Assembly (NCBI GenBank): GCA_045641325.1
Contig: JAZUGU010000100.1
Coordinates: 1-48,697, forward strand
Source of the DNA: Candidatus Avispirillum sp.
GTDB lineage: Bacteria > Bacillota > Clostridia > Oscillospirales > CAG-272
Direction: 5' to 3'
Length of the DNA stretch: 48,697 nt
The notes below the pieces were generated by a model, which made no database searches, was not told where the DNA came from, and worked only from the letters and a program-made list of their open reading frames with translations. Made by a program: the position numbers and the translations under genes. How positions within the stretch are numbered: the first letter of the stretch is position 1; each line of letters opens with the position of its first letter. Of the stretch, positions 1 through 48,697 are shown piece by piece.

Positions 1-2
1 CA

Positions 3-1421
3 ATTTCCGTATCCGCTGTCACAACTATCGGCACGGTAACGCTCAATATTCCCGAGCCAAAGGCCAACTACCGTCCCGCAACCTCTGCCGGAAACGACGT
101 TTTTTCAGCAACTCTTACCTGGACTGACGTTACCGACGGAACAACTCTGCCCTCGACGTCAGCTTTCGTTGCCGGACACGTATACAAAGTACGCGCAACA
201 CTTAAAATCATTGATTCTTCATACGCTTTCTCTTCATCCTTGAAGGTCGTAATCAACGGAACAACCGTAACCTATAACGCAAGCGGAAAATACTGTGAAT
301 ATACATTTGCGAAAATTCCCGGAACTGATCCCGGAAGTGACGTTATCACAATAGGCTCTGTTTCTCTTGATATTCCTGTTCCCAAATTAAATTATCTCCC
401 CAGTACGGACGTGGACTCTACCGTATTTGATGCCACTCTCACCTGGACCGATTTGACCACAGGCACCGTTATGGATACCACCAAGCCCTTCCAGGCAGGT
501 CACCAGTATAAGGTAAAAGTCGTTATCAAACCCGCTAGCTCGAAATATGCCTTTTCATCCTCTCTGACAGTTACCATCAACGGCGAAAAAGTGACTTATA
601 ATAAAACCGGAAGCTATTGTGAATACACTTTCCCCAAGCTTCCTGATGCCGATCCGGGAACAGACGTGACGACCATAGCTGCCGTAACAATGACCATCCC
701 CGAGCCGAAGGCTGATTTCTATCCCGGCGGAGTGATCGAATCCGGCGCTTTCAAAGCTACCCTTGTTTGGACTGACATAACCGACAATAAAGAGATCGAT
801 TCTGCAACACCTTTCTGCGCAGGACACCAGTATAAGGTCAAGATCGTCATCAAGCCCATAAGTTCAAAGTACGTGCTTGCCTCCGATCTTGAGGTGACCG
901 TCAACAATGAGGTCGTCCCGTATAACGCAAGCGGCAGTTATTGCACAGTCACTTTCCCGAAGATCCCCGACGCACCGAAAAAATATACGCTTACTATCGC
1001 CGTTACTGCCGCCGGCAGTAAGTTGGACGATACCAATATCACTCTGCTTTCCGGGACTGAAACGCTTATGTCCAATTCTTATGCAGGATCGAAGTTCAAC
1101 CTCAAGGTCGAGGGCCTTGTTGCAGGCGACTATACTGTCAAGGTGTCCAAAAAGGGATGCGTAGATGCCACCTATAAAGTAACCATTAAAGGCGACACGA
1201 CTCTTGAAGTGAATATCGAAGAGGAAAAGCCTCTGCTTCTCGGCGATGTCGACGGAGACGGTAAGGTAAATGCGGCAGACTATAATGCCTTCAAGAAAAT
1301 TGCACTCGGAATAGTGGCTCCCACTGCGGATCAGATGAAGACCGCTGATCTTAACGGAGACGGAAAGATCAATGCTGCGGATGCGAACATTCTGAAAAAG
1401 CTGATACTCGGAGTAATGTAA
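3..1421 (+). CDS. Dockerin-containing surface/secreted protein with tandem ~108-aa Ig-like repeats (5'-partial)
   Basis: Frame is open from position 3 (ISVSAVTTIGTVTLNIPEPK...), so the gene starts before the window and the ORF-track start at 240 is internal. It has three related ~108-aa repeats, a beta-sandwich-like module (YTLTIAVT...GDYTVKVSKKGC...), then a duplicated Ca-binding dockerin (GDVDGDGKVNAAD...ADLNGDGKINAAD). Confidence 0.85.
   Translation: MSVSAVTTIGTVTLNIPEPKANYRPATSAGNDVFSATLTWTDVTDGTTLPSTSAFVAGHVYKVRATLKIIDSSYAFSSSLKVVINGTTVTYNASGKYCEYTFAKIPGTDPGSDVITIGSVSLDIPVPKLNYLPSTDVDSTVFDATLTWTDLTTGTVMDTTKPFQAGHQYKVKVVIKPASSKYAFSSSLTVTINGEKVTYNKTGSYCEYTFPKLPDADPGTDVTTIAAVTMTIPEPKADFYPGGVIESGAFKATLVWTDITDNKEIDSATPFCAGHQYKVKIVIKPISSKYVLASDLEVTVNNEVVPYNASGSYCTVTFPKIPDAPKKYTLTIAVTAAGSKLDDTNITLLSGTETLMSNSYAGSKFNLKVEGLVAGDYTVKVSKKGCVDATYKVTIKGDTTLEVNIEEEKPLLLGDVDGDGKVNAADYNAFKKIALGIVAPTADQMKTADLNGDGKINAADANILKKLILGVM
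18..975 (+). repeat. Three tandem ~324-nt (108-aa) coding repeats
   Basis: VTTIGTVTLNIPEPK (18), VITIGSVSLDIPVPK (342) and VTTIAAVTMTIPEPK (666) recur every 324 nt. Each unit has TLxWTD, AGHxYKV and vNG..V.YNxsGxYCxxTFxKxP. Confidence 0.85.
1239..1418 (+). other. Dockerin domain
   Basis: Two F-hand loops, DVDGDGKVNAAD and DLNGDGKINAAD, each followed by a helix with KK at positions 17/18. Confidence 0.85.
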
Positions 1422-1426
1422 ATCTG

Positions 1427-1458
1427 AATAAGCGCCCGATAATGGCGCTTATTTTTTT
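1427..1458 (+). terminator. Intrinsic terminator after the dockerin gene
   Basis: aataagcgcc-cgataat-ggcgcttatt stem-loop followed by a T-run. Confidence 0.85.
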
Positions 1459-1476
1459 GTAAAATTCGGTATTTTA

Positions 1477-1505
1477 TTGAAAAATAAACCCCGATATGAT
1501 ATAAT
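1477..1505 (+). promoter_or_regulatory. Sigma-A-type promoter of the giant surface-protein gene
   Basis: TTGAAA (1477-1482), 17-bp spacer, TATAAT (1500-1505) with a TGn extended -10. RBS AGGAG at 1534-1538. Confidence 0.8.
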
Positions 1506-1544
1506 TAATATGTATATTTGTAACAAAATCATCAGGAGAGAATC

Positions 1545-4500
1545 ATGCTTAAAAGATCACTTGCGCTTGTACTGACGTTAGTACTGATACTTACATCGCT
1601 TCCCGTGAATGCAATAGCCGCATCCAAGGGTAATAACAGTATCATTTCCGACGCCGGTCAGAATCCCGCAAACCTTCCCGTTTCGCAGGAGGATATCGTC
1701 CTGAAACCCGAGAATGCGGAGATCGACTATGACGAAAAGTGGAATAAGCTGTATCCTTACGGCACCTTCGCTTTCGCCGATGCCGGATCTACCATATGTG
1801 AGGGAGCAAAAGACGGCAGCAATACCGCCTTTATTCCCGTTTACCGTATCGGCGGCACAGACGGCACGGCAACGGTAATAGTCAAATATTCCCCTACCGT
1901 ATATGCCATTGATGAAAATCATACGTCATTTTCATGGGCAATTTCTTCAGAGGACGATATAGAGCTTTCCTATGAGAAAGCAAGTCCTCTGACCGATTAT
2001 CAGAAAATTTCCATGCCGGAAATCGTGCCCGCACCTGCAGGTGCCGAGATCGGTGCCGACGTTTATGACGGTGAGGGCGCCGAGAACAGCGAAAAGCCTG
2101 TTAAGCTGTATCCGGTCTTTCCGGAAGGCAAGGAAGTGAAATGCATAGATTATCAGTGGCAGTATCATATAAACGGATATTCCGAAAGAGACTGGGTGTC
2201 TCTGGATAACGCAAAAGATCCTGCGCTTATTATCGATCTCTGTGATATTTCCGATGATAACGGCGACCCCATGTACGATTACCGTCTTATCTATCAGACC
2301 GAAGACGGTTATTTCTGCACGCCCTCCCTGTTTGACGGAAAAACGTTTGATCCCTCCTCTTATGATGCTCTTGATGTTCCCGATGATATCGACCTTACCG
2401 ATAACGGTGAATTCGAAAAGCTTGTGCCCTCCGAAAAGTTCGCCGGATACGAGTTCCCCATAACCTTCGGTGACGGCGAATGGGTAAAATATATAAAGGC
2501 AACCGCTCTCGATAACAGCGAATATGAGCTGGACGAAATGGGCGTGTTCACTCTCTATGAATGCATCGGCGGTCAGACGTCTGATTTGTGTAATACTTAT
2601 ACGATCACGATCAGCGACGATGACGATAACGACATAAGAGAGTCAACTATCGGTTTTGAAACTTCAAAAATCAGCGTTTCCGCAGATGAAGACAGTGTAA
2701 TGCTCGAAGTAAAAAGGACCGGAGACCTGAGATATATGACCACCGTGTCGTATACCACCGAGGATGGCACCGCCAAAGCCGGCAAGCAGTATGCACAGGT
2801 GTCCGGCGATCTCATGTTCGGTCCCGATAACGATACCGAGACAATCGAGATCCCTCTTATATCTGGTGACAGCAGAACGGAAGAAATGACCTTCTCCGTT
2901 TCTCTCTCCGCCGTCCGCGGCGGAAACGGTGCGTGCACCGTTTCCGAAACTGCAGGCAAGGCAGAAATCACCCTGCCTTCGACCGCAAAATCCATCAATA
3001 CAAGACAGTACGGAATGCTTGGCGCAGGGAATAATATATCCTCCGTCCTTGCAATGCCGGAAAATGCTGAATTCATAGAGTCCGAAGAAAGCGAAACTCC
3101 TCTCCTTTATGACGGTTCACTTGAAGGCTCCGTTTCCTCTCCCGATGACGACATCGAGCTTATCGAGGCAGCAGGTATTAAAGAAGGAAGCTTCGGAATA
3201 TATGACTATGACGCAGTAAGCCTCCGCAGAACTGCCGATTATGCGAACAGCTCGATATACTGGAAAAACAACGAAACTCCTTATTACAGCGACCCCGCGT
3301 CTTCCGTAAACGATTCGGTAAATTACATACTTCGCGGTGCGACCTTCAATGACAAGGGCGAGCTCAAGCCCAAGTCCGACGGTCTCGGCATCCTCAGCGC
3401 AAACTACGATACAAAGACCCCCGCCGCACTCGATATAAAGAATGCGGGATATCTTTTCTCGCACGTTCAGTATAAGTTCGACGTCACAAAAGTGGCGACC
3501 TGCGGACAGTTCCTCGGTATAGGCTATAACTATACCATGCCCTGGCTCAACGTAAAGATCGGCCAGAATAAAACGTTCTGTGATTTTGACCCGCAGGACA
3601 GCGAAAGCCATCCTCTCAAAAAGATGTCTTTCTCCAATGAGCAGGATCTCTCATTTGCTCCCGAGGATTTTCATATCGATATGAATATGACTCTGAACGA
3701 CGCAGGTGAAGATTCCACAAAGCATGAAAGCTTCGTATACGTTCCGGGTGGCAAGACCGTGCTTCAGCTCAGCGATCTTGATTTCACCCGCCGTCAGATG
3801 ACGGGAACTGCGAACATCGCTCTGCGCATATTTACCGCCAACGACGATGATTCCGATAACTACGTTCTCGCAAAAGAGGTTTATAATTCTCTCCGTCCCA
3901 AGGTGACCCTCGTGCCCGGTGCATCCGGCGTAACCGAGGAGGGCTTCCTCTATGCGGGCTCCCGCATCTGCGTAACACTCGGATATGCGGCTTCTTTCCG
4001 CGCATATAACAAGGGCGAAAACCCCGACAAAACTGTTTTCGTAACAAGACTTGACGGCACAGCCGTTCCCGCATCGGTGGAATCCTCTGACGGAAACAGC
4101 TATTATATAACCTTCCTCTGGGATAATATCACGGAGGCGGATCTTGCCGCAGAATACCGTATCAACGTTGTATACGAAAGAGCGCAGAATATCTCCTTTG
4201 ATATTTCTCCGTCCCTTGAGCGTGACCAGGCAGGAAATGTGCGCACCGATGCCGAAAGCGTCGGCCACAGCTGGGAAAACGTGTTTAAAAACGGCTCGAA
4301 AGAAACGACCGTAAAGGTAACTTACAGTAAATACGATCCCACCGCCGGAACTGACAGCGGCTTTGTAACGAAAGAACTGTCCATGCCTTTTTCCGAGATC
4401 ATTGCCGATACTTCAACCCCGAAGGGCGTGATCTCCGCTAAAGATACAGGCGTCACGAATATTCAGTCCGTCAATTTCGGACTTCCCACGGCAGATGTTA

Positions 4501-7500
4501 TCCTCTTCAACGGCGAACAGTACGCCGGTGACGAAACCATCCTTCTGTGCGCCGCAGAGCTGACAATGCCGGAGCTTACGTTCACCTTCTACGATGAGCA
4601 GTACCTCAACGTGGAAAATATCATGAATCTTTCCATCTCCCATAAGGAGCTGTACTGCGATACCAATGCAAACGGAAAGATCGACGGTTATTACGACCAG
4701 GCATCGGGACTCTTTATCCTTGATGAAAAATCGGGCGATACCTTCTGCGGAATCGTCGGAAACGAAATCCCGGATGACGTGCTCCAGCCCATGATAAATA
4801 TAAAGGGCAACGTGGCACAGTACTTCTTCAAGGTGTACTATACCATGACACCCCGTGCTCTCCGTGACGGAGAGGGAACAGCGCAGATAATCCCCGCATT
4901 CGTTCCCCAGAACACGGATGCCGTGTCGCTTTCAAAGCTGACGTACGAACAGAAGAGCTACCGTATGATAAAAGCCGGAGCTACTGAAATAGCCCCGTTC
5001 GATAAGAGCACCGGAGAGAGAGGGAAGGCTTATTCCGTTCCCGATACCTCCGAGGGACACGCTATGTTCGGAGCGGCCGCAACAAAGCAGACCACCCTCG
5101 ATATCCCGCTCGGCGGTGACGTACGTTCCTTCAGAAAGGTTAAGATCAACGGCATCGAAAAAGCTCTCGACCTGCCCGATTATGCAGGAAATCTCAAATT
5201 CGGATTTGCCGATCCCGAAACCTTTGTTATAACGAACCTTAACGGTGATTCCGAAGAGATCACCGACGTAAACGGATATCTTGGCTCATTTATCAATAAC
5301 ACCTCGTTCGTTGTAGGTGTCCAGGAAACCCGGGAGATGAAGAGTCAGGACGACTTCAACGCCGAATCCGTAACCAACGGTGACGTGTACGCCGTCCCCG
5401 CAAGTAATACTGCGGCAATAGCAGGCGCAACAAAGGACCAGGATGCGACGGTAAACGTGGGCGGTACCGCCAATATGGCAACGGAGCTTGCCGATCTCGA
5501 TACCGAACTGCTTCTGCCCACCATGTCGCTCAGCGCCCTGGGCGTATCGGCAAACTACCTCAATAACAATCAGTTGTTGGTCTCCTTCGGATTGACTCTG
5601 TTCCAGACCGATTTTCTGAAAAAGGATACCCCCACCGAAACGAAAACCGAGGTTGAGGGTGACGAAAAGAAAACCACCGAGACCGAGAAAAAGGAAGACG
5701 GCACCGTTGAAAAGGAAACGGTGACGAATAAGGATAATAAATCCGTCATTTCCGAACAGACCACCGTAAAAAAAGAGACCACGGTCTCCGACGGCGAAAA
5801 GGAATCGGTAATAGAGCAGTCCTTCACCCAAAAGGAAAACAAGGACGGAAGCAAGGAAGCTTCCATATTGATCGAGGATAAGACTACCGGCGATAAGCTG
5901 GAGATCAAGGATGAGGCAAAGGCAGGAGAAGAGCTTGAAGTTCTCGGCGAGGGCTTTGAGAAGAAAGTGCAGACCGAAAAGTCCGGCTATTTCTCCGATT
6001 ATCTTAAGAAAAGCCTGGCCAATTCCTTTGACCTTGCCGACTATATCGATGCAATAAAGGAATACAGAAAGAACAAGACCACTCCCTTTGACGAAATCCG
6101 GAATTTCGATAAGGCAAGCAATAAGTGGAAAAAGTCCTTCACGTTCACTCTGATCCTTCAGGCATATGCTGTCTTCGAGTATAATCCCCTTGAGGGCGGA
6201 TGGGGCATTGCCGCCGCAAACGCATCGCTGACCGGCGTGCTGGCATTCAGCGCAAAGGTGCGCATTCCCGTGGCGCCTCTGTTCTATTTCTTCGTCAACG
6301 TGACGATCACCGTAAGTGCCGGCGCTGACTGGGAATTTGCAAACGATTATAAAACCGTCGACGAGATCGTGCCCGACGGCATGACCGCATCCGAAACATA
6401 CAGCCTCGCAAATACCGGCGACAGTATCCTGTTTGAGGTGGATACAAATAAAAACGATGCCGACGGCTTCAGAATGAAGCTGAACGGTAAAGCGTATATG
6501 AAAGTCAGCACCGATCCGGATTTCGATGAGCTTGCTCTGAAGGGAACTCTCAATTCTGACGGAACTGACTATACCGACGTAAATCTCGAAGATTACGGCA
6601 GTCACCTGTACGTACTTCTCACCGCTAAGGAAGACGGTGTCAGCATAAGCGAGCTGAACACGGTCAAGTGTTCTCTTGAATCAAGCATAGATAACGGAAG
6701 CCTTTATGCGGAATTCAATTTTGAAATAGGCCTCGGTGCAGGTATTGACCTTGCAAAAGCCGAAGCATATTTCAGGATCAATGCCAAAGCGACATTGCCT
6801 TTCAGACCTACGCTGTTCGTAGATAATTTCACTCTCCACGGCGCCGTATCATTCAGAATAAGACTTCTTATGTTTGAATTCTCCATGTCCCTTGTCGGAG
6901 TGACCTTTACCGGAAGCAGAGAAAACGGTTACGGCTCACCTATGGAGTATAACACCTATTTCGAAAAATTCGGTGACAAAGAAAGATTAAACAGCACCGC
7001 GGATGAAGTGGCAGTCGGTGTAAGCGCACCCACCTCTTCCGCATCCACCCAGGAACTCTTCGCATCCTATACTCCCAGAGAGGGCGAAAATGCATTCCAT
7101 CCCACGGATACGGACGTAAAATTCGAGCTTTCCGGATATTCCGGAACGGGTGATGCCTTCAAGCTGGCAGATCATCTCAACGGCGGCTATACCTATAAAG
7201 GCATCGAGTATAACGGCGAGACCTATATCCTTTATATGATAAGCGACCCCAGATGCAGAGATAACACACTCAACGCATCGAGACTTGTTCTCAGTAAGGT
7301 CGTAACAATAGGCGAAAATCCCGGTATACAGAATCCCTTCGATGAGAACTCCGATACACCGTATGTCATGGTGGATTCCCAGAGCGATCCTCTGCTTCGC
7401 ACCGGTGACCTCTCGTTTGACTGTACCGTCAAGGACGGAAAGCTGACGGTAGTATATACCTGCTATGATACTCACTTCACCTCCTCGGATGTTCTTTCCG

Positions 7501-10500
7501 TTGAGGATGCAGGAAAGCATACAGTAGTAAAGAAAACGTCAGTCGACCTGTCCGATCCCGCATCTGCAGCATTTGAGACTCCCGTGAAGCTTACGGGCCA
7601 TGCGGAAACGTATCGCTTTATGCCCGTTTCCACCGAGAGCACAGTATTCTACGGCGAAACCGTAAATGATACAACAGTATCACAGCGTGATGCCGACCTG
7701 CGTGCCTACATGAAAGCAGTATACGGTATAAACGATGAAGACTATACCGATAAGGACGTTGACGCTTCAAAGGCGCAGATGGTATACCGTTACCTCACAC
7801 AGAAGGCACAGAGAGACCTTTTGGGTGATTCCAGCAGGATCGCCGCCGTCAAAGAGGACGGAACCGTTGTCAATTCCGATTTCGGAACAAAGAGCGGTGA
7901 AATACTGACACAGCTCAAAGCCGTGAAGATCGACAGCAGATATGCAGTATTCTACATAACCGAGCAGGATGCATATTTCGGCCCTGACGGAAAGACACAG
8001 ACCGCAGACCAGTTCGATGAAAATACCGATTATGCCGTCATAACACGTCTGTATATGAACGTGTTCAACGGCACCATCTGGCATACGGCAAAGCTCTTAA
8101 GACAGACGGTCAATTTCGAGCATTTCACTTCATCCAGCTCCGACGATTGCATGCTGCGTGACGGAGTTTACGAAAACGGCTCACTTGTGAGAGAAGTGGT
8201 CGATCCCTCCATCAGCAATATCGCATTCCTTTCCGCCGATCTTGACGGCGAAGGCGTCAAGCCCGTATTCACGGTGGAGATGGACGATAATACCTACCTC
8301 ATAAACAATGAGAACATCCTCCGTCTCGTGAACGGCAGGACCTATACCATGCAGCCCATATTCTCGGCCGAAACGGGCACGGGCCTTACCATTGCCGCAG
8401 ATAAGAACGGTAATATGGCAATGGCATACATAAAGGTCATGGACGGCACGGACAGTAACGCCGTGTACTGTGCATGGTGGGATAAAGAACTCGGAACGTG
8501 GGGAGAGGGCAGTATCCTTGCCATGAACCACCTGTCCGTGTACGAGAATTCCGTAAAATACAGACTTTCCGCAGAGCAGCTTGAAAAAGCTTATCTGGGC
8601 GATCCCACCGGCAATGCGGAATACGATGAATACACAAACGGCGAAAACAGCGAAAAGGGAGCGCTTGACAGATTCGTATTCTCAAGAATACAGATGCTCC
8701 CCTCCACTCAGACCTATAAATTCGGAGACGGAAGAACCGAGGAGAGGGAACAGCTCATCCTTCTGACGGACGGTACTTATTCCGAACTGGAAAAAGGCAC
8801 CCACGAGGTAGACGGCGAAGAGGAAGAGTATCTCTACGAGAGCGAGAATTACGGAAACGGATTCTATGCGATCTCCTTCGGCAGCGGCGAACAGGCTGTG
8901 GGCAATGCATCGGTAGAATTTGATTCCGGCAATTTCTCCTGCGGAACCGTTCTCACCGGTACCGCGTCGTTCACAAATATCGGCAGCGCCGCTATCAGAG
9001 GCTCAGCCGACCAGCCCGTATCCGTAAAACTCATCGCGGTGAGCGATGACACGGGATACTATCAGGTGCTGGATGAGTTCAACGTGAACTATATGATCCC
9101 CTCCGGCAGTACCGTGTCGCTCGATTTCAGCACACAGCCTCTGCAGGAGAATCTCCCCTCTGGTACTGAATTCGTTCTGTACATCAGCGAGGATGCCGAG
9201 TATATTTCCGGCTCCGGCGGCACGGCATTCAGCTCCGTGACAGATCCGCTCTATACTATCCGCGGCGGTGCCGATATCGGTATCGAATCTCTGGAATATG
9301 AGCTGATCTCCATGGACGATGATTTCGTTACCGTAGGCACGGAATTCGTCGTAGTCAACAGAGGAAATGAAACTGCTGACGGACTTTTCGTTCAGTACAG
9401 CGCAGTGGAGAATAAGGGCGATGAAAGCGAAAAGCTTTACCCGCTGGATCTCACGGGCAGCGAACTCCGTGTCAGCAACGAGACCGTTATCACCGAAAAT
9501 TATTCAAATGACGTGACAAACGATATCGGTGCCGGTGTCATAGCACTTGTCGATGAAAACGGAGACGATCACCTGTCAAGCGGATATATGCGTACCGTCA
9601 CCGGAACTCTGAAAATAGCAAGAGATGACTTCTCACGCTTCGGTGATAAGGGACTTGACCTTCGCTGCACGCTGTATTCCGACAGCGATAACTTCACCGT
9701 AAATAACGATCAGTACGAGAAACTCGGCACAAAAGAAACGGCGAGATCCGATAATGCGGTGACAAAGCTTCTGTCCCACGATACCAGCTTCTCGGTGCCC
9801 AGCAATATTTCCATGAACCTGGATAATACTCTGCGTGTGCCGATAGCATTCACCTCCACAAACGTAGATAATGACGTGGTCATCAGAGAGATCACGGACG
9901 GAAGCGAATCATGGACGTCTCTTTTCAACGACGTGTATTTCGATGTTTCTCATAAGTCGGTTGTCGCAACTGCGAGAAAGACCGGACATACCATAATCCA
10001 GATTGAGGACAGAGAGACCAACTCGTTCCGTGAAATCGCGGTAACTGTCAAGAACGACGGCTACGGCATCAATATATTCAATGACGATAATTCGTTCACG
10101 TTCATGAACGCAGACGGATCCGATGTAAAGGACGATCCCATCCATGCCGATTGGGACTTCCGCTCCGATACGAAAACGTGGAGCGGCGACTATAACGTCC
10201 CCATGTCGGAGGACTATTGCTATGCCAATAAGGCCGGCGCATCAGTATCGTTCGAAACCGTCGGAACGACACTTACCGTACATTACAGCGGTAAGATCGA
10301 GGTCACATCCGACCTGTATCCCGATAAGGTGTTCACGGGTGATAACACAGGTAAAACCGATGAGCCTCTCGTGATCCGCTTTGATAACCTTGACGGTAAG
10401 CGTCAGACGGTAACTATCAAAGCACTCACCGAAGGCACGGAGCTTGATAAATATACCGCGGCGTATCCCGAGGATACGGGCGTTATCACCAAGTCTGATA

Positions 10501-13500
10501 TGACGTCCCCCAATATCTATTGGTCACGCAGCTTCCCCAATACGGCATCTGTGCTGAACGGGGAAGAGATCGCCATTGATTATTTCGCAGCAGACGAAAC
10601 GGGCGTTGCATCAGTCACCGTCAACGGTGTCCCCGTTGAGATTTCAGAACCCGGACAAAGACTTATAAAGCTCAGCCACGTCTTCTCCGAAAACGGCCAG
10701 TATACGTTTACTGTAACCGATATCGACGGTAATACAACAAAGCATTCCTTCGGTGTCCATTGGTTCGGAGACCATATCAACAAGGATGCCCTCAGCGAAT
10801 GTCCCGATTTCCGTGACAGCGACGTTAAGGTCCTTGACGGGGGCGAGCACGAGCTGGGAGAAAAAAGGGCAGAGCGAGTCATCATAGCAACGTCATACGA
10901 TCCCGATGAACTCGAGGGCGAGCTCTTCCGCGGATATACAAACGGAAACGGAACGGTAAGTATCCCCGAAAACGAAGTAAACGTTGCGGAGAGACCGTTC
11001 TCCGATGATAAGTATACCGCAGGCATAGATGCAAAAACCAACGGCTTCTACATCATGCGAGTTGTCGCAGAAAACGGCACGTGGAGCCAGACCGTGCTCG
11101 ACATAGACAATCTCATTACGGCGGAAACCGCTCTGAATGTTGAACTGTCAGAGGACGGTAAAGCGCTCGAAATAGAGGTTGATGCACAGAAGACAGGCGT
11201 TGTACCGCTTTACGTAAAAGTAAACGGCTATAAGCTTTCTCCCGCACCCACCGAGCTTCTGAGCCGCTACGTGTTCCCGATAACCTGCGGCGGCACCTAT
11301 GAGATTGAAGTGTTCAACGGCACGGATACTTACCGCGCGAAAGTTACACCCGAATGTAAAGTGACCCTTGAAAATGACGGAATTATTGCCGCTTCTCCCG
11401 TACCGGAAGGTGCAGAGAACGGACTTATAATGGCAGATACGGAAAAACTCTCCGGAGGCACTTATGATCCCGCGCTTTCCGATCCTGCAAAGAACGTCTA
11501 CAAGGTAAACTACGAATTCGCACTCGTTGAGGGCGAAAAGGAAACCGAGCTCAGAAACGGCACGGCAGGCACGTGGGGTGACGAAAATATGTTTGAAAAC
11601 CTCAAGGCCAGCCGCTATACACTCGGTATCCGTGATAAGAACGATCCCGATAACGTTTACGTCACGTTCGTCACCATCGGCAAAACTCCGAAGATAGACG
11701 GTGAATTCACCATTGACGGAGAAATGTCGGCGGGTAGCAAAGTAAAAGCGGTTTTATCCGAAAAAGATTATCTCGGCACGCTCAGCTATCAGTGGTACCG
11801 TACAAAGGACGGCACCGAGGAAAAGATAGAAGGCGCAGATCAGGCTGAATACACGGTAACCGAGGATGATTTCTTCTGCTATCTCAGCTGTAAGGTAACA
11901 AGCTCTTACGAGACCGGTGTCCTTTCGGCATCCGGTACAGACCTTGTGACGGTAGGCGCTGAAGGCTGGGACGGCGAGTACGACGGAAAACCTCACGGGA
12001 TCTCGGTCAATAAGACCGAAAGGGAAGACGTTACGGTGTCCTATACCGTGACGGATACCGTTCCCGGAAAGGCTCCCACGTTCACCGACGCAGGTGAATA
12101 TACCGTTGATTATTATCTGGTGACCAATCCTCCCAGATATATACCCGGCACAACGAGATATTACGGCGATATGGTTGCTTCCTCCGAAAAAGTGACCATC
12201 GCAAGAAGAGATATATCCTCCGCAAATATCGTTTTCGAAAACGTCACTTATGACGGCACCGAAAAGCAGTTTAAGATAAGATCTATCACCGCAGGCGGTG
12301 TCAACGTCACCAATTACGATATCACCGGAGAGTTGTCCGGTGTCAATGCCGGAAAGTATACCATAACGGTCACCGGCAAGGGCAACTTCTGCGGCAGCAT
12401 CACCCTTGATTGGGAGATCCTTCCCAAGGATATAAGAAATGCGGAGATCACCCTTGAGGAAACCGCGCACGTGTTCGATTTCACGGAGCAGACCTGCAGC
12501 GTTGAAAAGGTAACTATCGGTGCGCTCACGGTCGATACCTATACGGTTTCCGGCAATAAGGCGACCGATGCCGGCGAATACACGCTCACCGTTTCCGGAA
12601 CGGGCAACTATACCGGAAAAGCGGTTATCACGTGGACCGTCGCACCTCTCGATATTACCGGGGCGGAAATCAAACCCGCAGAGCATACATTCCTTTACTC
12701 CGGCGAAAATATCACGATCGCTCCGGAAGACCTTACCGTAACGCTTGACGGCAAGAACATCCCCGTGGATGCAAATGCTTCCGTAAGCGGAAACGAGGGC
12801 ACGGATAAGGGCCTCTATACTCTCAGTATTGACGGAAGCGGCAACTATACGGGAAGAGCAAAGACCGATTGGAGAATAGTGTCCGATGACTTTGCCAATG
12901 CAGTCGTGACATTTGAGGAAAAAGAGATCCTCAGAGACGGTAAAGAGCATACTCCCGTGATTAAATCCGTGACTGTTGACGGCATCCCGCTCGACCCCGA
13001 TGATTATACCGTCAGCGGTCAGACGTCGGGATCCGAGGCAGGAACCTATGAGATCACCCTTACGGCAAAAGAACCCCTGCACGGCGCCGTTACCGCAGAG
13101 TGGAAGATCCTTTCCAACGATATCAAGGATGCCACCGTGGTATTCTACGATACGACTTATAACGGCAAGGACCAGACGTGCCGTGTGAAAGATCTTTATA
13201 TGGACGGCAGACGGATCACGAGCTATACCGTCACCGGAGAGAAGACCGCAAAGAACGCAGGCGATCACCTCGTCACGATCATCGCATCCGGCGCATATGA
13301 AGGAACGCTCAATGCATACTGGACGATAGATCCCAGGGATATCACCTATTGCACCGCCGTTCCCGAAACGTTCATTTATAACGGCGCACCTCAGGATCTG
13401 AAGTTTGTCAGCGTAAAGGTTGGAGAGCTTGATGCCGAGTACGACCTTATGGGCAAGATCCGTGAAACCGATGCAGGTACTTACGATGCAGTCATCGTGG

Positions 13501-14810
13501 GTACGGGTAACTTCTGCGGACAGAAGAAAGTGGAATGGACCATCTCTCCCAAGGATATAACGGGCGCTGAGGTAAAACTCGGTACGACAACTTATAATGC
13601 AAGGATTCATAATCCTCCCATTGAGTCCGTGACAATAGACGGCATGGATGTAACGTACCGTATTTTCGGCGAAACGCAGAGCATCAGCGCCGGCAAACAC
13701 GTATTGACCATCGAGGGCACAGGAAACTTCTGCGGTCAGATAAATACCAAGTGGGAGATCCTCCCCTGCGATCTTTCCGAATGCACTATTACCTCAAAAC
13801 CCATCGAGTATTCCGGCGGCGAGGTCATGGCGCGTGCGTACATCAGAACGCCCGACGGCCAGACCCTCGATACGTATACCTATTCTTCCGACTTCAACGT
13901 AAAGAATTATAAGGCGACCGAGGTAGGCAATTACGTAATGACAGTGACCAGCAGAGGCAATAACTTCTCCGAGGGCACCTTTGAGGTACCGTGGGAAATA
14001 ATCCCCAGAGATATTTCCGATGCAAGAGTAAACCTCGAAAGATCGAAGTTCGTCTATACCGGGGAAGATGTCACCTGCAATGTACTTTCCGTATATGACG
14101 GAACTACAAAGGTAACCGATTTCGAGGTCACCGGAAACGTTGAAAAGGATGTAGGAAAGCACCTGCTGACGATCACAGGACATGGCAACTTCACCGGAAG
14201 CGTGACCGCGGAATGGCAGATAGCTCCCGGAACGTCGGCTCATTTCCTCACCTATGCGGATTACGAGCTCGATGAGCCCACCTATAACGGTAAAAAGCAG
14301 ACCTGCACGATCAGAATATTCGTCAACGGCCAAGAGGTCGACGATTATACGGTATCCGGCAACACAGGCACAGATGCAGGAGAATATGAGCTCACGGTAT
14401 ACGGTACCGGCAAATATGAGGGCGAAGTATTCAAGATCCCGTGGAGGATCGCACCAAAGCACGTTGACTCGTCCGATATCATCGTTGCGGCAGAAGATCC
14501 TGTGTTCAACGGAACAAAGCAGACCTGTGCAATAAAGAAAATCACGGTAAACGGTGTCGAGATCACCGATTATGACGTAGTGGGCAATACGGCATCCGCA
14601 CCCGGCGAATACGAAATGACAGTAACGCTCAAAGGCAATTACAGCGGCAGCGTCACCGTCAAATGGTCGGTGCTTCCGTCAGTATCGGATGATCCCGTTC
14701 CCACCCCTGTAACGGGTGATACTTCATCAGCGGCAATGTGGGCAGTATTGATGCTCGTATCGGCAATAGGCATCCTCCTCGCATCCCGCAAACGCAAAAA
14801 GAATTATTAA
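1545..14810 (+). CDS. Giant (4421 aa) secreted, putatively sortase-anchored surface protein with Calx-beta and Ig-like/MBG-like domains
   Basis: Sec signal peptide MLKRSLALVLTLVLILTSLPVNAIA; Calx-beta motifs (IGFETSKISV...VKRTG...VSYTTEDGTAKAGKQY...G.L.FGP..TETIEIP); YQWYR-type Ig-like domain; YDGKPHGI...FTDAGEYTV MBG-like module; 11 C-terminal repeats; TPVTGD plus hydrophobic helix plus RKRKK tail. No catalytic motif recognised. Confidence 0.8.
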   Translation: MLKRSLALVLTLVLILTSLPVNAIAASKGNNSIISDAGQNPANLPVSQEDIVLKPENAEIDYDEKWNKLYPYGTFAFADAGSTICEGAKDGSNTAFIPVYRIGGTDGTATVIVKYSPTVYAIDENHTSFSWAISSEDDIELSYEKASPLTDYQKISMPEIVPAPAGAEIGADVYDGEGAENSEKPVKLYPVFPEGKEVKCIDYQWQYHINGYSERDWVSLDNAKDPALIIDLCDISDDNGDPMYDYRLIYQTEDGYFCTPSLFDGKTFDPSSYDALDVPDDIDLTDNGEFEKLVPSEKFAGYEFPITFGDGEWVKYIKATALDNSEYELDEMGVFTLYECIGGQTSDLCNTYTITISDDDDNDIRESTIGFETSKISVSADEDSVMLEVKRTGDLRYMTTVSYTTEDGTAKAGKQYAQVSGDLMFGPDNDTETIEIPLISGDSRTEEMTFSVSLSAVRGGNGACTVSETAGKAEITLPSTAKSINTRQYGMLGAGNNISSVLAMPENAEFIESEESETPLLYDGSLEGSVSSPDDDIELIEAAGIKEGSFGIYDYDAVSLRRTADYANSSIYWKNNETPYYSDPASSVNDSVNYILRGATFNDKGELKPKSDGLGILSANYDTKTPAALDIKNAGYLFSHVQYKFDVTKVATCGQFLGIGYNYTMPWLNVKIGQNKTFCDFDPQDSESHPLKKMSFSNEQDLSFAPEDFHIDMNMTLNDAGEDSTKHESFVYVPGGKTVLQLSDLDFTRRQMTGTANIALRIFTANDDDSDNYVLAKEVYNSLRPKVTLVPGASGVTEEGFLYAGSRICVTLGYAASFRAYNKGENPDKTVFVTRLDGTAVPASVESSDGNSYYITFLWDNITEADLAAEYRINVVYERAQNISFDISPSLERDQAGNVRTDAESVGHSWENVFKNGSKETTVKVTYSKYDPTAGTDSGFVTKELSMPFSEIIADTSTPKGVISAKDTGVTNIQSVNFGLPTADVILFNGEQYAGDETILLCAAELTMPELTFTFYDEQYLNVENIMNLSISHKELYCDTNANGKIDGYYDQASGLFILDEKSGDTFCGIVGNEIPDDVLQPMINIKGNVAQYFFKVYYTMTPRALRDGEGTAQIIPAFVPQNTDAVSLSKLTYEQKSYRMIKAGATEIAPFDKSTGERGKAYSVPDTSEGHAMFGAAATKQTTLDIPLGGDVRSFRKVKINGIEKALDLPDYAGNLKFGFADPETFVITNLNGDSEEITDVNGYLGSFINNTSFVVGVQETREMKSQDDFNAESVTNGDVYAVPASNTAAIAGATKDQDATVNVGGTANMATELADLDTELLLPTMSLSALGVSANYLNNNQLLVSFGLTLFQTDFLKKDTPTETKTEVEGDEKKTTETEKKEDGTVEKETVTNKDNKSVISEQTTVKKETTVSDGEKESVIEQSFTQKENKDGSKEASILIEDKTTGDKLEIKDEAKAGEELEVLGEGFEKKVQTEKSGYFSDYLKKSLANSFDLADYIDAIKEYRKNKTTPFDEIRNFDKASNKWKKSFTFTLILQAYAVFEYNPLEGGWGIAAANASLTGVLAFSAKVRIPVAPLFYFFVNVTITVSAGADWEFANDYKTVDEIVPDGMTASETYSLANTGDSILFEVDTNKNDADGFRMKLNGKAYMKVSTDPDFDELALKGTLNSDGTDYTDVNLEDYGSHLYVLLTAKEDGVSISELNTVKCSLESSIDNGSLYAEFNFEIGLGAGIDLAKAEAYFRINAKATLPFRPTLFVDNFTLHGAVSFRIRLLMFEFSMSLVGVTFTGSRENGYGSPMEYNTYFEKFGDKERLNSTADEVAVGVSAPTSSASTQELFASYTPREGENAFHPTDTDVKFELSGYSGTGDAFKLADHLNGGYTYKGIEYNGETYILYMISDPRCRDNTLNASRLVLSKVVTIGENPGIQNPFDENSDTPYVMVDSQSDPLLRTGDLSFDCTVKDGKLTVVYTCYDTHFTSSDVLSVEDAGKHTVVKKTSVDLSDPASAAFETPVKLTGHAETYRFMPVSTESTVFYGETVNDTTVSQRDADLRAYMKAVYGINDEDYTDKDVDASKAQMVYRYLTQKAQRDLLGDSSRIAAVKEDGTVVNSDFGTKSGEILTQLKAVKIDSRYAVFYITEQDAYFGPDGKTQTADQFDENTDYAVITRLYMNVFNGTIWHTAKLLRQTVNFEHFTSSSSDDCMLRDGVYENGSLVREVVDPSISNIAFLSADLDGEGVKPVFTVEMDDNTYLINNENILRLVNGRTYTMQPIFSAETGTGLTIAADKNGNMAMAYIKVMDGTDSNAVYCAWWDKELGTWGEGSILAMNHLSVYENSVKYRLSAEQLEKAYLGDPTGNAEYDEYTNGENSEKGALDRFVFSRIQMLPSTQTYKFGDGRTEEREQLILLTDGTYSELEKGTHEVDGEEEEYLYESENYGNGFYAISFGSGEQAVGNASVEFDSGNFSCGTVLTGTASFTNIGSAAIRGSADQPVSVKLIAVSDDTGYYQVLDEFNVNYMIPSGSTVSLDFSTQPLQENLPSGTEFVLYISEDAEYISGSGGTAFSSVTDPLYTIRGGADIGIESLEYELISMDDDFVTVGTEFVVVNRGNETADGLFVQYSAVENKGDESEKLYPLDLTGSELRVSNETVITENYSNDVTNDIGAGVIALVDENGDDHLSSGYMRTVTGTLKIARDDFSRFGDKGLDLRCTLYSDSDNFTVNNDQYEKLGTKETARSDNAVTKLLSHDTSFSVPSNISMNLDNTLRVPIAFTSTNVDNDVVIREITDGSESWTSLFNDVYFDVSHKSVVATARKTGHTIIQIEDRETNSFREIAVTVKNDGYGINIFNDDNSFTFMNADGSDVKDDPIHADWDFRSDTKTWSGDYNVPMSEDYCYANKAGASVSFETVGTTLTVHYSGKIEVTSDLYPDKVFTGDNTGKTDEPLVIRFDNLDGKRQTVTIKALTEGTELDKYTAAYPEDTGVITKSDMTSPNIYWSRSFPNTASVLNGEEIAIDYFAADETGVASVTVNGVPVEISEPGQRLIKLSHVFSENGQYTFTVTDIDGNTTKHSFGVHWFGDHINKDALSECPDFRDSDVKVLDGGEHELGEKRAERVIIATSYDPDELEGELFRGYTNGNGTVSIPENEVNVAERPFSDDKYTAGIDAKTNGFYIMRVVAENGTWSQTVLDIDNLITAETALNVELSEDGKALEIEVDAQKTGVVPLYVKVNGYKLSPAPTELLSRYVFPITCGGTYEIEVFNGTDTYRAKVTPECKVTLENDGIIAASPVPEGAENGLIMADTEKLSGGTYDPALSDPAKNVYKVNYEFALVEGEKETELRNGTAGTWGDENMFENLKASRYTLGIRDKNDPDNVYVTFVTIGKTPKIDGEFTIDGEMSAGSKVKAVLSEKDYLGTLSYQWYRTKDGTEEKIEGADQAEYTVTEDDFFCYLSCKVTSSYETGVLSASGTDLVTVGAEGWDGEYDGKPHGISVNKTEREDVTVSYTVTDTVPGKAPTFTDAGEYTVDYYLVTNPPRYIPGTTRYYGDMVASSEKVTIARRDISSANIVFENVTYDGTEKQFKIRSITAGGVNVTNYDITGELSGVNAGKYTITVTGKGNFCGSITLDWEILPKDIRNAEITLEETAHVFDFTEQTCSVEKVTIGALTVDTYTVSGNKATDAGEYTLTVSGTGNYTGKAVITWTVAPLDITGAEIKPAEHTFLYSGENITIAPEDLTVTLDGKNIPVDANASVSGNEGTDKGLYTLSIDGSGNYTGRAKTDWRIVSDDFANAVVTFEEKEILRDGKEHTPVIKSVTVDGIPLDPDDYTVSGQTSGSEAGTYEITLTAKEPLHGAVTAEWKILSNDIKDATVVFYDTTYNGKDQTCRVKDLYMDGRRITSYTVTGEKTAKNAGDHLVTIIASGAYEGTLNAYWTIDPRDITYCTAVPETFIYNGAPQDLKFVSVKVGELDAEYDLMGKIRETDAGTYDAVIVGTGNFCGQKKVEWTISPKDITGAEVKLGTTTYNARIHNPPIESVTIDGMDVTYRIFGETQSISAGKHVLTIEGTGNFCGQINTKWEILPCDLSECTITSKPIEYSGGEVMARAYIRTPDGQTLDTYTYSSDFNVKNYKATEVGNYVMTVTSRGNNFSEGTFEVPWEIIPRDISDARVNLERSKFVYTGEDVTCNVLSVYDGTTKVTDFEVTGNVEKDVGKHLLTITGHGNFTGSVTAEWQIAPGTSAHFLTYADYELDEPTYNGKKQTCTIRIFVNGQEVDDYTVSGNTGTDAGEYELTVYGTGKYEGEVFKIPWRIAPKHVDSSDIIVAAEDPVFNGTKQTCAIKKITVNGVEITDYDVVGNTASAPGEYEMTVTLKGNYSGSVTVKWSVLPSVSDDPVPTPVTGDTSSAAMWAVLMLVSAIGILLASRKRKKNY
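2646..2985 (+). other. Calx-beta domain (intact copy)
   Basis: IGFETSKISVSADEDSVMLEVKRTGDLRYMTTVSYTTEDGTAKAGKQYAQVSGDLMFGPDNDTETIEIPLI matches the Calx-beta pattern. Confidence 0.8.
12207..14678 (+). repeat. 11 tandem divergent ~72-80-aa Ig-like stalk repeats
   Basis: Each unit runs xDIxxAxV...YxGxxQ...vxG....aGxYxlTvxGxGNfxG....WxIxP; 11 counted by eye. They are diverged at DNA level. Confidence 0.8.
14703..14807 (+). other. Cell-wall sorting signal (LPXTG-like TPVTG-D, TM helix, basic tail)
   Basis: TPVTGDTSSAAMWAVLMLVSAIGILLASRKRKKNY at the extreme C-terminus. Confidence 0.75.
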
Positions 14811-14815
14811 TATCC

Positions 14816-14839
14816 GCGGGGCAGGTAAAACTGCCCCGT
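14816..14839 (+). other. GC-rich intercistronic stem-loop without a U-tract
   Basis: gcggggcag-gtaaaa-ctgccccgt (9-bp stem with one G-U pair), followed by gcatacc rather than a T-run. Confidence 0.6.
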
Positions 14840-14864
14840 GCATACCGTAAAAGCGGAGGCAAAT

Positions 14865-17426
14865 ATGAAAAGGACTACTTATAAAGGAAAAGCTCTTGAG
14901 AATATCTCGTTTCCTCTCGGCGGAATAGGCACCGGATGCATAGGACTTGCGGGCAACGGAAGCCTTGTGGACTGGGAAATATATAACGGCCCCAATAAAG
15001 GCTCCGATAACGGATTTTCCCACTTTGCCGTAAAGACGGAAAAGGACGGTAAAGTCGTAGATGCAAGAGTGCTGAACGGCGACAGAACGAAAGACCTTCT
15101 CGGTCAGCTGGGCAAGGGCTTCGGCCACGGCATGTCAAACGTTACCATGGCAGGCTTTCCCCATTTCAGAGACTGTACGTTCACCGGAGAATTCCCCATA
15201 GCAGAGCTTACGCTGTCGGATGAGGATTTTCCCGGCTGTGCAAAGGTCACGGCGTTCAATCCGCTGATACCTCTTGATTCGGATTCTTCAAGCCTTCCGG
15301 TCGCCATGTTCAGCATAGAGCTTGAAAACACCACGGATTCACCTCTCTGCTATACCTTGTCGGCAGTTCTCAGAAATCCCCGCTGGAAATCCGTCAATAA
15401 AGCAATACGCAAAGAGAACATGACGGGTATATTCCTTGACAGCGCAGACAACAGGGAAGACAGTACGGACTATTGTGAAATGACGCTGGCAACACCCGAT
15501 ACGGAAGATGTGTTCCCGGAGGAATACTGGTTCAGAGGTATGTGGTATGACCACATAGAAACGTATTGGAGAGAGCTCACGACAGCGGGATTTCCCGCGG
15601 AGCGTAAGTATGACACTCCCGGTACCAACGACCATTCCACGCTTTTCGTGAAAAAGAGTGCTGAGCCCGGTGAAAAAGTGATTTTCCGCTTCGTGCTCTC
15701 ATGGAATAAGCCTCTGTTTGAAAACTGGTGGCTGCCTCCGAAAAATCCCGACGGCACGGAAAACAGAGTGAAGCTTAAAAATTATTATTCCACCCGTTTC
15801 CCCACCTCAAAGGACAGCGCGGAGTATGCCATCACAAACTGGGAAAGACTCTGGAACGGCACGAAGAAATTTCACGATGCGCTTTTCTCCTCAACACTTC
15901 CCGAAGAAGTGATAGACGCTGTCTCCTCCACGGTGTCCGTGCTGAAAACGCCCACCTGCCTCCGCATCGGTGAAAAGGGCGATTTCTGGGGCTGGGAGGG
16001 ACTCGGCGAACACGCCGGCTCCTGCGAGGGTACCTGTACCCACGTGTGGAATTACGTGTACTCCACCTGTTTCCTGTTCCCGGATATTGAAAGAAATATA
16101 AGAGAAAACGATTATAAATATAATCAGCAGCCCTCAGGTGAAATGAGTTTCAGAACAAAGCTTCCCTTCGGAAGCGAGCCCGGTACCAACAGAGGCTGTC
16201 TTGACGGCACCATGGGCGGCGTCATGAAGACCTACCGCGAGTGGAAACTCTCCGGCGATGACGAATGGCTCCGCAGTATATGGGGAAGTGTAAAACGCTC
16301 TCTCGAATACGCATGGAGCGAAGAAAACAAAGATGCGTGGGATCGCGACCGTGACGGCGTTGCGGAAGGCCGTCAGCACCATACACTCGATATGGAGCTT
16401 TTCGGACCTTCCTCCTGGCTTGAGGGCTTCTACCTCGGAGCGCTTAAAGCGGGCTCCGAAATGGCACGTTATCTGGGAGATCCGGATGCCGATCTTTATG
16501 AAGAGCTCTTTGAAAACGGCAAAAAATGGACTCGTGAAAACCTTTTCAACGGGAAATACTTTATTCAGAAACTCGACCTTAACGACAGAAAGCTTCTGGA
16601 AAAATACTGTAACGGTACGGTAGATATATTCGGCAACGATGCCACGGAATCGTACTGGAACTCCGAAACCGGCGAGATTAAATATCAGATCGGAGAGGGC
16701 TGCGAGATAGACCAGATGCTTGCACAATGGCACGCAGATATCCTCGGGCTCGGCGATCTTTTCGATCCCGGGCAGGTGGATATCGCATTGCACAGCATGT
16801 ATAAAAACAATTTCAAGCCCGATATGAGAAAGGTTGCCAATCCTTTCCGTATCTTCGCTCTCAACGGTGATGCCGGAGCCATCATGTGCGATTTCCCCGA
16901 AGGCGCAAGAAGGCCCACTATCCCCATCCTCACCTCCTGCGAGACCATGCACGGATTTGAGTATTCGTTCGCAGGGCTTCTCATGAGCCGCGGACTTATC
17001 GATGAGGGCCTTTCCGTGGTACGGGGCGTCCGTGACAGATATAACGGCGAAAAGAGAAACCCCTGGAACGAGATCGAATGCGGCTCAAACTACGCGCGCA
17101 GTATGTCAAGCTTTTCGTTCCTGCCCATCCTTTCCGGCATGAGCTTCGATGCCGTGAAATACCATCTGGGCTTTGAGCCGAAGCTGAACACCGACGATTT
17201 CCGGGTATTCTTTTCAAACGGAACAGCCTGGGGAATATACGAAGCCACGAATAACACGGCAAAGATTACCGTCCTCGGCGGAGAGCTGAAGCTGAAAACT
17301 CTTAAAGCGTCCGCGGCAGGGAAGGTGTACGCTGACGGAAAGGAAGTCAGCACATCTTCAGTTGACGGCACCGTTGTGTTCGATACCGCAGTATCGGTTA
17401 AGGAATCTTTGATTGTAAAGGAATAA
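14865..17426 (+). CDS. Glycoside hydrolase family 116 (GBA2-like beta-glycosidase)
   Basis: N-terminal FPLGGIGTGCIGL motif, FTGEFPIAEL, WEG...CEGTCTHVWNY, QHHTLDMELFG, RNPWNEIECGSNYARSMS. Start moved to ATG 14865 (GGAGG at 14855-14859). No signal peptide. Confidence 0.85.
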   Translation: MKRTTYKGKALENISFPLGGIGTGCIGLAGNGSLVDWEIYNGPNKGSDNGFSHFAVKTEKDGKVVDARVLNGDRTKDLLGQLGKGFGHGMSNVTMAGFPHFRDCTFTGEFPIAELTLSDEDFPGCAKVTAFNPLIPLDSDSSSLPVAMFSIELENTTDSPLCYTLSAVLRNPRWKSVNKAIRKENMTGIFLDSADNREDSTDYCEMTLATPDTEDVFPEEYWFRGMWYDHIETYWRELTTAGFPAERKYDTPGTNDHSTLFVKKSAEPGEKVIFRFVLSWNKPLFENWWLPPKNPDGTENRVKLKNYYSTRFPTSKDSAEYAITNWERLWNGTKKFHDALFSSTLPEEVIDAVSSTVSVLKTPTCLRIGEKGDFWGWEGLGEHAGSCEGTCTHVWNYVYSTCFLFPDIERNIRENDYKYNQQPSGEMSFRTKLPFGSEPGTNRGCLDGTMGGVMKTYREWKLSGDDEWLRSIWGSVKRSLEYAWSEENKDAWDRDRDGVAEGRQHHTLDMELFGPSSWLEGFYLGALKAGSEMARYLGDPDADLYEELFENGKKWTRENLFNGKYFIQKLDLNDRKLLEKYCNGTVDIFGNDATESYWNSETGEIKYQIGEGCEIDQMLAQWHADILGLGDLFDPGQVDIALHSMYKNNFKPDMRKVANPFRIFALNGDAGAIMCDFPEGARRPTIPILTSCETMHGFEYSFAGLLMSRGLIDEGLSVVRGVRDRYNGEKRNPWNEIECGSNYARSMSSFSFLPILSGMSFDAVKYHLGFEPKLNTDDFRVFFSNGTAWGIYEATNNTAKITVLGGELKLKTLKASAAGKVYADGKEVSTSSVDGTVVFDTAVSVKESLIVKE

Positions 17427-17429
17427 TTT

Positions 17430-19607
17430 ATGCCGATCACATTCTACGAGGAACAGAGAATATTCAAGCTTGATACAAAAGATTCGTCATACGTCATAAG
17501 CATATATGACGAGGGGTATCTTCTCGGTCTGTACTACGGAAAAAAGATCCCGGACGTTCCCTTTGACGGTCATGAGAACAGAGGCCTTTTCGCCTCTTTT
17601 TCTCCCATGAACGAAAAACTGCAGGATAAGCATTTCTCACCGGACGTTCAGCCCGTTGAGTATTCCGGTATCGGAACGGGAGATTTCAGAAAGCCCGCCG
17701 TTGTCATAAGGAATGCTGACGGTAATACCTGCACCGATTTCAGATATGTATCTCATAAGATTTATTCCGGAAAAAGTGAGCTTCCCGGTCTTCCGTCAAC
17801 TTTTTCCAAAGAAGACGGCGATTGCTCCACCCTCGAAATAGAAACGGAAGATAAAACCACCGGTGTCAGAGCAAATCTTTGCTATACTGTTTTCGAGGAC
17901 CATTCCGTTATGGCAAGGTCCGTGAAAATCGTGAACGGCTCCGGAAAAAACGTGGATATCGAAAAAGCATACAGCGCATCACTTCAGCTTCCCGATATGG
18001 ACTTCGATATGATCCACCTGTACGGAAACTGGTACGAGGAAAGAATGTATGCGAGAACGGCACTCGATCACGGCACCTTCTCCATCTCATCTTCCCGCGG
18101 TGCGTCAAGTCATTTCCATAACCCTGCGGCGATCCTTGCACGTAAGAACGCCACCGAGGATACGGGCGAGGCATACGGTGTAAACCTGGTTTACAGCGGA
18201 AGCTTTGACATTTCGGCGGATTGCGATTATTACGAAACCACAAGGCTCAATATCGGCATCGACCCGGATACGTTCAAATGGCATCTCACCCCCGGTGAGA
18301 GCTTCCGGACTCCCGAAGCGCTGACCGTATATTCCGATGAGGGAATCGGTGGTGTTTCGAGAATATATCACCGCTTTTTCAGAGATCACCTTATTCCTCC
18401 GAAATTCGTAAACGAAAAACGCCCGCTTCTTATAAATTCCTGGGAAGCGGCATATATGAATATCAATACCGATATCCTCGTCTCTTTTGCCGAGAGGGCA
18501 AAAGAACTGGGTATCGAGATGCTCGTCATGGACGACGGCTGGTTCGGCAAACGCAATAACGACCTTTCGTCGCTGGGCGACTGGTACGTGAATGAGGAAA
18601 AGTTCCCCGGCGGCCTCTCCGAGCTTATAGGAAAGATAAACGATCTCGGTATCAAATTCGGCATATGGTACGAGCCTGAAATGATATCCCCCATATCGGA
18701 TATTTTTGAAAAGCATCCCGATTGGGCGCTGGGCGTCCCCGGACGTGACCGCAGTATAGCACGCCACCAGTACGTCATAGATATGACGAGGAGTGACGTC
18801 AGAGATGCGATCTATTCGCAGATGTACGACGTTCTTTCAAAATATAATATCGAGTATCTCAAATGGGATTTCAACCGCAATATCACCGAAGCGGGAAGTG
18901 CTCTCCTGCCGTATGAAAACGGCGGGGAAGTAATGCACAGATTTATTCTCGGCACCTATGACCTTCTGTCAAGACTGCGCCGCGATTTCCCGGACCTCCT
19001 TATAGAAAGCTGCTCGGGAGGCGGAGGAAGATTCGATGCGGGAATGCTTTATTATTCGCCGCAGATATGGACGTCGGATAATACCAACCCCATACAGAGA
19101 ATAGATATCCAGTTCGGAACGTCTCTGTTCTATCCCGCATCCACCATGGGCGCTCACGTTTCAATGAATCCCCGTGATAATTTCCCGACAAAGGGCAACG
19201 TCGCACTTTGGGGCACCTTCGGTTACGAGCTTGATCCCAATCTTCTTACCGATGAGGAAAAAGAGACCGTCAAGGTGCAGATAAAGGAGTATCATGAAAC
19301 TTACGGCCTTATCAGAAACGGCGACCTTTACAGGATCATATGTCCGTGGGATAATGATTACCGTGCGGCATGGGAGATAGTATCCGGGGATAAGAACGAG
19401 GTGCTGTTCACCCACGTGACCATGCGGTATTTCAGACTGTGGAAGCACATCGTAAAGCTCCGCGGACTTGACCCGGATAAAGTATACCGTGACCTTGAAA
19501 CGGGGAAGAAATATTCCGGCGCATTCCTTATGAATGCGGGCCTCAATCTCACGGATTATCCGAGAGGAAACGGCGACAGCTTCAAAATACACTTAAAGGC
19601 AGAATAA
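17430..19607 (+). CDS. Alpha-galactosidase, glycoside hydrolase family 36
   Basis: NSWEAAY, VMDDGWFG.RNNDLSSLGDW, FGIWYEPEM, YLKWDFNR and ESCSGGGGRFD motifs. 3-nt gap after GH116. No signal peptide. Confidence 0.92.
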   Translation: MPITFYEEQRIFKLDTKDSSYVISIYDEGYLLGLYYGKKIPDVPFDGHENRGLFASFSPMNEKLQDKHFSPDVQPVEYSGIGTGDFRKPAVVIRNADGNTCTDFRYVSHKIYSGKSELPGLPSTFSKEDGDCSTLEIETEDKTTGVRANLCYTVFEDHSVMARSVKIVNGSGKNVDIEKAYSASLQLPDMDFDMIHLYGNWYEERMYARTALDHGTFSISSSRGASSHFHNPAAILARKNATEDTGEAYGVNLVYSGSFDISADCDYYETTRLNIGIDPDTFKWHLTPGESFRTPEALTVYSDEGIGGVSRIYHRFFRDHLIPPKFVNEKRPLLINSWEAAYMNINTDILVSFAERAKELGIEMLVMDDGWFGKRNNDLSSLGDWYVNEEKFPGGLSELIGKINDLGIKFGIWYEPEMISPISDIFEKHPDWALGVPGRDRSIARHQYVIDMTRSDVRDAIYSQMYDVLSKYNIEYLKWDFNRNITEAGSALLPYENGGEVMHRFILGTYDLLSRLRRDFPDLLIESCSGGGGRFDAGMLYYSPQIWTSDNTNPIQRIDIQFGTSLFYPASTMGAHVSMNPRDNFPTKGNVALWGTFGYELDPNLLTDEEKETVKVQIKEYHETYGLIRNGDLYRIICPWDNDYRAAWEIVSGDKNEVLFTHVTMRYFRLWKHIVKLRGLDPDKVYRDLETGKKYSGAFLMNAGLNLTDYPRGNGDSFKIHLKAE

Positions 19608-19613
19608 AAAATA

Positions 19614-19634
19614 GCAGCCGGAGCGACCGGCTGC
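19614..19634. terminator. Stem-loop after GH36 (U-tract only on the minus strand)
   Basis: gcagccgg-agcga-ccggctgc, flanked by A-runs on both sides on the plus strand. Confidence 0.45.
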
Positions 19635-19657
19635 AAAATACATACAGGGAGAAAAAT

Positions 19658-20338
19658 ATGAAGTATACCATCAACGGCGAGCCGCTGCCCGTAGTTATAT
19701 GCGAACTCGAAAACGGCGAAAAGATCATCAGCGAGGGCGGCTCCATGTCATGGATGAGCCCCAATATGCAGATGGAGACCTCTGCGGGCGGTGTCGGTAA
19801 GGCACTGGGAAGAATGTTCTCCGGGGAAAAGCTTTTCCAGAATATCTATACCGCGCAGGGCGGTGCGGGAAAAATCGCTTTCGCAAGCTCTTTCCCCGGA
19901 TCTATCCGTGCGGTCGAGATAACCCCCGATAAGCCCCTCATAGCGCAGAAATCTTCATTCCTCGCAGCATACGGTAACGTAGAGCTTTCCGTCCATTTCC
20001 AGAAGAAGATCGGCGCAGGCCTTTTCGGAGGCGAAGGCTTCATCATGCAGAAGATCAGCGGCACCGGTATCGCATTCCTTGAGATCGACGGCTCCGCAAC
20101 GGAGTATGAACTTGCCGCAGGCGAGAAGCTGATCGTCGATACAGGCTATCTCGCAGCTGCCGATGCAACGGTCACCATCGACGTACAGACCGTAAAGGGC
20201 GTTAAGAACGTTCTGTTCGGCGGCGAGGGCCTCTTCAATACCGTGCTCACCGGACCTGGAAAAATCACGCTCCAGTCCATGCCCATGTCAAACTTTGTCG
20301 GCATGATAGCATCCAAATTACCTAAAAGCAATAACTGA
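19658..20338 (+). CDS. AIM24 / TIGR00266 family protein
   Basis: MKYTINGEPLPVVICELENGEKIISEGGSMSWMS, GGEGFIMQKISGTG, FGGEGLFNTVLTGPGKITLQSMP. RBS AGGGAG. Confidence 0.85.
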   Translation: MKYTINGEPLPVVICELENGEKIISEGGSMSWMSPNMQMETSAGGVGKALGRMFSGEKLFQNIYTAQGGAGKIAFASSFPGSIRAVEITPDKPLIAQKSSFLAAYGNVELSVHFQKKIGAGLFGGEGFIMQKISGTGIAFLEIDGSATEYELAAGEKLIVDTGYLAAADATVTIDVQTVKGVKNVLFGGEGLFNTVLTGPGKITLQSMPMSNFVGMIASKLPKSNN

Positions 20339-20373
20339 AAAAAGAGCGGCAGCTTTAAGCTGCCGCTCTTTTT
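20339..20373. terminator. Bidirectional intrinsic terminator
   Basis: aaaaagagcggcagc-tttaa-gctgccgctcttttt, a perfect 15-bp inverted repeat between convergent genes. Confidence 0.9.
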
Positions 20374-20382
20374 AAGTATATC

Positions 20383-21426
20383 TTATTCTGCTTTCTGGAG
20401 AGCCACTATGAGCTGACCGTCACCGAACTGTACCGCAGCGGTGTTTCCGTCGGAATCGGTGCCGTTGAACATGATTCCTTCTGCGCTTTCATCTTCATTT
20501 TTGGTAAAGCCTGCGCTCTCAAGTTCGGAAACGTAGGACTTGAAATCGTCCTCGGTCACGTCCTTCAGAACTGCGGAGAACTGACCGTCCTGCACCATGG
20601 AGAGACTCACGGTCCCGGGAGCCTTGGGAATAAGTGCGGTAAAGGAGTTGTCGGGCCATCCCATGGCACCGGTGAAATCCTGGTAATCCTCGCCGGGAGC
20701 GGGAAGAGTGGGAACGCTGACGTCAGAACCGCTCTTGAAAGAAGTGACCTCCATGGAGGCGAAGCTGCTGTCTTCTGCGCTGTTCATGTCAAGCCCCCAC
20801 CTGAGGGTGATTCCCAGTTCATCATCCACACATGCGTTCCAGATGACGGAAGCATCGAGTGCGGAAACCTCATATTTATATATGGTACAGCTGCGTCCCG
20901 CGATCGTATCGTGACCGTCTTTTTCAAGGCTGTCCTCAAAGGCGTTTGCAAAGAACAGATAAACGGTATACGCAGTACCGTAGATGCTGATTATATCATC
21001 AATGTCCTGACCGACAAGGTTTGAGGAAATAGTCCATTCCGTGCCGTCATATTCGTATGTGGTGACGCCCGTATCTCCGTTCTGCATGCATGCCATGCCT
21101 TCACCGCCGGATAAGGTCCACCAGATGTTTTCTTTTCTGCCGGTGGTGTATTCGGTCACGTCTCCGCCGGCTTCGGTCACCTTGAAGGAGATCTCGTAGC
21201 CGTCTTTTTCACCAAGCTCTGCAAGCTTTGCCTGGGCTGAATCTTTGTCGTAAGTAAGACCTTCGTCTTCGTTTTCACCGTCGGAGTCCTTTTCGGTATC
21301 CGCAGCATCGGTGATTTCGTTTTCAGATCCGGCATCTTCATCCTCGTTCTTTCCTCCGCATGCGGTGAAGAGGAAGGATGCGCAGATGAGAGAGATCACA
21401 AGTAAGATAGCAAGAAGTTTTTTCAT
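20383..21426 (-). CDS. Lipoprotein of unknown function (C-terminal region resembles DUF6591)
   Basis: Signal peptide II with lipobox LFTA-C and an acidic linker. C-terminal WPDNSFTALIPKAPG...DVTEDDFKSYVSELESAGF resembles DUF6591 proteins from memory. Confidence 0.7.
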   Translation of the reverse strand: MKKLLAILLVISLICASFLFTACGGKNEDEDAGSENEITDAADTEKDSDGENEDEGLTYDKDSAQAKLAELGEKDGYEISFKVTEAGGDVTEYTTGRKENIWWTLSGGEGMACMQNGDTGVTTYEYDGTEWTISSNLVGQDIDDIISIYGTAYTVYLFFANAFEDSLEKDGHDTIAGRSCTIYKYEVSALDASVIWNACVDDELGITLRWGLDMNSAEDSSFASMEVTSFKSGSDVSVPTLPAPGEDYQDFTGAMGWPDNSFTALIPKAPGTVSLSMVQDGQFSAVLKDVTEDDFKSYVSELESAGFTKNEDESAEGIMFNGTDSDGNTAAVQFGDGQLIVALQKAE

Positions 21427-21478
21427 GGTTCTGTTCCTTTCTTATGATGAAAAGTGTGTTCGGGAATCTGCTGAGAAT

Positions 21479-21507
21479 ATTGTATCACATTATCGTATAG
21501 CAGTCAA
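21479..21507 (-). promoter_or_regulatory. Sigma-A-type promoter of the lipoprotein gene
   Basis: Minus strand TTGACT, 17-bp spacer, TACAAT with TGn extension. Confidence 0.7.
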
Positions 21508-21518
21508 TAATAAACGAC

Positions 21519-21550
21519 AAAAGAAAAGGCGGGGTCATATCCCGCCTTTT
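21519..21550 (-). terminator. Intrinsic terminator overlapping the yigZ stop codon
   Basis: Minus strand aaaaggcggg-atatgac-cccgcctttt-ctttt; the TGA stop lies in the loop. Confidence 0.75.
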
Positions 21551-22167
21551 GACGCACGTTCCTCATGCCGTATAATATTAACAGTTCCTTTGCCGTTGGT
21601 AAGCTCTTTTACAAGAGATGTGATTTCTTCTTCACGGTCGGATTCTATTGCCGCCGTAACGGTCACTCCTTCTCCGAAGTCTGCGCCGTCTTCGTCGGCA
21701 CCGATGCTCTTTAGCTGTACCGTAAGCTTCTGATAATCGGGATATCCCACCTCGATCTTCATGATAGAGTAATCCTCGCAAACGGCGATACCCGCCGCAT
21801 CAATGGCGGCTTTTGCCGCAGCACCGTATGCACGTACCAAACCGCCTGCACCGAGAAGCGTTCCGCCGAAATATCTGGTCACCACGATAACGAAATCCGT
21901 AGCGCCCGACATTTTCATAACGTTCAGAACAGGCATTCCCGCCGTGCCCTGAGGCTCTCCGTCGTCGGAATACCGCGCACGGGCACCGTTGTCGATGTAA
22001 TATGCCCAGACATTGTGGGTGGCATCGGAAAATTCTTTCTTTTTTTCTTCGATTATCGCTTTTGCTTCATCCTCGGTCGCAACAGGTGCGGCGTATCCGA
22101 TGAAAACAGATTTCTTTTCCTCAAATTCTGCGGAGGCGGCACACCTGAGTGTCACTCTTTTATTCAT
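21535..22167 (-). CDS. yigZ: YigZ / IMPACT family protein
   Basis: EEKKSVFIG, FSDATHNVWAY, SDDGEPQGTAGMPVL and VVTRYFGGTLLGAGGLVRAY motifs. Confidence 0.92.
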   Translation of the reverse strand: MNKRVTLRCAASAEFEEKKSVFIGYAAPVATEDEAKAIIEEKKKEFSDATHNVWAYYIDNGARARYSDDGEPQGTAGMPVLNVMKMSGATDFVIVVTRYFGGTLLGAGGLVRAYGAAAKAAIDAAGIAVCEDYSIMKIEVGYPDYQKLTVQLKSIGADEDGADFGEGVTVTAAIESDREEEITSLVKELTNGKGTVNIIRHEERASKGGI

Positions 22168-23551
22168 AAAGATAATCCTTTATTCTTCCGTACAGCTTTT
22201 CGTCACAGGTGACGGTCACTTTTACGGTGTTTTCGAGATAATCTGCCGTAACGTTTTCGCCGTCACGGTATATAAGATTCAGCAGAGAACCCGCATCCTG
22301 CGGAAGCAGAACGGTGACACGTTTCTTCCCGAGCCTGCACAATCCTTCCAGTTCTCTTGCGAAATCATCGATACCTTCGCCGGTGAGCGCGGATATAAAT
22401 ACGAACTTCGAACCGGATGATGCGGCGATGCGCTTCATCTGATTGAGTCGGTCGGTGTCCTCCACCTTGTCGCATTTGTTGAAAACGTAAAGCGTGGGCT
22501 TGCCGGATGCATTCAGCTCGGAAAGCAGATTTTCCGTTATTATCATTCTGTCGGCAAAATCTCCGTCATTGGCATCGCACACTATAATGAGTATGTCGGC
22601 AAGGCTCGCCTCGTCCAGAGTACTGCGGAAAGCCTTTATAAGATGGTGCGGCAGATTTTTGATAAATCCTACCGTGTCGGTAAGCAGTATCTTTGTTCCG
22701 CCCGGCAGCTCGTACTGTCTCGTGGTGGGGTCGAGCGTCGCAAAAAGCTTGTCCTCAGCCAGAATGCCCGCACCTGTCAACGTATTGAGAAGCGTTGATT
22801 TACCTGCATTCGTGTATCCCACGATGGCGCACTTCGTAATGCCGGAGCGCTCTCTGGCCTGCCTGAGTGTGGCACGGTTCTTTTCAACCTTTCTCAGCTC
22901 TTCCTCAAGCTGTGCAACTCTTGATTTCAGACGGCGTCTGTCGATCTCCAGCTTTGATTCTCCGGGGCCTCTCGTACCGATACCGCCGCCCAGCCTTGAC
23001 ATGTCCTTGCCTTTTCCCATGAGACGTGGGGCTGTGTATTTCAGCTGAGCCAGCTCGACCTGCAGTCTGCCCTCGGAGCTTTGCGCTCTCATGGCAAATA
23101 TGTCCAGTATCAGCATACTGCGGTCGAGAACGGAAACCTCTGCATCGATCGCATTTTCTATTTCGTTTATCTGTGAGGGTGTCAGCTCAAAGTCAAATAC
23201 AACGAGCTCGGCACCGGTATTCCTGCAGGCATCGGAAAGCTCGCCCATTTTACCGCTTCCGATACCGAATCTGGCATCGGGGGCAGGCCTCATCTGAGTC
23301 ACGATCGCGGCGACCTCAGCCCCCGCCGTGTCAAGCAGACGGGATAGCTCCTCGAGAGAGGAAAGGCACTCCGCTTCGCCGCCCTGAGGGAAAATGGAAA
23401 CGGTGACGGCTTTTCTGCACGTATCGGGGGACAGCTCGTGCATCCTGTTCTGCTTGCCTTTGATCTCCGGCTCTTCCTCTATATTTTCAACAGTCTGATA
23501 TACTTCTATATAAAAGGGAAGACCGTCGGGTATATTATTGTTATTGTCCAT
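22160..23551 (-). CDS. hflX: GTPase HflX (ribosome-splitting factor)
   Basis: DRSMLILDIF, LQVELAQLKY, GGIGTRGPGESKLE, G1 VGYTNAGKST, DKLFATLDPT, DTVG, NKCD. Confidence 0.95.
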   Translation of the reverse strand: MDNNNNIPDGLPFYIEVYQTVENIEEEPEIKGKQNRMHELSPDTCRKAVTVSIFPQGGEAECLSSLEELSRLLDTAGAEVAAIVTQMRPAPDARFGIGSGKMGELSDACRNTGAELVVFDFELTPSQINEIENAIDAEVSVLDRSMLILDIFAMRAQSSEGRLQVELAQLKYTAPRLMGKGKDMSRLGGGIGTRGPGESKLEIDRRRLKSRVAQLEEELRKVEKNRATLRQARERSGITKCAIVGYTNAGKSTLLNTLTGAGILAEDKLFATLDPTTRQYELPGGTKILLTDTVGFIKNLPHHLIKAFRSTLDEASLADILIIVCDANDGDFADRMIITENLLSELNASGKPTLYVFNKCDKVEDTDRLNQMKRIAASSGSKFVFISALTGEGIDDFARELEGLCRLGKKRVTVLLPQDAGSLLNLIYRDGENVTADYLENTVKVTVTCDEKLYGRIKDYLYE

Positions 23552-23563
23552 AAGCCTCCAATG

Positions 23564-23596
23564 AAAAAACCGGAAAAGGGCAAACCCTCTTCCGGT
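23564..23596 (-). terminator. Intrinsic terminator between rpmE and hflX
   Basis: Minus strand accggaagaggg-tttg-cccttttccggt (12-bp stem, one G-U pair) followed by a T-run. Confidence 0.75.
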
Positions 23597-23612
23597 CTTG
23601 TTTGATGCGTAA

Positions 23613-23828
23613 TTATTTTACAGATTCGAGACGCTTCTTGAACTTGTCAACACGGCCGCCGGCATCAACAAACTTCTGTTTGCCGGTGAAGAAGGGGTGG
23701 CACTTGGAACAAACTTCAACGCGGATCTCGCCGTTTGCATCGCCCTTTGTGGAACGGGTCTTAACAGTCTCACCGCAAGCGCAGCGGATCGTTACTTCCT
23801 TGTAATCGGGATGGATACCAGTCTTCAT
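23613..23828 (-). CDS. rpmE: 50S ribosomal protein L31 (Zn-binding C+ type)
   Basis: MKTGIHPDY...CACG...[24 protein letters not shown]. Start moved to ATG 23828 (RBS AAGGAGA). Confidence 0.97.
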
Positions 23829-23865
23829 TATTTTATCTCCTTGAGTAATTTTCACAGTACATCGT

Positions 23866-23894
23866 ATTCTATCATATTATTCCCGATAAGTCAA
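23866..23894 (-). promoter_or_regulatory. Sigma-A-type promoter of rpmE
   Basis: Minus strand TTGACT, 17-bp spacer, TAGAAT with TGn extension. Confidence 0.75.
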
Positions 23895-23927
23895 GACCAT
23901 TTTTGAAATTTTCGAAAAAGAAAAGCA

Positions 23928-23956
23928 TTGATAAAAAAGAGAGTGTGTGATATACT
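23928..23956 (+). promoter_or_regulatory. Sigma-A-type promoter of the pepD operon
   Basis: TTGATA, 17-bp spacer, TATACT with TGn extension. Confidence 0.75.
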
Positions 23957-23980
23957 GTCTGTAAGTGAAAACGCCGTAAA

Positions 23981-25390
23981 ATGGTGAAGAAAGCGATGGT
24001 AAATAAAATGAAGGATTCAATGTATTATTTCCGTGAAATATGTAAAATACCTCACGGCTCCGGAAATTGCTCGGCGATCGCCTCCTACGTGGAGAAATTC
24101 GCAAAAGAGCGTTCTCTCCGTTGTATCCGTGACGGTGCCGATAACGTGATAATTTTCAAAAATGCGGCAAAGGGCAGAGAAAACGCCCCCGCCGTAATGC
24201 TTCAGGGACATCTGGATATGGTCTGCGAAGCAGAGAACGGAACTGATTTTGATTTCCTGTCCGAAGGTATAAAGCTCGTTGAAAACGGGGATATCATAAA
24301 AGCGGACGGCACCACCCTCGGCGGAGACGACGGCGCGGCAGTTGCTCTCATGCTCGAACTGCTTGATGACGAAAGTCTTGATGCACCTGCTCTCGAGTGC
24401 GTGTTCACCACCGATGAGGAAATAGGCATGCTCGGAGCGGACGTTATTGACCTTTCAGAGTGCAGTGCCGGGTATCTCATCAACGCTGACAGCGAGGAGG
24501 ACGGAGTCTTTACCTGCGGATGCGCAGGCGGCACAGGTCTTGATTTCTCGATCCCCGTTGAAAGAGAGAAAAAGAGCGGAGAATTCGTATCAGTAAAGCT
24601 GTACGGTCTCCAGGGCGGTCACAGCGGCACTGAGATAAATAAGGGCAGGCTCAACGCCATAAAGCTTCTGGCAGGGCTTCTTTCCCGGGATGACAGGATA
24701 GTTGAGATCTCCCGTGACGGCAAGGATAATGCCATCCCCGCAAGATGCGATGCCATAGTGCTCGGAAACGGCGAAGATATAAGAGAAAGATTTGAAAAGA
24801 TAAGTGACTGGGGCAGCGAAAAGGACGTGAAGCTCGATATCATTCCCGTGAACTGCCGTGAGGCTGACGTGCTCACGGAAGAATCGCAGGAAAGAGTGCT
24901 CTCGTTTTTGCAGAACGTGCCTTACGGCGTCAGAAAAATGTGCGAAGAGCCCGCGGGCCTCGTCCATACCTCCGATAATATCGGTATCCTTAATTCTTCC
25001 GATGATAAAATCACCGGAACTCTCTCCGTGAGAAGCATCAGCACAGCCTCCCGGGATGAGCTGACAGACGAGATATGCAAAATGGTTAAAGCTGCCGGAG
25101 GCACCACCCATGCCCATGGTGCGTATCCCGGATGGGATTATAAAAAGGACTCTGTCCTCCGCGATACCATGGTGAAAGTCTACGAGCAAATGAATGGTAA
25201 AACTCCCACCATTGACGTGATCCACGCGGGCCTTGAATGCGGAGTGATCCTCTCCAAAATGCCCTGCCTTGATATAGTATCCATCGGATGTGACCTTCGT
25301 GATATACATACCCCGGACGAGAGAATGAGCATATCCTCATTTCTCCGCATGGGCGAATTCGTGCGTGAAGTGCTTAAGGAGTTAAAGTAA
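23981..25390 (+). CDS. pepD: Aminoacyl-histidine dipeptidase (peptidase M20C)
   Basis: FREICKIPHGSGN, MLQGHLDMV, GTTLGGDD, FTTDEEIG, IHAGLECG, DIHTPDER. Start uncertain; ATG 23996 or 24008 are also plausible. Confidence 0.9.
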   Translation: MVKKAMVNKMKDSMYYFREICKIPHGSGNCSAIASYVEKFAKERSLRCIRDGADNVIIFKNAAKGRENAPAVMLQGHLDMVCEAENGTDFDFLSEGIKLVENGDIIKADGTTLGGDDGAAVALMLELLDDESLDAPALECVFTTDEEIGMLGADVIDLSECSAGYLINADSEEDGVFTCGCAGGTGLDFSIPVEREKKSGEFVSVKLYGLQGGHSGTEINKGRLNAIKLLAGLLSRDDRIVEISRDGKDNAIPARCDAIVLGNGEDIRERFEKISDWGSEKDVKLDIIPVNCREADVLTEESQERVLSFLQNVPYGVRKMCEEPAGLVHTSDNIGILNSSDDKITGTLSVRSISTASRDELTDEICKMVKAAGGTTHAHGAYPGWDYKKDSVLRDTMVKVYEQMNGKTPTIDVIHAGLECGVILSKMPCLDIVSIGCDLRDIHTPDERMSISSFLRMGEFVREVLKELK

Positions 25391-26400
25391 TGGTTGAAAA
25401 GACAGGATTCGGTGAAGCAGAACTGTATAGGATAACAGACGGCGACTACAGCGCAGAGATCATAACCTACGGTGCTGTTCTCAAAAAGCTCTGCGTGCCT
25501 GATAAAAACGGTAAAGTCGAAAACACCGTATGCGGATTTGACACCCTTGCTGATTATAAAAAGAGCGGCTCGTATTTCGGCGCATCCGTCGGCAGAGTCT
25601 GCAACAGAATAAAAGGTTCCCGTTTCACCATTGACGGAAAGGAATACGTCCTGCCCGCAAACGACGGAAAAAATCAGCTCCACGGCGGGCCTATCGGCTT
25701 TTCCAAAAGGATATGGGATGCGGTCTGCGGCGATGATTTCGTGGAGCTGACATTAGAGAGTCCCGACGGAGATATGGGCTTTCCCGGAAACGTTACCGCA
25801 AAAGTCCGCTATACCCTCACCGGAGGCAAGCTCCTGATAGATTATTTCGCCGTGACGGATAAGCCTACTCCCGTCAATATGACCAACCATTCGTATTTTG
25901 ATATATGCGGTGCATACAGCGGCAGAACGGCAGAGGCATATCTTATGCTCAATGCGGACTGCAAATGCGATTCTGATCATGAGCTGATCCCTACGGGAAT
26001 TTCATCTGTCGAGGGCACACCCTATGATTTCAGAGATCCCCATAAGGTTTCCTGCGGTTTTGATGCCGATGACGAAATGCTTCGCTTCCTCGGCGGGTAC
26101 GATACAAACTATTTCATAAACGGAGAAGGCATGAGAGAGGCGGCAGTCCTCTCCGATCCGGTATCCGGCAGAAAGATGACCCTTTATACAGACCAGCCTT
26201 GCGTCCAGTTCTATACCATGAATTCCGTGGGAGAGGGCGAGCCGGACTTTTCCGGCGGTATCCCGCAGAAAGTCCACAGCGGTATCTGCCTTGAGACCCA
26301 GGCCATGCCCGATGCGGTCAACCACCCGGAGATCACGGACGTGATACTTCGTCCCGGAGAGGAGTACAGACGCCGTGCCGTGTTCGATTTCACAGCTTAA
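25390..26400 (+). CDS. galM: Aldose 1-epimerase (galactose mutarotase)
   Basis: YFGASVGRVCNRI, LHGG, GFPGN, VNMTNHSYF, QFYT, GICLETQ. TAATG overlap with pepD. Confidence 0.92.
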   Translation: MVEKTGFGEAELYRITDGDYSAEIITYGAVLKKLCVPDKNGKVENTVCGFDTLADYKKSGSYFGASVGRVCNRIKGSRFTIDGKEYVLPANDGKNQLHGGPIGFSKRIWDAVCGDDFVELTLESPDGDMGFPGNVTAKVRYTLTGGKLLIDYFAVTDKPTPVNMTNHSYFDICGAYSGRTAEAYLMLNADCKCDSDHELIPTGISSVEGTPYDFRDPHKVSCGFDADDEMLRFLGGYDTNYFINGEGMREAAVLSDPVSGRKMTLYTDQPCVQFYTMNSVGEGEPDFSGGIPQKVHSGICLETQAMPDAVNHPEITDVILRPGEEYRRRAVFDFTA

Positions 26401-27025
26401 AGATATTCTTTCATCAAAGAAACTGTTTATTTTTGATCTGGACGGTACCGTGACCGATACGGAGCCCTTACACCGTCTGTCGTATGACAGAACGCTCCGT
26501 GAGCTCATTCCCGGCGAAACAATGGAGCACGATGATTTCCTCACAAATTACGTGGGCCATTCCGAATCGGAAATATACCGTCTGATGAAAAAGAACAGAG
26601 GAATTGATTTTGATGAGGACCTGTTTTTCAAACGTCGTATTGAAAATCTTTTCGAGATAGTAAAGGAAACAGGGCTTGAGACCGCACCGTTCTATAAGGA
26701 ACTGTGTCTCACTTTTCCCGATAAAAAGTTCATAGCACTCACCAGCCAGCGTACTTTCGTGCTTGACGGATTCAGAAAGCTTGTGGATTACGGTAAGATT
26801 GAGGAATTCATATCTGTCGCAGACAAGCCGTACGGAAAAAAGGAGGTCCTTTCCGATACGAAAAAGTATCTCGGATTTGACCGGAACGATTGCTTGATCT
26901 TCGAGGATTATAACGAAACACTCCGTCATGCCGTGAAATGCGGAGTGCTTGCCGTCGGCGTGAAGCATACGCTCAACGCCCTTACCGAGAAAGACTGCGA
27001 TATACTTATAAATATTGACTGCTGA
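26375..27025 (+). CDS. HAD-superfamily hydrolase (beta-PGM/CbbY-like phosphatase)
   Basis: Motif I FIFDLDGTVTDT, motif II LTS, motif IV LIFED. GTG start with AGGAG 10 nt upstream, overlapping galM. Confidence 0.8.
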   Translation: MPCSISQLKDILSSKKLFIFDLDGTVTDTEPLHRLSYDRTLRELIPGETMEHDDFLTNYVGHSESEIYRLMKKNRGIDFDEDLFFKRRIENLFEIVKETGLETAPFYKELCLTFPDKKFIALTSQRTFVLDGFRKLVDYGKIEEFISVADKPYGKKEVLSDTKKYLGFDRNDCLIFEDYNETLRHAVKCGVLAVGVKHTLNALTEKDCDILINIDC

Positions 27026-27036
27026 AGGAGAATGAC

Positions 27037-27402
27037 ATGGGTGATATAATAAGGATCGCCGCCATTGTGGCGTTTGCCGCAATAGTCGGATATATCGTCT
27101 TCGGTATTCCCACGAAGAACGAAGAGAAAAAAGAAGAAGAGCAGGAAGAACTACCGGAGCCTCAGTCCGTCAGAGCAACGCTGATAGAAAAAGCATGCGG
27201 AACTCAGCACATTGGAAACCCCTATATCACGTCAACGCTCCATTACGAGAGCTACGAGGTGATGTTCTCCTGCGAGGACGGCGAAGAACGTGCCTTCCAG
27301 GTTGAGCCGGACGTCTTTTCGGAGCTGAAAGAAGGCACCGAAGGCCTGCTCGTCTATCTGGATAATACGTTTTATGCTTTTGATACGGAAGCGTCTGAAT
27401 AA
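27037..27402 (+). CDS. Small membrane-anchored protein, DUF2500-like
   Basis: Single N-terminal TM helix followed by RATLIEK...YEVMF..EDGEERAFQV....FSELKEGTEGLLVY..NTFYAF, the DUF2500 pattern. RBS AAGGAG. Confidence 0.65.
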   Translation: MGDIIRIAAIVAFAAIVGYIVFGIPTKNEEKKEEEQEELPEPQSVRATLIEKACGTQHIGNPYITSTLHYESYEVMFSCEDGEERAFQVEPDVFSELKEGTEGLLVYLDNTFYAFDTEASE

Positions 27403-27445
27403 AGGTACGGCAGACGTCCAAAACGGAAAAAGGAAAGATATTATA

Positions 27446-27478
27446 AAAAGACCGAAATTTTAGTTTCGGCCTTTTTTT
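27446..27478 (+). terminator. Intrinsic terminator after the pepD operon
   Basis: aaaagaccgaaa-ttttag-tttcggcctttt followed by further Ts (one mismatch). Confidence 0.7.
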
Positions 27479-27505
27479 CATTAGTGAAGCCCGTAATCCT
27501 CCGTG

Positions 27506-27535
27506 GTCTTTTTTTATCTTGTCCGAATATATATT
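27506..27535 (+). promoter_or_regulatory. Possible sigma-E-like promoter of spoIIIA
   Basis: Candidate -10 tATAtatT (27528-27535) fits cATAcanT, but the -35 (gtcttt) is weak. Position is expected from the known sigma-E control of spoIIIA. Confidence 0.3.
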
Positions 27536-27559
27536 ACTGTGAAAAGGAGGCGAAACGAA

Positions 27560-28447
27560 ATGGAAAGAACAAACTACACGGAAGAATATGCGATAACGTA
27601 TCTGCCCAAAAGAATAGCGGAGTCCGTCAGAAAAACAGCGGCTCTGTATAACGGTAAGATCAGCGAGATAAGATTGCGTTCCTCCTGTCCCGTGTATATA
27701 ACGGCAGGGGAGAAAAACGTTTCCTGCTCCGTCAGCTGTACTGCGGACGAGATGTATGAAACCGTGAGAACTCTTTGCGGTAATTCCATGTACTGCCATT
27801 CCGAAACCATAAAGGAAGGCTATATATGTACCCCCGGCGGGATAAGAGCAGGTGTCTGCGGGAGAGCTGTAACTGAAAACGGAAAAATCAGTGCCGTTAC
27901 CGATATAAGCTCGGTGGTAATGAGAATACCTCACCGTTTTCCGGGCGCTTCCGACAGCCTTTGCAGGCTCATCTGCCGTGAGAATTTCAGAGGAATGATA
28001 ATATATTCGGAGCCGGGGAAAGGAAAGACCACGGCTCTGCGTGAAATATGTGCCCGGCTCGGTGCCGCACCGTACAGTATGCGGATAGCGGTAATAGATA
28101 CGAGATTTGAGATATGCGGTGCTCTGGGAGGCGAGTATACTCTGGATGCCTTGTACGGCTATCCCAGAGCGCAGGGGATAGAAACCGCTGTCAGATGCCT
28201 TTCTCCGGAGCTTATCGTGTGCGACGAGATAGGCAATGCCTCCGATGCGGATGCCATACTCCAGAGCATGGGAGCAGGTGTCCCCACGGTGGTCAGCGCC
28301 CACGCGGGAAGTGTTGAGGAACTGAAAATGAAGCCGTATATCAATATGCTTCTTGAAAGCGGAGCTTTCAATTATACGGTTGGCATCGAAAGAGAGGGGA
28401 CCGACGTTTCATATATTGTGAAAGAGCGGGAAACGGTGCCGTGCTGA
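27560..28447 (+). CDS. spoIIIAA: Stage III sporulation protein AA (ATPase)
   Basis: EIRLR, GYICTPGGIRAGVCG, SEPGKGKTT, AVRCLSPELIVCDEIG, SAHAGS. Start moved to ATG 27560 (AAGGAGG). Confidence 0.9.
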   Translation: MERTNYTEEYAITYLPKRIAESVRKTAALYNGKISEIRLRSSCPVYITAGEKNVSCSVSCTADEMYETVRTLCGNSMYCHSETIKEGYICTPGGIRAGVCGRAVTENGKISAVTDISSVVMRIPHRFPGASDSLCRLICRENFRGMIIYSEPGKGKTTALREICARLGAAPYSMRIAVIDTRFEICGALGGEYTLDALYGYPRAQGIETAVRCLSPELIVCDEIGNASDADAILQSMGAGVPTVVSAHAGSVEELKMKPYINMLLESGAFNYTVGIEREGTDVSYIVKERETVPC

Positions 28448-28917
28448 AATTCGCGGGATGTGCGGTAACGGTCTTCTGCTCCGCAGTATGGGGATATGAG
28501 AAAAGCAGGTCTTTGAACAGATCACTTCAGCTGGCAATATCGCTGACAGCTCTGGTAAAACGAATAGGCAATGACATAGATACTTTGAAAAAGCCCCTTA
28601 ACGACATCTATGCGGATTACGTTGACGAACTGCTTGAAGAAGCAGGATTTCTCGCAGACCTTCGTGAGAGAGGATTCCGTGAAGCATTGGAAAAAGTAAA
28701 AAAGTCCCTGCCGGATGGAGCGTATGACGTTCTTTATCCGTTTGCCGTGAGGATCGGCGGCATGGATAAGGAAACGGAATCTGCTCTTTGCAGGGGCACA
28801 GCCGCCAATCTTGAAGGTATAATAAACGCTGCAAAGGAAAAAATGCCCGAAAAAACGAAAATGTACAGATTACTGCCTGTTCTTTGCGCTCTTTCGGTGG
28901 TGATACTTATAATTTGA
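28441..28917 (+). CDS. spoIIIAB: Stage III sporulation protein AB
   Basis: N- and C-terminal TM helices, MLKFAG start, RIGGMD, KMYRLL motif; second gene of the operon. Confidence 0.8.
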   Translation: MLKFAGCAVTVFCSAVWGYEKSRSLNRSLQLAISLTALVKRIGNDIDTLKKPLNDIYADYVDELLEEAGFLADLRERGFREALEKVKKSLPDGAYDVLYPFAVRIGGMDKETESALCRGTAANLEGIINAAKEKMPEKTKMYRLLPVLCALSVVILII

Positions 28918-28918
28918 A

Positions 28919-29113
28919 ATGGATATATCTTTTCTTCTCAAAACGGTAGGAGTCGGAGTAATAGTTGCGATATCGGGGTATATGCTCCAGAAATCGGGGA
29001 GAGATGAGCAGGCGATGCTTGTAACGGTAGGCGGTGCCATAGCGGTGCTTTTGATGCTCGTAACGCAGATGGGCTCTCTTCTCGACGAGGTCAGAAAGGT
29101 CTTCGGTCTGTAA
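28919..29113 (+). CDS. spoIIIAC: Stage III sporulation protein AC
   Basis: 64 aa, MDISFLLKTVGVGVI...LQKSGRDEQAMLVTVGG...FGL. Confidence 0.92.
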   Translation: MDISFLLKTVGVGVIVAISGYMLQKSGRDEQAMLVTVGGAIAVLLMLVTQMGSLLDEVRKVFGL

Positions 29114-29496
29114 TGCTGAACATTCTGAAGCTGACCGGCATCGTAATAACGGGACTGTTTGCCTCACTCCTTTTCAAAGAAAGCAATCGGACCGTGTCCG
29201 CGGTGACCGTAATATGCACGTTTCTGACAGCGGTGCTTTTCTCCGTGAGAGGCGGTATCAGTGAGGCTGTCGGTGCTCTCAGCGCCAACATGGGAGACGA
29301 GCTTGCCGAAAAGGCAGGCGTGCTTCTGAAAGCCGTCGGTATATCGTATATCACGGGCATATCCTGCGAGCTGTGCAGCTCCGCCGGGGAGGGAACGCTC
29401 GCTGATGCGGCGGGATTTGCGGGAAAAACCGAAATAATCCTGCTTTGTGTTCCCATGATATCGGAACTGCTTTCGATCGCCGGACAAACTATATGA
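29113..29496 (+). CDS. spoIIIAD: Stage III sporulation protein AD
   Basis: LLKAVGISYITGISCELCSSAGEGTLA...GKTEIILLCVPMI motif. Confidence 0.9.
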   Translation: MLNILKLTGIVITGLFASLLFKESNRTVSAVTVICTFLTAVLFSVRGGISEAVGALSANMGDELAEKAGVLLKAVGISYITGISCELCSSAGEGTLADAAGFAGKTEIILLCVPMISELLSIAGQTI

Positions 29497-30605
29497 AATC
29501 AATATTAAAAGCGCTGACGGTCATGCTGCTTCTTTTCATATTCATTTTGCCCGTTTCCGCCGAAACGTACAGCTTTGAATTCGATGAGGGAAGCGGAGCT
29601 GAAAGCTTATACGATGACTACGTCGGATCGCTCCCTCATGACGTTAAAGAAAAACTGCATGACGATACCTCGGAATACGATTTCGGATATTTCGCGGATG
29701 AGATCGTTTCAGCGGTTAAAGAATCCGTCGGTAAAGCGATGGGGATGCTTTCGAAGCTTGCGGGAACCGTTGTGCTCGCATCTGCCGTCAATATAATGTC
29801 AAAGCATTTTGAGGGGCACAGATCCCGTGCATTCTCATTTTGCTCGTCACTTTGCGTGGTACTTCTCATATGGGATGTTTTCGTATCAGTCTCAGATATG
29901 GCAAAAGTGCTGCTTGAAACGCTTTCAAATGCAATGCTTATGATATCCCCTGTCATGGAGGGAATGCTGATATATTCCGGAAATATAACGGCGGCATCCG
30001 TTTCGGGGGCGGGAGTCGGCGTAATGATCACCCTGGGAGAGAACCTTTTCTCAAAGGTGCTTTTCCCGTGTGCGGTCATATGCTTCTTTCTGTCATCTGC
30101 CTCGGCAATAGCGGAAAACTCAGGGATTTCCTATATGTCAAAGCTTCTGAAAGGTCTGGTGACAGGAGGCCTTATCGCATCAATGGCTCTTATGTCATTC
30201 GTTATAGCGATACAGAACACGGCAGCGACCGCAGCTGACTCTCTTGCGGCAAAAACGCTGAAATTCGCAATAAGCAGTTATCTTCCCATAGTCGGAGGAA
30301 CAGTTGCCGATTCATTTTCCTGCCTTGCCGCAAGCGTTCAGGTGATAAAACAGCTTTGCGGCGTCACCGGGATAGTGGTTCTTGTGATCGTGCTCATACC
30401 GCCCTTCGTTATGCTTTTAGCAGACCGTATCGCCATAGGTGTCGCGGGGGCTCTTGCGGGGATGCTCGAATGTGAGCGGGAAAAGACCGTGCTCGATGAA
30501 GCAGGGAGCATTTGCACCGTTATGATAGCGGTATGCGCGGGGGCTTCTGTCATGTATATGATAGCATTGGGAATATTCTGCAGAACGGCGGTGGCGATAA
30601 GCTGA
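29493..30605 (+). CDS. spoIIIAE: Stage III sporulation protein AE
   Basis: Polytopic; KTLKFAISSYLPIVGGTVADS...VIKQLCGVTG motif. Start moved to ATG 29493 (ATGA overlap with spoIIIAD). Confidence 0.9.
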   Translation: MKSILKALTVMLLLFIFILPVSAETYSFEFDEGSGAESLYDDYVGSLPHDVKEKLHDDTSEYDFGYFADEIVSAVKESVGKAMGMLSKLAGTVVLASAVNIMSKHFEGHRSRAFSFCSSLCVVLLIWDVFVSVSDMAKVLLETLSNAMLMISPVMEGMLIYSGNITAASVSGAGVGVMITLGENLFSKVLFPCAVICFFLSSASAIAENSGISYMSKLLKGLVTGGLIASMALMSFVIAIQNTAATAADSLAAKTLKFAISSYLPIVGGTVADSFSCLAASVQVIKQLCGVTGIVVLVIVLIPPFVMLLADRIAIGVAGALAGMLECEREKTVLDEAGSICTVMIAVCAGASVMYMIALGIFCRTAVAIS

Positions 30606-31042
30606 TGAAAACGTATGTGTATTCCGTTATCTGTGTAACTCTTTTCACAGCTGTGATGAAAGTCATAGCACCGGAAAAGAACGGAATGTCAAAGTACGTT
30701 TCGTTCATATGCGCTCTTGCCGTGGCGCTGACGCTGCTGTCACCGCTGTGCCGTGATATCACGGAAATATCCACGGATGAAAGCATATTGTCAGGCGCGG
30801 AGCACAATGGGGAACAAGCCGAAAAAAATGCCGGGAATTACGCAGGAGCCGCAGCTGATATGCTTTCGGTAATGTCGGGTGCGGATAAGGAAAGGATCAC
30901 CGCGGATGTTGACACAGATGCAAACGGAAACATTCTGCAGATAAGATTGTACTGCGATGAACAAATCGGTGAAAATAACAGCTACGGAGAAAGCCTTTCC
31001 GATATTTTTGATACTGAAATTATCGTAATTGGCAGTAAATAG
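30605..31042 (+). CDS. spoIIIAF: Stage III sporulation protein AF (divergent)
   Basis: Two N-terminal TM helices with IAPEKNGMSKYVSFICAL..LLSPL; sixth gene of the operon. Start moved to ATG 30605 (TGATG overlap). Confidence 0.75.
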   Translation: MKTYVYSVICVTLFTAVMKVIAPEKNGMSKYVSFICALAVALTLLSPLCRDITEISTDESILSGAEHNGEQAEKNAGNYAGAAADMLSVMSGADKERITADVDTDANGNILQIRLYCDEQIGENNSYGESLSDIFDTEIIVIGSK

Positions 31043-31043
31043 G

Positions 31044-31499
31044 ATGAATTTTAGGATAAAAAACAAGAAAATATGGCTTGCAGTCATAGCATTTGCGGGA
31101 GTCATCATGATCATATTGCCATCGGTCATCCCCGATAAAAAGGAAACGAAAGAAGAGATAACTTATTACAGCGAACAGCTTGAGCAGAGAATAACGGATC
31201 TTATTTCGGACATCGACGGGATCGAAAACGTGTCGGTGATGCTGACTCTCGATTGCGGAAACGAATACGTTTATGCGGAAAATACGGATTCTACTGCAGA
31301 CAGGACCGTGTCCGACTACGTGGTCATTTCGTCCGGCGGCGGTGAAAGCACCGTTCAGCTCAAAGAGATATATCCCAGAGTAAGGGGCGTTGCCGTAGTC
31401 TGCACGGGCGGCGATGCTGTCGGGATAAAAAATAAGATAACAGAGCTCCTTTCCTCTTCCCTGGGAATACCGACAAACAGAATAACCGTGTGCGGATAA
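31044..31499 (+). CDS. spoIIIAG: Stage III sporulation protein AG
   Basis: LEQRITDLISDIDGIENVSVMLTL...YPRVRGVAVVCTGGD...LGIPTNRITV. ATG 31044 lies 1 nt after the AF stop; TTG 31029 is the alternative. Confidence 0.88.
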   Translation: MNFRIKNKKIWLAVIAFAGVIMIILPSVIPDKKETKEEITYYSEQLEQRITDLISDIDGIENVSVMLTLDCGNEYVYAENTDSTADRTVSDYVVISSGGGESTVQLKEIYPRVRGVAVVCTGGDAVGIKNKITELLSSSLGIPTNRITVCG

Positions 31500-31528
31500 G
31501 TCATACTTGTAATTCCCGTGAATATTAT
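31500..31528 (+). promoter_or_regulatory. Candidate internal sigma-E-like promoter upstream of spoIIIAH
   Basis: GTCATA (31500-31505), 15 bp, aATAttaT (31521-31528). Spacing is about 1 bp shorter than the B. subtilis sigma-E consensus. Confidence 0.35.
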
Positions 31529-31555
31529 TTACCAAAGAAATGAAAGGTGGTTGCG

Positions 31556-32143
31556 ATGAATAAAGAGAAAATCAAAACGATAGGTGAAAAAGCCAAAAAT
31601 TTCGTACTTAAGCTGAACAAGAAAGCCGTCATATCGGTAGTTGCGGTTCTTATCCTCGGCACGGCGGTCCTCTTGAATTTTCTGCTTGTACCTCAGAACG
31701 GCGTTTCTGCAAAAAAACTCAAAACAAAGCTTGATCTGACGGATGTTTCCGCCGCGGTAGAAGAAAAGGAAAAGGCAGAGAAGAACGAAGAAAAAGCAGA
31801 TGCCTTCGCCGAAATGAACCTTACCCGTCAGCGCTCGAGAGATGAGGCGATAGAGGTGCTGAACACAGTCGCCATGAGCGATACGGCAGTAGAATCCGTA
31901 AAGACCGATGCCATGAACGAGATTCAGCAGATCGCCCGTGATATCGAAAGCGAAGCCAATATAGAAAGCCTCGTGAAAGCCAAGGGATTCGAGCAATGTG
32001 TGGCTGTGGTGAACGGCGATTCCGCCAGTATCATTATCAAAACGGACGGCCTTTTGCAGAACGAGGTCGCGCAGATAAGCGAAATCGTCTATAAGGAAGC
32101 CGGAGTAAAACCGGATGATCTGAAAATCATCGAATCGAATTAA
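31556..32143 (+). CDS. spoIIIAH: Stage III sporulation protein AH
   Basis: TM anchor, FAEMNLTRQRSR, EANIESLVKAKGFEQCVAVVNGDSASIII...QISEIV. Start moved to ATG 31556 (AAAGGTGG). Confidence 0.9.
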   Translation: MNKEKIKTIGEKAKNFVLKLNKKAVISVVAVLILGTAVLLNFLLVPQNGVSAKKLKTKLDLTDVSAAVEEKEKAEKNEEKADAFAEMNLTRQRSRDEAIEVLNTVAMSDTAVESVKTDAMNEIQQIARDIESEANIESLVKAKGFEQCVAVVNGDSASIIIKTDGLLQNEVAQISEIVYKEAGVKPDDLKIIESN

Positions 32144-32145
32144 AC

Positions 32146-32172
32146 AAAGCCGGCGATCGCCGGCTTTATTTT
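32146..32172 (+). terminator. Terminator-like palindrome after spoIIIAH
   Basis: Perfect 22-bp palindrome aaagccggcgatcgccggcttt followed by atttt. Confidence 0.7.
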
Positions 32173-32189
32173 GCAAAATGGAGATTATC

Positions 32190-33326
32190 ATGAAAAAAAT
32201 AATCAGTCTTATTCTGGTTGTAGGTATGTTTTTGCCTTTTTGCTGTTCAGTCAGCGCGGAAGAAAAACCGTTTGATGTAAATGCCAAGAGCGCAATTCTC
32301 ATGGAAGCATCCACCGGACAGGTGCTGTATTCAAAATATCCGGACGATCCGCTGCCTCCTGCATCCGTTACAAAAGTCATGACTCTGCTGCTTGTAATGG
32401 AAGCAATAGACCGGAACACTCTCGCTATGAGCGATACCGTGACCGTCAGCGAATATGCGGCATCTATGGGCGGATCACAGGTGTATCTTGAGCCGTTTGA
32501 GGAAATGACGGTGGAGGATATGCTGAAAAGCGTAGTAATAGCATCCGCAAACGATGCGGCCGTCGCCCTTGCCGAAAAGGTTGCGGGAAGTGAAGAAGCC
32601 TTCGTGAATGACATGAACGAAAAAGCAAAGAAGCTCGGTATGAAAAGCACCAGCTTTGAAAACGTGACGGGACTTGATGATGATACCAAAAACCACGTAA
32701 CAAGCGCGAGAGATATAGCTATCATGTCACGGGAGCTGATAACGAAGCACCCTGCCATATTAAATTACAGTTCCATATGGATGGACAGTATCAGAAACGG
32801 AGAATTCGGGCTGACCAATACAAACAGACTTGTGCGGTTTTATAAGGGTGCAACGGGCTTGAAAACCGGATCAACGTCAAAAGCCGGATTCTGTATGAGT
32901 GCCACGGCTGAAAGAGACGGTATGGATCTTATCGCGGTAATTATGGGAAGTGACACGAGAGATACGAGAAATGCCGCCGCGGCAACCTTGCTTGACTGGG
33001 GCTTTGCAACTTATTCGGTATATAAAACGGAAAGCGAAACTGCCGGGAGAATAAAAGTCACCGGCGGATGCGAAAAAGACGTGGAGGCAATAATCCCGCC
33101 TGCCGGCTTCCTTCTGAAAAAAACCGGCGGGGAAGTCGGGAAAAAAGTCGAGCTGAACGAATGTGCCGAAGCACCGGTCAAAAAAGGAGATGTCCTCGGC
33201 AAGATCACATATGAATGTAAAGGCACGGTAATAGGTGAAAGCGAGATTACCGCTGCCCGAGACGTAGAAGGTATATCATACTTCGGCGTATTGATTAAAA
33301 TTATCCGTTCATGTTTTTGTCTGTGA
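32190..33326 (+). CDS. dacF: D-alanyl-D-alanine carboxypeptidase (peptidase S11), DacF-like
   Basis: SxxK (ASVTK), SxN (ASAND) and KTG (LKTGST); the ASMGGSQVYLEP and NTNRLVRFYKG segments are typical of DacF. Start moved to ATG 32190 (GGAGA). Confidence 0.82.
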   Translation: MKKIISLILVVGMFLPFCCSVSAEEKPFDVNAKSAILMEASTGQVLYSKYPDDPLPPASVTKVMTLLLVMEAIDRNTLAMSDTVTVSEYAASMGGSQVYLEPFEEMTVEDMLKSVVIASANDAAVALAEKVAGSEEAFVNDMNEKAKKLGMKSTSFENVTGLDDDTKNHVTSARDIAIMSRELITKHPAILNYSSIWMDSIRNGEFGLTNTNRLVRFYKGATGLKTGSTSKAGFCMSATAERDGMDLIAVIMGSDTRDTRNAAAATLLDWGFATYSVYKTESETAGRIKVTGGCEKDVEAIIPPAGFLLKKTGGEVGKKVELNECAEAPVKKGDVLGKITYECKGTVIGESEITAARDVEGISYFGVLIKIIRSCFCL

Positions 33327-33350
33327 ATTGAAACACCGGTTTTGTCGGTC

Positions 33351-33378
33351 TTGACAAATCTTTCTTGAAAAGTATAAT
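33351..33378 (+). promoter_or_regulatory. Consensus sigma-A promoter of the CotH-dockerin gene
   Basis: TTGACA, 16-bp spacer, TATAAT. Confidence 0.85.
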
Positions 33379-33422
33379 AATATACAGAGAATATGCCAAT
33401 TACGAAAGGAAGTAAATCATTT

Positions 33423-35711
33423 ATGAAAAAACTCGTTTCATTAGTGCTTGCCGTACTTATCCTCATTCCTTCCGCGGTGCTGTCCGTGCTTGCGGAGGAG
33501 ACCGTGCATACTCACGCGGGTGCGCTGGTCCAGATAATGACCGAAAACGTAGACGGCATTGACTTCTGCGGAAAATTCCATTGCGATTCCTGCGGAGAGG
33601 ATTATTATGCCCCCGTGACGTACGAGGACGTAGGGATGCCTATCATCAACATTTCCGGCTCGCAGGAGGGAATGAGTAAGGAAAACGAGGTCCTGCTGAA
33701 CGTTTCCTATTCTTCCGAAAATGTGAACTTCACATCTGCCGCTTCCTTCAAATGGCAGGGCGGAACGTCCGTTGACTTTGATAAAAAGAACTATACGATG
33801 AAACTCCTCAAGGACGACGGATCCAAGAACAAGATAAAGATCGTCGATGAATGGGGCAAACAGAGCAAATACTGCCTCAAGGCAAACTGGGTAGATGCAT
33901 CCCACAGCAGAAACATAGTGTCCGCAAGGATATATAACGAGATAGTCCACTCAAGATGTCTCGATGACGAGCTGGAAGCCCTTCCCAACGGCGGTGCTGT
34001 GGACGGTTTTCCCGTTGCGCTGTACGATAACGGACAGTTCTACGGACTTTATACTCTCAATATTCCCAAGGATAACTGGGCATGGGGTATGAATGATGAA
34101 AACCTTCGCCAGGCTCTCCTTTTCGGCGGCTCGTGGACGGAAAGCGTCAGACTTAATACTCCCATCGCCGACGTAAACGATCCCGCGGCATCCGGCTTTG
34201 ACATTGAGTACTGTTCGACGGAAGACGATCCCGAGGTAGGCTGTACCTGGGCAGTTGAAAGCTTCAACAATTTTATCAACTTCCTGAGAAACACTACCAA
34301 TCAGAGCACCTTCCGCAGCAAAGTGGGACAGTATACATCAGTTGAGCGCGCCATCGACGTGCTGATATTCTCATATTTCATCCATGCAGACGATAACCTG
34401 GCAAAAAATATCGTATGGGCGACCTATGACGGCACAGTCTGGATCCCTTGCATGTACGATATGGATGCTACGTGGGGCCTTTTCTGGGACGGCACAATGA
34501 ACGTTTCCGCAAAGGGAATGTATTTCGGCGGAGGAAATCTCCTGTTCAACCGTCTTCTCAGCTTCTACAGCAGCGAAATAGAAGCACGCTACACCGAGCT
34601 CAGAAAGGATATTTTCTCAAGGAAAACGATCGAGCATTATTTCACCGATTTCTTCGATTCCGTTACCGATGTTGTCAGAAATGCCGATGCGGCTAAATGG
34701 CCCGGAGTACCTTCAAGAAGCACGAACAACTATAACAGCATATATTCTTTTGCGACAACCCGCATGGCTGATTACGATAATCACTATTTCGGTACGTCAG
34801 TAAAGGAAAACACCCGTTGGGACGAAAAGGTATCGTTCAATACGACGGGTGGATGTAAGTTCTATGTCTATCCCTATGAGGATTATACGGTTCAGCCCAC
34901 AAGATCGATAGCGGCATATCCGGTCGATTCAACGGGAGCAGTTGTCAGAAAAGGCAATGAGGTCAATTTCCTTGTAGTGCCTCCGGAGGGAATGCTTATT
35001 GACAGCGTTTCGGTGCGTGGTGACAGCGGCTATTCCGAAATACTCGGTCCCGATGATACGGGCGCCGAAAACGTGTACAGAATAGTTGAAGTATCCGATT
35101 TTATTGATGTTGACGTTGCATTATCCGAGATCCCCAGCGGTTATGACGTAACTTTCGATGCGTGCGGAAACGCCGATATTTATGTATTCCCGGGAAGTGA
35201 CTATACTGCTTCTCCCGTGCAGAGCACAAGCACCGTATCCGTTGACTCTTCTACAGGAGTCCCGACAAAGAGCGGCGACGGACAGGTCAATTTCATGATA
35301 GTACCTCATAACGGCTATACTATCGGTGAGGTGACCGTGTCTCCCGCAAATTATAAAAACCTGAAAACTCCGGATGATACCGAAAATGAAAATACTTACA
35401 GGATCACAAAGATAACCGGAGATCTGACCGTAACCGTAACGCTTATCGAGGGGCACGTGCATAATTTCATCTTCGGAAGATGCATCGAGTGCTTCGAGCG
35501 TGATGAGGATTACACCGGAAGACCCATCGGTGACATAGACGGTGACGAGAAGATCACGGCAAAGGACACGAATCTTCTGAAAAAGGCGATCGTCGGCGCG
35601 TATTTGATTACGGGCGACGATGTATATGCCGCAGATGTCTACGGTGACGGAAAGCTCACCGTCGGCGATGTCAACCAGCTCAAAAAACTGATAACCGGAT
35701 CTGCAGGATAA
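33423..35711 (+). CDS. Secreted CotH-family kinase with two Ig-like repeats and a C-terminal dockerin
   Basis: Signal peptide MKKLVSLVLAVLILIPSAVLSVLA. CotH motifs KWQGGTS..FDKKNYTMK, LKANWVD.SHSRN, GQFYGLYTL, DDNLAKN and YDMDATWG. Two ~100-aa repeats. Dockerin GDIDGDEKITAKD/ADVYGDGKLTVGD. Start moved to ATG 33423. Confidence 0.82.
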   Translation: MKKLVSLVLAVLILIPSAVLSVLAEETVHTHAGALVQIMTENVDGIDFCGKFHCDSCGEDYYAPVTYEDVGMPIINISGSQEGMSKENEVLLNVSYSSENVNFTSAASFKWQGGTSVDFDKKNYTMKLLKDDGSKNKIKIVDEWGKQSKYCLKANWVDASHSRNIVSARIYNEIVHSRCLDDELEALPNGGAVDGFPVALYDNGQFYGLYTLNIPKDNWAWGMNDENLRQALLFGGSWTESVRLNTPIADVNDPAASGFDIEYCSTEDDPEVGCTWAVESFNNFINFLRNTTNQSTFRSKVGQYTSVERAIDVLIFSYFIHADDNLAKNIVWATYDGTVWIPCMYDMDATWGLFWDGTMNVSAKGMYFGGGNLLFNRLLSFYSSEIEARYTELRKDIFSRKTIEHYFTDFFDSVTDVVRNADAAKWPGVPSRSTNNYNSIYSFATTRMADYDNHYFGTSVKENTRWDEKVSFNTTGGCKFYVYPYEDYTVQPTRSIAAYPVDSTGAVVRKGNEVNFLVVPPEGMLIDSVSVRGDSGYSEILGPDDTGAENVYRIVEVSDFIDVDVALSEIPSGYDVTFDACGNADIYVFPGSDYTASPVQSTSTVSVDSSTGVPTKSGDGQVNFMIVPHNGYTIGEVTVSPANYKNLKTPDDTENENTYRITKITGDLTVTVTLIEGHVHNFIFGRCIECFERDEDYTGRPIGDIDGDEKITAKDTNLLKKAIVGAYLITGDDVYAADVYGDGKLTVGDVNQLKKLITGSAG
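34824..35450 (+). repeat. Two ~100-aa tandem beta-sandwich repeats
   Basis: Both units share V.F.....dxYVxPxxDYT.xP......vDS.tG....G..VNFxxvPxxGxxIxxVxV......xPDDTxxENxYRIxxxxxxxxVxVxL. Confidence 0.7.
35526..35708 (+). other. Dockerin domain (second Ca loop partly degenerate)
   Basis: DIDGDEKITAKD..LLKK and DVYGDGKLTVGD..QLKK. Confidence 0.75.
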
Positions 35712-35745
35712 AAAGCAGTTTTTTGCAAAAAAAGCCGGATTTCTA

Positions 35746-35774
35746 TTGAAAAAAGAAGATAAGGGTGTTAAAAT
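35746..35774 (+). promoter_or_regulatory. Sigma-A-type promoter of pgi
   Basis: TTGAAA, 17-bp spacer, TAAAAT with TGn extension. Confidence 0.7.
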
Positions 35775-35822
35775 AGCTTAACACTAAAAAATGTGCCCGA
35801 ATAAGGCAGAACGGAGATTCAA

Positions 35823-37172
35823 ATGTCAATCAAGTTAAACGAAAAATTTACCAAGGGCTTTGTTTCCGAATGCGATATCAAAGCCATCACCCCCGAGATA
35901 GAAAAGGCTCTCGAAACCGTTAAAAACGGTACCGGAGAGGGAAGCGATTTTCTCGGATGGCTGACAAGGCCTGCCGATTACGATAAGGAAGAGTATGCAC
36001 GTGTCAAGGCTGCAGCACAGAAGATCAGAAAGATCTGTGATGTATTCGTAGTCATCGGTATCGGCGGTTCGTACCTTGGTGCCCGTTCTGCAATCGAATT
36101 TGTCAACGGCAATAAATACAACACTCTCCGCGGCGATTCTCCCGAGATCTATTTTGCGGGAAATGATATTTCCTCCACCTCCGTTGCAGAGCTTCTGAAG
36201 ATCTGCGAGGGACGTGACGTGTGCATCAACGTTGTTTCCAAGTCCGGAACGACCACCGAGCCCGCTGTTGCTTTCCGTATATTCAGAGGTCTTCTGGAAC
36301 AGAAATACGGTGTTGAGGGCGCAAGAGAGAGAATATTCGTAACCACCGACAAGTGCAGAGGCAAGCTCAAAGAGTTCTCCGATCAGAACGGATACGAGAC
36401 TTTCGTAGTTCCCGACGATATCGGCGGCAGATACTCCGTTCTCACCCCCGTAGGTCTTCTTCCCATCGCCGTTGCAGGCATCGATACCGATGCAATGCTC
36501 AAGGGCGCCGAGGATGCAATGAATACTTACGGTAAGGCTGACGTTGCAGAAAACCCCTGCCTCAGATATGCGGCTATCCGTAATATCCTTTACCGCAGCG
36601 GTAAGACCATGGAGATCCTTGCAGCATACGAGCCTGCAATGCAGATGACCTGCGAGTGGTGGAAACAGCTCTACGGCGAGTCTGAGGGCAAAGATACCAA
36701 GGGTATTTTCCCCGCATCCGTTATTTTCTCCACCGACCTCCATTCACTCGGTCAGTACATCCAGCAGGGCCTGCGCAATCTCTTCGAGACCGTAATTGAT
36801 ATCAAGAAATCCAATGATACCGTGATCGTTCCCGATGATCCCGCAAATGTTGACGGACTGAACTTCCTTTCCGGCATGGAGCTCAACGAGATCAACCATT
36901 CCGCAATGACCGCGACTCTCTATGCTCACTTTGACGGCGGCGTGCCCAATATGGTGCTCGAGATCCCCGACAGAAGCGCATACACCTACGGCGAAATGGT
37001 ATACTTCTTCGAGCTGGCGTGCGGCGTTTCCGGATATACTCTCGGAGTCAATCCTTTCAACCAGCCCGGTGTTGAGGCATATAAGAAGAACATGTTCGCT
37101 CTTCTCGGAAAGCCCGATCCCGCTCTTGATGAGCTCAAAGCAAAGCTTGCCGAAAGAATGAAAGAGAACTGA
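35823..37172 (+). CDS. pgi: Glucose-6-phosphate isomerase
   Basis: VIGIGGSYLG, SKSGTTTEP, IGGRYSVL, WWKQLYGESEGKD, FNQPGVEAYK. Confidence 0.97.
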   Translation: MSIKLNEKFTKGFVSECDIKAITPEIEKALETVKNGTGEGSDFLGWLTRPADYDKEEYARVKAAAQKIRKICDVFVVIGIGGSYLGARSAIEFVNGNKYNTLRGDSPEIYFAGNDISSTSVAELLKICEGRDVCINVVSKSGTTTEPAVAFRIFRGLLEQKYGVEGARERIFVTTDKCRGKLKEFSDQNGYETFVVPDDIGGRYSVLTPVGLLPIAVAGIDTDAMLKGAEDAMNTYGKADVAENPCLRYAAIRNILYRSGKTMEILAAYEPAMQMTCEWWKQLYGESEGKDTKGIFPASVIFSTDLHSLGQYIQQGLRNLFETVIDIKKSNDTVIVPDDPANVDGLNFLSGMELNEINHSAMTATLYAHFDGGVPNMVLEIPDRSAYTYGEMVYFFELACGVSGYTLGVNPFNQPGVEAYKKNMFALLGKPDPALDELKAKLAERMKEN

Positions 37173-37177
37173 ATATG

Positions 37178-37207
37178 AAAAAGGGCTGCTTCGGCAGCCC
37201 TTAATTA
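37178..37207 (+). terminator. Intrinsic terminator after pgi
   Basis: aagggctgc-ttcg-gcagccctt stem with a C(UUCG)G tetraloop and an AT-rich tail. Confidence 0.8.
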
Positions 37208-37227
37208 TTAAAATTTTGTTTTCGCTA

Positions 37228-37256
37228 TTGCAATTGTCTCAATGATAATGTATAAT
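37228..37256 (+). promoter_or_regulatory. Sigma-A-type promoter
   Basis: TTGCAA, 17-bp spacer, TATAAT upstream of the small P-loop gene. Confidence 0.75.
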
Positions 37257-37301
37257 AGACAAAACGGGTGTATCCCGAGATAAGCAAAGAGAGGCACAAA
37301 T

Positions 37302-37709
37302 ATGCTCAAATTAATCATTGGTGTCAAGGGCACCGGCAAAACCAAACAGCTGATAGAAATGGTAAATGCTTCACTTCTCACCTCGAAGGGCGACGTAGTG
37401 TGCATCGAAAAAGGCGATAAACTCAGATTTGATGTTAAGTATCAGTGCAGACTGATTGATACGGAAAGCTACGGAGTATCCGGTGCATGTGCGCTTTACG
37501 GCTTCGTTGCCGGTATCCTCGCAAGCAATCACGACGTTACCGATCTCTATATAGACTCCGCTCTTAAGATCTGCGATGACGACAGAGAGGCTTTCGACAA
37601 CTTCATACAGAAGCTCGCTTCTTACGCCGAAACGAGCGACGTCAATTTCGTCGTTACTTCATCTCTCGATGTTGCGGAAGCAAGCGAAACGATCAAAAAG
37701 TACATCTGA
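37302..37709 (+). CDS. Small (135 aa) P-loop NTPase-like protein of unknown function
   Basis: Walker A GVKGTGKT at the N-terminus and a Walker-B-like DLYID; no accessory domains. Confidence 0.7.
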   Translation: MLKLIIGVKGTGKTKQLIEMVNASLLTSKGDVVCIEKGDKLRFDVKYQCRLIDTESYGVSGACALYGFVAGILASNHDVTDLYIDSALKICDDDREAFDNFIQKLASYAETSDVNFVVTSSLDVAEASETIKKYI

Positions 37710-37712
37710 ATC

Positions 37713-37739
37713 AAAGCGGGCTTAACGCCCGCTTTACTT
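37713..37739 (+). terminator. Stem-loop with a weak U-tract before nnr
   Basis: aaagcgggc-ttaac-gcccgcttt followed by actt. Confidence 0.55.
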
Positions 37740-37753
37740 ATTATGAGGCCGAT

Positions 37754-39238
37754 ATGAAAAGAATCCTGACATCTGAACAGATGCGTATCTGTGACAGAAA
37801 TACGATTGAATCCGGAACGCCTTCCTCCGTTCTTATGGAAAGAGCCGCAAAAAAGGTTGCGGAACTTGTAAACTGCAATTGCGTCCAAGACCTTGAAAAG
37901 GTCCTTGTGGTATGCGGAAACGGAAATAACGGAGGCGACGGTATACTTACGGCATTGATGCTTGCGGCAGATGAAGATTGTGATTGCAGTATCATGCTTA
38001 TAGGTGACCGTGAGCATATCTCCCACGAAACCGCGAAAAATATAAAAATTGCGGAAAGCCGGGGGATTCTGTTTGTTGATAACCCGGATTTTAACAGCTA
38101 CACTCTCATCATAGATGCCATTTTCGGAATAGGCCTTTCAAGACCTGTCGAGGGAAGAATAGCTGAGGTGATTGAAAAAATCAACCGTGCTTCTGCTCCC
38201 GTCGTGTCTATTGATATTCCGTCCGGCATATCCGCAGATACGGGAAGAATACTGGGAACGGCAGTTAAAGCAGACGTGACCGTGGCAATAGAAACCGTAA
38301 AGACCGGACATGTTACCGGTGAAGGTATCAATTGCACGGGAAAGCTGTACGTGGCACCTATCGGTATCAGTACCGATATCGCAGGAGACGGGATGCCCCT
38401 CGTTGTGACGGACGATGATCTTAAACTGATACCCAAACGGAAAAGAACGTCCAATAAAGGCGATTTCGGCAGAGTTCTTGTTATCGCCGGCAGCGTTGGA
38501 ATGAGCGGTGCGGCATATCTGTCAGCCGCTGCCGCATACCGCTCGGGCGCAGGCCTTGTTGAGATTTATACGCCCGAGGAAAACCGGCAGATCCTGCAGA
38601 TCCTTTTGCCGGAGGCAATAGTAACCGCATACGATAAGGATGCCCCCGATATGTCCGCTTTCCGTTCCGCACTCGCCCGTGCAGCTGTTGTCGTAATAGG
38701 ACCGGGGCTCGGTAAAAGCGGAACATCCGAAATGCTTGTCCGTGAAACTTATAAGCTGGCGGATGCACCTTTGATAATTGATGCAGATGCTCTGAATATT
38801 ACCGCAGAAAAAGAGCTGGAATTCCCGGCTGACGTTCCCGTGATAATAACCCCGCATCCCGGCGAAATGTCAAGACTGACAGGCGCCGGCATAAAGGAAA
38901 TGGAGGCATCTCCCGTGACCTTTGCAAGAAGCTATGCCGCAGAGAATGAGGTCATCTGTGTTCTGAAATTCGCAAGAACTGTGATAACCGACGGAACAAA
39001 GACTTTCGTAAATATCAGCGGCGGCCCTTCAATGTCAAAGGGGGGCTCCGGCGATGTGCTGACCGGAATTATTGCCGGCATGCTTTGCTGTGACCTGTCA
39101 CCCATCCATGCGGCGGCACTCGGCGCATACGTCCACGGAGCGGCCGGAGATATTACGGAACAGCATACGAACGAAGTCTATCCCACAGCGCGTGATATAC
39201 TGGACTATCTTCCTTTTGCCCAGAACGGTAACAGATAA
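37754..39238 (+). CDS. nnr: Bifunctional NAD(P)H-hydrate epimerase/dehydratase (NnrE-NnrD, YjeF)
   Basis: LMERAA, CGNGNNGGDG, DAIFGIG, SIDIPSG; SNKGDFG, IGPGLG, IDADAL, ITPHPGEM, GGSGDVLTG. Confidence 0.93.
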   Translation: MKRILTSEQMRICDRNTIESGTPSSVLMERAAKKVAELVNCNCVQDLEKVLVVCGNGNNGGDGILTALMLAADEDCDCSIMLIGDREHISHETAKNIKIAESRGILFVDNPDFNSYTLIIDAIFGIGLSRPVEGRIAEVIEKINRASAPVVSIDIPSGISADTGRILGTAVKADVTVAIETVKTGHVTGEGINCTGKLYVAPIGISTDIAGDGMPLVVTDDDLKLIPKRKRTSNKGDFGRVLVIAGSVGMSGAAYLSAAAAYRSGAGLVEIYTPEENRQILQILLPEAIVTAYDKDAPDMSAFRSALARAAVVVIGPGLGKSGTSEMLVRETYKLADAPLIIDADALNITAEKELEFPADVPVIITPHPGEMSRLTGAGIKEMEASPVTFARSYAAENEVICVLKFARTVITDGTKTFVNISGGPSMSKGGSGDVLTGIIAGMLCCDLSPIHAAALGAYVHGAAGDITEQHTNEVYPTARDILDYLPFAQNGNR

Positions 39239-39708
39239 TGAAAGAACAGAAAACAAATGTCATGCGCATACTTGATGCGGCAAAAATACCGTATGAGCAC
39301 CACGAATACGACCCGGATATAACCGAGGGCGTCAGCGTTGCGGAGCTTATCGGGCAGGAGCAGGAAAAAGTGTTCAAAACTCTTGTCACCGTGTCCGGCA
39401 AGGGCGTGAATTACGTGTTCGTTATTCCCGTTGCAGAAACGCTTGATCTGAAAAAAGCCGCCAAGTGCGTGGGAGAAAAATCAATTGCCATGATAAAGCA
39501 GAAGGATCTCCTGCCGCTGACCGGCTATATTCACGGCGGATGTTCTCCCATAGGTATGAAAAAACCGTTCCGCACGGTCATTCACGAAACTGCGAAGGAG
39601 TGTGATGCTTTCTGCGTTTCAGCGGGGAAGCGCGGAAACCAGATCGAGCTTTCACCAATGAATCTGGCAACTCTGATAAATGCCGAGTTTGCGGATTTAA
39701 CGGAATAA
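39238..39708 (+). CDS. ybaK: Cys-tRNA(Pro) deacylase YbaK
   Basis: KTNVMRILD, VFKTLV, LDLKKAA, TGYIHGGCSPIGMKK, VSAGKRG.QIEL. Confidence 0.93.
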   Translation: MKEQKTNVMRILDAAKIPYEHHEYDPDITEGVSVAELIGQEQEKVFKTLVTVSGKGVNYVFVIPVAETLDLKKAAKCVGEKSIAMIKQKDLLPLTGYIHGGCSPIGMKKPFRTVIHETAKECDAFCVSAGKRGNQIELSPMNLATLINAEFADLTE

Positions 39709-39741
39709 AAAAACGCAGGGCTCTGTTGAGCCCTGCGTTTT
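39709..39741. terminator. Bidirectional intrinsic terminator
   Basis: aaaacgcagggctc-tgtt-gagccctgcgtttt between convergent genes. Confidence 0.88.
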
Positions 39742-39745
39742 GAAT

Positions 39746-40879
39746 TTATAGACAAGAATAGAGAACGTTTCTCAGTCTGTTTGCCGTATACCACTCCTGA
39801 TTGTTCAGCATATGATGGGCATAGAACATTGCCAGTTCATTGTCCGGATCGATCAGCTCGTATGCGCCTGCGGCTCCCGTCCAGCCGAATTCGCCCACGG
39901 GCGAAGGAGAGCCGGATGCCGCGCGGTCAACCATCGTGCGAACTCCCAGGCCGTATCCGTATCCCATCAGAGTATCCCAGTCAAATGTTGAAAGCTGGGC
40001 GGGTGAAAGCCTGTTCGTGCGCATCATATCGACCGTCGAAGGAGCGAGTATCGCACCGCCGTCGGGCGTTTTTCCTTTCATGCTCATGGCACACGCAAAT
40101 TTCGCCATATCATTAACGGTCGAAACGATGCCTGCGCCACCGCTGTAAAAATCACTGCCCATTATAAAATAATTGCGCTGACTTTCACGGACAAACATGC
40201 CTTTTTCGTCACTGTATGTATACTGTACCGAAAGGTTTTCGGGTATTTCCCATCCGCCGTAAAAGGTTTCGTCCATTCCAAGCGGGTCGAATATCATTTT
40301 CTTCGCGTAATCTTTCAGTGAGTATCCGGAAATTACCTCAACGAGCGCACCTATAACGTCGTGGGAAAGGCCGTAATTCCACCGTTCTCCGGGCTGGAAT
40401 ATCAGCGGATCGCGCCCCACCGCGTCCATCAGCTCAACGGTATTGCATACGGGATATGCCTTTTCCCGCGCCGCAGAAAGGGAAGGCCTGTCTGTGTTGT
40501 AGTCAAGCCCTGATGTCATTGAAAACAAATCGCCGATAGTGACCGGGCGTTCAACGGGAACGAGCTTTTCCGAGCCGTCATCGTTCTTAATAAGAACTTT
40601 CATATCCGACCATCCGGGCAGATAATCCGATACCTTGTCGTTTATGAGGAATTTGCCTCTTTCCCAAAGAGTAAGAGCCGCCGCACAGGTTATCGGCTTC
40701 GATGCCGAATACATGTACATAAGGCAGTTCTTTGACATTGGTATCTTATTTTCCGCATCGGAATACCCCGATGCGTATTCAAAGACCTTCTCACCGTGAA
40801 GATGTACAACGGCGGCGTTGCCGGGTATCCTCCACGATGTGAACTGATCCATCAGCTCTTTTAACTTCTGAAAATCCAT
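39746..40879 (-). CDS. Serine hydrolase, beta-lactamase (class C/esterase) fold
   Basis: SxxK (YSASKPIT), LFSMTSG, FQPGERWNYG, GAGIVST, FGWTGAAG. No signal peptide. Confidence 0.85.
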   Translation of the reverse strand: MDFQKLKELMDQFTSWRIPGNAAVVHLHGEKVFEYASGYSDAENKIPMSKNCLMYMYSASKPITCAAALTLWERGKFLINDKVSDYLPGWSDMKVLIKNDDGSEKLVPVERPVTIGDLFSMTSGLDYNTDRPSLSAAREKAYPVCNTVELMDAVGRDPLIFQPGERWNYGLSHDVIGALVEVISGYSLKDYAKKMIFDPLGMDETFYGGWEIPENLSVQYTYSDEKGMFVRESQRNYFIMGSDFYSGGAGIVSTVNDMAKFACAMSMKGKTPDGGAILAPSTVDMMRTNRLSPAQLSTFDWDTLMGYGYGLGVRTMVDRAASGSPSPVGEFGWTGAAGAYELIDPDNELAMFYAHHMLNNQEWYTANRLRNVLYSCL

Positions 40880-40894
40880 TTTGACCTTCCGTTA

Positions 40895-41920
40895 TCAGTC
40901 AAGAACGTAGACTGTTACATATCTGACGCCGTAATCCCAGTACGCAGGGTTATCGGAATCGTAATAAATATCAATGAAATTGCCTTTGATCACACCGCCG
41001 GTGTCAGCGGCAGTCCTTATACCCACACCCTCAATATAGACTCTCGATCCGAGGGGGATGACGGATGGGTCTACGGCAATGACGTCCTCAGAAGCGGGAA
41101 TTCCGCTTGCCGTGTTGCCTCCGCCGGAATAAACCGTGGACTTGCACTCAAACGTGCTTGAATAGCTATAATATGTACCGCCGATGTTTACCATACCGCC
41201 TACACCGTTGTATACGATCATGGTGACGGGCTCGAGAGAAACGTATTCGTCGGTCTTCTCACGCTCGATCTCAACGCCGTTAAGATATGTAACGGTGTAT
41301 GTAACCGTCCTTATACCCTCGTGACCTTCCTGGTGCACCTCGGTGGTGCCTTTGGGGATGGATTCGGAGTCAACGTATTCGATCTCATAATCGATCTCGT
41401 ACTCCTCGGTCACGGTCTCGTATGAAACGTTGTCAACGTTGATATCGGTATCCTTGTTGATGACAGCAGAAAGGTCGGTTTTTGTTTTCTCGTTTTCATC
41501 AAGCTGAATTCCGAGAATGTCGATCAGCTCGCCGACGGTCCTTTCGGAAGTAGTGCACTTGATGTTGTCTTTTTTGTAAAAAGTAAACGAAACATCGTAT
41601 TTGTCATCGTACTTGGGAACACTTGCAACAGCGGTTTTTGCCGCTTTGGAGACAGCGGTCGATTCACCGACGGTGAAATCTGCGGTCATAGGCTCCTTTT
41701 TATCGTCCGAAGGGGTAAAGATCATAACAGCGGCCGCTCCTATGATACAGACAAACAGAACTGCAACGGCAATGGAGACGTTTCTGATAAAACCTGCTGA
41801 ACGCCTCAATGCACCCTTTGGACCAATATTCGGTTTTGGTGCCTGACGCTTCGGACCCGTTTCACGTGAACGTGAATTGAGTTCGGACATGGCGTTGTTT
41901 TTCTTCAAAATATAGACCAT
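40895..41920 (-). CDS. Membrane-anchored G5-3D domain protein (YabE/Sps-like cell-wall hydrolase)
   Basis: Basic N-tail, one TM helix, a DUF348-like segment (TTSERTVGELI..LGI), G5 (IDYEIEY...KGT..V.QEG.EG), 3D (TASG...IAVDPSVIPLGS.VYIEG....AADTGG.IKGN.IDIY). Start uncertain (41920 or 41890). Confidence 0.85.
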   Translation of the reverse strand: MVYILKKNNAMSELNSRSRETGPKRQAPKPNIGPKGALRRSAGFIRNVSIAVAVLFVCIIGAAAVMIFTPSDDKKEPMTADFTVGESTAVSKAAKTAVASVPKYDDKYDVSFTFYKKDNIKCTTSERTVGELIDILGIQLDENEKTKTDLSAVINKDTDINVDNVSYETVTEEYEIDYEIEYVDSESIPKGTTEVHQEGHEGIRTVTYTVTYLNGVEIEREKTDEYVSLEPVTMIVYNGVGGMVNIGGTYYSYSSTFECKSTVYSGGGNTASGIPASEDVIAVDPSVIPLGSRVYIEGVGIRTAADTGGVIKGNFIDIYYDSDNPAYWDYGVRYVTVYVLD

Positions 41921-41952
41921 TCCTTTGTAGTTTTTCTTCGCATGTTCTTCAA

Positions 41953-41981
41953 ATTATACCATATTTTATGCAATAAATCAA
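41953..41981 (-). promoter_or_regulatory. Sigma-A-type promoter of the G5-3D / serine hydrolase genes
   Basis: Minus strand TTGATT, 17-bp spacer, TATAAT with TGn extension. Confidence 0.75.
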
Positions 41982-42008
41982 GTATTAATTCCTATAGGCG
42001 TATTTCGC

Positions 42009-42037
42009 TTGACATATACCATATGTTGTGGTATTAT
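42009..42037 (+). promoter_or_regulatory. Sigma-A-type promoter of the hydrolase-murF-ddl operon
   Basis: TTGACA, 17-bp spacer, TATTAT with TGn extension. Confidence 0.8.
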
Positions 42038-42068
42038 AACTATGTATGTTATGTTTTGGAGGCAAATC

Positions 42069-42836
42069 TTGGAAAAGGTAATAAACGGGCTGAAAATAGC
42101 ATATAACGACACAGGCTCCGGCGAGGTCATCTTCCTGCTCCATGGATGGGGCTCGAAAAAAGAGCTGTTCGCTCCTGTAACGGCTGCCATGTCCGAAAAG
42201 TACCGCACGGTAGCTTTTGATCTGCCCGGCTTCGGCGGGTCCGATGAGCCGCCGGAAGTGTGGGATGTGGATGCTTTCGCGGATCTCTGCATCAGTTTCA
42301 TTGAGTCCTTCGACGAAAAAAAGGTCATTCTGCTGGGACATTCCTACGGCGGCAGAGTTATTATAAAAATGGCATCCCGCAAAGAACTGCCTTTCGAAAT
42401 ATCGAGGATTATTCTCGTGGATTCTGCGGGAGTTATGCCGAAACGTGGTCTTTCGTATAAAATACGTGTGAAAACGTATAAGCTCGGCAACAAGATCCTT
42501 TCCACACCTCCCATGAAGAAGCTTTTTCCCGATGCCGTGGAAAACAGAAGAAAGAAAAAGGGAAGTGCCGATTATTCCGCAGCATCTCCCATTATGAGAG
42601 GCTGTCTGGTTAAGGCTGTCAATGAGGATCTTACCTCACTTCTTCCATGTATCCCCTATGAAACCCTGCTGATATGGGGAACAGCCGATGATGCAACGCC
42701 TGTCAGCGACGGTGAAACAATGGAAAAGCTTATGCCTGATGCAGGCCTTGCCAAAATACAGGGCGCGGGGCACTTTTCGTGGCTTGACAACCCTGCAACT
42801 TTTGATGCAATAATTCGTTCTTTTCTGAAAATATAA
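42069..42836 (+). CDS. Alpha/beta-fold serine hydrolase
   Basis: LHGWG, FDLPGFG, nucleophile elbow GHSYGG, IWGTADDATP, GAGHFSW. Start moved to TTG 42069 (GGAGG 6 nt upstream); the ORF-track start lies inside the promoter. Confidence 0.88.
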   Translation: MEKVINGLKIAYNDTGSGEVIFLLHGWGSKKELFAPVTAAMSEKYRTVAFDLPGFGGSDEPPEVWDVDAFADLCISFIESFDEKKVILLGHSYGGRVIIKMASRKELPFEISRIILVDSAGVMPKRGLSYKIRVKTYKLGNKILSTPPMKKLFPDAVENRRKKKGSADYSAASPIMRGCLVKAVNEDLTSLLPCIPYETLLIWGTADDATPVSDGETMEKLMPDAGLAKIQGAGHFSWLDNPATFDAIIRSFLKI

Positions 42837-42845
42837 GGAGAACTT

Positions 42846-44426
42846 ATGGAGCTCATATTATTTGCCGTTTCCACAGCACTGTTTCTGTGGGCCTGCGTGA
42901 TGTCATTTACAAAGCAGACACATATGTTTCAGCTCAATTCGTATGATGCCGCAACACACTTAAAATGGCTTGCGAAAAATCCCTATCACATAGTATCCAA
43001 TATATTTGCTCTTGCGTTTCTGGCAATAGCAGTATTTTCAGATATCATATTCGATCTTCCTGCCAAGGTATCTGCAGTTCTTCATATTGCATCTGCGCTT
43101 GCATTCTTCCTGTTTGCTCTGTCTAATTCACAGAAAACAGCAGAAAAAACTCCTCTTGTCTATACTGCCAGAGTCAAAAGACTTATGGTCACGTTTCTCA
43201 TTATCTGTGTGATCGCGGCTGGCGCGGACTGGTATCTGTGGTTTGCCGGCTACGAGTTCATCGCTTACGTTGTTCTTTTCTCCGTGTATGCTCTCCTGCC
43301 GGTCATTCTTCTGATTTCAAATCTGATCAATGCTCCCATAGAGCATGCAGTCAAAAGATATTATCTGAACGATGCATTGAAAATGCTCAGATCCTGCCCG
43401 GATATGACCGTTGTCGGAATAACCGGCAGCTACGGAAAGACCTCGATGAAGCATTTTCTGTCAACGATACTTGAACAGAAATATAACGTGCTCATCCCCC
43501 CGAAGAATTATAATACCCCCATGGGTATCGTCAAAACCGTCAGAAGCGAACTGAGAGGCTATCACGAAGTGTTCGTGTGCGAAATGGGAGCAAAGAAGGT
43601 CGGAGAGATCAAGGAGCTTTGCGATATAGTATCTCCGAAATACGGTATTATCACGTCCATCGGCCCCCAGCACCTTGAATCGTTCAAAAGCATTGATAAC
43701 ATTATAAAGACCAAATTCGAGCTTGCAGATAACCTTAACGGCGGCAAGCTGTTCGTCAATCTCGATAACGAGTATATAAGAGAGAAAAAGCCGGAAAATG
43801 CCGTGACCTACGGTCAGGCTGAAGACGCTGATTACAGAGGCACCGATATATCCGTGTCAAGAGACGGAACGAGCTTTACAGTAGTGTATCCGGACGGGGC
43901 GGCACATAAATTCGAAACCGTTCTTATCGGCGCTCATAACGTCACAAACCTCTGCGGTGCGATCGCCATGGCAAAAGAACTCGGTGTCGATGATGAGGAT
44001 ATCGAAACGGGTATCATGAAGATAACTCCCGTTCCTCACCGTCTCGAGCTCAGCAGAAATGGCGGCATCACCATTATAGACGATGCATACAATTCAAATC
44101 CCAACGGCTGCAGAGCGGCACTTGACACCCTCGGCTATTTTGATTACAAGATCATCGTGACGCCCGGTATGGTTGAGCTCGGTGAAAAAGAAGAAGAGCT
44201 TAACCGTGAATTCGGTACGGAAGCCGCAGCTGTATGCGATTTTGTCATCCTTGTGGGAGAAAAGCAGACGAGACCTATCCTTGCAGGTCTTCACGATGCC
44301 GGATATCCCGATGAAAAGATATACGTAGCGGAGAGCCTTAACGACGCTATGCAAAAAGTATATTCTATTGAGACAGACCGTGAAAAGTGCGTTCTGCTTG
44401 AAAACGATCTGCCGGATAATTATTGA
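42846..44426 (+). CDS. murF: UDP-N-acetylmuramoyl-tripeptide--D-alanyl-D-alanine ligase with an N-terminal multi-TM extension
   Basis: VGITGSYGKTSMK, NYNTPMG, EMGA, GPQHLE, GAHNVTN, IIDDAYNSNPNG, TPGMVELG; the first ~160 aa are hydrophobic. Confidence 0.88.
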   Translation: MELILFAVSTALFLWACVMSFTKQTHMFQLNSYDAATHLKWLAKNPYHIVSNIFALAFLAIAVFSDIIFDLPAKVSAVLHIASALAFFLFALSNSQKTAEKTPLVYTARVKRLMVTFLIICVIAAGADWYLWFAGYEFIAYVVLFSVYALLPVILLISNLINAPIEHAVKRYYLNDALKMLRSCPDMTVVGITGSYGKTSMKHFLSTILEQKYNVLIPPKNYNTPMGIVKTVRSELRGYHEVFVCEMGAKKVGEIKELCDIVSPKYGIITSIGPQHLESFKSIDNIIKTKFELADNLNGGKLFVNLDNEYIREKKPENAVTYGQAEDADYRGTDISVSRDGTSFTVVYPDGAAHKFETVLIGAHNVTNLCGAIAMAKELGVDDEDIETGIMKITPVPHRLELSRNGGITIIDDAYNSNPNGCRAALDTLGYFDYKIIVTPGMVELGEKEEELNREFGTEAAAVCDFVILVGEKQTRPILAGLHDAGYPDEKIYVAESLNDAMQKVYSIETDREKCVLLENDLPDNY

Positions 44427-44439
44427 TATTGGAGGCTGT

Positions 44440-45639
44440 ATGAAAACAAAACTTGCCGTTCTTTTCGGCGGAAAAAGCGTGGAGCATGAGATATCCGTCA
44501 TTTCCGCTCTCCAGGCTATGGAAAATCTCGATCTTGAAAAATACGATCTTATTCCCGTTTATATTTCCAAGAACGGAGATATGTACACGGGAAAGGATCT
44601 TACCTTGTCCGAATCATACCGTGATATCCCGACTCTCCTGAAGAATGCCGTAAAAATCACGTTCGTTTCCGATAACGGAAAAGTGTTCATTGTCCGTTAT
44701 CCCGGTAAAAAGTTCGGTAATAACGTTATTTCCGAGGTTGATGTGGCATTCCCCATCGTCCACGGAACAAACGTAGAGGACGGAGCGCTTCAGGGATTTC
44801 TCAGGACTCTCGGTCTTCCTTTCGTCGGATGCGATGTGCTGGCTTCTGCCGTAGGCATGGATAAATACGTTATGAAATCCGTTCTGCGTGACGGCGGTTT
44901 CCCCGTGCTTGACAGCATGAGACTGAACGGAAAAATCATCAAGCATAAGGAATGCGTTGAAGCGATCGAGGGCAAATTTGATTATCCCGTTATCGTGAAG
45001 CCCGTAAACCTCGGTTCAAGTGTGGGCATATCCGTTGCTCACGACAGAGAATCTCTTGAAAAATCACTTACCGATGCGCTGAACTACGCGGATACCATCC
45101 TCGTTGAAAGAGCAATTGTCAATCTCCGCGAGATCAACTGCTCCGTTGTCGGGGACCCTTCATTCGCAGAGGCATCGGAGTGTGAAGAGCCCTTTATGTG
45201 TGACGAGATCCTCAGCTATCAGGATAAGTATATGAGCGGCGGCTCCAAAGGCTCGAAATCCGGCGGCTCCAAGGGAATGGCAAGCCTTAAGAGAAAGGTC
45301 CCTGCCGATATTTCCCCCGAACTTCGTGAGAGAATAAGAAAGATGGCTGTCGATTCTTTCCGCTGGCTCGGATGCTGCGGCGTTTCCCGCATTGATTTCA
45401 TGATAGACGCAGATACGGATGAGCTCTACATAAACGAGTTCAATACTATCCCCGGCTCACTTTCTTTCTATCTCTGGAAGCCTCTGGGCATAGAATATAA
45501 AGAACTTCTCGATAAGCTCATCTCTCTTGCGTTCAAACGTAAAAGGGAAGCCTCCGAAATCACTTTCTCATTCGATACCAACATCCTCGCCATGGGTGCT
45601 CCTACCGGCGCAAAAGGATCCAAAGGAGCAAAGAATTAA
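44440..45639 (+). CDS. ddl: D-alanine--D-alanine ligase
   Basis: LFGGKSVEHEIS, PIVHGTNVEDGALQG, GMDKYVMK, VKPVNLGSSVGI, REINC, SRIDF, NEFNTIPGS. Start moved to ATG 44440 (GGAGG). Confidence 0.93.
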   Translation: MKTKLAVLFGGKSVEHEISVISALQAMENLDLEKYDLIPVYISKNGDMYTGKDLTLSESYRDIPTLLKNAVKITFVSDNGKVFIVRYPGKKFGNNVISEVDVAFPIVHGTNVEDGALQGFLRTLGLPFVGCDVLASAVGMDKYVMKSVLRDGGFPVLDSMRLNGKIIKHKECVEAIEGKFDYPVIVKPVNLGSSVGISVAHDRESLEKSLTDALNYADTILVERAIVNLREINCSVVGDPSFAEASECEEPFMCDEILSYQDKYMSGGSKGSKSGGSKGMASLKRKVPADISPELRERIRKMAVDSFRWLGCCGVSRIDFMIDADTDELYINEFNTIPGSLSFYLWKPLGIEYKELLDKLISLAFKRKREASEITFSFDTNILAMGAPTGAKGSKGAKN

Positions 45640-45648
45640 GGAGAAATC

Positions 45649-46362
45649 ATGTTAAGGATCGAACATTTAACAAAAAAATACGGAGAGAAAAAGGCCGTAG
45701 ACGACATCTCTCTCCACATTCTTCCCGGTGAGATATACGGCTTTATAGGCCATAACGGAGCAGGAAAGACCACTACCATTAAATCAGTCTGCGGTATCCT
45801 CGGATTTGAAAACGGCGATATATATATCGACGGCGTTTCAATAAAGGATGACCCTATCACCTGTAAGAAAAAGATCGCATATATTCCCGACAACCCCGAT
45901 CTCTATGAGTTTATGACGGGAATTAAATACCTCAATTTCATCGCCGACATTTTCGGCGTCGGTGCCAAAGAGAGAAACGAGCGTATCATGAAATACGCCG
46001 AGCTATTCCAGATAACGGATAACCTTTCCTCTCCCATTTCGTCTTATTCTCACGGTATGAAGCAGAAGCTCGCCGTTATTTCCGCACTTATACATGAGCC
46101 CCGCCTTATTATCATGGACGAGCCTTTTGTAGGCCTCGATCCCAAGGCATCTCACAGCCTTAAAGAAATGATGCGTGAGATGTGCAACAACGGCTGCTCC
46201 ATATTCTTTTCCACCCACGTGCTCGAAGTCGCAGAGAAACTCTGCGATAAGATAGCCATTATCAAGGACGGTAAGCTCATCAAGTCCGGCACTATGGAAG
46301 AAGTCAAGGGTGACGAAAGCCTTGAGGAGGTATTCCTGGAACTGGAGGACGACAATGCTTAA
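45649..46362 (+). CDS. ABC transporter ATP-binding protein (export type)
   Basis: Walker A GHNGAGKTT, signature SYSHGMKQK, Walker B IIMDEP, H-loop STH. Confidence 0.92.
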   Translation: MLRIEHLTKKYGEKKAVDDISLHILPGEIYGFIGHNGAGKTTTIKSVCGILGFENGDIYIDGVSIKDDPITCKKKIAYIPDNPDLYEFMTGIKYLNFIADIFGVGAKERNERIMKYAELFQITDNLSSPISSYSHGMKQKLAVISALIHEPRLIIMDEPFVGLDPKASHSLKEMMREMCNNGCSIFFSTHVLEVAEKLCDKIAIIKDGKLIKSGTMEEVKGDESLEEVFLELEDDNA

Positions 46363-47950
46363 AGCTCTGTTCAGAAAGCAGATGTCGGAAATCGGCGCGT
46401 TCATGTTTACCAACGTGAAGACGGGAAAGCGCCGTTCAAGTGCGGGTATTGCTGGGTATGCCGTTCTTATGGTATTCCTTGCCATAACGCTGATGTTTAC
46501 CTTCGGCATGATAGCTTTCACCATCGTTCCTCTTTGCGAAGTCGGTCTCACATGGTACTATTTTGGTATCATGACTCTTGTAGCCATCGCTTTCGGCGTT
46601 CTCGGAAGTGTGTTCACCACATATTCCGGGCTGTACCTTGCCAAAGATAACGAACTGCTCCTGTCAATGCCCGTAAAACCCATGTATATCCTTTTCGTAA
46701 GGATGTCCGGCGTTTACATTATGGGCCTGATTTACAGCGCAGTCGTTATGATTCCCGCACTTTTCGCATATTTCACAGAGGCGCCCCAGACCGTACTGAC
46801 AGTCATCTTCTCGGTAATGCTGATATTTATAGTATCCTTTATCGTTCTGGTGCTTTCGTGCGTCCTTGGGTGGGTAGTGGCACAGATCGCATCGAGACTG
46901 AAAAACAAGAGTATGATAACAGTCATCATATCTCTTTCGTTTATCGCCGCATATTATTACTTCTACAGTAAGGCTATCAACCTTTTAAGTTCTCTGGTTG
47001 AGAACGGCGCACAGTCTGCAGAGGCGTTCCGCAAATGGGGATACGTTTTCACAGTCCTCGGTAAAGCCGCTGAGGGTAACGTTATTGCATTTGCATTAGC
47101 TCTCAACGGGTCTTTGGCGCTCGTCCTGCTCTGTCTGTACGTGCTTTCTCTGGGTTTCACGAAGCTTGCGACAATGAACCCCGGTTCCGCAAAAAAGAAA
47201 AAGCTGAAGATATCGGATAAAAGCGGAAGCATCGGAAAAGCACTGCTGGGGAAAGAAATCAAAAGATTCACCTCCAGCGCCAACTATATGCTCAACTGCG
47301 GTCTCGGCATCGTATTTTCTCTGGTGATCGCAGTCGCCGCTCTCATAAAAACCAATACCGTGAGAACCGTGGCATTTTCCTTGTTTTCCGGTGGATATGA
47401 GGATCTGTTCGCACTGATAATATGCGCCGCATCGTGTATGATGGCAGCGACTGTTGATATCACTGCTCCCTCTGTTTCTCTTGAAGGAAAGAATATATGG
47501 ATCGCGCAGTCTCTCCCCATTGATTTCTACGAGATTCTTAAAGCAAAGCTTTCCGTGCACCTTATTTTCGGACTTATACCCACTGTATTGTGTACCGTAG
47601 CTCTTCTGTTCGTTTTCATGGTTGATATCGCTTCGTCTCTTGTGACCATCGCATCGGTGATACTGTTCACGGTCCTCTGTGCGGAATTCGGACTGTTCAT
47701 AAATTTGAAACTGCCCAATCTCAACTGGACCAACGAAGTGGCTCCCATAAAGCAGAGCGCTGCCGTAGGAATTGCACTTTTCGGCGGATGGGGAGTTGTT
47801 GTAGTGCTCGGCGTTTTGTATTATCTTATCAGCTCTTACGTTTCAGCATTCTTTTACCTGTGCGCCGTGTCTGCCGTATTTGCGGTGCTTACGGTCATCC
47901 TCAATATATGGCTCAGAAATAAAGGCAGCAGAATATTTGCAAGTCTTTGA
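46355..47950 (+). CDS. ABC-2-type exporter permease (long, about 12 TM)
   Basis: Highly hydrophobic; KDNELLLSMPV and SVSLEGKNIWIAQSLP motifs. Start moved to ATG 46355 (GGAGG; overlaps the ATPase). Confidence 0.8.
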   Translation: MLKALFRKQMSEIGAFMFTNVKTGKRRSSAGIAGYAVLMVFLAITLMFTFGMIAFTIVPLCEVGLTWYYFGIMTLVAIAFGVLGSVFTTYSGLYLAKDNELLLSMPVKPMYILFVRMSGVYIMGLIYSAVVMIPALFAYFTEAPQTVLTVIFSVMLIFIVSFIVLVLSCVLGWVVAQIASRLKNKSMITVIISLSFIAAYYYFYSKAINLLSSLVENGAQSAEAFRKWGYVFTVLGKAAEGNVIAFALALNGSLALVLLCLYVLSLGFTKLATMNPGSAKKKKLKISDKSGSIGKALLGKEIKRFTSSANYMLNCGLGIVFSLVIAVAALIKTNTVRTVAFSLFSGGYEDLFALIICAASCMMAATVDITAPSVSLEGKNIWIAQSLPIDFYEILKAKLSVHLIFGLIPTVLCTVALLFVFMVDIASSLVTIASVILFTVLCAEFGLFINLKLPNLNWTNEVAPIKQSAAVGIALFGGWGVVVVLGVLYYLISSYVSAFFYLCAVSAVFAVLTVILNIWLRNKGSRIFASL

Positions 47951-47970
47951 CCAGAAAGGCAGCTCGGGAT

Positions 47971-48697
47971 ATGTCATATTCTTTAACAGTACTCACCCCG
48001 TTGTACAATCGCCCCGAATTCATAGATAAGCTGTACGAAAGCCTCAGTGCACAGACTCTGAAAGATTTTCAGTGGCTCGTTATCGATGACGGAAGCAGGG
48101 AATCGGCTGAAGTTAAGTTCCGTGAGCTTTCGGAGAACGCTCCGTTCTGTATTGAGTATCACTATAAAGAAAACGGCGGAAAGCATACTGCGCTGAACTA
48201 TTCTCATCCGTATATCAAGTCGGATTTCGTGCTTATCCTCGACAGCGATGATACGCTGACACCGGATGCAGTTGAAACGGTAAAGAAATATACCGATAAA
48301 TACTGCGATAATAAGGATATAGGCGTTATCAGCTTCCAGCGCGGGACCGATGCGGAGCATCCTCTCGTCGATTATTCGAAAGATGAAGAAGTATCCGACC
48401 ACATAACTTACAGGCTCAACGGAAACCGTCCGGGGGACAGCTGTGAGGTCATACGGACAGAAGTTTTGAAAGAGTATCCTTTTCCCGTGTTTCCCGGCGA
48501 ACGTTTCCTTGTTGAAACTCATCTTTGGGTGTCAACCGCCGAAAAATATAAGACCGTCTACGTGAAAAAAGTCATATACCTCAACGATTACCAGGAGGGC
48601 GGACTTACAGACAGCGGCCACGGCATGAGGCGAAAGTGCCCGCTTGGCGGAATGTATTCCCAGCGTCTGGAACTTGACGGCAGGTTCAATCTGAAGA
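47971..48697 (+). CDS. Glycosyltransferase family 2 (3'-partial)
   Basis: Absent from the ORF track because it has no stop in the window. Translated by hand: MSYSLTVLTPLYNRPEFIDKLYESL..Q...FQWLVIDDGS...ENGGKHTALN...LILDSDD...; open to the window end. Confidence 0.88.
   Translation, partial: MSYSLTVLTPLYNRPEFIDKLYESLSAQTLKDFQWLVIDDGSRESAEVKFRELSENAPFCIEYHYKENGGKHTALNYSHPYIKSDFVLILDSDDTLTPDAVETVKKYTDKYCDNKDIGVISFQRGTDAEHPLVDYSKDEEVSDHITYRLNGNRPGDSCEVIRTEVLKEYPFPVFPGERFLVETHLWVSTAEKYKTVYVKKVIYLNDYQEGGLTDSGHGMRRKCPLGGMYSQRLELDGRFNLK

Follow-up and report, generated by a model that had tools for sequence, protein, structure and literature searches.

A predicted secreted CotH-family protein with a dockerin, likely a surface-docked phosphotransferase, in an uncultured Clostridia genome

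The window analysed here, a whole stretch of 48,697 nucleotides, contains a gene that we identify with high confidence as encoding a secreted CotH-family protein with a dockerin. Its predicted sequence points to a surface-docked, probably active phosphotransferase as the likely function. The pairing of CotH with a dockerin was already known from cellulosomes in 2003, and the gene belongs to a large family in which it does not stand out. CotH proteins that are secreted or bound to cellulosomes are widespread among anaerobes of the gut and rumen and among anaerobic fungi, and according to a 2025 paper they are still without any defined function (PMC12774918). The locus contributes a clear bacterial case in which the catalytic residues are fully conserved, evidence that different anchors can be attached to a constant core, and a genome whose only CotH genes stand unlinked to its VTC/DUF4956 pair. 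If surface complexes are indeed phosphorylated outside the cell, this would represent a new regulatory layer on fibre- or starch-degrading machinery. As a gene of an uncultured MAG, it offers no easier route to the question than CseP or Ccel_1101.

RESULTS AND DISCUSSION

Architecture of the precursor

The precursor consists of a signal peptide, a His/Cys mini-module, the CotH core, two Ig-like repeats, a further His/Cys motif and a type I dockerin, in that order (Table 1). An earlier, sequence-only reading of this DNA had listed a Sec signal, a CotH core, two Ig-like repeats, His/Cys motifs and a dockerin, and all were found where it had placed them. Residue numbers throughout refer to the 772-aa form (ORF 33393–35711, forward strand). 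Export by the Sec pathway is predicted, and a hydrophobic N-terminal stretch is present in 115/121 homologues. The mini-module that follows contains the motifs HTH (39–41) and CDSC (64–67); the pattern H.H...CG.F.C..CG is conserved in the homologue alignment (A1), and [FY]xCxxC lies upstream of the CotH core in 106 of 120 homologues. This element is probably a small metal-binding knuckle, metal binding being what we infer from its residues.

The two repeats downstream of the core are clearly related to each other (E = 1e-16) and all-beta in the AF2 model (pLDDT ∼90), and a Pfam search found no family for them. The second His/Cys motif (HVH, 688–690; CIEC, 697–700) falls in a stretch where pLDDT is below 50 (688–708). 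This motif, HVHNFIFGRCIEC, is also found ahead of the dockerin in a 467-aa protein encoded on another contig (C138). The dockerin scores above the Pfam Dockerin_1 cut-off (aa 713–767) and is matched in both sequence and fold by the PDB dockerins 2CCL and 1OHZ. Its Ca loops are DIDGDEKITAKD, from residue 714, and DVYGDGKLTVGD, from residue 748; in the latter, Tyr replaces Asp/Asn at position 3, a substitution unique among the 45 dockerin-like pairs of the genome. Searches of NCBIfam with the full protein returned no model, and the Pfam search detected no carbohydrate-binding module. Twelve cohesin modules on 8 contigs and ∼61 dockerin matches were found in the genome, which by sequence encodes a full cohesin-dockerin system, and we assume that the dockerin of the CotH protein binds one of these cohesins.

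Table 1. Positions of the features in the window
Feature	Position	Strand	Remarks
spoIIIAA-AH genes and S11 D,D-carboxypeptidase (32178-33326)	27503..33326	+	Upstream context, outside the unit
Sigma-A-type promoter: TTGACA (33351-33356), 16-nt spacer, TATAAT (33373-33378)	33351..33378	+	12/12 match
Shine-Dalgarno GAAAGGAAG	33404..33412	+	10 nt upstream of ATG 33423
CotH-dockerin precursor CDS	33423..35711	+	762 aa; alternative start 33393 gives 772 aa
Signal peptide MKKLVSLVLAVLILIPSAVLSVLA	33423..33494	+	Predicted cleavage after VLA; model helix residues 9-33
N-terminal His/Cys mini-module (H39, H41, C59, C64, C67)	33507..33617	+	Three-stranded sheet, pLDDT ∼90
CotH atypical-kinase domain, aa 83-465	33639..34787	+	Pfam PF08757; Foldseek 5JDA/5JD9
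Catalytic loop DDNLAKN (333-339)	34389..34409	+	D334 = B. subtilis D228; N339 = Asn five residues on
YDMD (355-358)	34455..34466	+	D356 = B. subtilis D251, DFG-like metal-binding Asp
Two tandem beta-sandwich (Ig-like) repeats, aa ∼477-581 and 582-687	34821..35453	+	38% identity
Second His/Cys motif HVHNFIFGRCIEC	35454..35492	+	In low-confidence linker
Type I dockerin, aa 712-768	35526..35696	+	Pfam Dockerin_1, E = 2.7e-7

Fold and catalytic residues of the CotH core

The core matches the Pfam CotH profile with 77.9 bits, versus a cut-off of 23.8 (E = 1.3e-21; aa 122–458; profile positions 4–319 of 322). In the AF2 model (pLDDT 88), it has the fold of B. cereus CotH: the top PDB match in Foldseek is 5JDA/5JD9, a nucleotide-bound kinase (E = 2e-17; target-normalised TM 0.79; 403 columns). 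When the PDB was searched directly by sequence or by profile, with either the protein or alignment A1 as query, CotH structures were absent from the results even with E up to 10. The 5JD9 sequence was therefore reached by bridging through CotH genes of other genomes that lie nearer the Pfam profile, which yielded its residues 57–355. When this fragment was compared by hhalign, D334, N339 and D356 aligned with B. cereus D224, N229 and D247. The mapping is of moderate strength (E = 2.7e-4, probability 42%) and is backed by the spacing of the motifs (23 versus 22 residues) and by the fold match; a profile-profile comparison of A1 with alignment A2 gave the same assignment, with weak statistics (E = 0.27). 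Numbering was transferred from B. cereus to B. subtilis with an offset of 4, checked through the 23-residue spacing. The B. subtilis mutants D228Q and D251A are inactive (PMC7821199).

In all 121 of the 121 homologues (36–68% identity), the signature DNxxKN...YD[LM]D is present and D334, N339 and D356 are all kept. Judged by alignment, then, the Asp/Asn/Asp set essential for activity in B. subtilis CotH is intact, and we consider it rather probable that the core is catalytically competent. Further core motifs are KKNY (131–134) and LKAN (162–165). K163, in LKAN, aligns with an Asn in B. cereus CotH. K131, in KKNY, occupies a conserved basic position and is a candidate ATP-binding Lys; the alignment covers residues 57–355 of 5JD9. 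In the comparison with B. cereus CotH that had been suggested earlier as a check, the fold and the catalytic Asp/Asn/Asp came out aligned, and K131 is at most a candidate for the ATP lysine.

These data bear on whether the protein might instead be non-catalytic, with the CotH fold acting as a binding or assembly module of a cohesin-dockerin complex in a structural or adhesive capacity. CseP is described as possibly structural in a work referenced in PMC6083626, cellulosomal CotH proteins in general lack an assigned function (PMC12774918), and some CotH proteins are receptor ligands, Mucorales CotH3 being one for a host receptor (PMC9973265). A structural part would also fit the lack of a known extracellular phosphate donor. 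However, invariance of D334, N339 and D356 across the homologues is not expected of a pure scaffold, and the closest fold is that of a kinase with nucleotide bound. We regard a purely structural role as quite improbable.

Start codon and promoter

Translation likely begins at ATG 33423 (M11 in the 772-aa numbering). The start had earlier been placed at ATG 33393, which lies only ∼7 nt past the expected transcript start and is probably too near the promoter. The ribosome binding site GAAAGGAAG and the stored gene call (762 aa), which begins at ATG 33423, favour the downstream codon.

The TTGACA-16-TATAAT element reported upstream of the gene is indeed present and matches the consensus at every position; on this basis, the CotH-dockerin gene has its own sigma-A-type promoter. 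We rejected the idea that the perfect match is a special signal, as it is one among 91 such sites: perfect TTGACA-N16-18-TATAAT elements occur 91 times in the 1.9-Mb genome, against 0.6 expected, and nearly all precede genes. At the equivalent place, orthologue loci carry TTGACT-17-TATAAT (L025) or TTGACT-17-TAAAAT (L026), and orthologues in other, non-sporulation contexts likewise have a sigma-A-type promoter of their own.

Position next to spoIIIA and dac

The gene lies directly 3′ of spoIIIAH and an S11 D,D-carboxypeptidase gene, with no terminator-like hairpin between position 33326 and the CotH gene, and the closest relative (L025, 67% identity) shows the same gene order. Such an arrangement could reflect an envelope role linked to sporulation, in which read-through from the spoIIIA-dac unit in the mother cell would supply a protein that acts on spore envelope layers. 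This would place the protein functionally nearer Bacillus CotH. However, the adjacency is absent from six more distant homologues, and we rejected it as a functional link because it is limited to the 67%-identical relative; its confinement to that relative also weakens the case for a coat role. A signal peptide and dockerin are ill-suited to a coat protein assembled from the mother-cell cytoplasm, and together with the consensus sigma-A promoter, which recurs where orthologues have no sporulation genes around them, they argue against a spore-coat CotH of the Bacillus type. A sporulation-linked function thus appears very unlikely.

The view that this is a surface-complex kinase and not a coat protein had been put forward in the sequence-only reading. 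It is favoured by the signal peptide, the dockerin, the intact Asp/Asn/Asp set, the cohesins of the genome, the sigma-A promoter, and the restriction of the spoIIIA/dac link to the closest relative. The missing terminator after dac speaks against it, and the idea is not new: a kinase role for cellulosomal CotH proteins (CseP, Ccel_1101, fungal CotH) has already been raised in reviews (PMC12484212, PMC12774918).

Homologues and their neighbours

Members of this CotH subfamily are present in at least 241 species genomes, most of them from uncultured gut and rumen Clostridia. Among relatives the anchor varies, with dockerin, SLH, Fn3, Flg_new or collagen modules, and a second CotH copy in the present genome has a transmembrane segment as its anchor. 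Exchangeable anchors on a constant core fit a surface-displayed enzyme. In 80 related loci, no conserved partner, neighbour or substrate gene was found beside the subfamily, apart from an ABC-transporter-like gene in 17 loci, those of short relatives.

Glycan genes often adjoin the homologues, including O-antigen ligase with GT2, arabinofuranosidase, GH25, GH16 and GH95. These neighbours raise the question of whether the enzyme phosphorylates a glycan or polymer (an exopolysaccharide, wall polymer, glycoprotein glycan or dietary polysaccharide) rather than Ser/Thr of proteins. The secretory-pathway kinases Fam20B and POMK phosphorylate sugars. In relatives, VTC-linked CotH genes are followed by a DUF4832-like gene for a secreted, hydrolase-type protein, which is in line with a glycan target. 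Secreted CotH genes are also among the accessory genes that accompany pel exopolysaccharide loci in Gram-positive bacteria (PMC7112168), and in Streptococcus intermedius deletion of the secreted CotH-FN3 gene SIR_1594 reduces Pel-dependent aggregation (PMC12345266). On the other hand, the adjoining glycan genes differ between loci with no conserved one among them, the protein has no detected carbohydrate-binding module, and CotB and CotG, both of them proteins, are the only CotH substrates defined by biochemistry (PMC7821199). Phosphorylation of a glycan therefore seems unlikely to us, if less so than the structural and sporulation-linked roles.

Comparison with known systems

The nearest counterparts of the surface-docked CotH enzyme by architecture are cellulosomal: C. 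thermocellum CseP (Cthe_0044) and Cthe_0239, R. cellulolyticum Ccel_1101, and proteins of Ruminococcus and anaerobic-fungal cellulosomes. They share a secreted CotH domain, a dockerin and a host with cohesin scaffolds; CseP was compared by architecture. Both a kinase and a structural role have been suggested for this group (PMC12484212, PMC6083626, PMC12774918). The present protein differs in having a His/Cys mini-module before the core and two Ig-like repeats after it, and its host is an uncultured gut/rumen Clostridia MAG with a small genome (1.9 Mb).

With CotH of B. subtilis and B. cereus (5JD9/5JDA), the protein shares the fold, the catalytic Asp, the Asn and the metal-binding Asp, at ∼15% identity. 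Bacillus CotH, which depends on sigma-K, lacks the signal peptide, the dockerin and the Ig-like repeats and works on CotB and CotG inside the cytoplasm of the mother cell (PMC7821199), whereas the protein described here is predicted to be exported and its gene has a sigma-A-type promoter. A third point of reference is the pel-locus accessory set, which comprises cotH, a polyphosphate polymerase (VTC) and DUF4956, in some cases with DUF4832 (SIR_1592-1594 in S. intermedius). Like that set, the present genome encodes a CotH enzyme predicted to be extracytoplasmic and a VTC + DUF4956 pair. Unlike it, the CotH gene carries a dockerin and lies on a different contig from the pair.

Proposed mechanism and phosphate donor

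Our preferred reading is that of a vegetative, exported and docked CotH phosphotransferase that acts on surface hydroxyls, and we see the chances of this full proposal as evenly balanced. Growing cells would synthesise the protein, Sec would export it, and its dockerin would attach it to a cohesin of the cell-surface complex. There it would act as a phosphotransferase, with D334 as the catalytic base and N339 and D356 holding the metal-nucleotide. Hydroxyl groups of surface components would be phosphorylated, and the most probable acceptors are Ser/Thr residues in surface or scaffold proteins rich in linkers; that the substrates are proteins rather than glycans is a tentative assignment. The 4421-aa neighbour, which the sequence-only reading had put forward as a substrate, is at most a speculative candidate. 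The donor would be environmental ATP or polyphosphate exported by the VTC + DUF4956 pair. Points against the proposal are the lack of a conserved partner in the 80 loci, the atypical second Ca loop, and the absence of a terminator after the sporulation-type genes.

ATP is scarce outside cells, a further point against the proposal. One conceivable solution is that the docked CotH and the second, membrane-anchored CotH are the outward-facing catalytic part of a system for phosphorylation outside the cell. Its donor would be polyphosphate, which the unlinked VTC and DUF4956 proteins would synthesise and thread across the membrane. We consider this improbable as a whole; were it true, it would overcome the lack of extracellular ATP and allow parts of the cohesin-dockerin surface complex to be phosphorylated. 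Contig C138 carries the VTC + DUF4956 (polyphosphate polymerase-like) pair at ∼14.3–15.7 kb, and neither VTC nor DUF4956 was found within 6 kb of the CotH subfamily in the 80 loci. A clustered CotH/VTC/DUF4956 form is common in relatives, and co-occurrence there suggests the pair as a possible source of the extracellular phosphate donor. In other families of the order, the presence of CotH tracks that of VTC (13/14 versus 5/15; Fisher p = 0.0017).

Fold and catalytic residues of the CotH core

The open reading frame at 33393-35711 (+) yields 772 residues on translation, and Pfam assigns aa 122-458 to the CotH family (PF08757, E 1.3e-21); an NCBIfam search of the protein matched no model. An AlphaFold2 model built from a 29-sequence alignment had a mean pLDDT of 88 and a pTM of 0.72, with poor confidence confined to the extreme N-terminus and the linker 688-708. 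When the PDB was searched with Foldseek, strong matches were seen only for B. cereus CotH, in its Mg2+/AMP-bound (5JDA) and apo (5JD9) forms (E 2e-17, TM 0.79 normalised to target, 15% identity). The next matches, PI3-kinase catalytic domains, were far weaker.

The sequence-only reading described the kinase core as intact-looking, and all the motifs that it named are present in the 772-aa protein. Because PDB sequence searches with the protein itself recovered no CotH entry, we bridged the gap through Pfam-closer CotH genes from other genomes, alignments of which recovered 5JD9 residues 57-355, and then aligned the family profile to this fragment. In this alignment, D334, N339 and D356 fall on D224, N229 and D247 of B. 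cereus CotH. The two Asp residues are 22 apart in the window protein, compared to 23 in B. cereus CotH and 23 in B. subtilis CotH (D228-D251), where the mutations D228Q and D251A abolish kinase activity (PMC7821199). DNxxKN...YD[LM]D is retained in 121/121 proteins of the homologue set. Given this mapping, spacing and conservation, the misalignment of catalytic residues named in advance as evidence against a kinase was looked for and not seen. K163 (LKAN) lies opposite an Asn in B. cereus CotH in the profile alignment and hence is not a family-wide lysine; K131 (KKNY) occupies a conserved basic position. We consider the core probably competent for catalysis, and a purely structural or adhesive, non-catalytic role for the fold improbable.

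Features of the CotH-dockerin gene, its product and its surroundings (nucleotide positions refer to the window; residues to the translation from ATG 33393)
Feature	Position	Strand	Evidence or remark
spoIIIAA-AH and S11 D,D-carboxypeptidase gene	upstream of CotH-dockerin gene		gene context
Promoter	TTGACA 33351-33356, 16-nt spacer, TATAAT 33373-33378	+	sequence
Shine-Dalgarno GAAAGGAAG	33404-33412	+	good match, serves ATG 33423
Signal peptide, typical (predicted)	residues 11-34	+	sequence
N-terminal His/Cys module, three-stranded	residues 39-75	+	H39, H41, C59, C64, C67
Tandem β-sandwich repeats	residues 477-581, 582-687	+	38% identical, E 1e-16
Second short H-x-H...C-x-x-C motif, before dockerin	residues 688-700	+	sequence
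Dockerin	35526-35696	+	one canonical Ca loop; second loop with Tyr at position 3
pgi	downstream of CotH-dockerin gene		gene context

Accessory modules and predicted surface docking

Nearly all relatives share the N-terminal His/Cys module in the form H.H...CG.F.C..CG, and it may be a small metal-binding knuckle. In some homologues (P0106, P0115 and P0083 among them), long arrays of ~22-residue units of the form H-x-W/F-x4-C-x5-C-x2-C-G precede the CotH core (family alignment A1, columns 60-400), and the single module of the window protein looks like one such unit in expanded form. Pfam has no family covering these units, nor one for either β-sandwich repeat.

The dockerin is recognized by Pfam (Dockerin_1, aa 713-767, E 2.7e-7), and the C-terminus of the model matches C. 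thermocellum dockerins in Foldseek. Tyr at position 3 of the second Ca loop is seen in 1/45 dockerin-like loop pairs of the genome, that of the CotH protein, and this dockerin is also one of the lower-scoring of the 61 Pfam dockerin matches there. A 467-aa dockerin protein encoded on contig C138 has HVHDFVDGVCTGCG immediately before its dockerin, similar to HVHNFIFGRCIEC in the CotH protein; these are the only two proteins of the genome to fit this H-x-H...C-x-x-C-then-dockerin pattern.

The assembly, a 1.9-Mb MAG of 172 contigs (96% complete), encodes 12 cohesin modules and ~61 dockerins, and therefore a surface system is present on which the CotH protein could dock. We are highly confident of the identity and architecture assigned. 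In the proposed mechanism, the protein would be exported by Sec, dock onto cohesin and act there as a catalytically competent phosphotransferase, using environmental ATP or exported polyphosphate to modify hydroxyl groups on surface components, with Ser/Thr residues in surface or scaffold proteins the likeliest targets. For this chain as a whole, we judge the case for and against to be about balanced, and we propose protein substrates only tentatively; transfer to glycans or other polymers by the docked enzyme seems unlikely.

The combination of CotH and dockerin has been on record since CseP of C. thermocellum (2003) and is known from several cellulosome-producing bacteria and anaerobic fungi, so the kinase hypothesis is an already existing question rather than a new one. 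No feature sets the window protein apart from known cellulosomal CotH proteins; it is a tidy example of a widespread, already annotated, uncharacterised family. Of the extracellular phosphorylation system first proposed, the observed features hold, while the interpretation is supported in part.

Start codon, promoter and gene neighbourhood

ATG 33393 lies merely ~7 nt downstream of the expected transcript start, and for this reason ATG 33423, used in the stored 762-aa call (P0002), is likely the real start. The promoter was found exactly where the sequence-only reading placed it. Perfect TTGACA-N16-18-TATAAT sites number 91 in the genome, compared to 0.6 predicted from composition, and nearly all stand directly 5' of a tRNA gene or of a gene preceded by a good ribosome-binding site; many of the latter code for proteins with signal peptides, on contigs where cohesin modules are encoded as well. 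The genome makes habitual use of perfect sigma-A consensus promoters, and since they are so frequent, the one here argues for ordinary vegetative transcription and nothing exceptional.

Read-through from upstream could instead give the protein a sporulation-linked envelope role. Consistent with this, the carboxypeptidase-CotH gap contains no terminator-like hairpin. Such a hairpin is likewise absent 3' of the CotH gene. The closest relative, P0003 (67% identity), shows the identical order spoIIIAH-...-carboxypeptidase-CotH. CotH orthologues in both spoIIIA-like and other contexts have their own TTGACT-17-TATAAT or TTGACT-17-TAAAAT promoter. We regard the sporulation role as very unlikely.

No conserved neighbour of the subfamily was found in 80 loci with 6-kb flanks. 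The neighbours of more distant relatives vary: O-antigen ligase and glycosyltransferase genes, arabinofuranosidase, GH25, GH16 or GH95 genes, housekeeping genes, or the gene for a large surface protein (Flg_new/Big_2). In 17 of these 80 loci (L034-L113), short, ~460-aa CotH relatives have close by a gene that resembles an ABC transporter (~530-660 aa, with an ATPase N-terminus; e.g. L051 9635-11620); it is absent from the window.

Family distribution and anchoring

A word-based search returned ~1,000 relatives, those named being 'CotH kinase family protein'. In GTDB, at least 241 species genomes carry a relative; almost all are uncultured gut or rumen Clostridia, with a few Synergistaceae and Bacilli, and the top match comes from an Acutalibacteraceae MAG (51% identity). 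The CotH core and N-terminal module are constant, and the tail varies among dockerin (6/121 homologues), SLH, Fn3, Flg_new and collagen. The genome's second CotH of this subfamily (C96:12409-14190; L001 1468-3255, minus; 595 aa, core 42% identical) has a His-rich (H13) cytoplasmic tail, CxxC motifs and one transmembrane helix, an anchor that replaces the signal peptide and dockerin. Its gene is flanked by genes for a GH94-like phosphorylase and an MBL-fold lipoprotein, and an orthologue with a matching upstream gene occurs in a congener (G009). The picture is of a surface-displayed predicted enzyme, apparently anchored by whichever system its host has available. In homologues P0014-P0027, a Cys/His-rich tail (A1 columns 1100-1328) takes the place of the dockerin. 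It closes with a conserved hydrophobic segment followed by C-x-C-G-x-x-H-Y, and might likewise serve to anchor the protein or to bind metal.

Possible phosphate donors

Bacillus CotH is cytoplasmic, with ATP on hand, whereas the window protein is predicted to be exported, where a phosphate donor is not obvious. On C138 (~14310-15680; L146 5310-6682, minus), two overlapping genes, neither adjoined by a CotH gene, encode a VTC-domain protein and a membrane protein of DUF4956, which might supply exported polyphosphate. Clusters in which such a pair is followed by genes for a membrane-anchored CotH and for a secreted protein like DUF4832 are common in relatives (e.g. L152, G017:C5). This is the accessory set found beside Gram-positive pel loci (PMC7112168), and deletion of the secreted CotH or DUF4956 gene reduces Pel-dependent aggregation in S. 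intermedius (PMC12345266). In a set of 29 genomes drawn from the remaining genera of the window's family and from further families of its order, VTC is present in 13/14 with CotH versus 5/15 without (Fisher p = 0.0017); within the window's own genus, all exceptions to this co-occurrence are incomplete MAGs. Neither VTC nor DUF4956 lies within 6 kb of the window-type CotH subfamily (0/80 loci), and hence the link to this subfamily is one of co-occurrence only. The three-gene synteny (DUF4956/MgtC-like, polyP polymerase, CotH) has been reported as not found beyond Pel loci (PMC12345266). DUF4956-polyP polymerase-CotH synteny is frequent in the gut Clostridia genomes examined here.

What the first reader, a model, noticed from the sequence alone, without database searches (positions are those of the whole stretch)
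42069..45639. Alpha/beta hydrolase - membrane-anchored MurF - atypical Ddl: a conserved-looking but unexplained peptidoglycan module
Seen: three genes with 9- and 13-nt gaps behind one promoter. The hydrolase has an intact Ser-Asp-His set and a basic amphipathic cap (RGLSYKIRVKTYKLGNKIL...RRKKKGSADY). The Ddl ends in NTIPGSLSFYLW rather than the common NTxPGxTxxS. Established (from memory, to verify): Helicobacter/Campylobacter also cluster ddl, an alpha/beta hydrolase and murF. Inference: a membrane-tethered D-Ala-D-Ala incorporation complex in which the hydrolase edits wrong dipeptides/depsipeptides or acylated precursors. I know of no assigned role for the hydrolase in wall synthesis.
Basis: partly seen in the sequence, partly recalled or inferred. 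Interest (0 to 1): 0.65.

Follow-up and report, generated by a model that had tools for sequence, protein, structure and literature searches.

The report
Membrane-anchored MurF operon with hydrolase partner
These three genes are this gut bacterium's only enzymes for putting the D-Ala-D-Ala end on its cell-wall building block, in the little-studied "Helicobacter-type" form: the MurF ligase is built into the membrane and always comes with a serine hydrolase whose job is still unknown.

Summary
A promoter-like site is followed by three tightly spaced genes. They are an EstV-like alpha/beta hydrolase, a MurF whose UDP-binding N-domain is replaced by a roughly 5-helix membrane domain, and a Ddl with the signature NTIPGSLSFYLW.

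They are the only MurF and Ddl in a 96%-complete genome, and the dcw cluster has no murF, so this is the housekeeping D-Ala-D-Ala branch.

- In 250 sampled Clostridia genomes, the hydrolase was found in every one of the 36 genomes with membrane MurF. It was found in none of about 211 genomes with ordinary MurF.
- The special Ddl follows the same pattern.
- The same trio occurs in 61 of 61 sampled Campylobacterota. There the hydrolase is NCBIfam's EstV family, and the literature reports H. pylori MurF transmembrane helices and a possibly essential C. jejuni Cj0796c.
- Twelve Chloroflexota protein clusters fuse the hydrolase to the C-terminus of membrane MurF. The hydrolase is therefore a cytoplasmic physical partner.

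Its "editing" role for the hydrolase is untested and fits the data poorly.

This is a new member of a known but mechanistically unexplained kind. The hydrolase's chemistry remains the open question.

The parts
42009..42037 (+). Sigma-70-type promoter-like site, TTGACA-17-TATTAT with a TG extension
   Evidence: 11 of 12 matches. In the sequence it lies 31 nt upstream of the hydrolase start. This is a consensus match only.
42069..42836 (+). EstV-like alpha/beta serine hydrolase, 255 aa. Ser92 is at 42342-42344, Asp207 at 42687-42689 and His235 at 42771-42773. The basic cap spans 42432-42650 and the conserved GSADY motif is at 42561-42575.
   Evidence: Pfam Abhydrolase_6/1. The best NCBIfam match is NF058580, EstV family lipase, at 117 bits against a cut-off of 300. 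The triad is invariant in 73 homologues. The AF2 model has pLDDT 93.4. Its closest folds are small-substrate esterases and perhydrolases and the membrane phospholipase PlaF, at TM about 0.75-0.78.
42846..43400 (+). N-terminal membrane domain of MurF (aa 1-185), about five helices. Conserved cytoplasmic-face motifs are HMFQLNSY (42921-42944), PLVYTARVKR (43152-43181) and NLINAPIE (43320-43343).
   Evidence: No Pfam or NCBIfam domain matches it. Hydropathy and the positive-inside rule were examined, and invariant columns. A profile of this domain finds 2295 representatives of 50%-identity clusters (1215 at E<=1e-10). In the full-length hits listed it sits at the N-terminus of MurF-length proteins. 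It folds confidently (pLDDT 84-97) in the model of a homologue.
43401..44426 (+). MurF ligase domains 2 and 3, with the ATP P-loop GITGSYGKTS at 43416-43445 and the family-specific C-terminus LLENDLPDNY at 44394-44423
   Evidence: Mur_ligase_M and Mur_ligase_C. TIGR01143 murF scores 243 bits over model positions 69-392, the best of all Mur ligase families. The model of a homologue superposes on MurF structures 4QF5, 4QDI, 3ZL8 and 1GG4 at rmsd 2.4-4.0 A over about 370 columns. It is the only MurF in the genome.
44440..45639 (+). Module-type D-Ala-D-Ala ligase, 399 aa. It has a Gly/Lys-rich omega-loop insert (45235-45297), the NTIPGSLSFYLW motif (45442-45477) and a conserved C-terminal tail ending GxKGxK (45556-45636).
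   Evidence: Dala_Dala_lig_N and Dala_Dala_lig_C. NF002528 scores 308 bits against a cut-off of 262, and TIGR01205 scores 267 against 245.65. It is the only Ddl in the genome. The alignment to DdlA structures keeps the catalytic residues, including the omega-loop K-Y. The tail and motif are conserved and recur in Campylobacterota and Chloroflexota.
45649..47950 (+). ABC ATPase (45649-46362) and permease (46355-47950). They look co-transcribed with the module in this genome but are not part of the conserved module.
   Evidence: There is a 9-nt gap with an SD after the ddl stop. Pfam gives ABC_tran and ABC_tran_2. Neither gene is linked to the module in the 80 related loci.

Best explanation
This is the cell's housekeeping D-Ala-D-Ala branch of peptidoglycan precursor synthesis, in its "Helicobacter-type" membrane form.

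**Proposed steps**
1. Alr, encoded elsewhere in the genome, supplies D-Ala.
2. The module's own Ddl makes D-Ala-D-Ala.
3. MurF adds the dipeptide to the MurNAc-tripeptide precursor at the cytoplasmic face of the membrane, close to MraY. Its UDP-binding N-domain is replaced by a five-helix membrane domain with conserved polar and basic loops facing the cytoplasm.
4. The EstV-like serine hydrolase is an obligate, catalytically competent, cytoplasmic partner of this MurF form. It is not a bystander.

**What is shown and what is inferred**
- Shown by sequence and comparative evidence: the enzyme identities, the sole-copy status, the strict three-way co-inheritance, and the fusion of the hydrolase to MurF in another phylum.
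- Inferred: MurF still uses the UDP-linked tripeptide (my odds about 0.65).
- Inferred: the hydrolase works at the membrane interface beside the membrane domain, through its +10 cap. My best single guess (about 0.3) is that it acts on a lipid-anchored or polyanionic species of the precursor pathway. Clearing or releasing a dead-end lipid-linked intermediate would be one example. The precedent is B. subtilis UshA, a cytoplasmic alpha/beta hydrolase reported to free undecaprenyl phosphate from UndP-linked sugars.
- I think editing of dipeptides is less likely.
For: **Sole copy**
- Only one MurF-type and one Ddl-type gene were found in a 96%-complete genome.
- The dcw cluster reads murE-mraY-ftsW-murG-ftsQ-ftsZ, with murF missing.
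- alr is present.

**Enzyme identity**
- The ligase part is MurF by profile and by fold.
- The Ddl passes two NCBIfam cut-offs and keeps the catalytic residues.

**Co-inheritance in Clostridia (250 genomes sampled)**
- 36 genomes carry membrane MurF, and none of them has a second match at E<=1e-30.
- 39 genomes carry the hydrolase at E<=1e-25. These are the same 36 plus 3 genomes whose MurF is partial or absent from a fragmented assembly. None of about 211 genomes with ordinary MurF has it.
- In the pairs I compared the hydrolase lies directly upstream on the same strand. The one exception I saw is G009, about 4.3 kb away.
- Module-type Ddl (over 330 bits, with the C-terminal tail) occurs only in those genomes.
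- The distribution is patchy within families, which suggests a mobile cassette.

**Second phylum (Campylobacterota)**
- 61 of 61 genomes have both genes.
- They are adjacent in 53. In 7 they are unlinked yet both retained, and in one they lie on separate contigs.
- There the hydrolase scores 327-331 bits on NF058580 EstV, against a cut-off of 300.

**Fusions**
- 12 protein clusters of 804-890 aa have the architecture membrane-MurF, linker, hydrolase.
- One is a single ORF in two independent assemblies and is followed by a module-type Ddl.
- Its linker is disordered, while both parts fold confidently.

**Literature**
- H. pylori MurF has four predicted N-terminal TM helices (PMC9448923).
- Deletion of C. 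jejuni Cj0796c failed, so it is possibly essential, and it lies between ddl and murF (PMC5530802).
- EstV is an active short-chain carboxylesterase (PMC3741291).
- UshA is the precedent for a cytoplasmic alpha/beta hydrolase acting on carrier-lipid-linked sugars (PMC11898649).
- The basic cap is conserved.
Against: - No biochemical data exist for any membrane-type MurF. The substrate, UDP-linked or lipid-linked, is therefore not established.
- No substrate of the hydrolase is known beyond artificial short-chain esters.
- The structural neighbours of the hydrolase are generic and point to no specific chemistry.
- The evidence for essentiality in C. jejuni consists of failed deletion attempts, not a controlled depletion.
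- I could not obtain coordinates of the fusion model. No interface between the hydrolase and MurF was examined, and pTM 0.70 does not prove a fixed docking.
- The 4% of the genome that is missing could hide another murF. This is unlikely, because the ordinary and membrane forms were mutually exclusive in the sample.
Confidence: 0.72

Rival explanations
1. Membrane-level route. Having lost the UDP-binding domain, the membrane MurF adds D-Ala-D-Ala to undecaprenyl-diphosphate-linked MurNAc-tripeptide (lipid I or lipid II level) instead of to UDP-MurNAc-tripeptide. The hydrolase serves this lipid-linked chemistry.
For: - The UDP-binding domain 1 is entirely absent. It is replaced by a membrane domain whose invariant residues (His, Gln, Asn, Tyr, Trp, Lys, Arg, Thr) lie on cytoplasmic-face loops.
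- From general knowledge, MurT is a Mur-type ligase without domain 1. It acts on lipid II together with a partner hydrolase, GatD.
- The hydrolase cap is strongly basic, as in interfacial enzymes.
- UshA shows that a cytoplasmic alpha/beta hydrolase can act on carrier-lipid-linked sugars.
Against: - There is no direct evidence.
- The conserved loops could bind UDP just as well.
- MraY would have to accept the tripeptide nucleotide routinely.
- The ligase domains are closest to ordinary MurF.
Confidence: 0.15
2. The hydrolase is a non-editing accessory subunit. It would stand in for the missing N-domain, holding or gating the nucleotide-sugar end of the substrate. Alternatively it acts as a regulatory, ligand-sensing partner, as the alpha/beta hydrolase RsbQ does for RsbP in B. 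subtilis. In either case hydrolysis of a wall intermediate is not its main role.
For: - It co-occurs strictly with the form of MurF that lacks domain 1, never with ordinary MurF.
- It is fused to MurF in Chloroflexota.
- It is retained even where the two genes are unlinked.
- It has a conserved polar cap motif, GS(A/S)DY...P.MR.
Against: - The catalytic Ser-Asp-His triad and the oxyanion HGWG motif are invariant across three phyla, which argues for real catalysis.
- H. pylori EstV is an active esterase.
- In the fusions a long disordered linker attaches it to the C-terminus, not to the N-terminus where domain 1 would sit.
Confidence: 0.2
3. The hydrolase proof-reads the pathway by hydrolysing wrong dipeptides or depsipeptides (D-Ala-D-Lac, D-Ala-D-Ser) or mis-acylated precursors.
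For: - It is genetically linked to ddl and murF.
- It has an intact triad.
- Some alpha/beta hydrolases (S33 family) are peptidases, and there are weak profile hits to proline iminopeptidases.
- H. pylori Ddl has unusual kinetics, with Km2 reported as 627 mM (PMC6899670).
Against: - The hydrolase is absent from all of about 211 sampled genomes with ordinary MurF, which would need the same proof-reading.
- It is possibly essential in C. jejuni, which is unusual for an editor.
- The module Ddl keeps the Lys-Tyr of D-Ala-D-Ala-specific ligases.
- A +10 cap is unexpected for an enzyme acting on small zwitterionic dipeptides.
Confidence: 0.1
4. The trio is not the housekeeping pathway. It would be an accessory or resistance cassette (van-like, or for a second polymer), or the hydrolase is an unrelated esterase that merely hitch-hikes.
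For: - The cassette is patchily distributed, as if mobile.
- In this genome it is followed by an ABC transporter.
- Notes from earlier agents of this scan (unchecked AI notes) mention a Saccharibacteria genome with both an ordinary MurF and the trio.
Against: - It provides the only MurF and the only Ddl in this genome, and the dcw cluster lacks murF.
- The membrane and ordinary MurF forms are mutually exclusive in 250 genomes.
- There are no vanH, vanX or vanRS-type neighbours.
- Fusions, and retention of both genes when unlinked, argue against hitch-hiking.
Confidence: 0.04

Closest known systems
Helicobacter pylori ddlA-estV-murF (HP0738-HP0740, locus tags from memory) and Campylobacter jejuni Cj0798c (ddl) / Cj0796c (alpha/beta hydrolase) / Cj0795c (murF)
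   Same: - The same three proteins are present.
- MurF has an N-terminal membrane domain and shares the motifs Q-x-x-S-Y, LV(F/Y)T(S/A)(K/R)VK and a C-terminal ND.P.
- The hydrolase lies directly upstream of murF and has the same triad and a basic cap.
- The Ddl has PGS(L/M)A.YL(F/W) and a C-terminal G.KGK tail.
- The literature notes the TM helices and the possible essentiality of the hydrolase.
   Different: - The gene order is ddl, hydrolase, murF there, against hydrolase, murF, ddl here.
- Sequence similarity is low. Clostridial profiles score about 200 bits on MurF and 90-130 bits on the hydrolase.
- The window's hydrolase scores 117 bits on the EstV model, well under its 300-bit cut-off.
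- The Campylobacter Ddl lacks the Gly/Lys-rich omega-loop insert.
[quoted passage not shown]
   Same: The central ATP-binding domain and the C-terminal domain are shared, with the P-loop and the best profile and fold matches. The presumed reaction is the same.
   Different: - There is no N-terminal UDP-binding domain. TIGR01143 model positions 1-68 are unmatched, and the score of 243 bits is below the 288.6 cut-off.
- A roughly 180-aa polytopic membrane domain takes its place.
- The C-terminus is a distinct LLENDLPDNY.
- The gene lies outside the dcw cluster.
- It has an obligate hydrolase partner.
MurT/GatD (lipid II isoglutamine synthase of Gram-positive bacteria)
   Same: It is a Mur-type ligase lacking domain 1 that works with a dedicated partner hydrolase at the membrane face (general knowledge). 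There is a weak MurT profile hit.
   Different: - GatD is a glutaminase that supplies ammonia, whereas the partner here is an alpha/beta serine hydrolase.
- MurT is not membrane-embedded.
- The ligase here is MurF-like, not MurT-like. This is an analogy in working principle only.
UshA (YqjL) of Bacillus subtilis
   Same: It is a cytoplasmic alpha/beta hydrolase without a signal peptide. It is proposed to act at the membrane face on carrier-lipid-linked sugars and so protect peptidoglycan synthesis (PMC11898649).
   Different: - No specific sequence relationship was detected, and it is not among the hydrolase's top profile hits.
- UshA is induced by stress and is not linked to murF.
- It serves only as a precedent for the kind of chemistry.

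Membership tests
[quoted passage not shown] | Mur ligase central (ATP-binding) and C-terminal domains that are closest to MurF among the Mur ligases | tested here: met
   Mur_ligase_M scores E 1e-42 and Mur_ligase_C E 6e-14. TIGR01143 is the top hit at 243 bits, far above MurC, MurD and MurE. The fold of a homologue is closest to the MurF structures 4QF5, 4QDI, 3ZL8 and 1GG4.
[quoted passage not shown] | N-terminal domain 1 that binds the UDP moiety, and a full-length score above the curated cut-off | tested here: not met
   TIGR01143 model positions 1-68 are unmatched. The score of 243.3 bits is below the 288.6 cut-off. Residues 1-185 are a membrane domain instead.
[quoted passage not shown] | Catalyses addition of D-Ala-D-Ala to UDP-MurNAc-tripeptide | not testable with these tools
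   The activity is inferred from three facts: it is the only MurF-type gene, it is linked to ddl, and it is mutually exclusive with ordinary MurF.
Helicobacter-type membrane MurF module (hydrolase + TM-MurF + Ddl) | MurF with a homologous N-terminal polytopic membrane domain | tested here: met
   The clostridial full-length profile aligns to Campylobacterota MurF starting inside the membrane-domain region, at profile positions 4-145. Shared motifs are seen in the ORFs. The H. pylori TM helices are noted in the literature.
Helicobacter-type membrane MurF module (hydrolase + TM-MurF + Ddl) | EstV-lineage alpha/beta hydrolase encoded directly upstream of murF and co-occurring with it | tested here: met
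   The gap in the window is 9 nt. All 36 Clostridia genomes with membrane MurF carry the hydrolase, and none of about 211 others do. All 61 sampled Campylobacterota carry both genes, adjacent in 53.
Helicobacter-type membrane MurF module (hydrolase + TM-MurF + Ddl) | Module-type Ddl with the PGSL(S/A)FYLW-type motif and a C-terminal GxKGxK tail | tested here: met
   Both features are present in the window. They occur only in membrane-MurF genomes of the Clostridia sample. They are also present in C. jejuni, Halarcobacter and Chloroflexota.
EstV family lipase (NCBIfam NF058580, equivalog) | Score above the curated cut-off of 300 bits | tested here: not met
   The window's hydrolase scores 117 bits, whereas the Campylobacterota orthologues score 327-331 bits. 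It is the best-matching curated family and occupies the same genomic position, so it is a distant relative of the same lineage and not an equivalog.
EstV family lipase (NCBIfam NF058580, equivalog) | Ser-Asp-His triad in an alpha/beta hydrolase fold | tested here: met
   GHSYGG (Ser92), Asp207 and His235 are invariant. The AF2 model has pLDDT 93.4 with a canonical fold.
D-alanine--D-alanine ligase (TIGR01205 / NF002528) | Score above the curated cut-offs, with the ATP-grasp catalytic residues and the omega-loop Lys-Tyr | tested here: met
   NF002528 scores 308 bits against 262, and TIGR01205 scores 267.5 against 245.65. The alignment to DdlA structures keeps E15, the SS pair, K-Y, R, D, E and N equivalents.
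Vancomycin-resistance ligases (VanA/B/C/G types) | Score above the family cut-offs, with vanH, vanX or vanRS neighbours | tested here: not met
   All Van models score far below their cut-offs. VanG, for example, scores 221 bits against 495. There are no van accessory genes nearby.

The most novel reading that the evidence does not exclude
In the many lineages that carry this module, the last "cytoplasmic" step of peptidoglycan precursor synthesis would be done differently from the textbook. These lineages include gut Clostridia, Campylobacterota such as H. pylori and C. jejuni, and Chloroflexota, with more phyla mentioned in earlier scan notes.

The membrane domain of MurF would bind an undecaprenyl-diphosphate-linked (or MraY-presented) MurNAc-tripeptide, so that D-Ala-D-Ala is added at the membrane. 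The obligate EstV-like hydrolase would carry out a so far unknown, possibly essential hydrolytic step on a lipid-linked or protected intermediate.
Probability: 0.15. Interest if true: 0.85.

Novelty: new member of a known kind. Interest (0 to 1): 0.55.

Why it matters
MurF and Ddl are classical antibiotic targets, and textbooks treat them as soluble cytoplasmic enzymes. In this module MurF is an integral membrane protein with an obligate serine-hydrolase partner. The same form is the only MurF in major gut commensals (Oscillospirales, Lachnospirales) and in the pathogens H. pylori and C. jejuni.

The role of the hydrolase is a well-defined open question, and simple genetics and biochemistry could settle it. 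If the hydrolase is essential, it and the membrane domain would be lineage-restricted targets.

The natural MurF-hydrolase fusions found here offer a ready-made single-chain object for structural work.

Tried and rejected
**Structure**
- I folded the window's hydrolase (pLDDT 93.4) and searched the PDB with it. Only generic esterases, perhydrolases, C-C hydrolases and PlaF came back, at about 20-26% identity. No specific function could be read from this.
- I folded a natural Chloroflexota fusion to look for docking of the hydrolase on MurF. The tool returns no coordinates, so the interface could not be inspected. Only pLDDT 91, pTM 0.70 and a disordered linker are known.

**Ddl**
- I first suspected that the Ddl motif replaces the D-Ala2-binding Ser by Tyr. 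The HMMER alignment to DdlA instead shows a loop four residues shorter, with a Ser or Ala at that place. I dropped the claim.
- I asked whether the module Ddl is specifically H. pylori-Ddl-like. PDB 2PVP scores only 106 bits, against about 200 for enterobacterial DdlA. The shared features are limited to the motif and the tail.

**Searches that led nowhere**
- A remembered H. pylori 16S primer gave no Helicobacter hit. A Campylobacter 16S primer worked.
- The Blair 2018 and Ruiz 2007 papers are not held. Their content is cited second-hand from papers that are held.
- Phrase searches for membrane-anchored or transmembrane MurF found no paper.

**Readings rejected**
- A van-type resistance cassette, because of the low scores, the missing accessory genes and the sole-copy status.
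- A hitch-hiking esterase, because of the fusions and because both genes are retained where they are unlinked.

Full report
**1. What is in the sequence**

Between 42009 and 45639 on the + strand there is a strong promoter-like site: TTGACA, a 17-nt spacer ending in TG, then TATTAT, at 42009-42037. Three genes follow.
- The first starts at a TTG at 42069, eight bases after a GGAGG, and ends at 42836.
- The second runs from 42846 to 44426.
- The third runs from 44440 to 45639.
- The gaps are 9 and 13 nt and each contains a Shine-Dalgarno sequence.

One correction is needed: the unit does not end at ddl. An ABC ATPase gene starts 9 nt after the ddl stop behind its own SD. An overlapping permease gene and a glycosyltransferase gene follow. 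These extra genes are not linked to the module in relatives.

**2. The three proteins**

*Gene 1: hydrolase*
- It is an alpha/beta hydrolase (Abhydrolase_6 and Abhydrolase_1).
- Of 18,950 NCBIfam models, the best match is "EstV family lipase" NF058580. It scores 117 bits over nearly the full length, far below that model's 300-bit equivalog cut-off.
- Ser92 (GHSYGG), Asp207 and His235 are invariant in 73 homologues, as is a cap motif G-S-x-D-Y...P-x-M-R.
- The cap (residues 122-165) carries a mean net charge of +9.6 (range +5 to +15) across the homologues, while the whole protein averages +1.8.
- The AF2 model is confident (pLDDT 93.4). Its nearest solved folds are generic small-substrate esterases and perhydrolases, C-C hydrolases and the membrane phospholipase PlaF. 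The fold gives no specific function.

*Gene 2: MurF*
- It has only the central and C-terminal Mur ligase domains, from residue 192 on.
- It matches the MurF model TIGR01143 at positions 69-392 only, with 243 bits against a 288.6 cut-off.
- Residues 1-166 form about five hydrophobic helices.
- The two longer loops are rich in Lys and Arg. By the positive-inside rule, and because the ATP-dependent ligase is cytoplasmic, they face the cytoplasm.
- These loops carry the invariant residues of the domain: H26, Q29, Y33, W41, N45; K101, T107, R109, R112, T116; N159, N162, P164, E166.

*Gene 3: Ddl*
- It is a D-Ala-D-Ala ligase that passes two curated cut-offs: NF002528 at 308 bits against 262, and TIGR01205 at 267 against 246.
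- It keeps the catalytic residues, including the omega-loop Lys-Tyr typical of D-Ala-D-Ala-specific enzymes.
- It has three subfamily signatures:
  - a Gly/Lys-rich insert in the omega loop;
  - a shortened loop NTIPGSL(S/A)FYLW in place of NTxPGFTxxSMYPKLW;
  - a roughly 27-residue C-terminal extension ending G-x-K-G-x-K.

**3. Housekeeping role**

The genome holding the window (1.9 Mb, 172 contigs, 96% complete) has no other MurF-type gene. The other Mur-ligase hits are two MurE-like proteins, MurC, MurD and FolC. There is no other Ddl. The dcw cluster on contig C1 reads murE-mraY-ftsW-murG-ftsQ-ftsZ, with murF missing from its usual slot. Alanine racemase is present elsewhere. The module is therefore the cell's D-Ala-D-Ala branch, not an accessory or van-like cassette. 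All Van models score far below their cut-offs, and there are no van accessory genes.

**4.

More than 8000 proteins of about 520 aa share this architecture. In 80 related loci from Oscillospirales- and Lachnospirales-type genomes, the order hydrolase, murF, ddl is kept wherever the contig reaches far enough.

In an even sample of 250 genomes of the class:
- 36 have the membrane form of MurF: full-length profile match, over 320 bits, ORF about 475-560 aa.
- The rest have an ordinary MurF of about 460 aa. The two forms are mutually exclusive.
- The hydrolase (E<=1e-25) is found in 39 genomes. These are the same 36 plus three whose MurF is partial or absent from a fragmented assembly.
- It is found in none of about 211 genomes with ordinary MurF.
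- In the pairs I compared it lies directly upstream of murF on the same strand. The one exception I saw is about 4.3 kb away.
- The module-type Ddl (over 330 bits, match reaching into the C-terminal tail) is likewise found only in membrane-MurF genomes. Ordinary Ddls score 250-319 bits and stop at about profile position 370.

The distribution is patchy within families. The window's proteins are closer to those of other orders than to those of its own order. This suggests a three-gene cassette that has repeatedly replaced ordinary murF and ddl.

**5. Helicobacter and Campylobacter**

*Literature*
- H. pylori MurF has four predicted N-terminal transmembrane domains. It is treated as an inner-membrane partner of Csd5, Csd7 and CcmA (PMC9448923, citing Blair 2018).
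- In C. jejuni, Cj0795c (murF), Cj0796c (alpha/beta hydrolase) and Cj0798c (ddl) lie together. Attempts to delete Cj0796c failed, and the authors suggest it may be essential (PMC5530802).
- H. pylori EstV is an active carboxylesterase preferring C2-C6 esters (PMC3741291).

*Direct check*
- I reached Campylobacterota genomes through a 16S primer.
- C. jejuni, C. coli, C. concisus and Halarcobacter all have ddl, hydrolase and membrane murF adjacent on one strand.
- In a sample of 61 genomes of that phylum, all 61 have both the hydrolase and the membrane MurF. The genes are adjacent in 53. In 7 they are unlinked but both retained, and in one they lie on separate contigs.
- The EstV model NF058580 hits exactly that hydrolase above its cut-off, at 327-331 bits.
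- Signature motifs are shared with the window's proteins:
  - MurF: Q-x-x-S-Y, LV(F/Y)T(S/A)(K/R)VK, and a C-terminal ND.P;
  - Ddl: PGS(L/M)A.YL(F/W) and a terminal G.KGK.

The module is therefore the "Helicobacter type".

**6. Natural fusions**

I searched with a concatenation of the three proteins, so that only proteins longer than about 650 aa were candidates.
- This found 12 protein clusters of 804-890 aa, labelled Chloroflexota where named.
- In them the membrane MurF is followed by a low-complexity linker and then the hydrolase, with its triad and cap motif intact.
- One of them is a single 833-aa ORF in two independent assemblies. It is followed 100 nt later by a Ddl with the same NTIPGSLSFYLW motif, Gly/Lys loop and GAKGSK tail.
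- The AF2 model of this fusion is confident for the membrane domain, the ligase and the hydrolase (mean pLDDT 91). Only the linker, residues 541-576, is disordered.
- Its ligase part superposes best on MurF structures.

Because the ligase is cytoplasmic, the fused hydrolase must be cytoplasmic too. Fusion is classical evidence that two proteins work together physically.

A profile of the membrane domain alone finds 2295 representatives of 50%-identity clusters, 1215 of them at E<=1e-10. In the full-length hits listed it sits at the N-terminus of MurF-length proteins.

**7. How it most likely works**

*Shown by sequence and comparative evidence*
- Enzyme identities.
- Sole-copy status.
- Three-way co-inheritance in two phyla.
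- Fusion in a third phylum.
- Cytoplasmic location of the hydrolase.
- An invariant catalytic triad.

*Inferred*
- Ddl makes D-Ala-D-Ala, and the membrane MurF adds it to the MurNAc-tripeptide precursor at the inner face of the membrane, near MraY.
- The conserved polar and basic loops of the membrane domain take over the substrate-holding role of the lost domain 1.
- Whether the acceptor is still the UDP-linked tripeptide (my odds about 0.65) or a lipid-linked one (about 0.15) cannot be decided here.

*The hydrolase*
- The pattern argues for an obligate catalytic partner of the membrane form, not a general proof-reader. It is tied to the membrane form only, may be essential, is fused to MurF in one phylum, and has a +10 cap.
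- My best single guess (about 0.3) is an interfacial reaction on a lipid-anchored or polyanionic species of the pathway. The precedent is B. subtilis UshA, a cytoplasmic alpha/beta hydrolase that liberates undecaprenyl phosphate from UndP-linked sugars (PMC11898649).
- MurT/GatD is a useful analogy: a Mur-type ligase without domain 1 that works on a lipid-linked substrate with a partner hydrolase.
- One published oddity fits none of these cleanly. H. pylori Ddl has a reported Km for the second D-Ala of 627 mM, the highest concentration tested (PMC6899670). This may mean the isolated enzyme lacks its partners.

**8. Novelty**

The building blocks are on record: H. pylori MurF TM helices, EstV as an esterase, and the C. 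jejuni gene neighbourhood. I found no paper that describes the membrane MurF as a family, links EstV functionally to MurF, or explains either.

Notes by earlier agents of this scan report the same module in many other genomes and phyla, and also draw the Helicobacter connection. These are AI notes, not independent evidence. My own tests agree with them.

For this window the verdict is a new member of a known, mechanistically unexplained kind.
- a quantitative co-occurrence test in two phyla;
- the link of the Ddl subtype to the module;
- the natural MurF-hydrolase fusions.

Noticed in passing
window 45649-48696: An ABC ATPase (DrrA-like), an overlapping roughly 530-aa permease (weak PF16949 match) and a glycosyltransferase-like ORF follow ddl. 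They have 9-nt or overlapping junctions, so the transcription unit is probably at least six genes long in this genome. The link to the module is not conserved in 80 related loci.
   Followed up: partly
own genome, contigs C1 (12145-13536, -) and C14 (1703-3223, -): There are two MurE-like ligases. One is in the dcw cluster, which lacks murF (murE-mraY-ftsW-murG-ftsQ-ftsZ). The second is a stand-alone copy of 507 aa. The reason for two copies is unknown.
   Followed up: no
window 45556-45636, and Ddl C-termini in L216 510-1550, L218 505-1563, L220 8602-9846: Module-linked Ddl proteins of three phyla end in a conserved extension with a terminal G-x-K-G-x-K motif. In Clostridia and Chloroflexota it resembles the Gly/Lys-rich insert in their omega loop. 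It could be a docking tail for MurF or the hydrolase, but this was not tested.
   Followed up: partly
window 39746-41920 (- strand): Two wall-related genes are transcribed divergently from the module. One is a G5 + 3D-domain protein (40895-41920), predicted to be anchored and possibly lytic-transglycosylase-like. The other is a beta-lactamase/PBP4B-family serine hydrolase (39746-40879). Neither was found next to the module in relatives.
   Followed up: partly
L218 1566-2186 (Halarcobacter MAG, G253): The hydrolase reading frame is interrupted by an in-frame TAA before the catalytic His. This is either a sequencing error in a long-read MAG or a broken copy.
   Followed up: no
protein P0134 (872 aa): One hit has the opposite order, hydrolase then membrane MurF. 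The two parts are joined by a repetitive HPTGRVSPA stretch, and the C-terminal half is garbled. It looks like a frameshifted or read-through gene call in a high-GC contig, not a second fusion type.
   Followed up: no
class sample: Membrane MurF is patchy inside several families (for example f18: 1 of 8; f41: 4 of 9). The window's copy is closer to those of other orders (720-770 bits) than to those of its own order (508 bits). This suggests horizontal spread of the cassette among gut Clostridia.
   Followed up: partly
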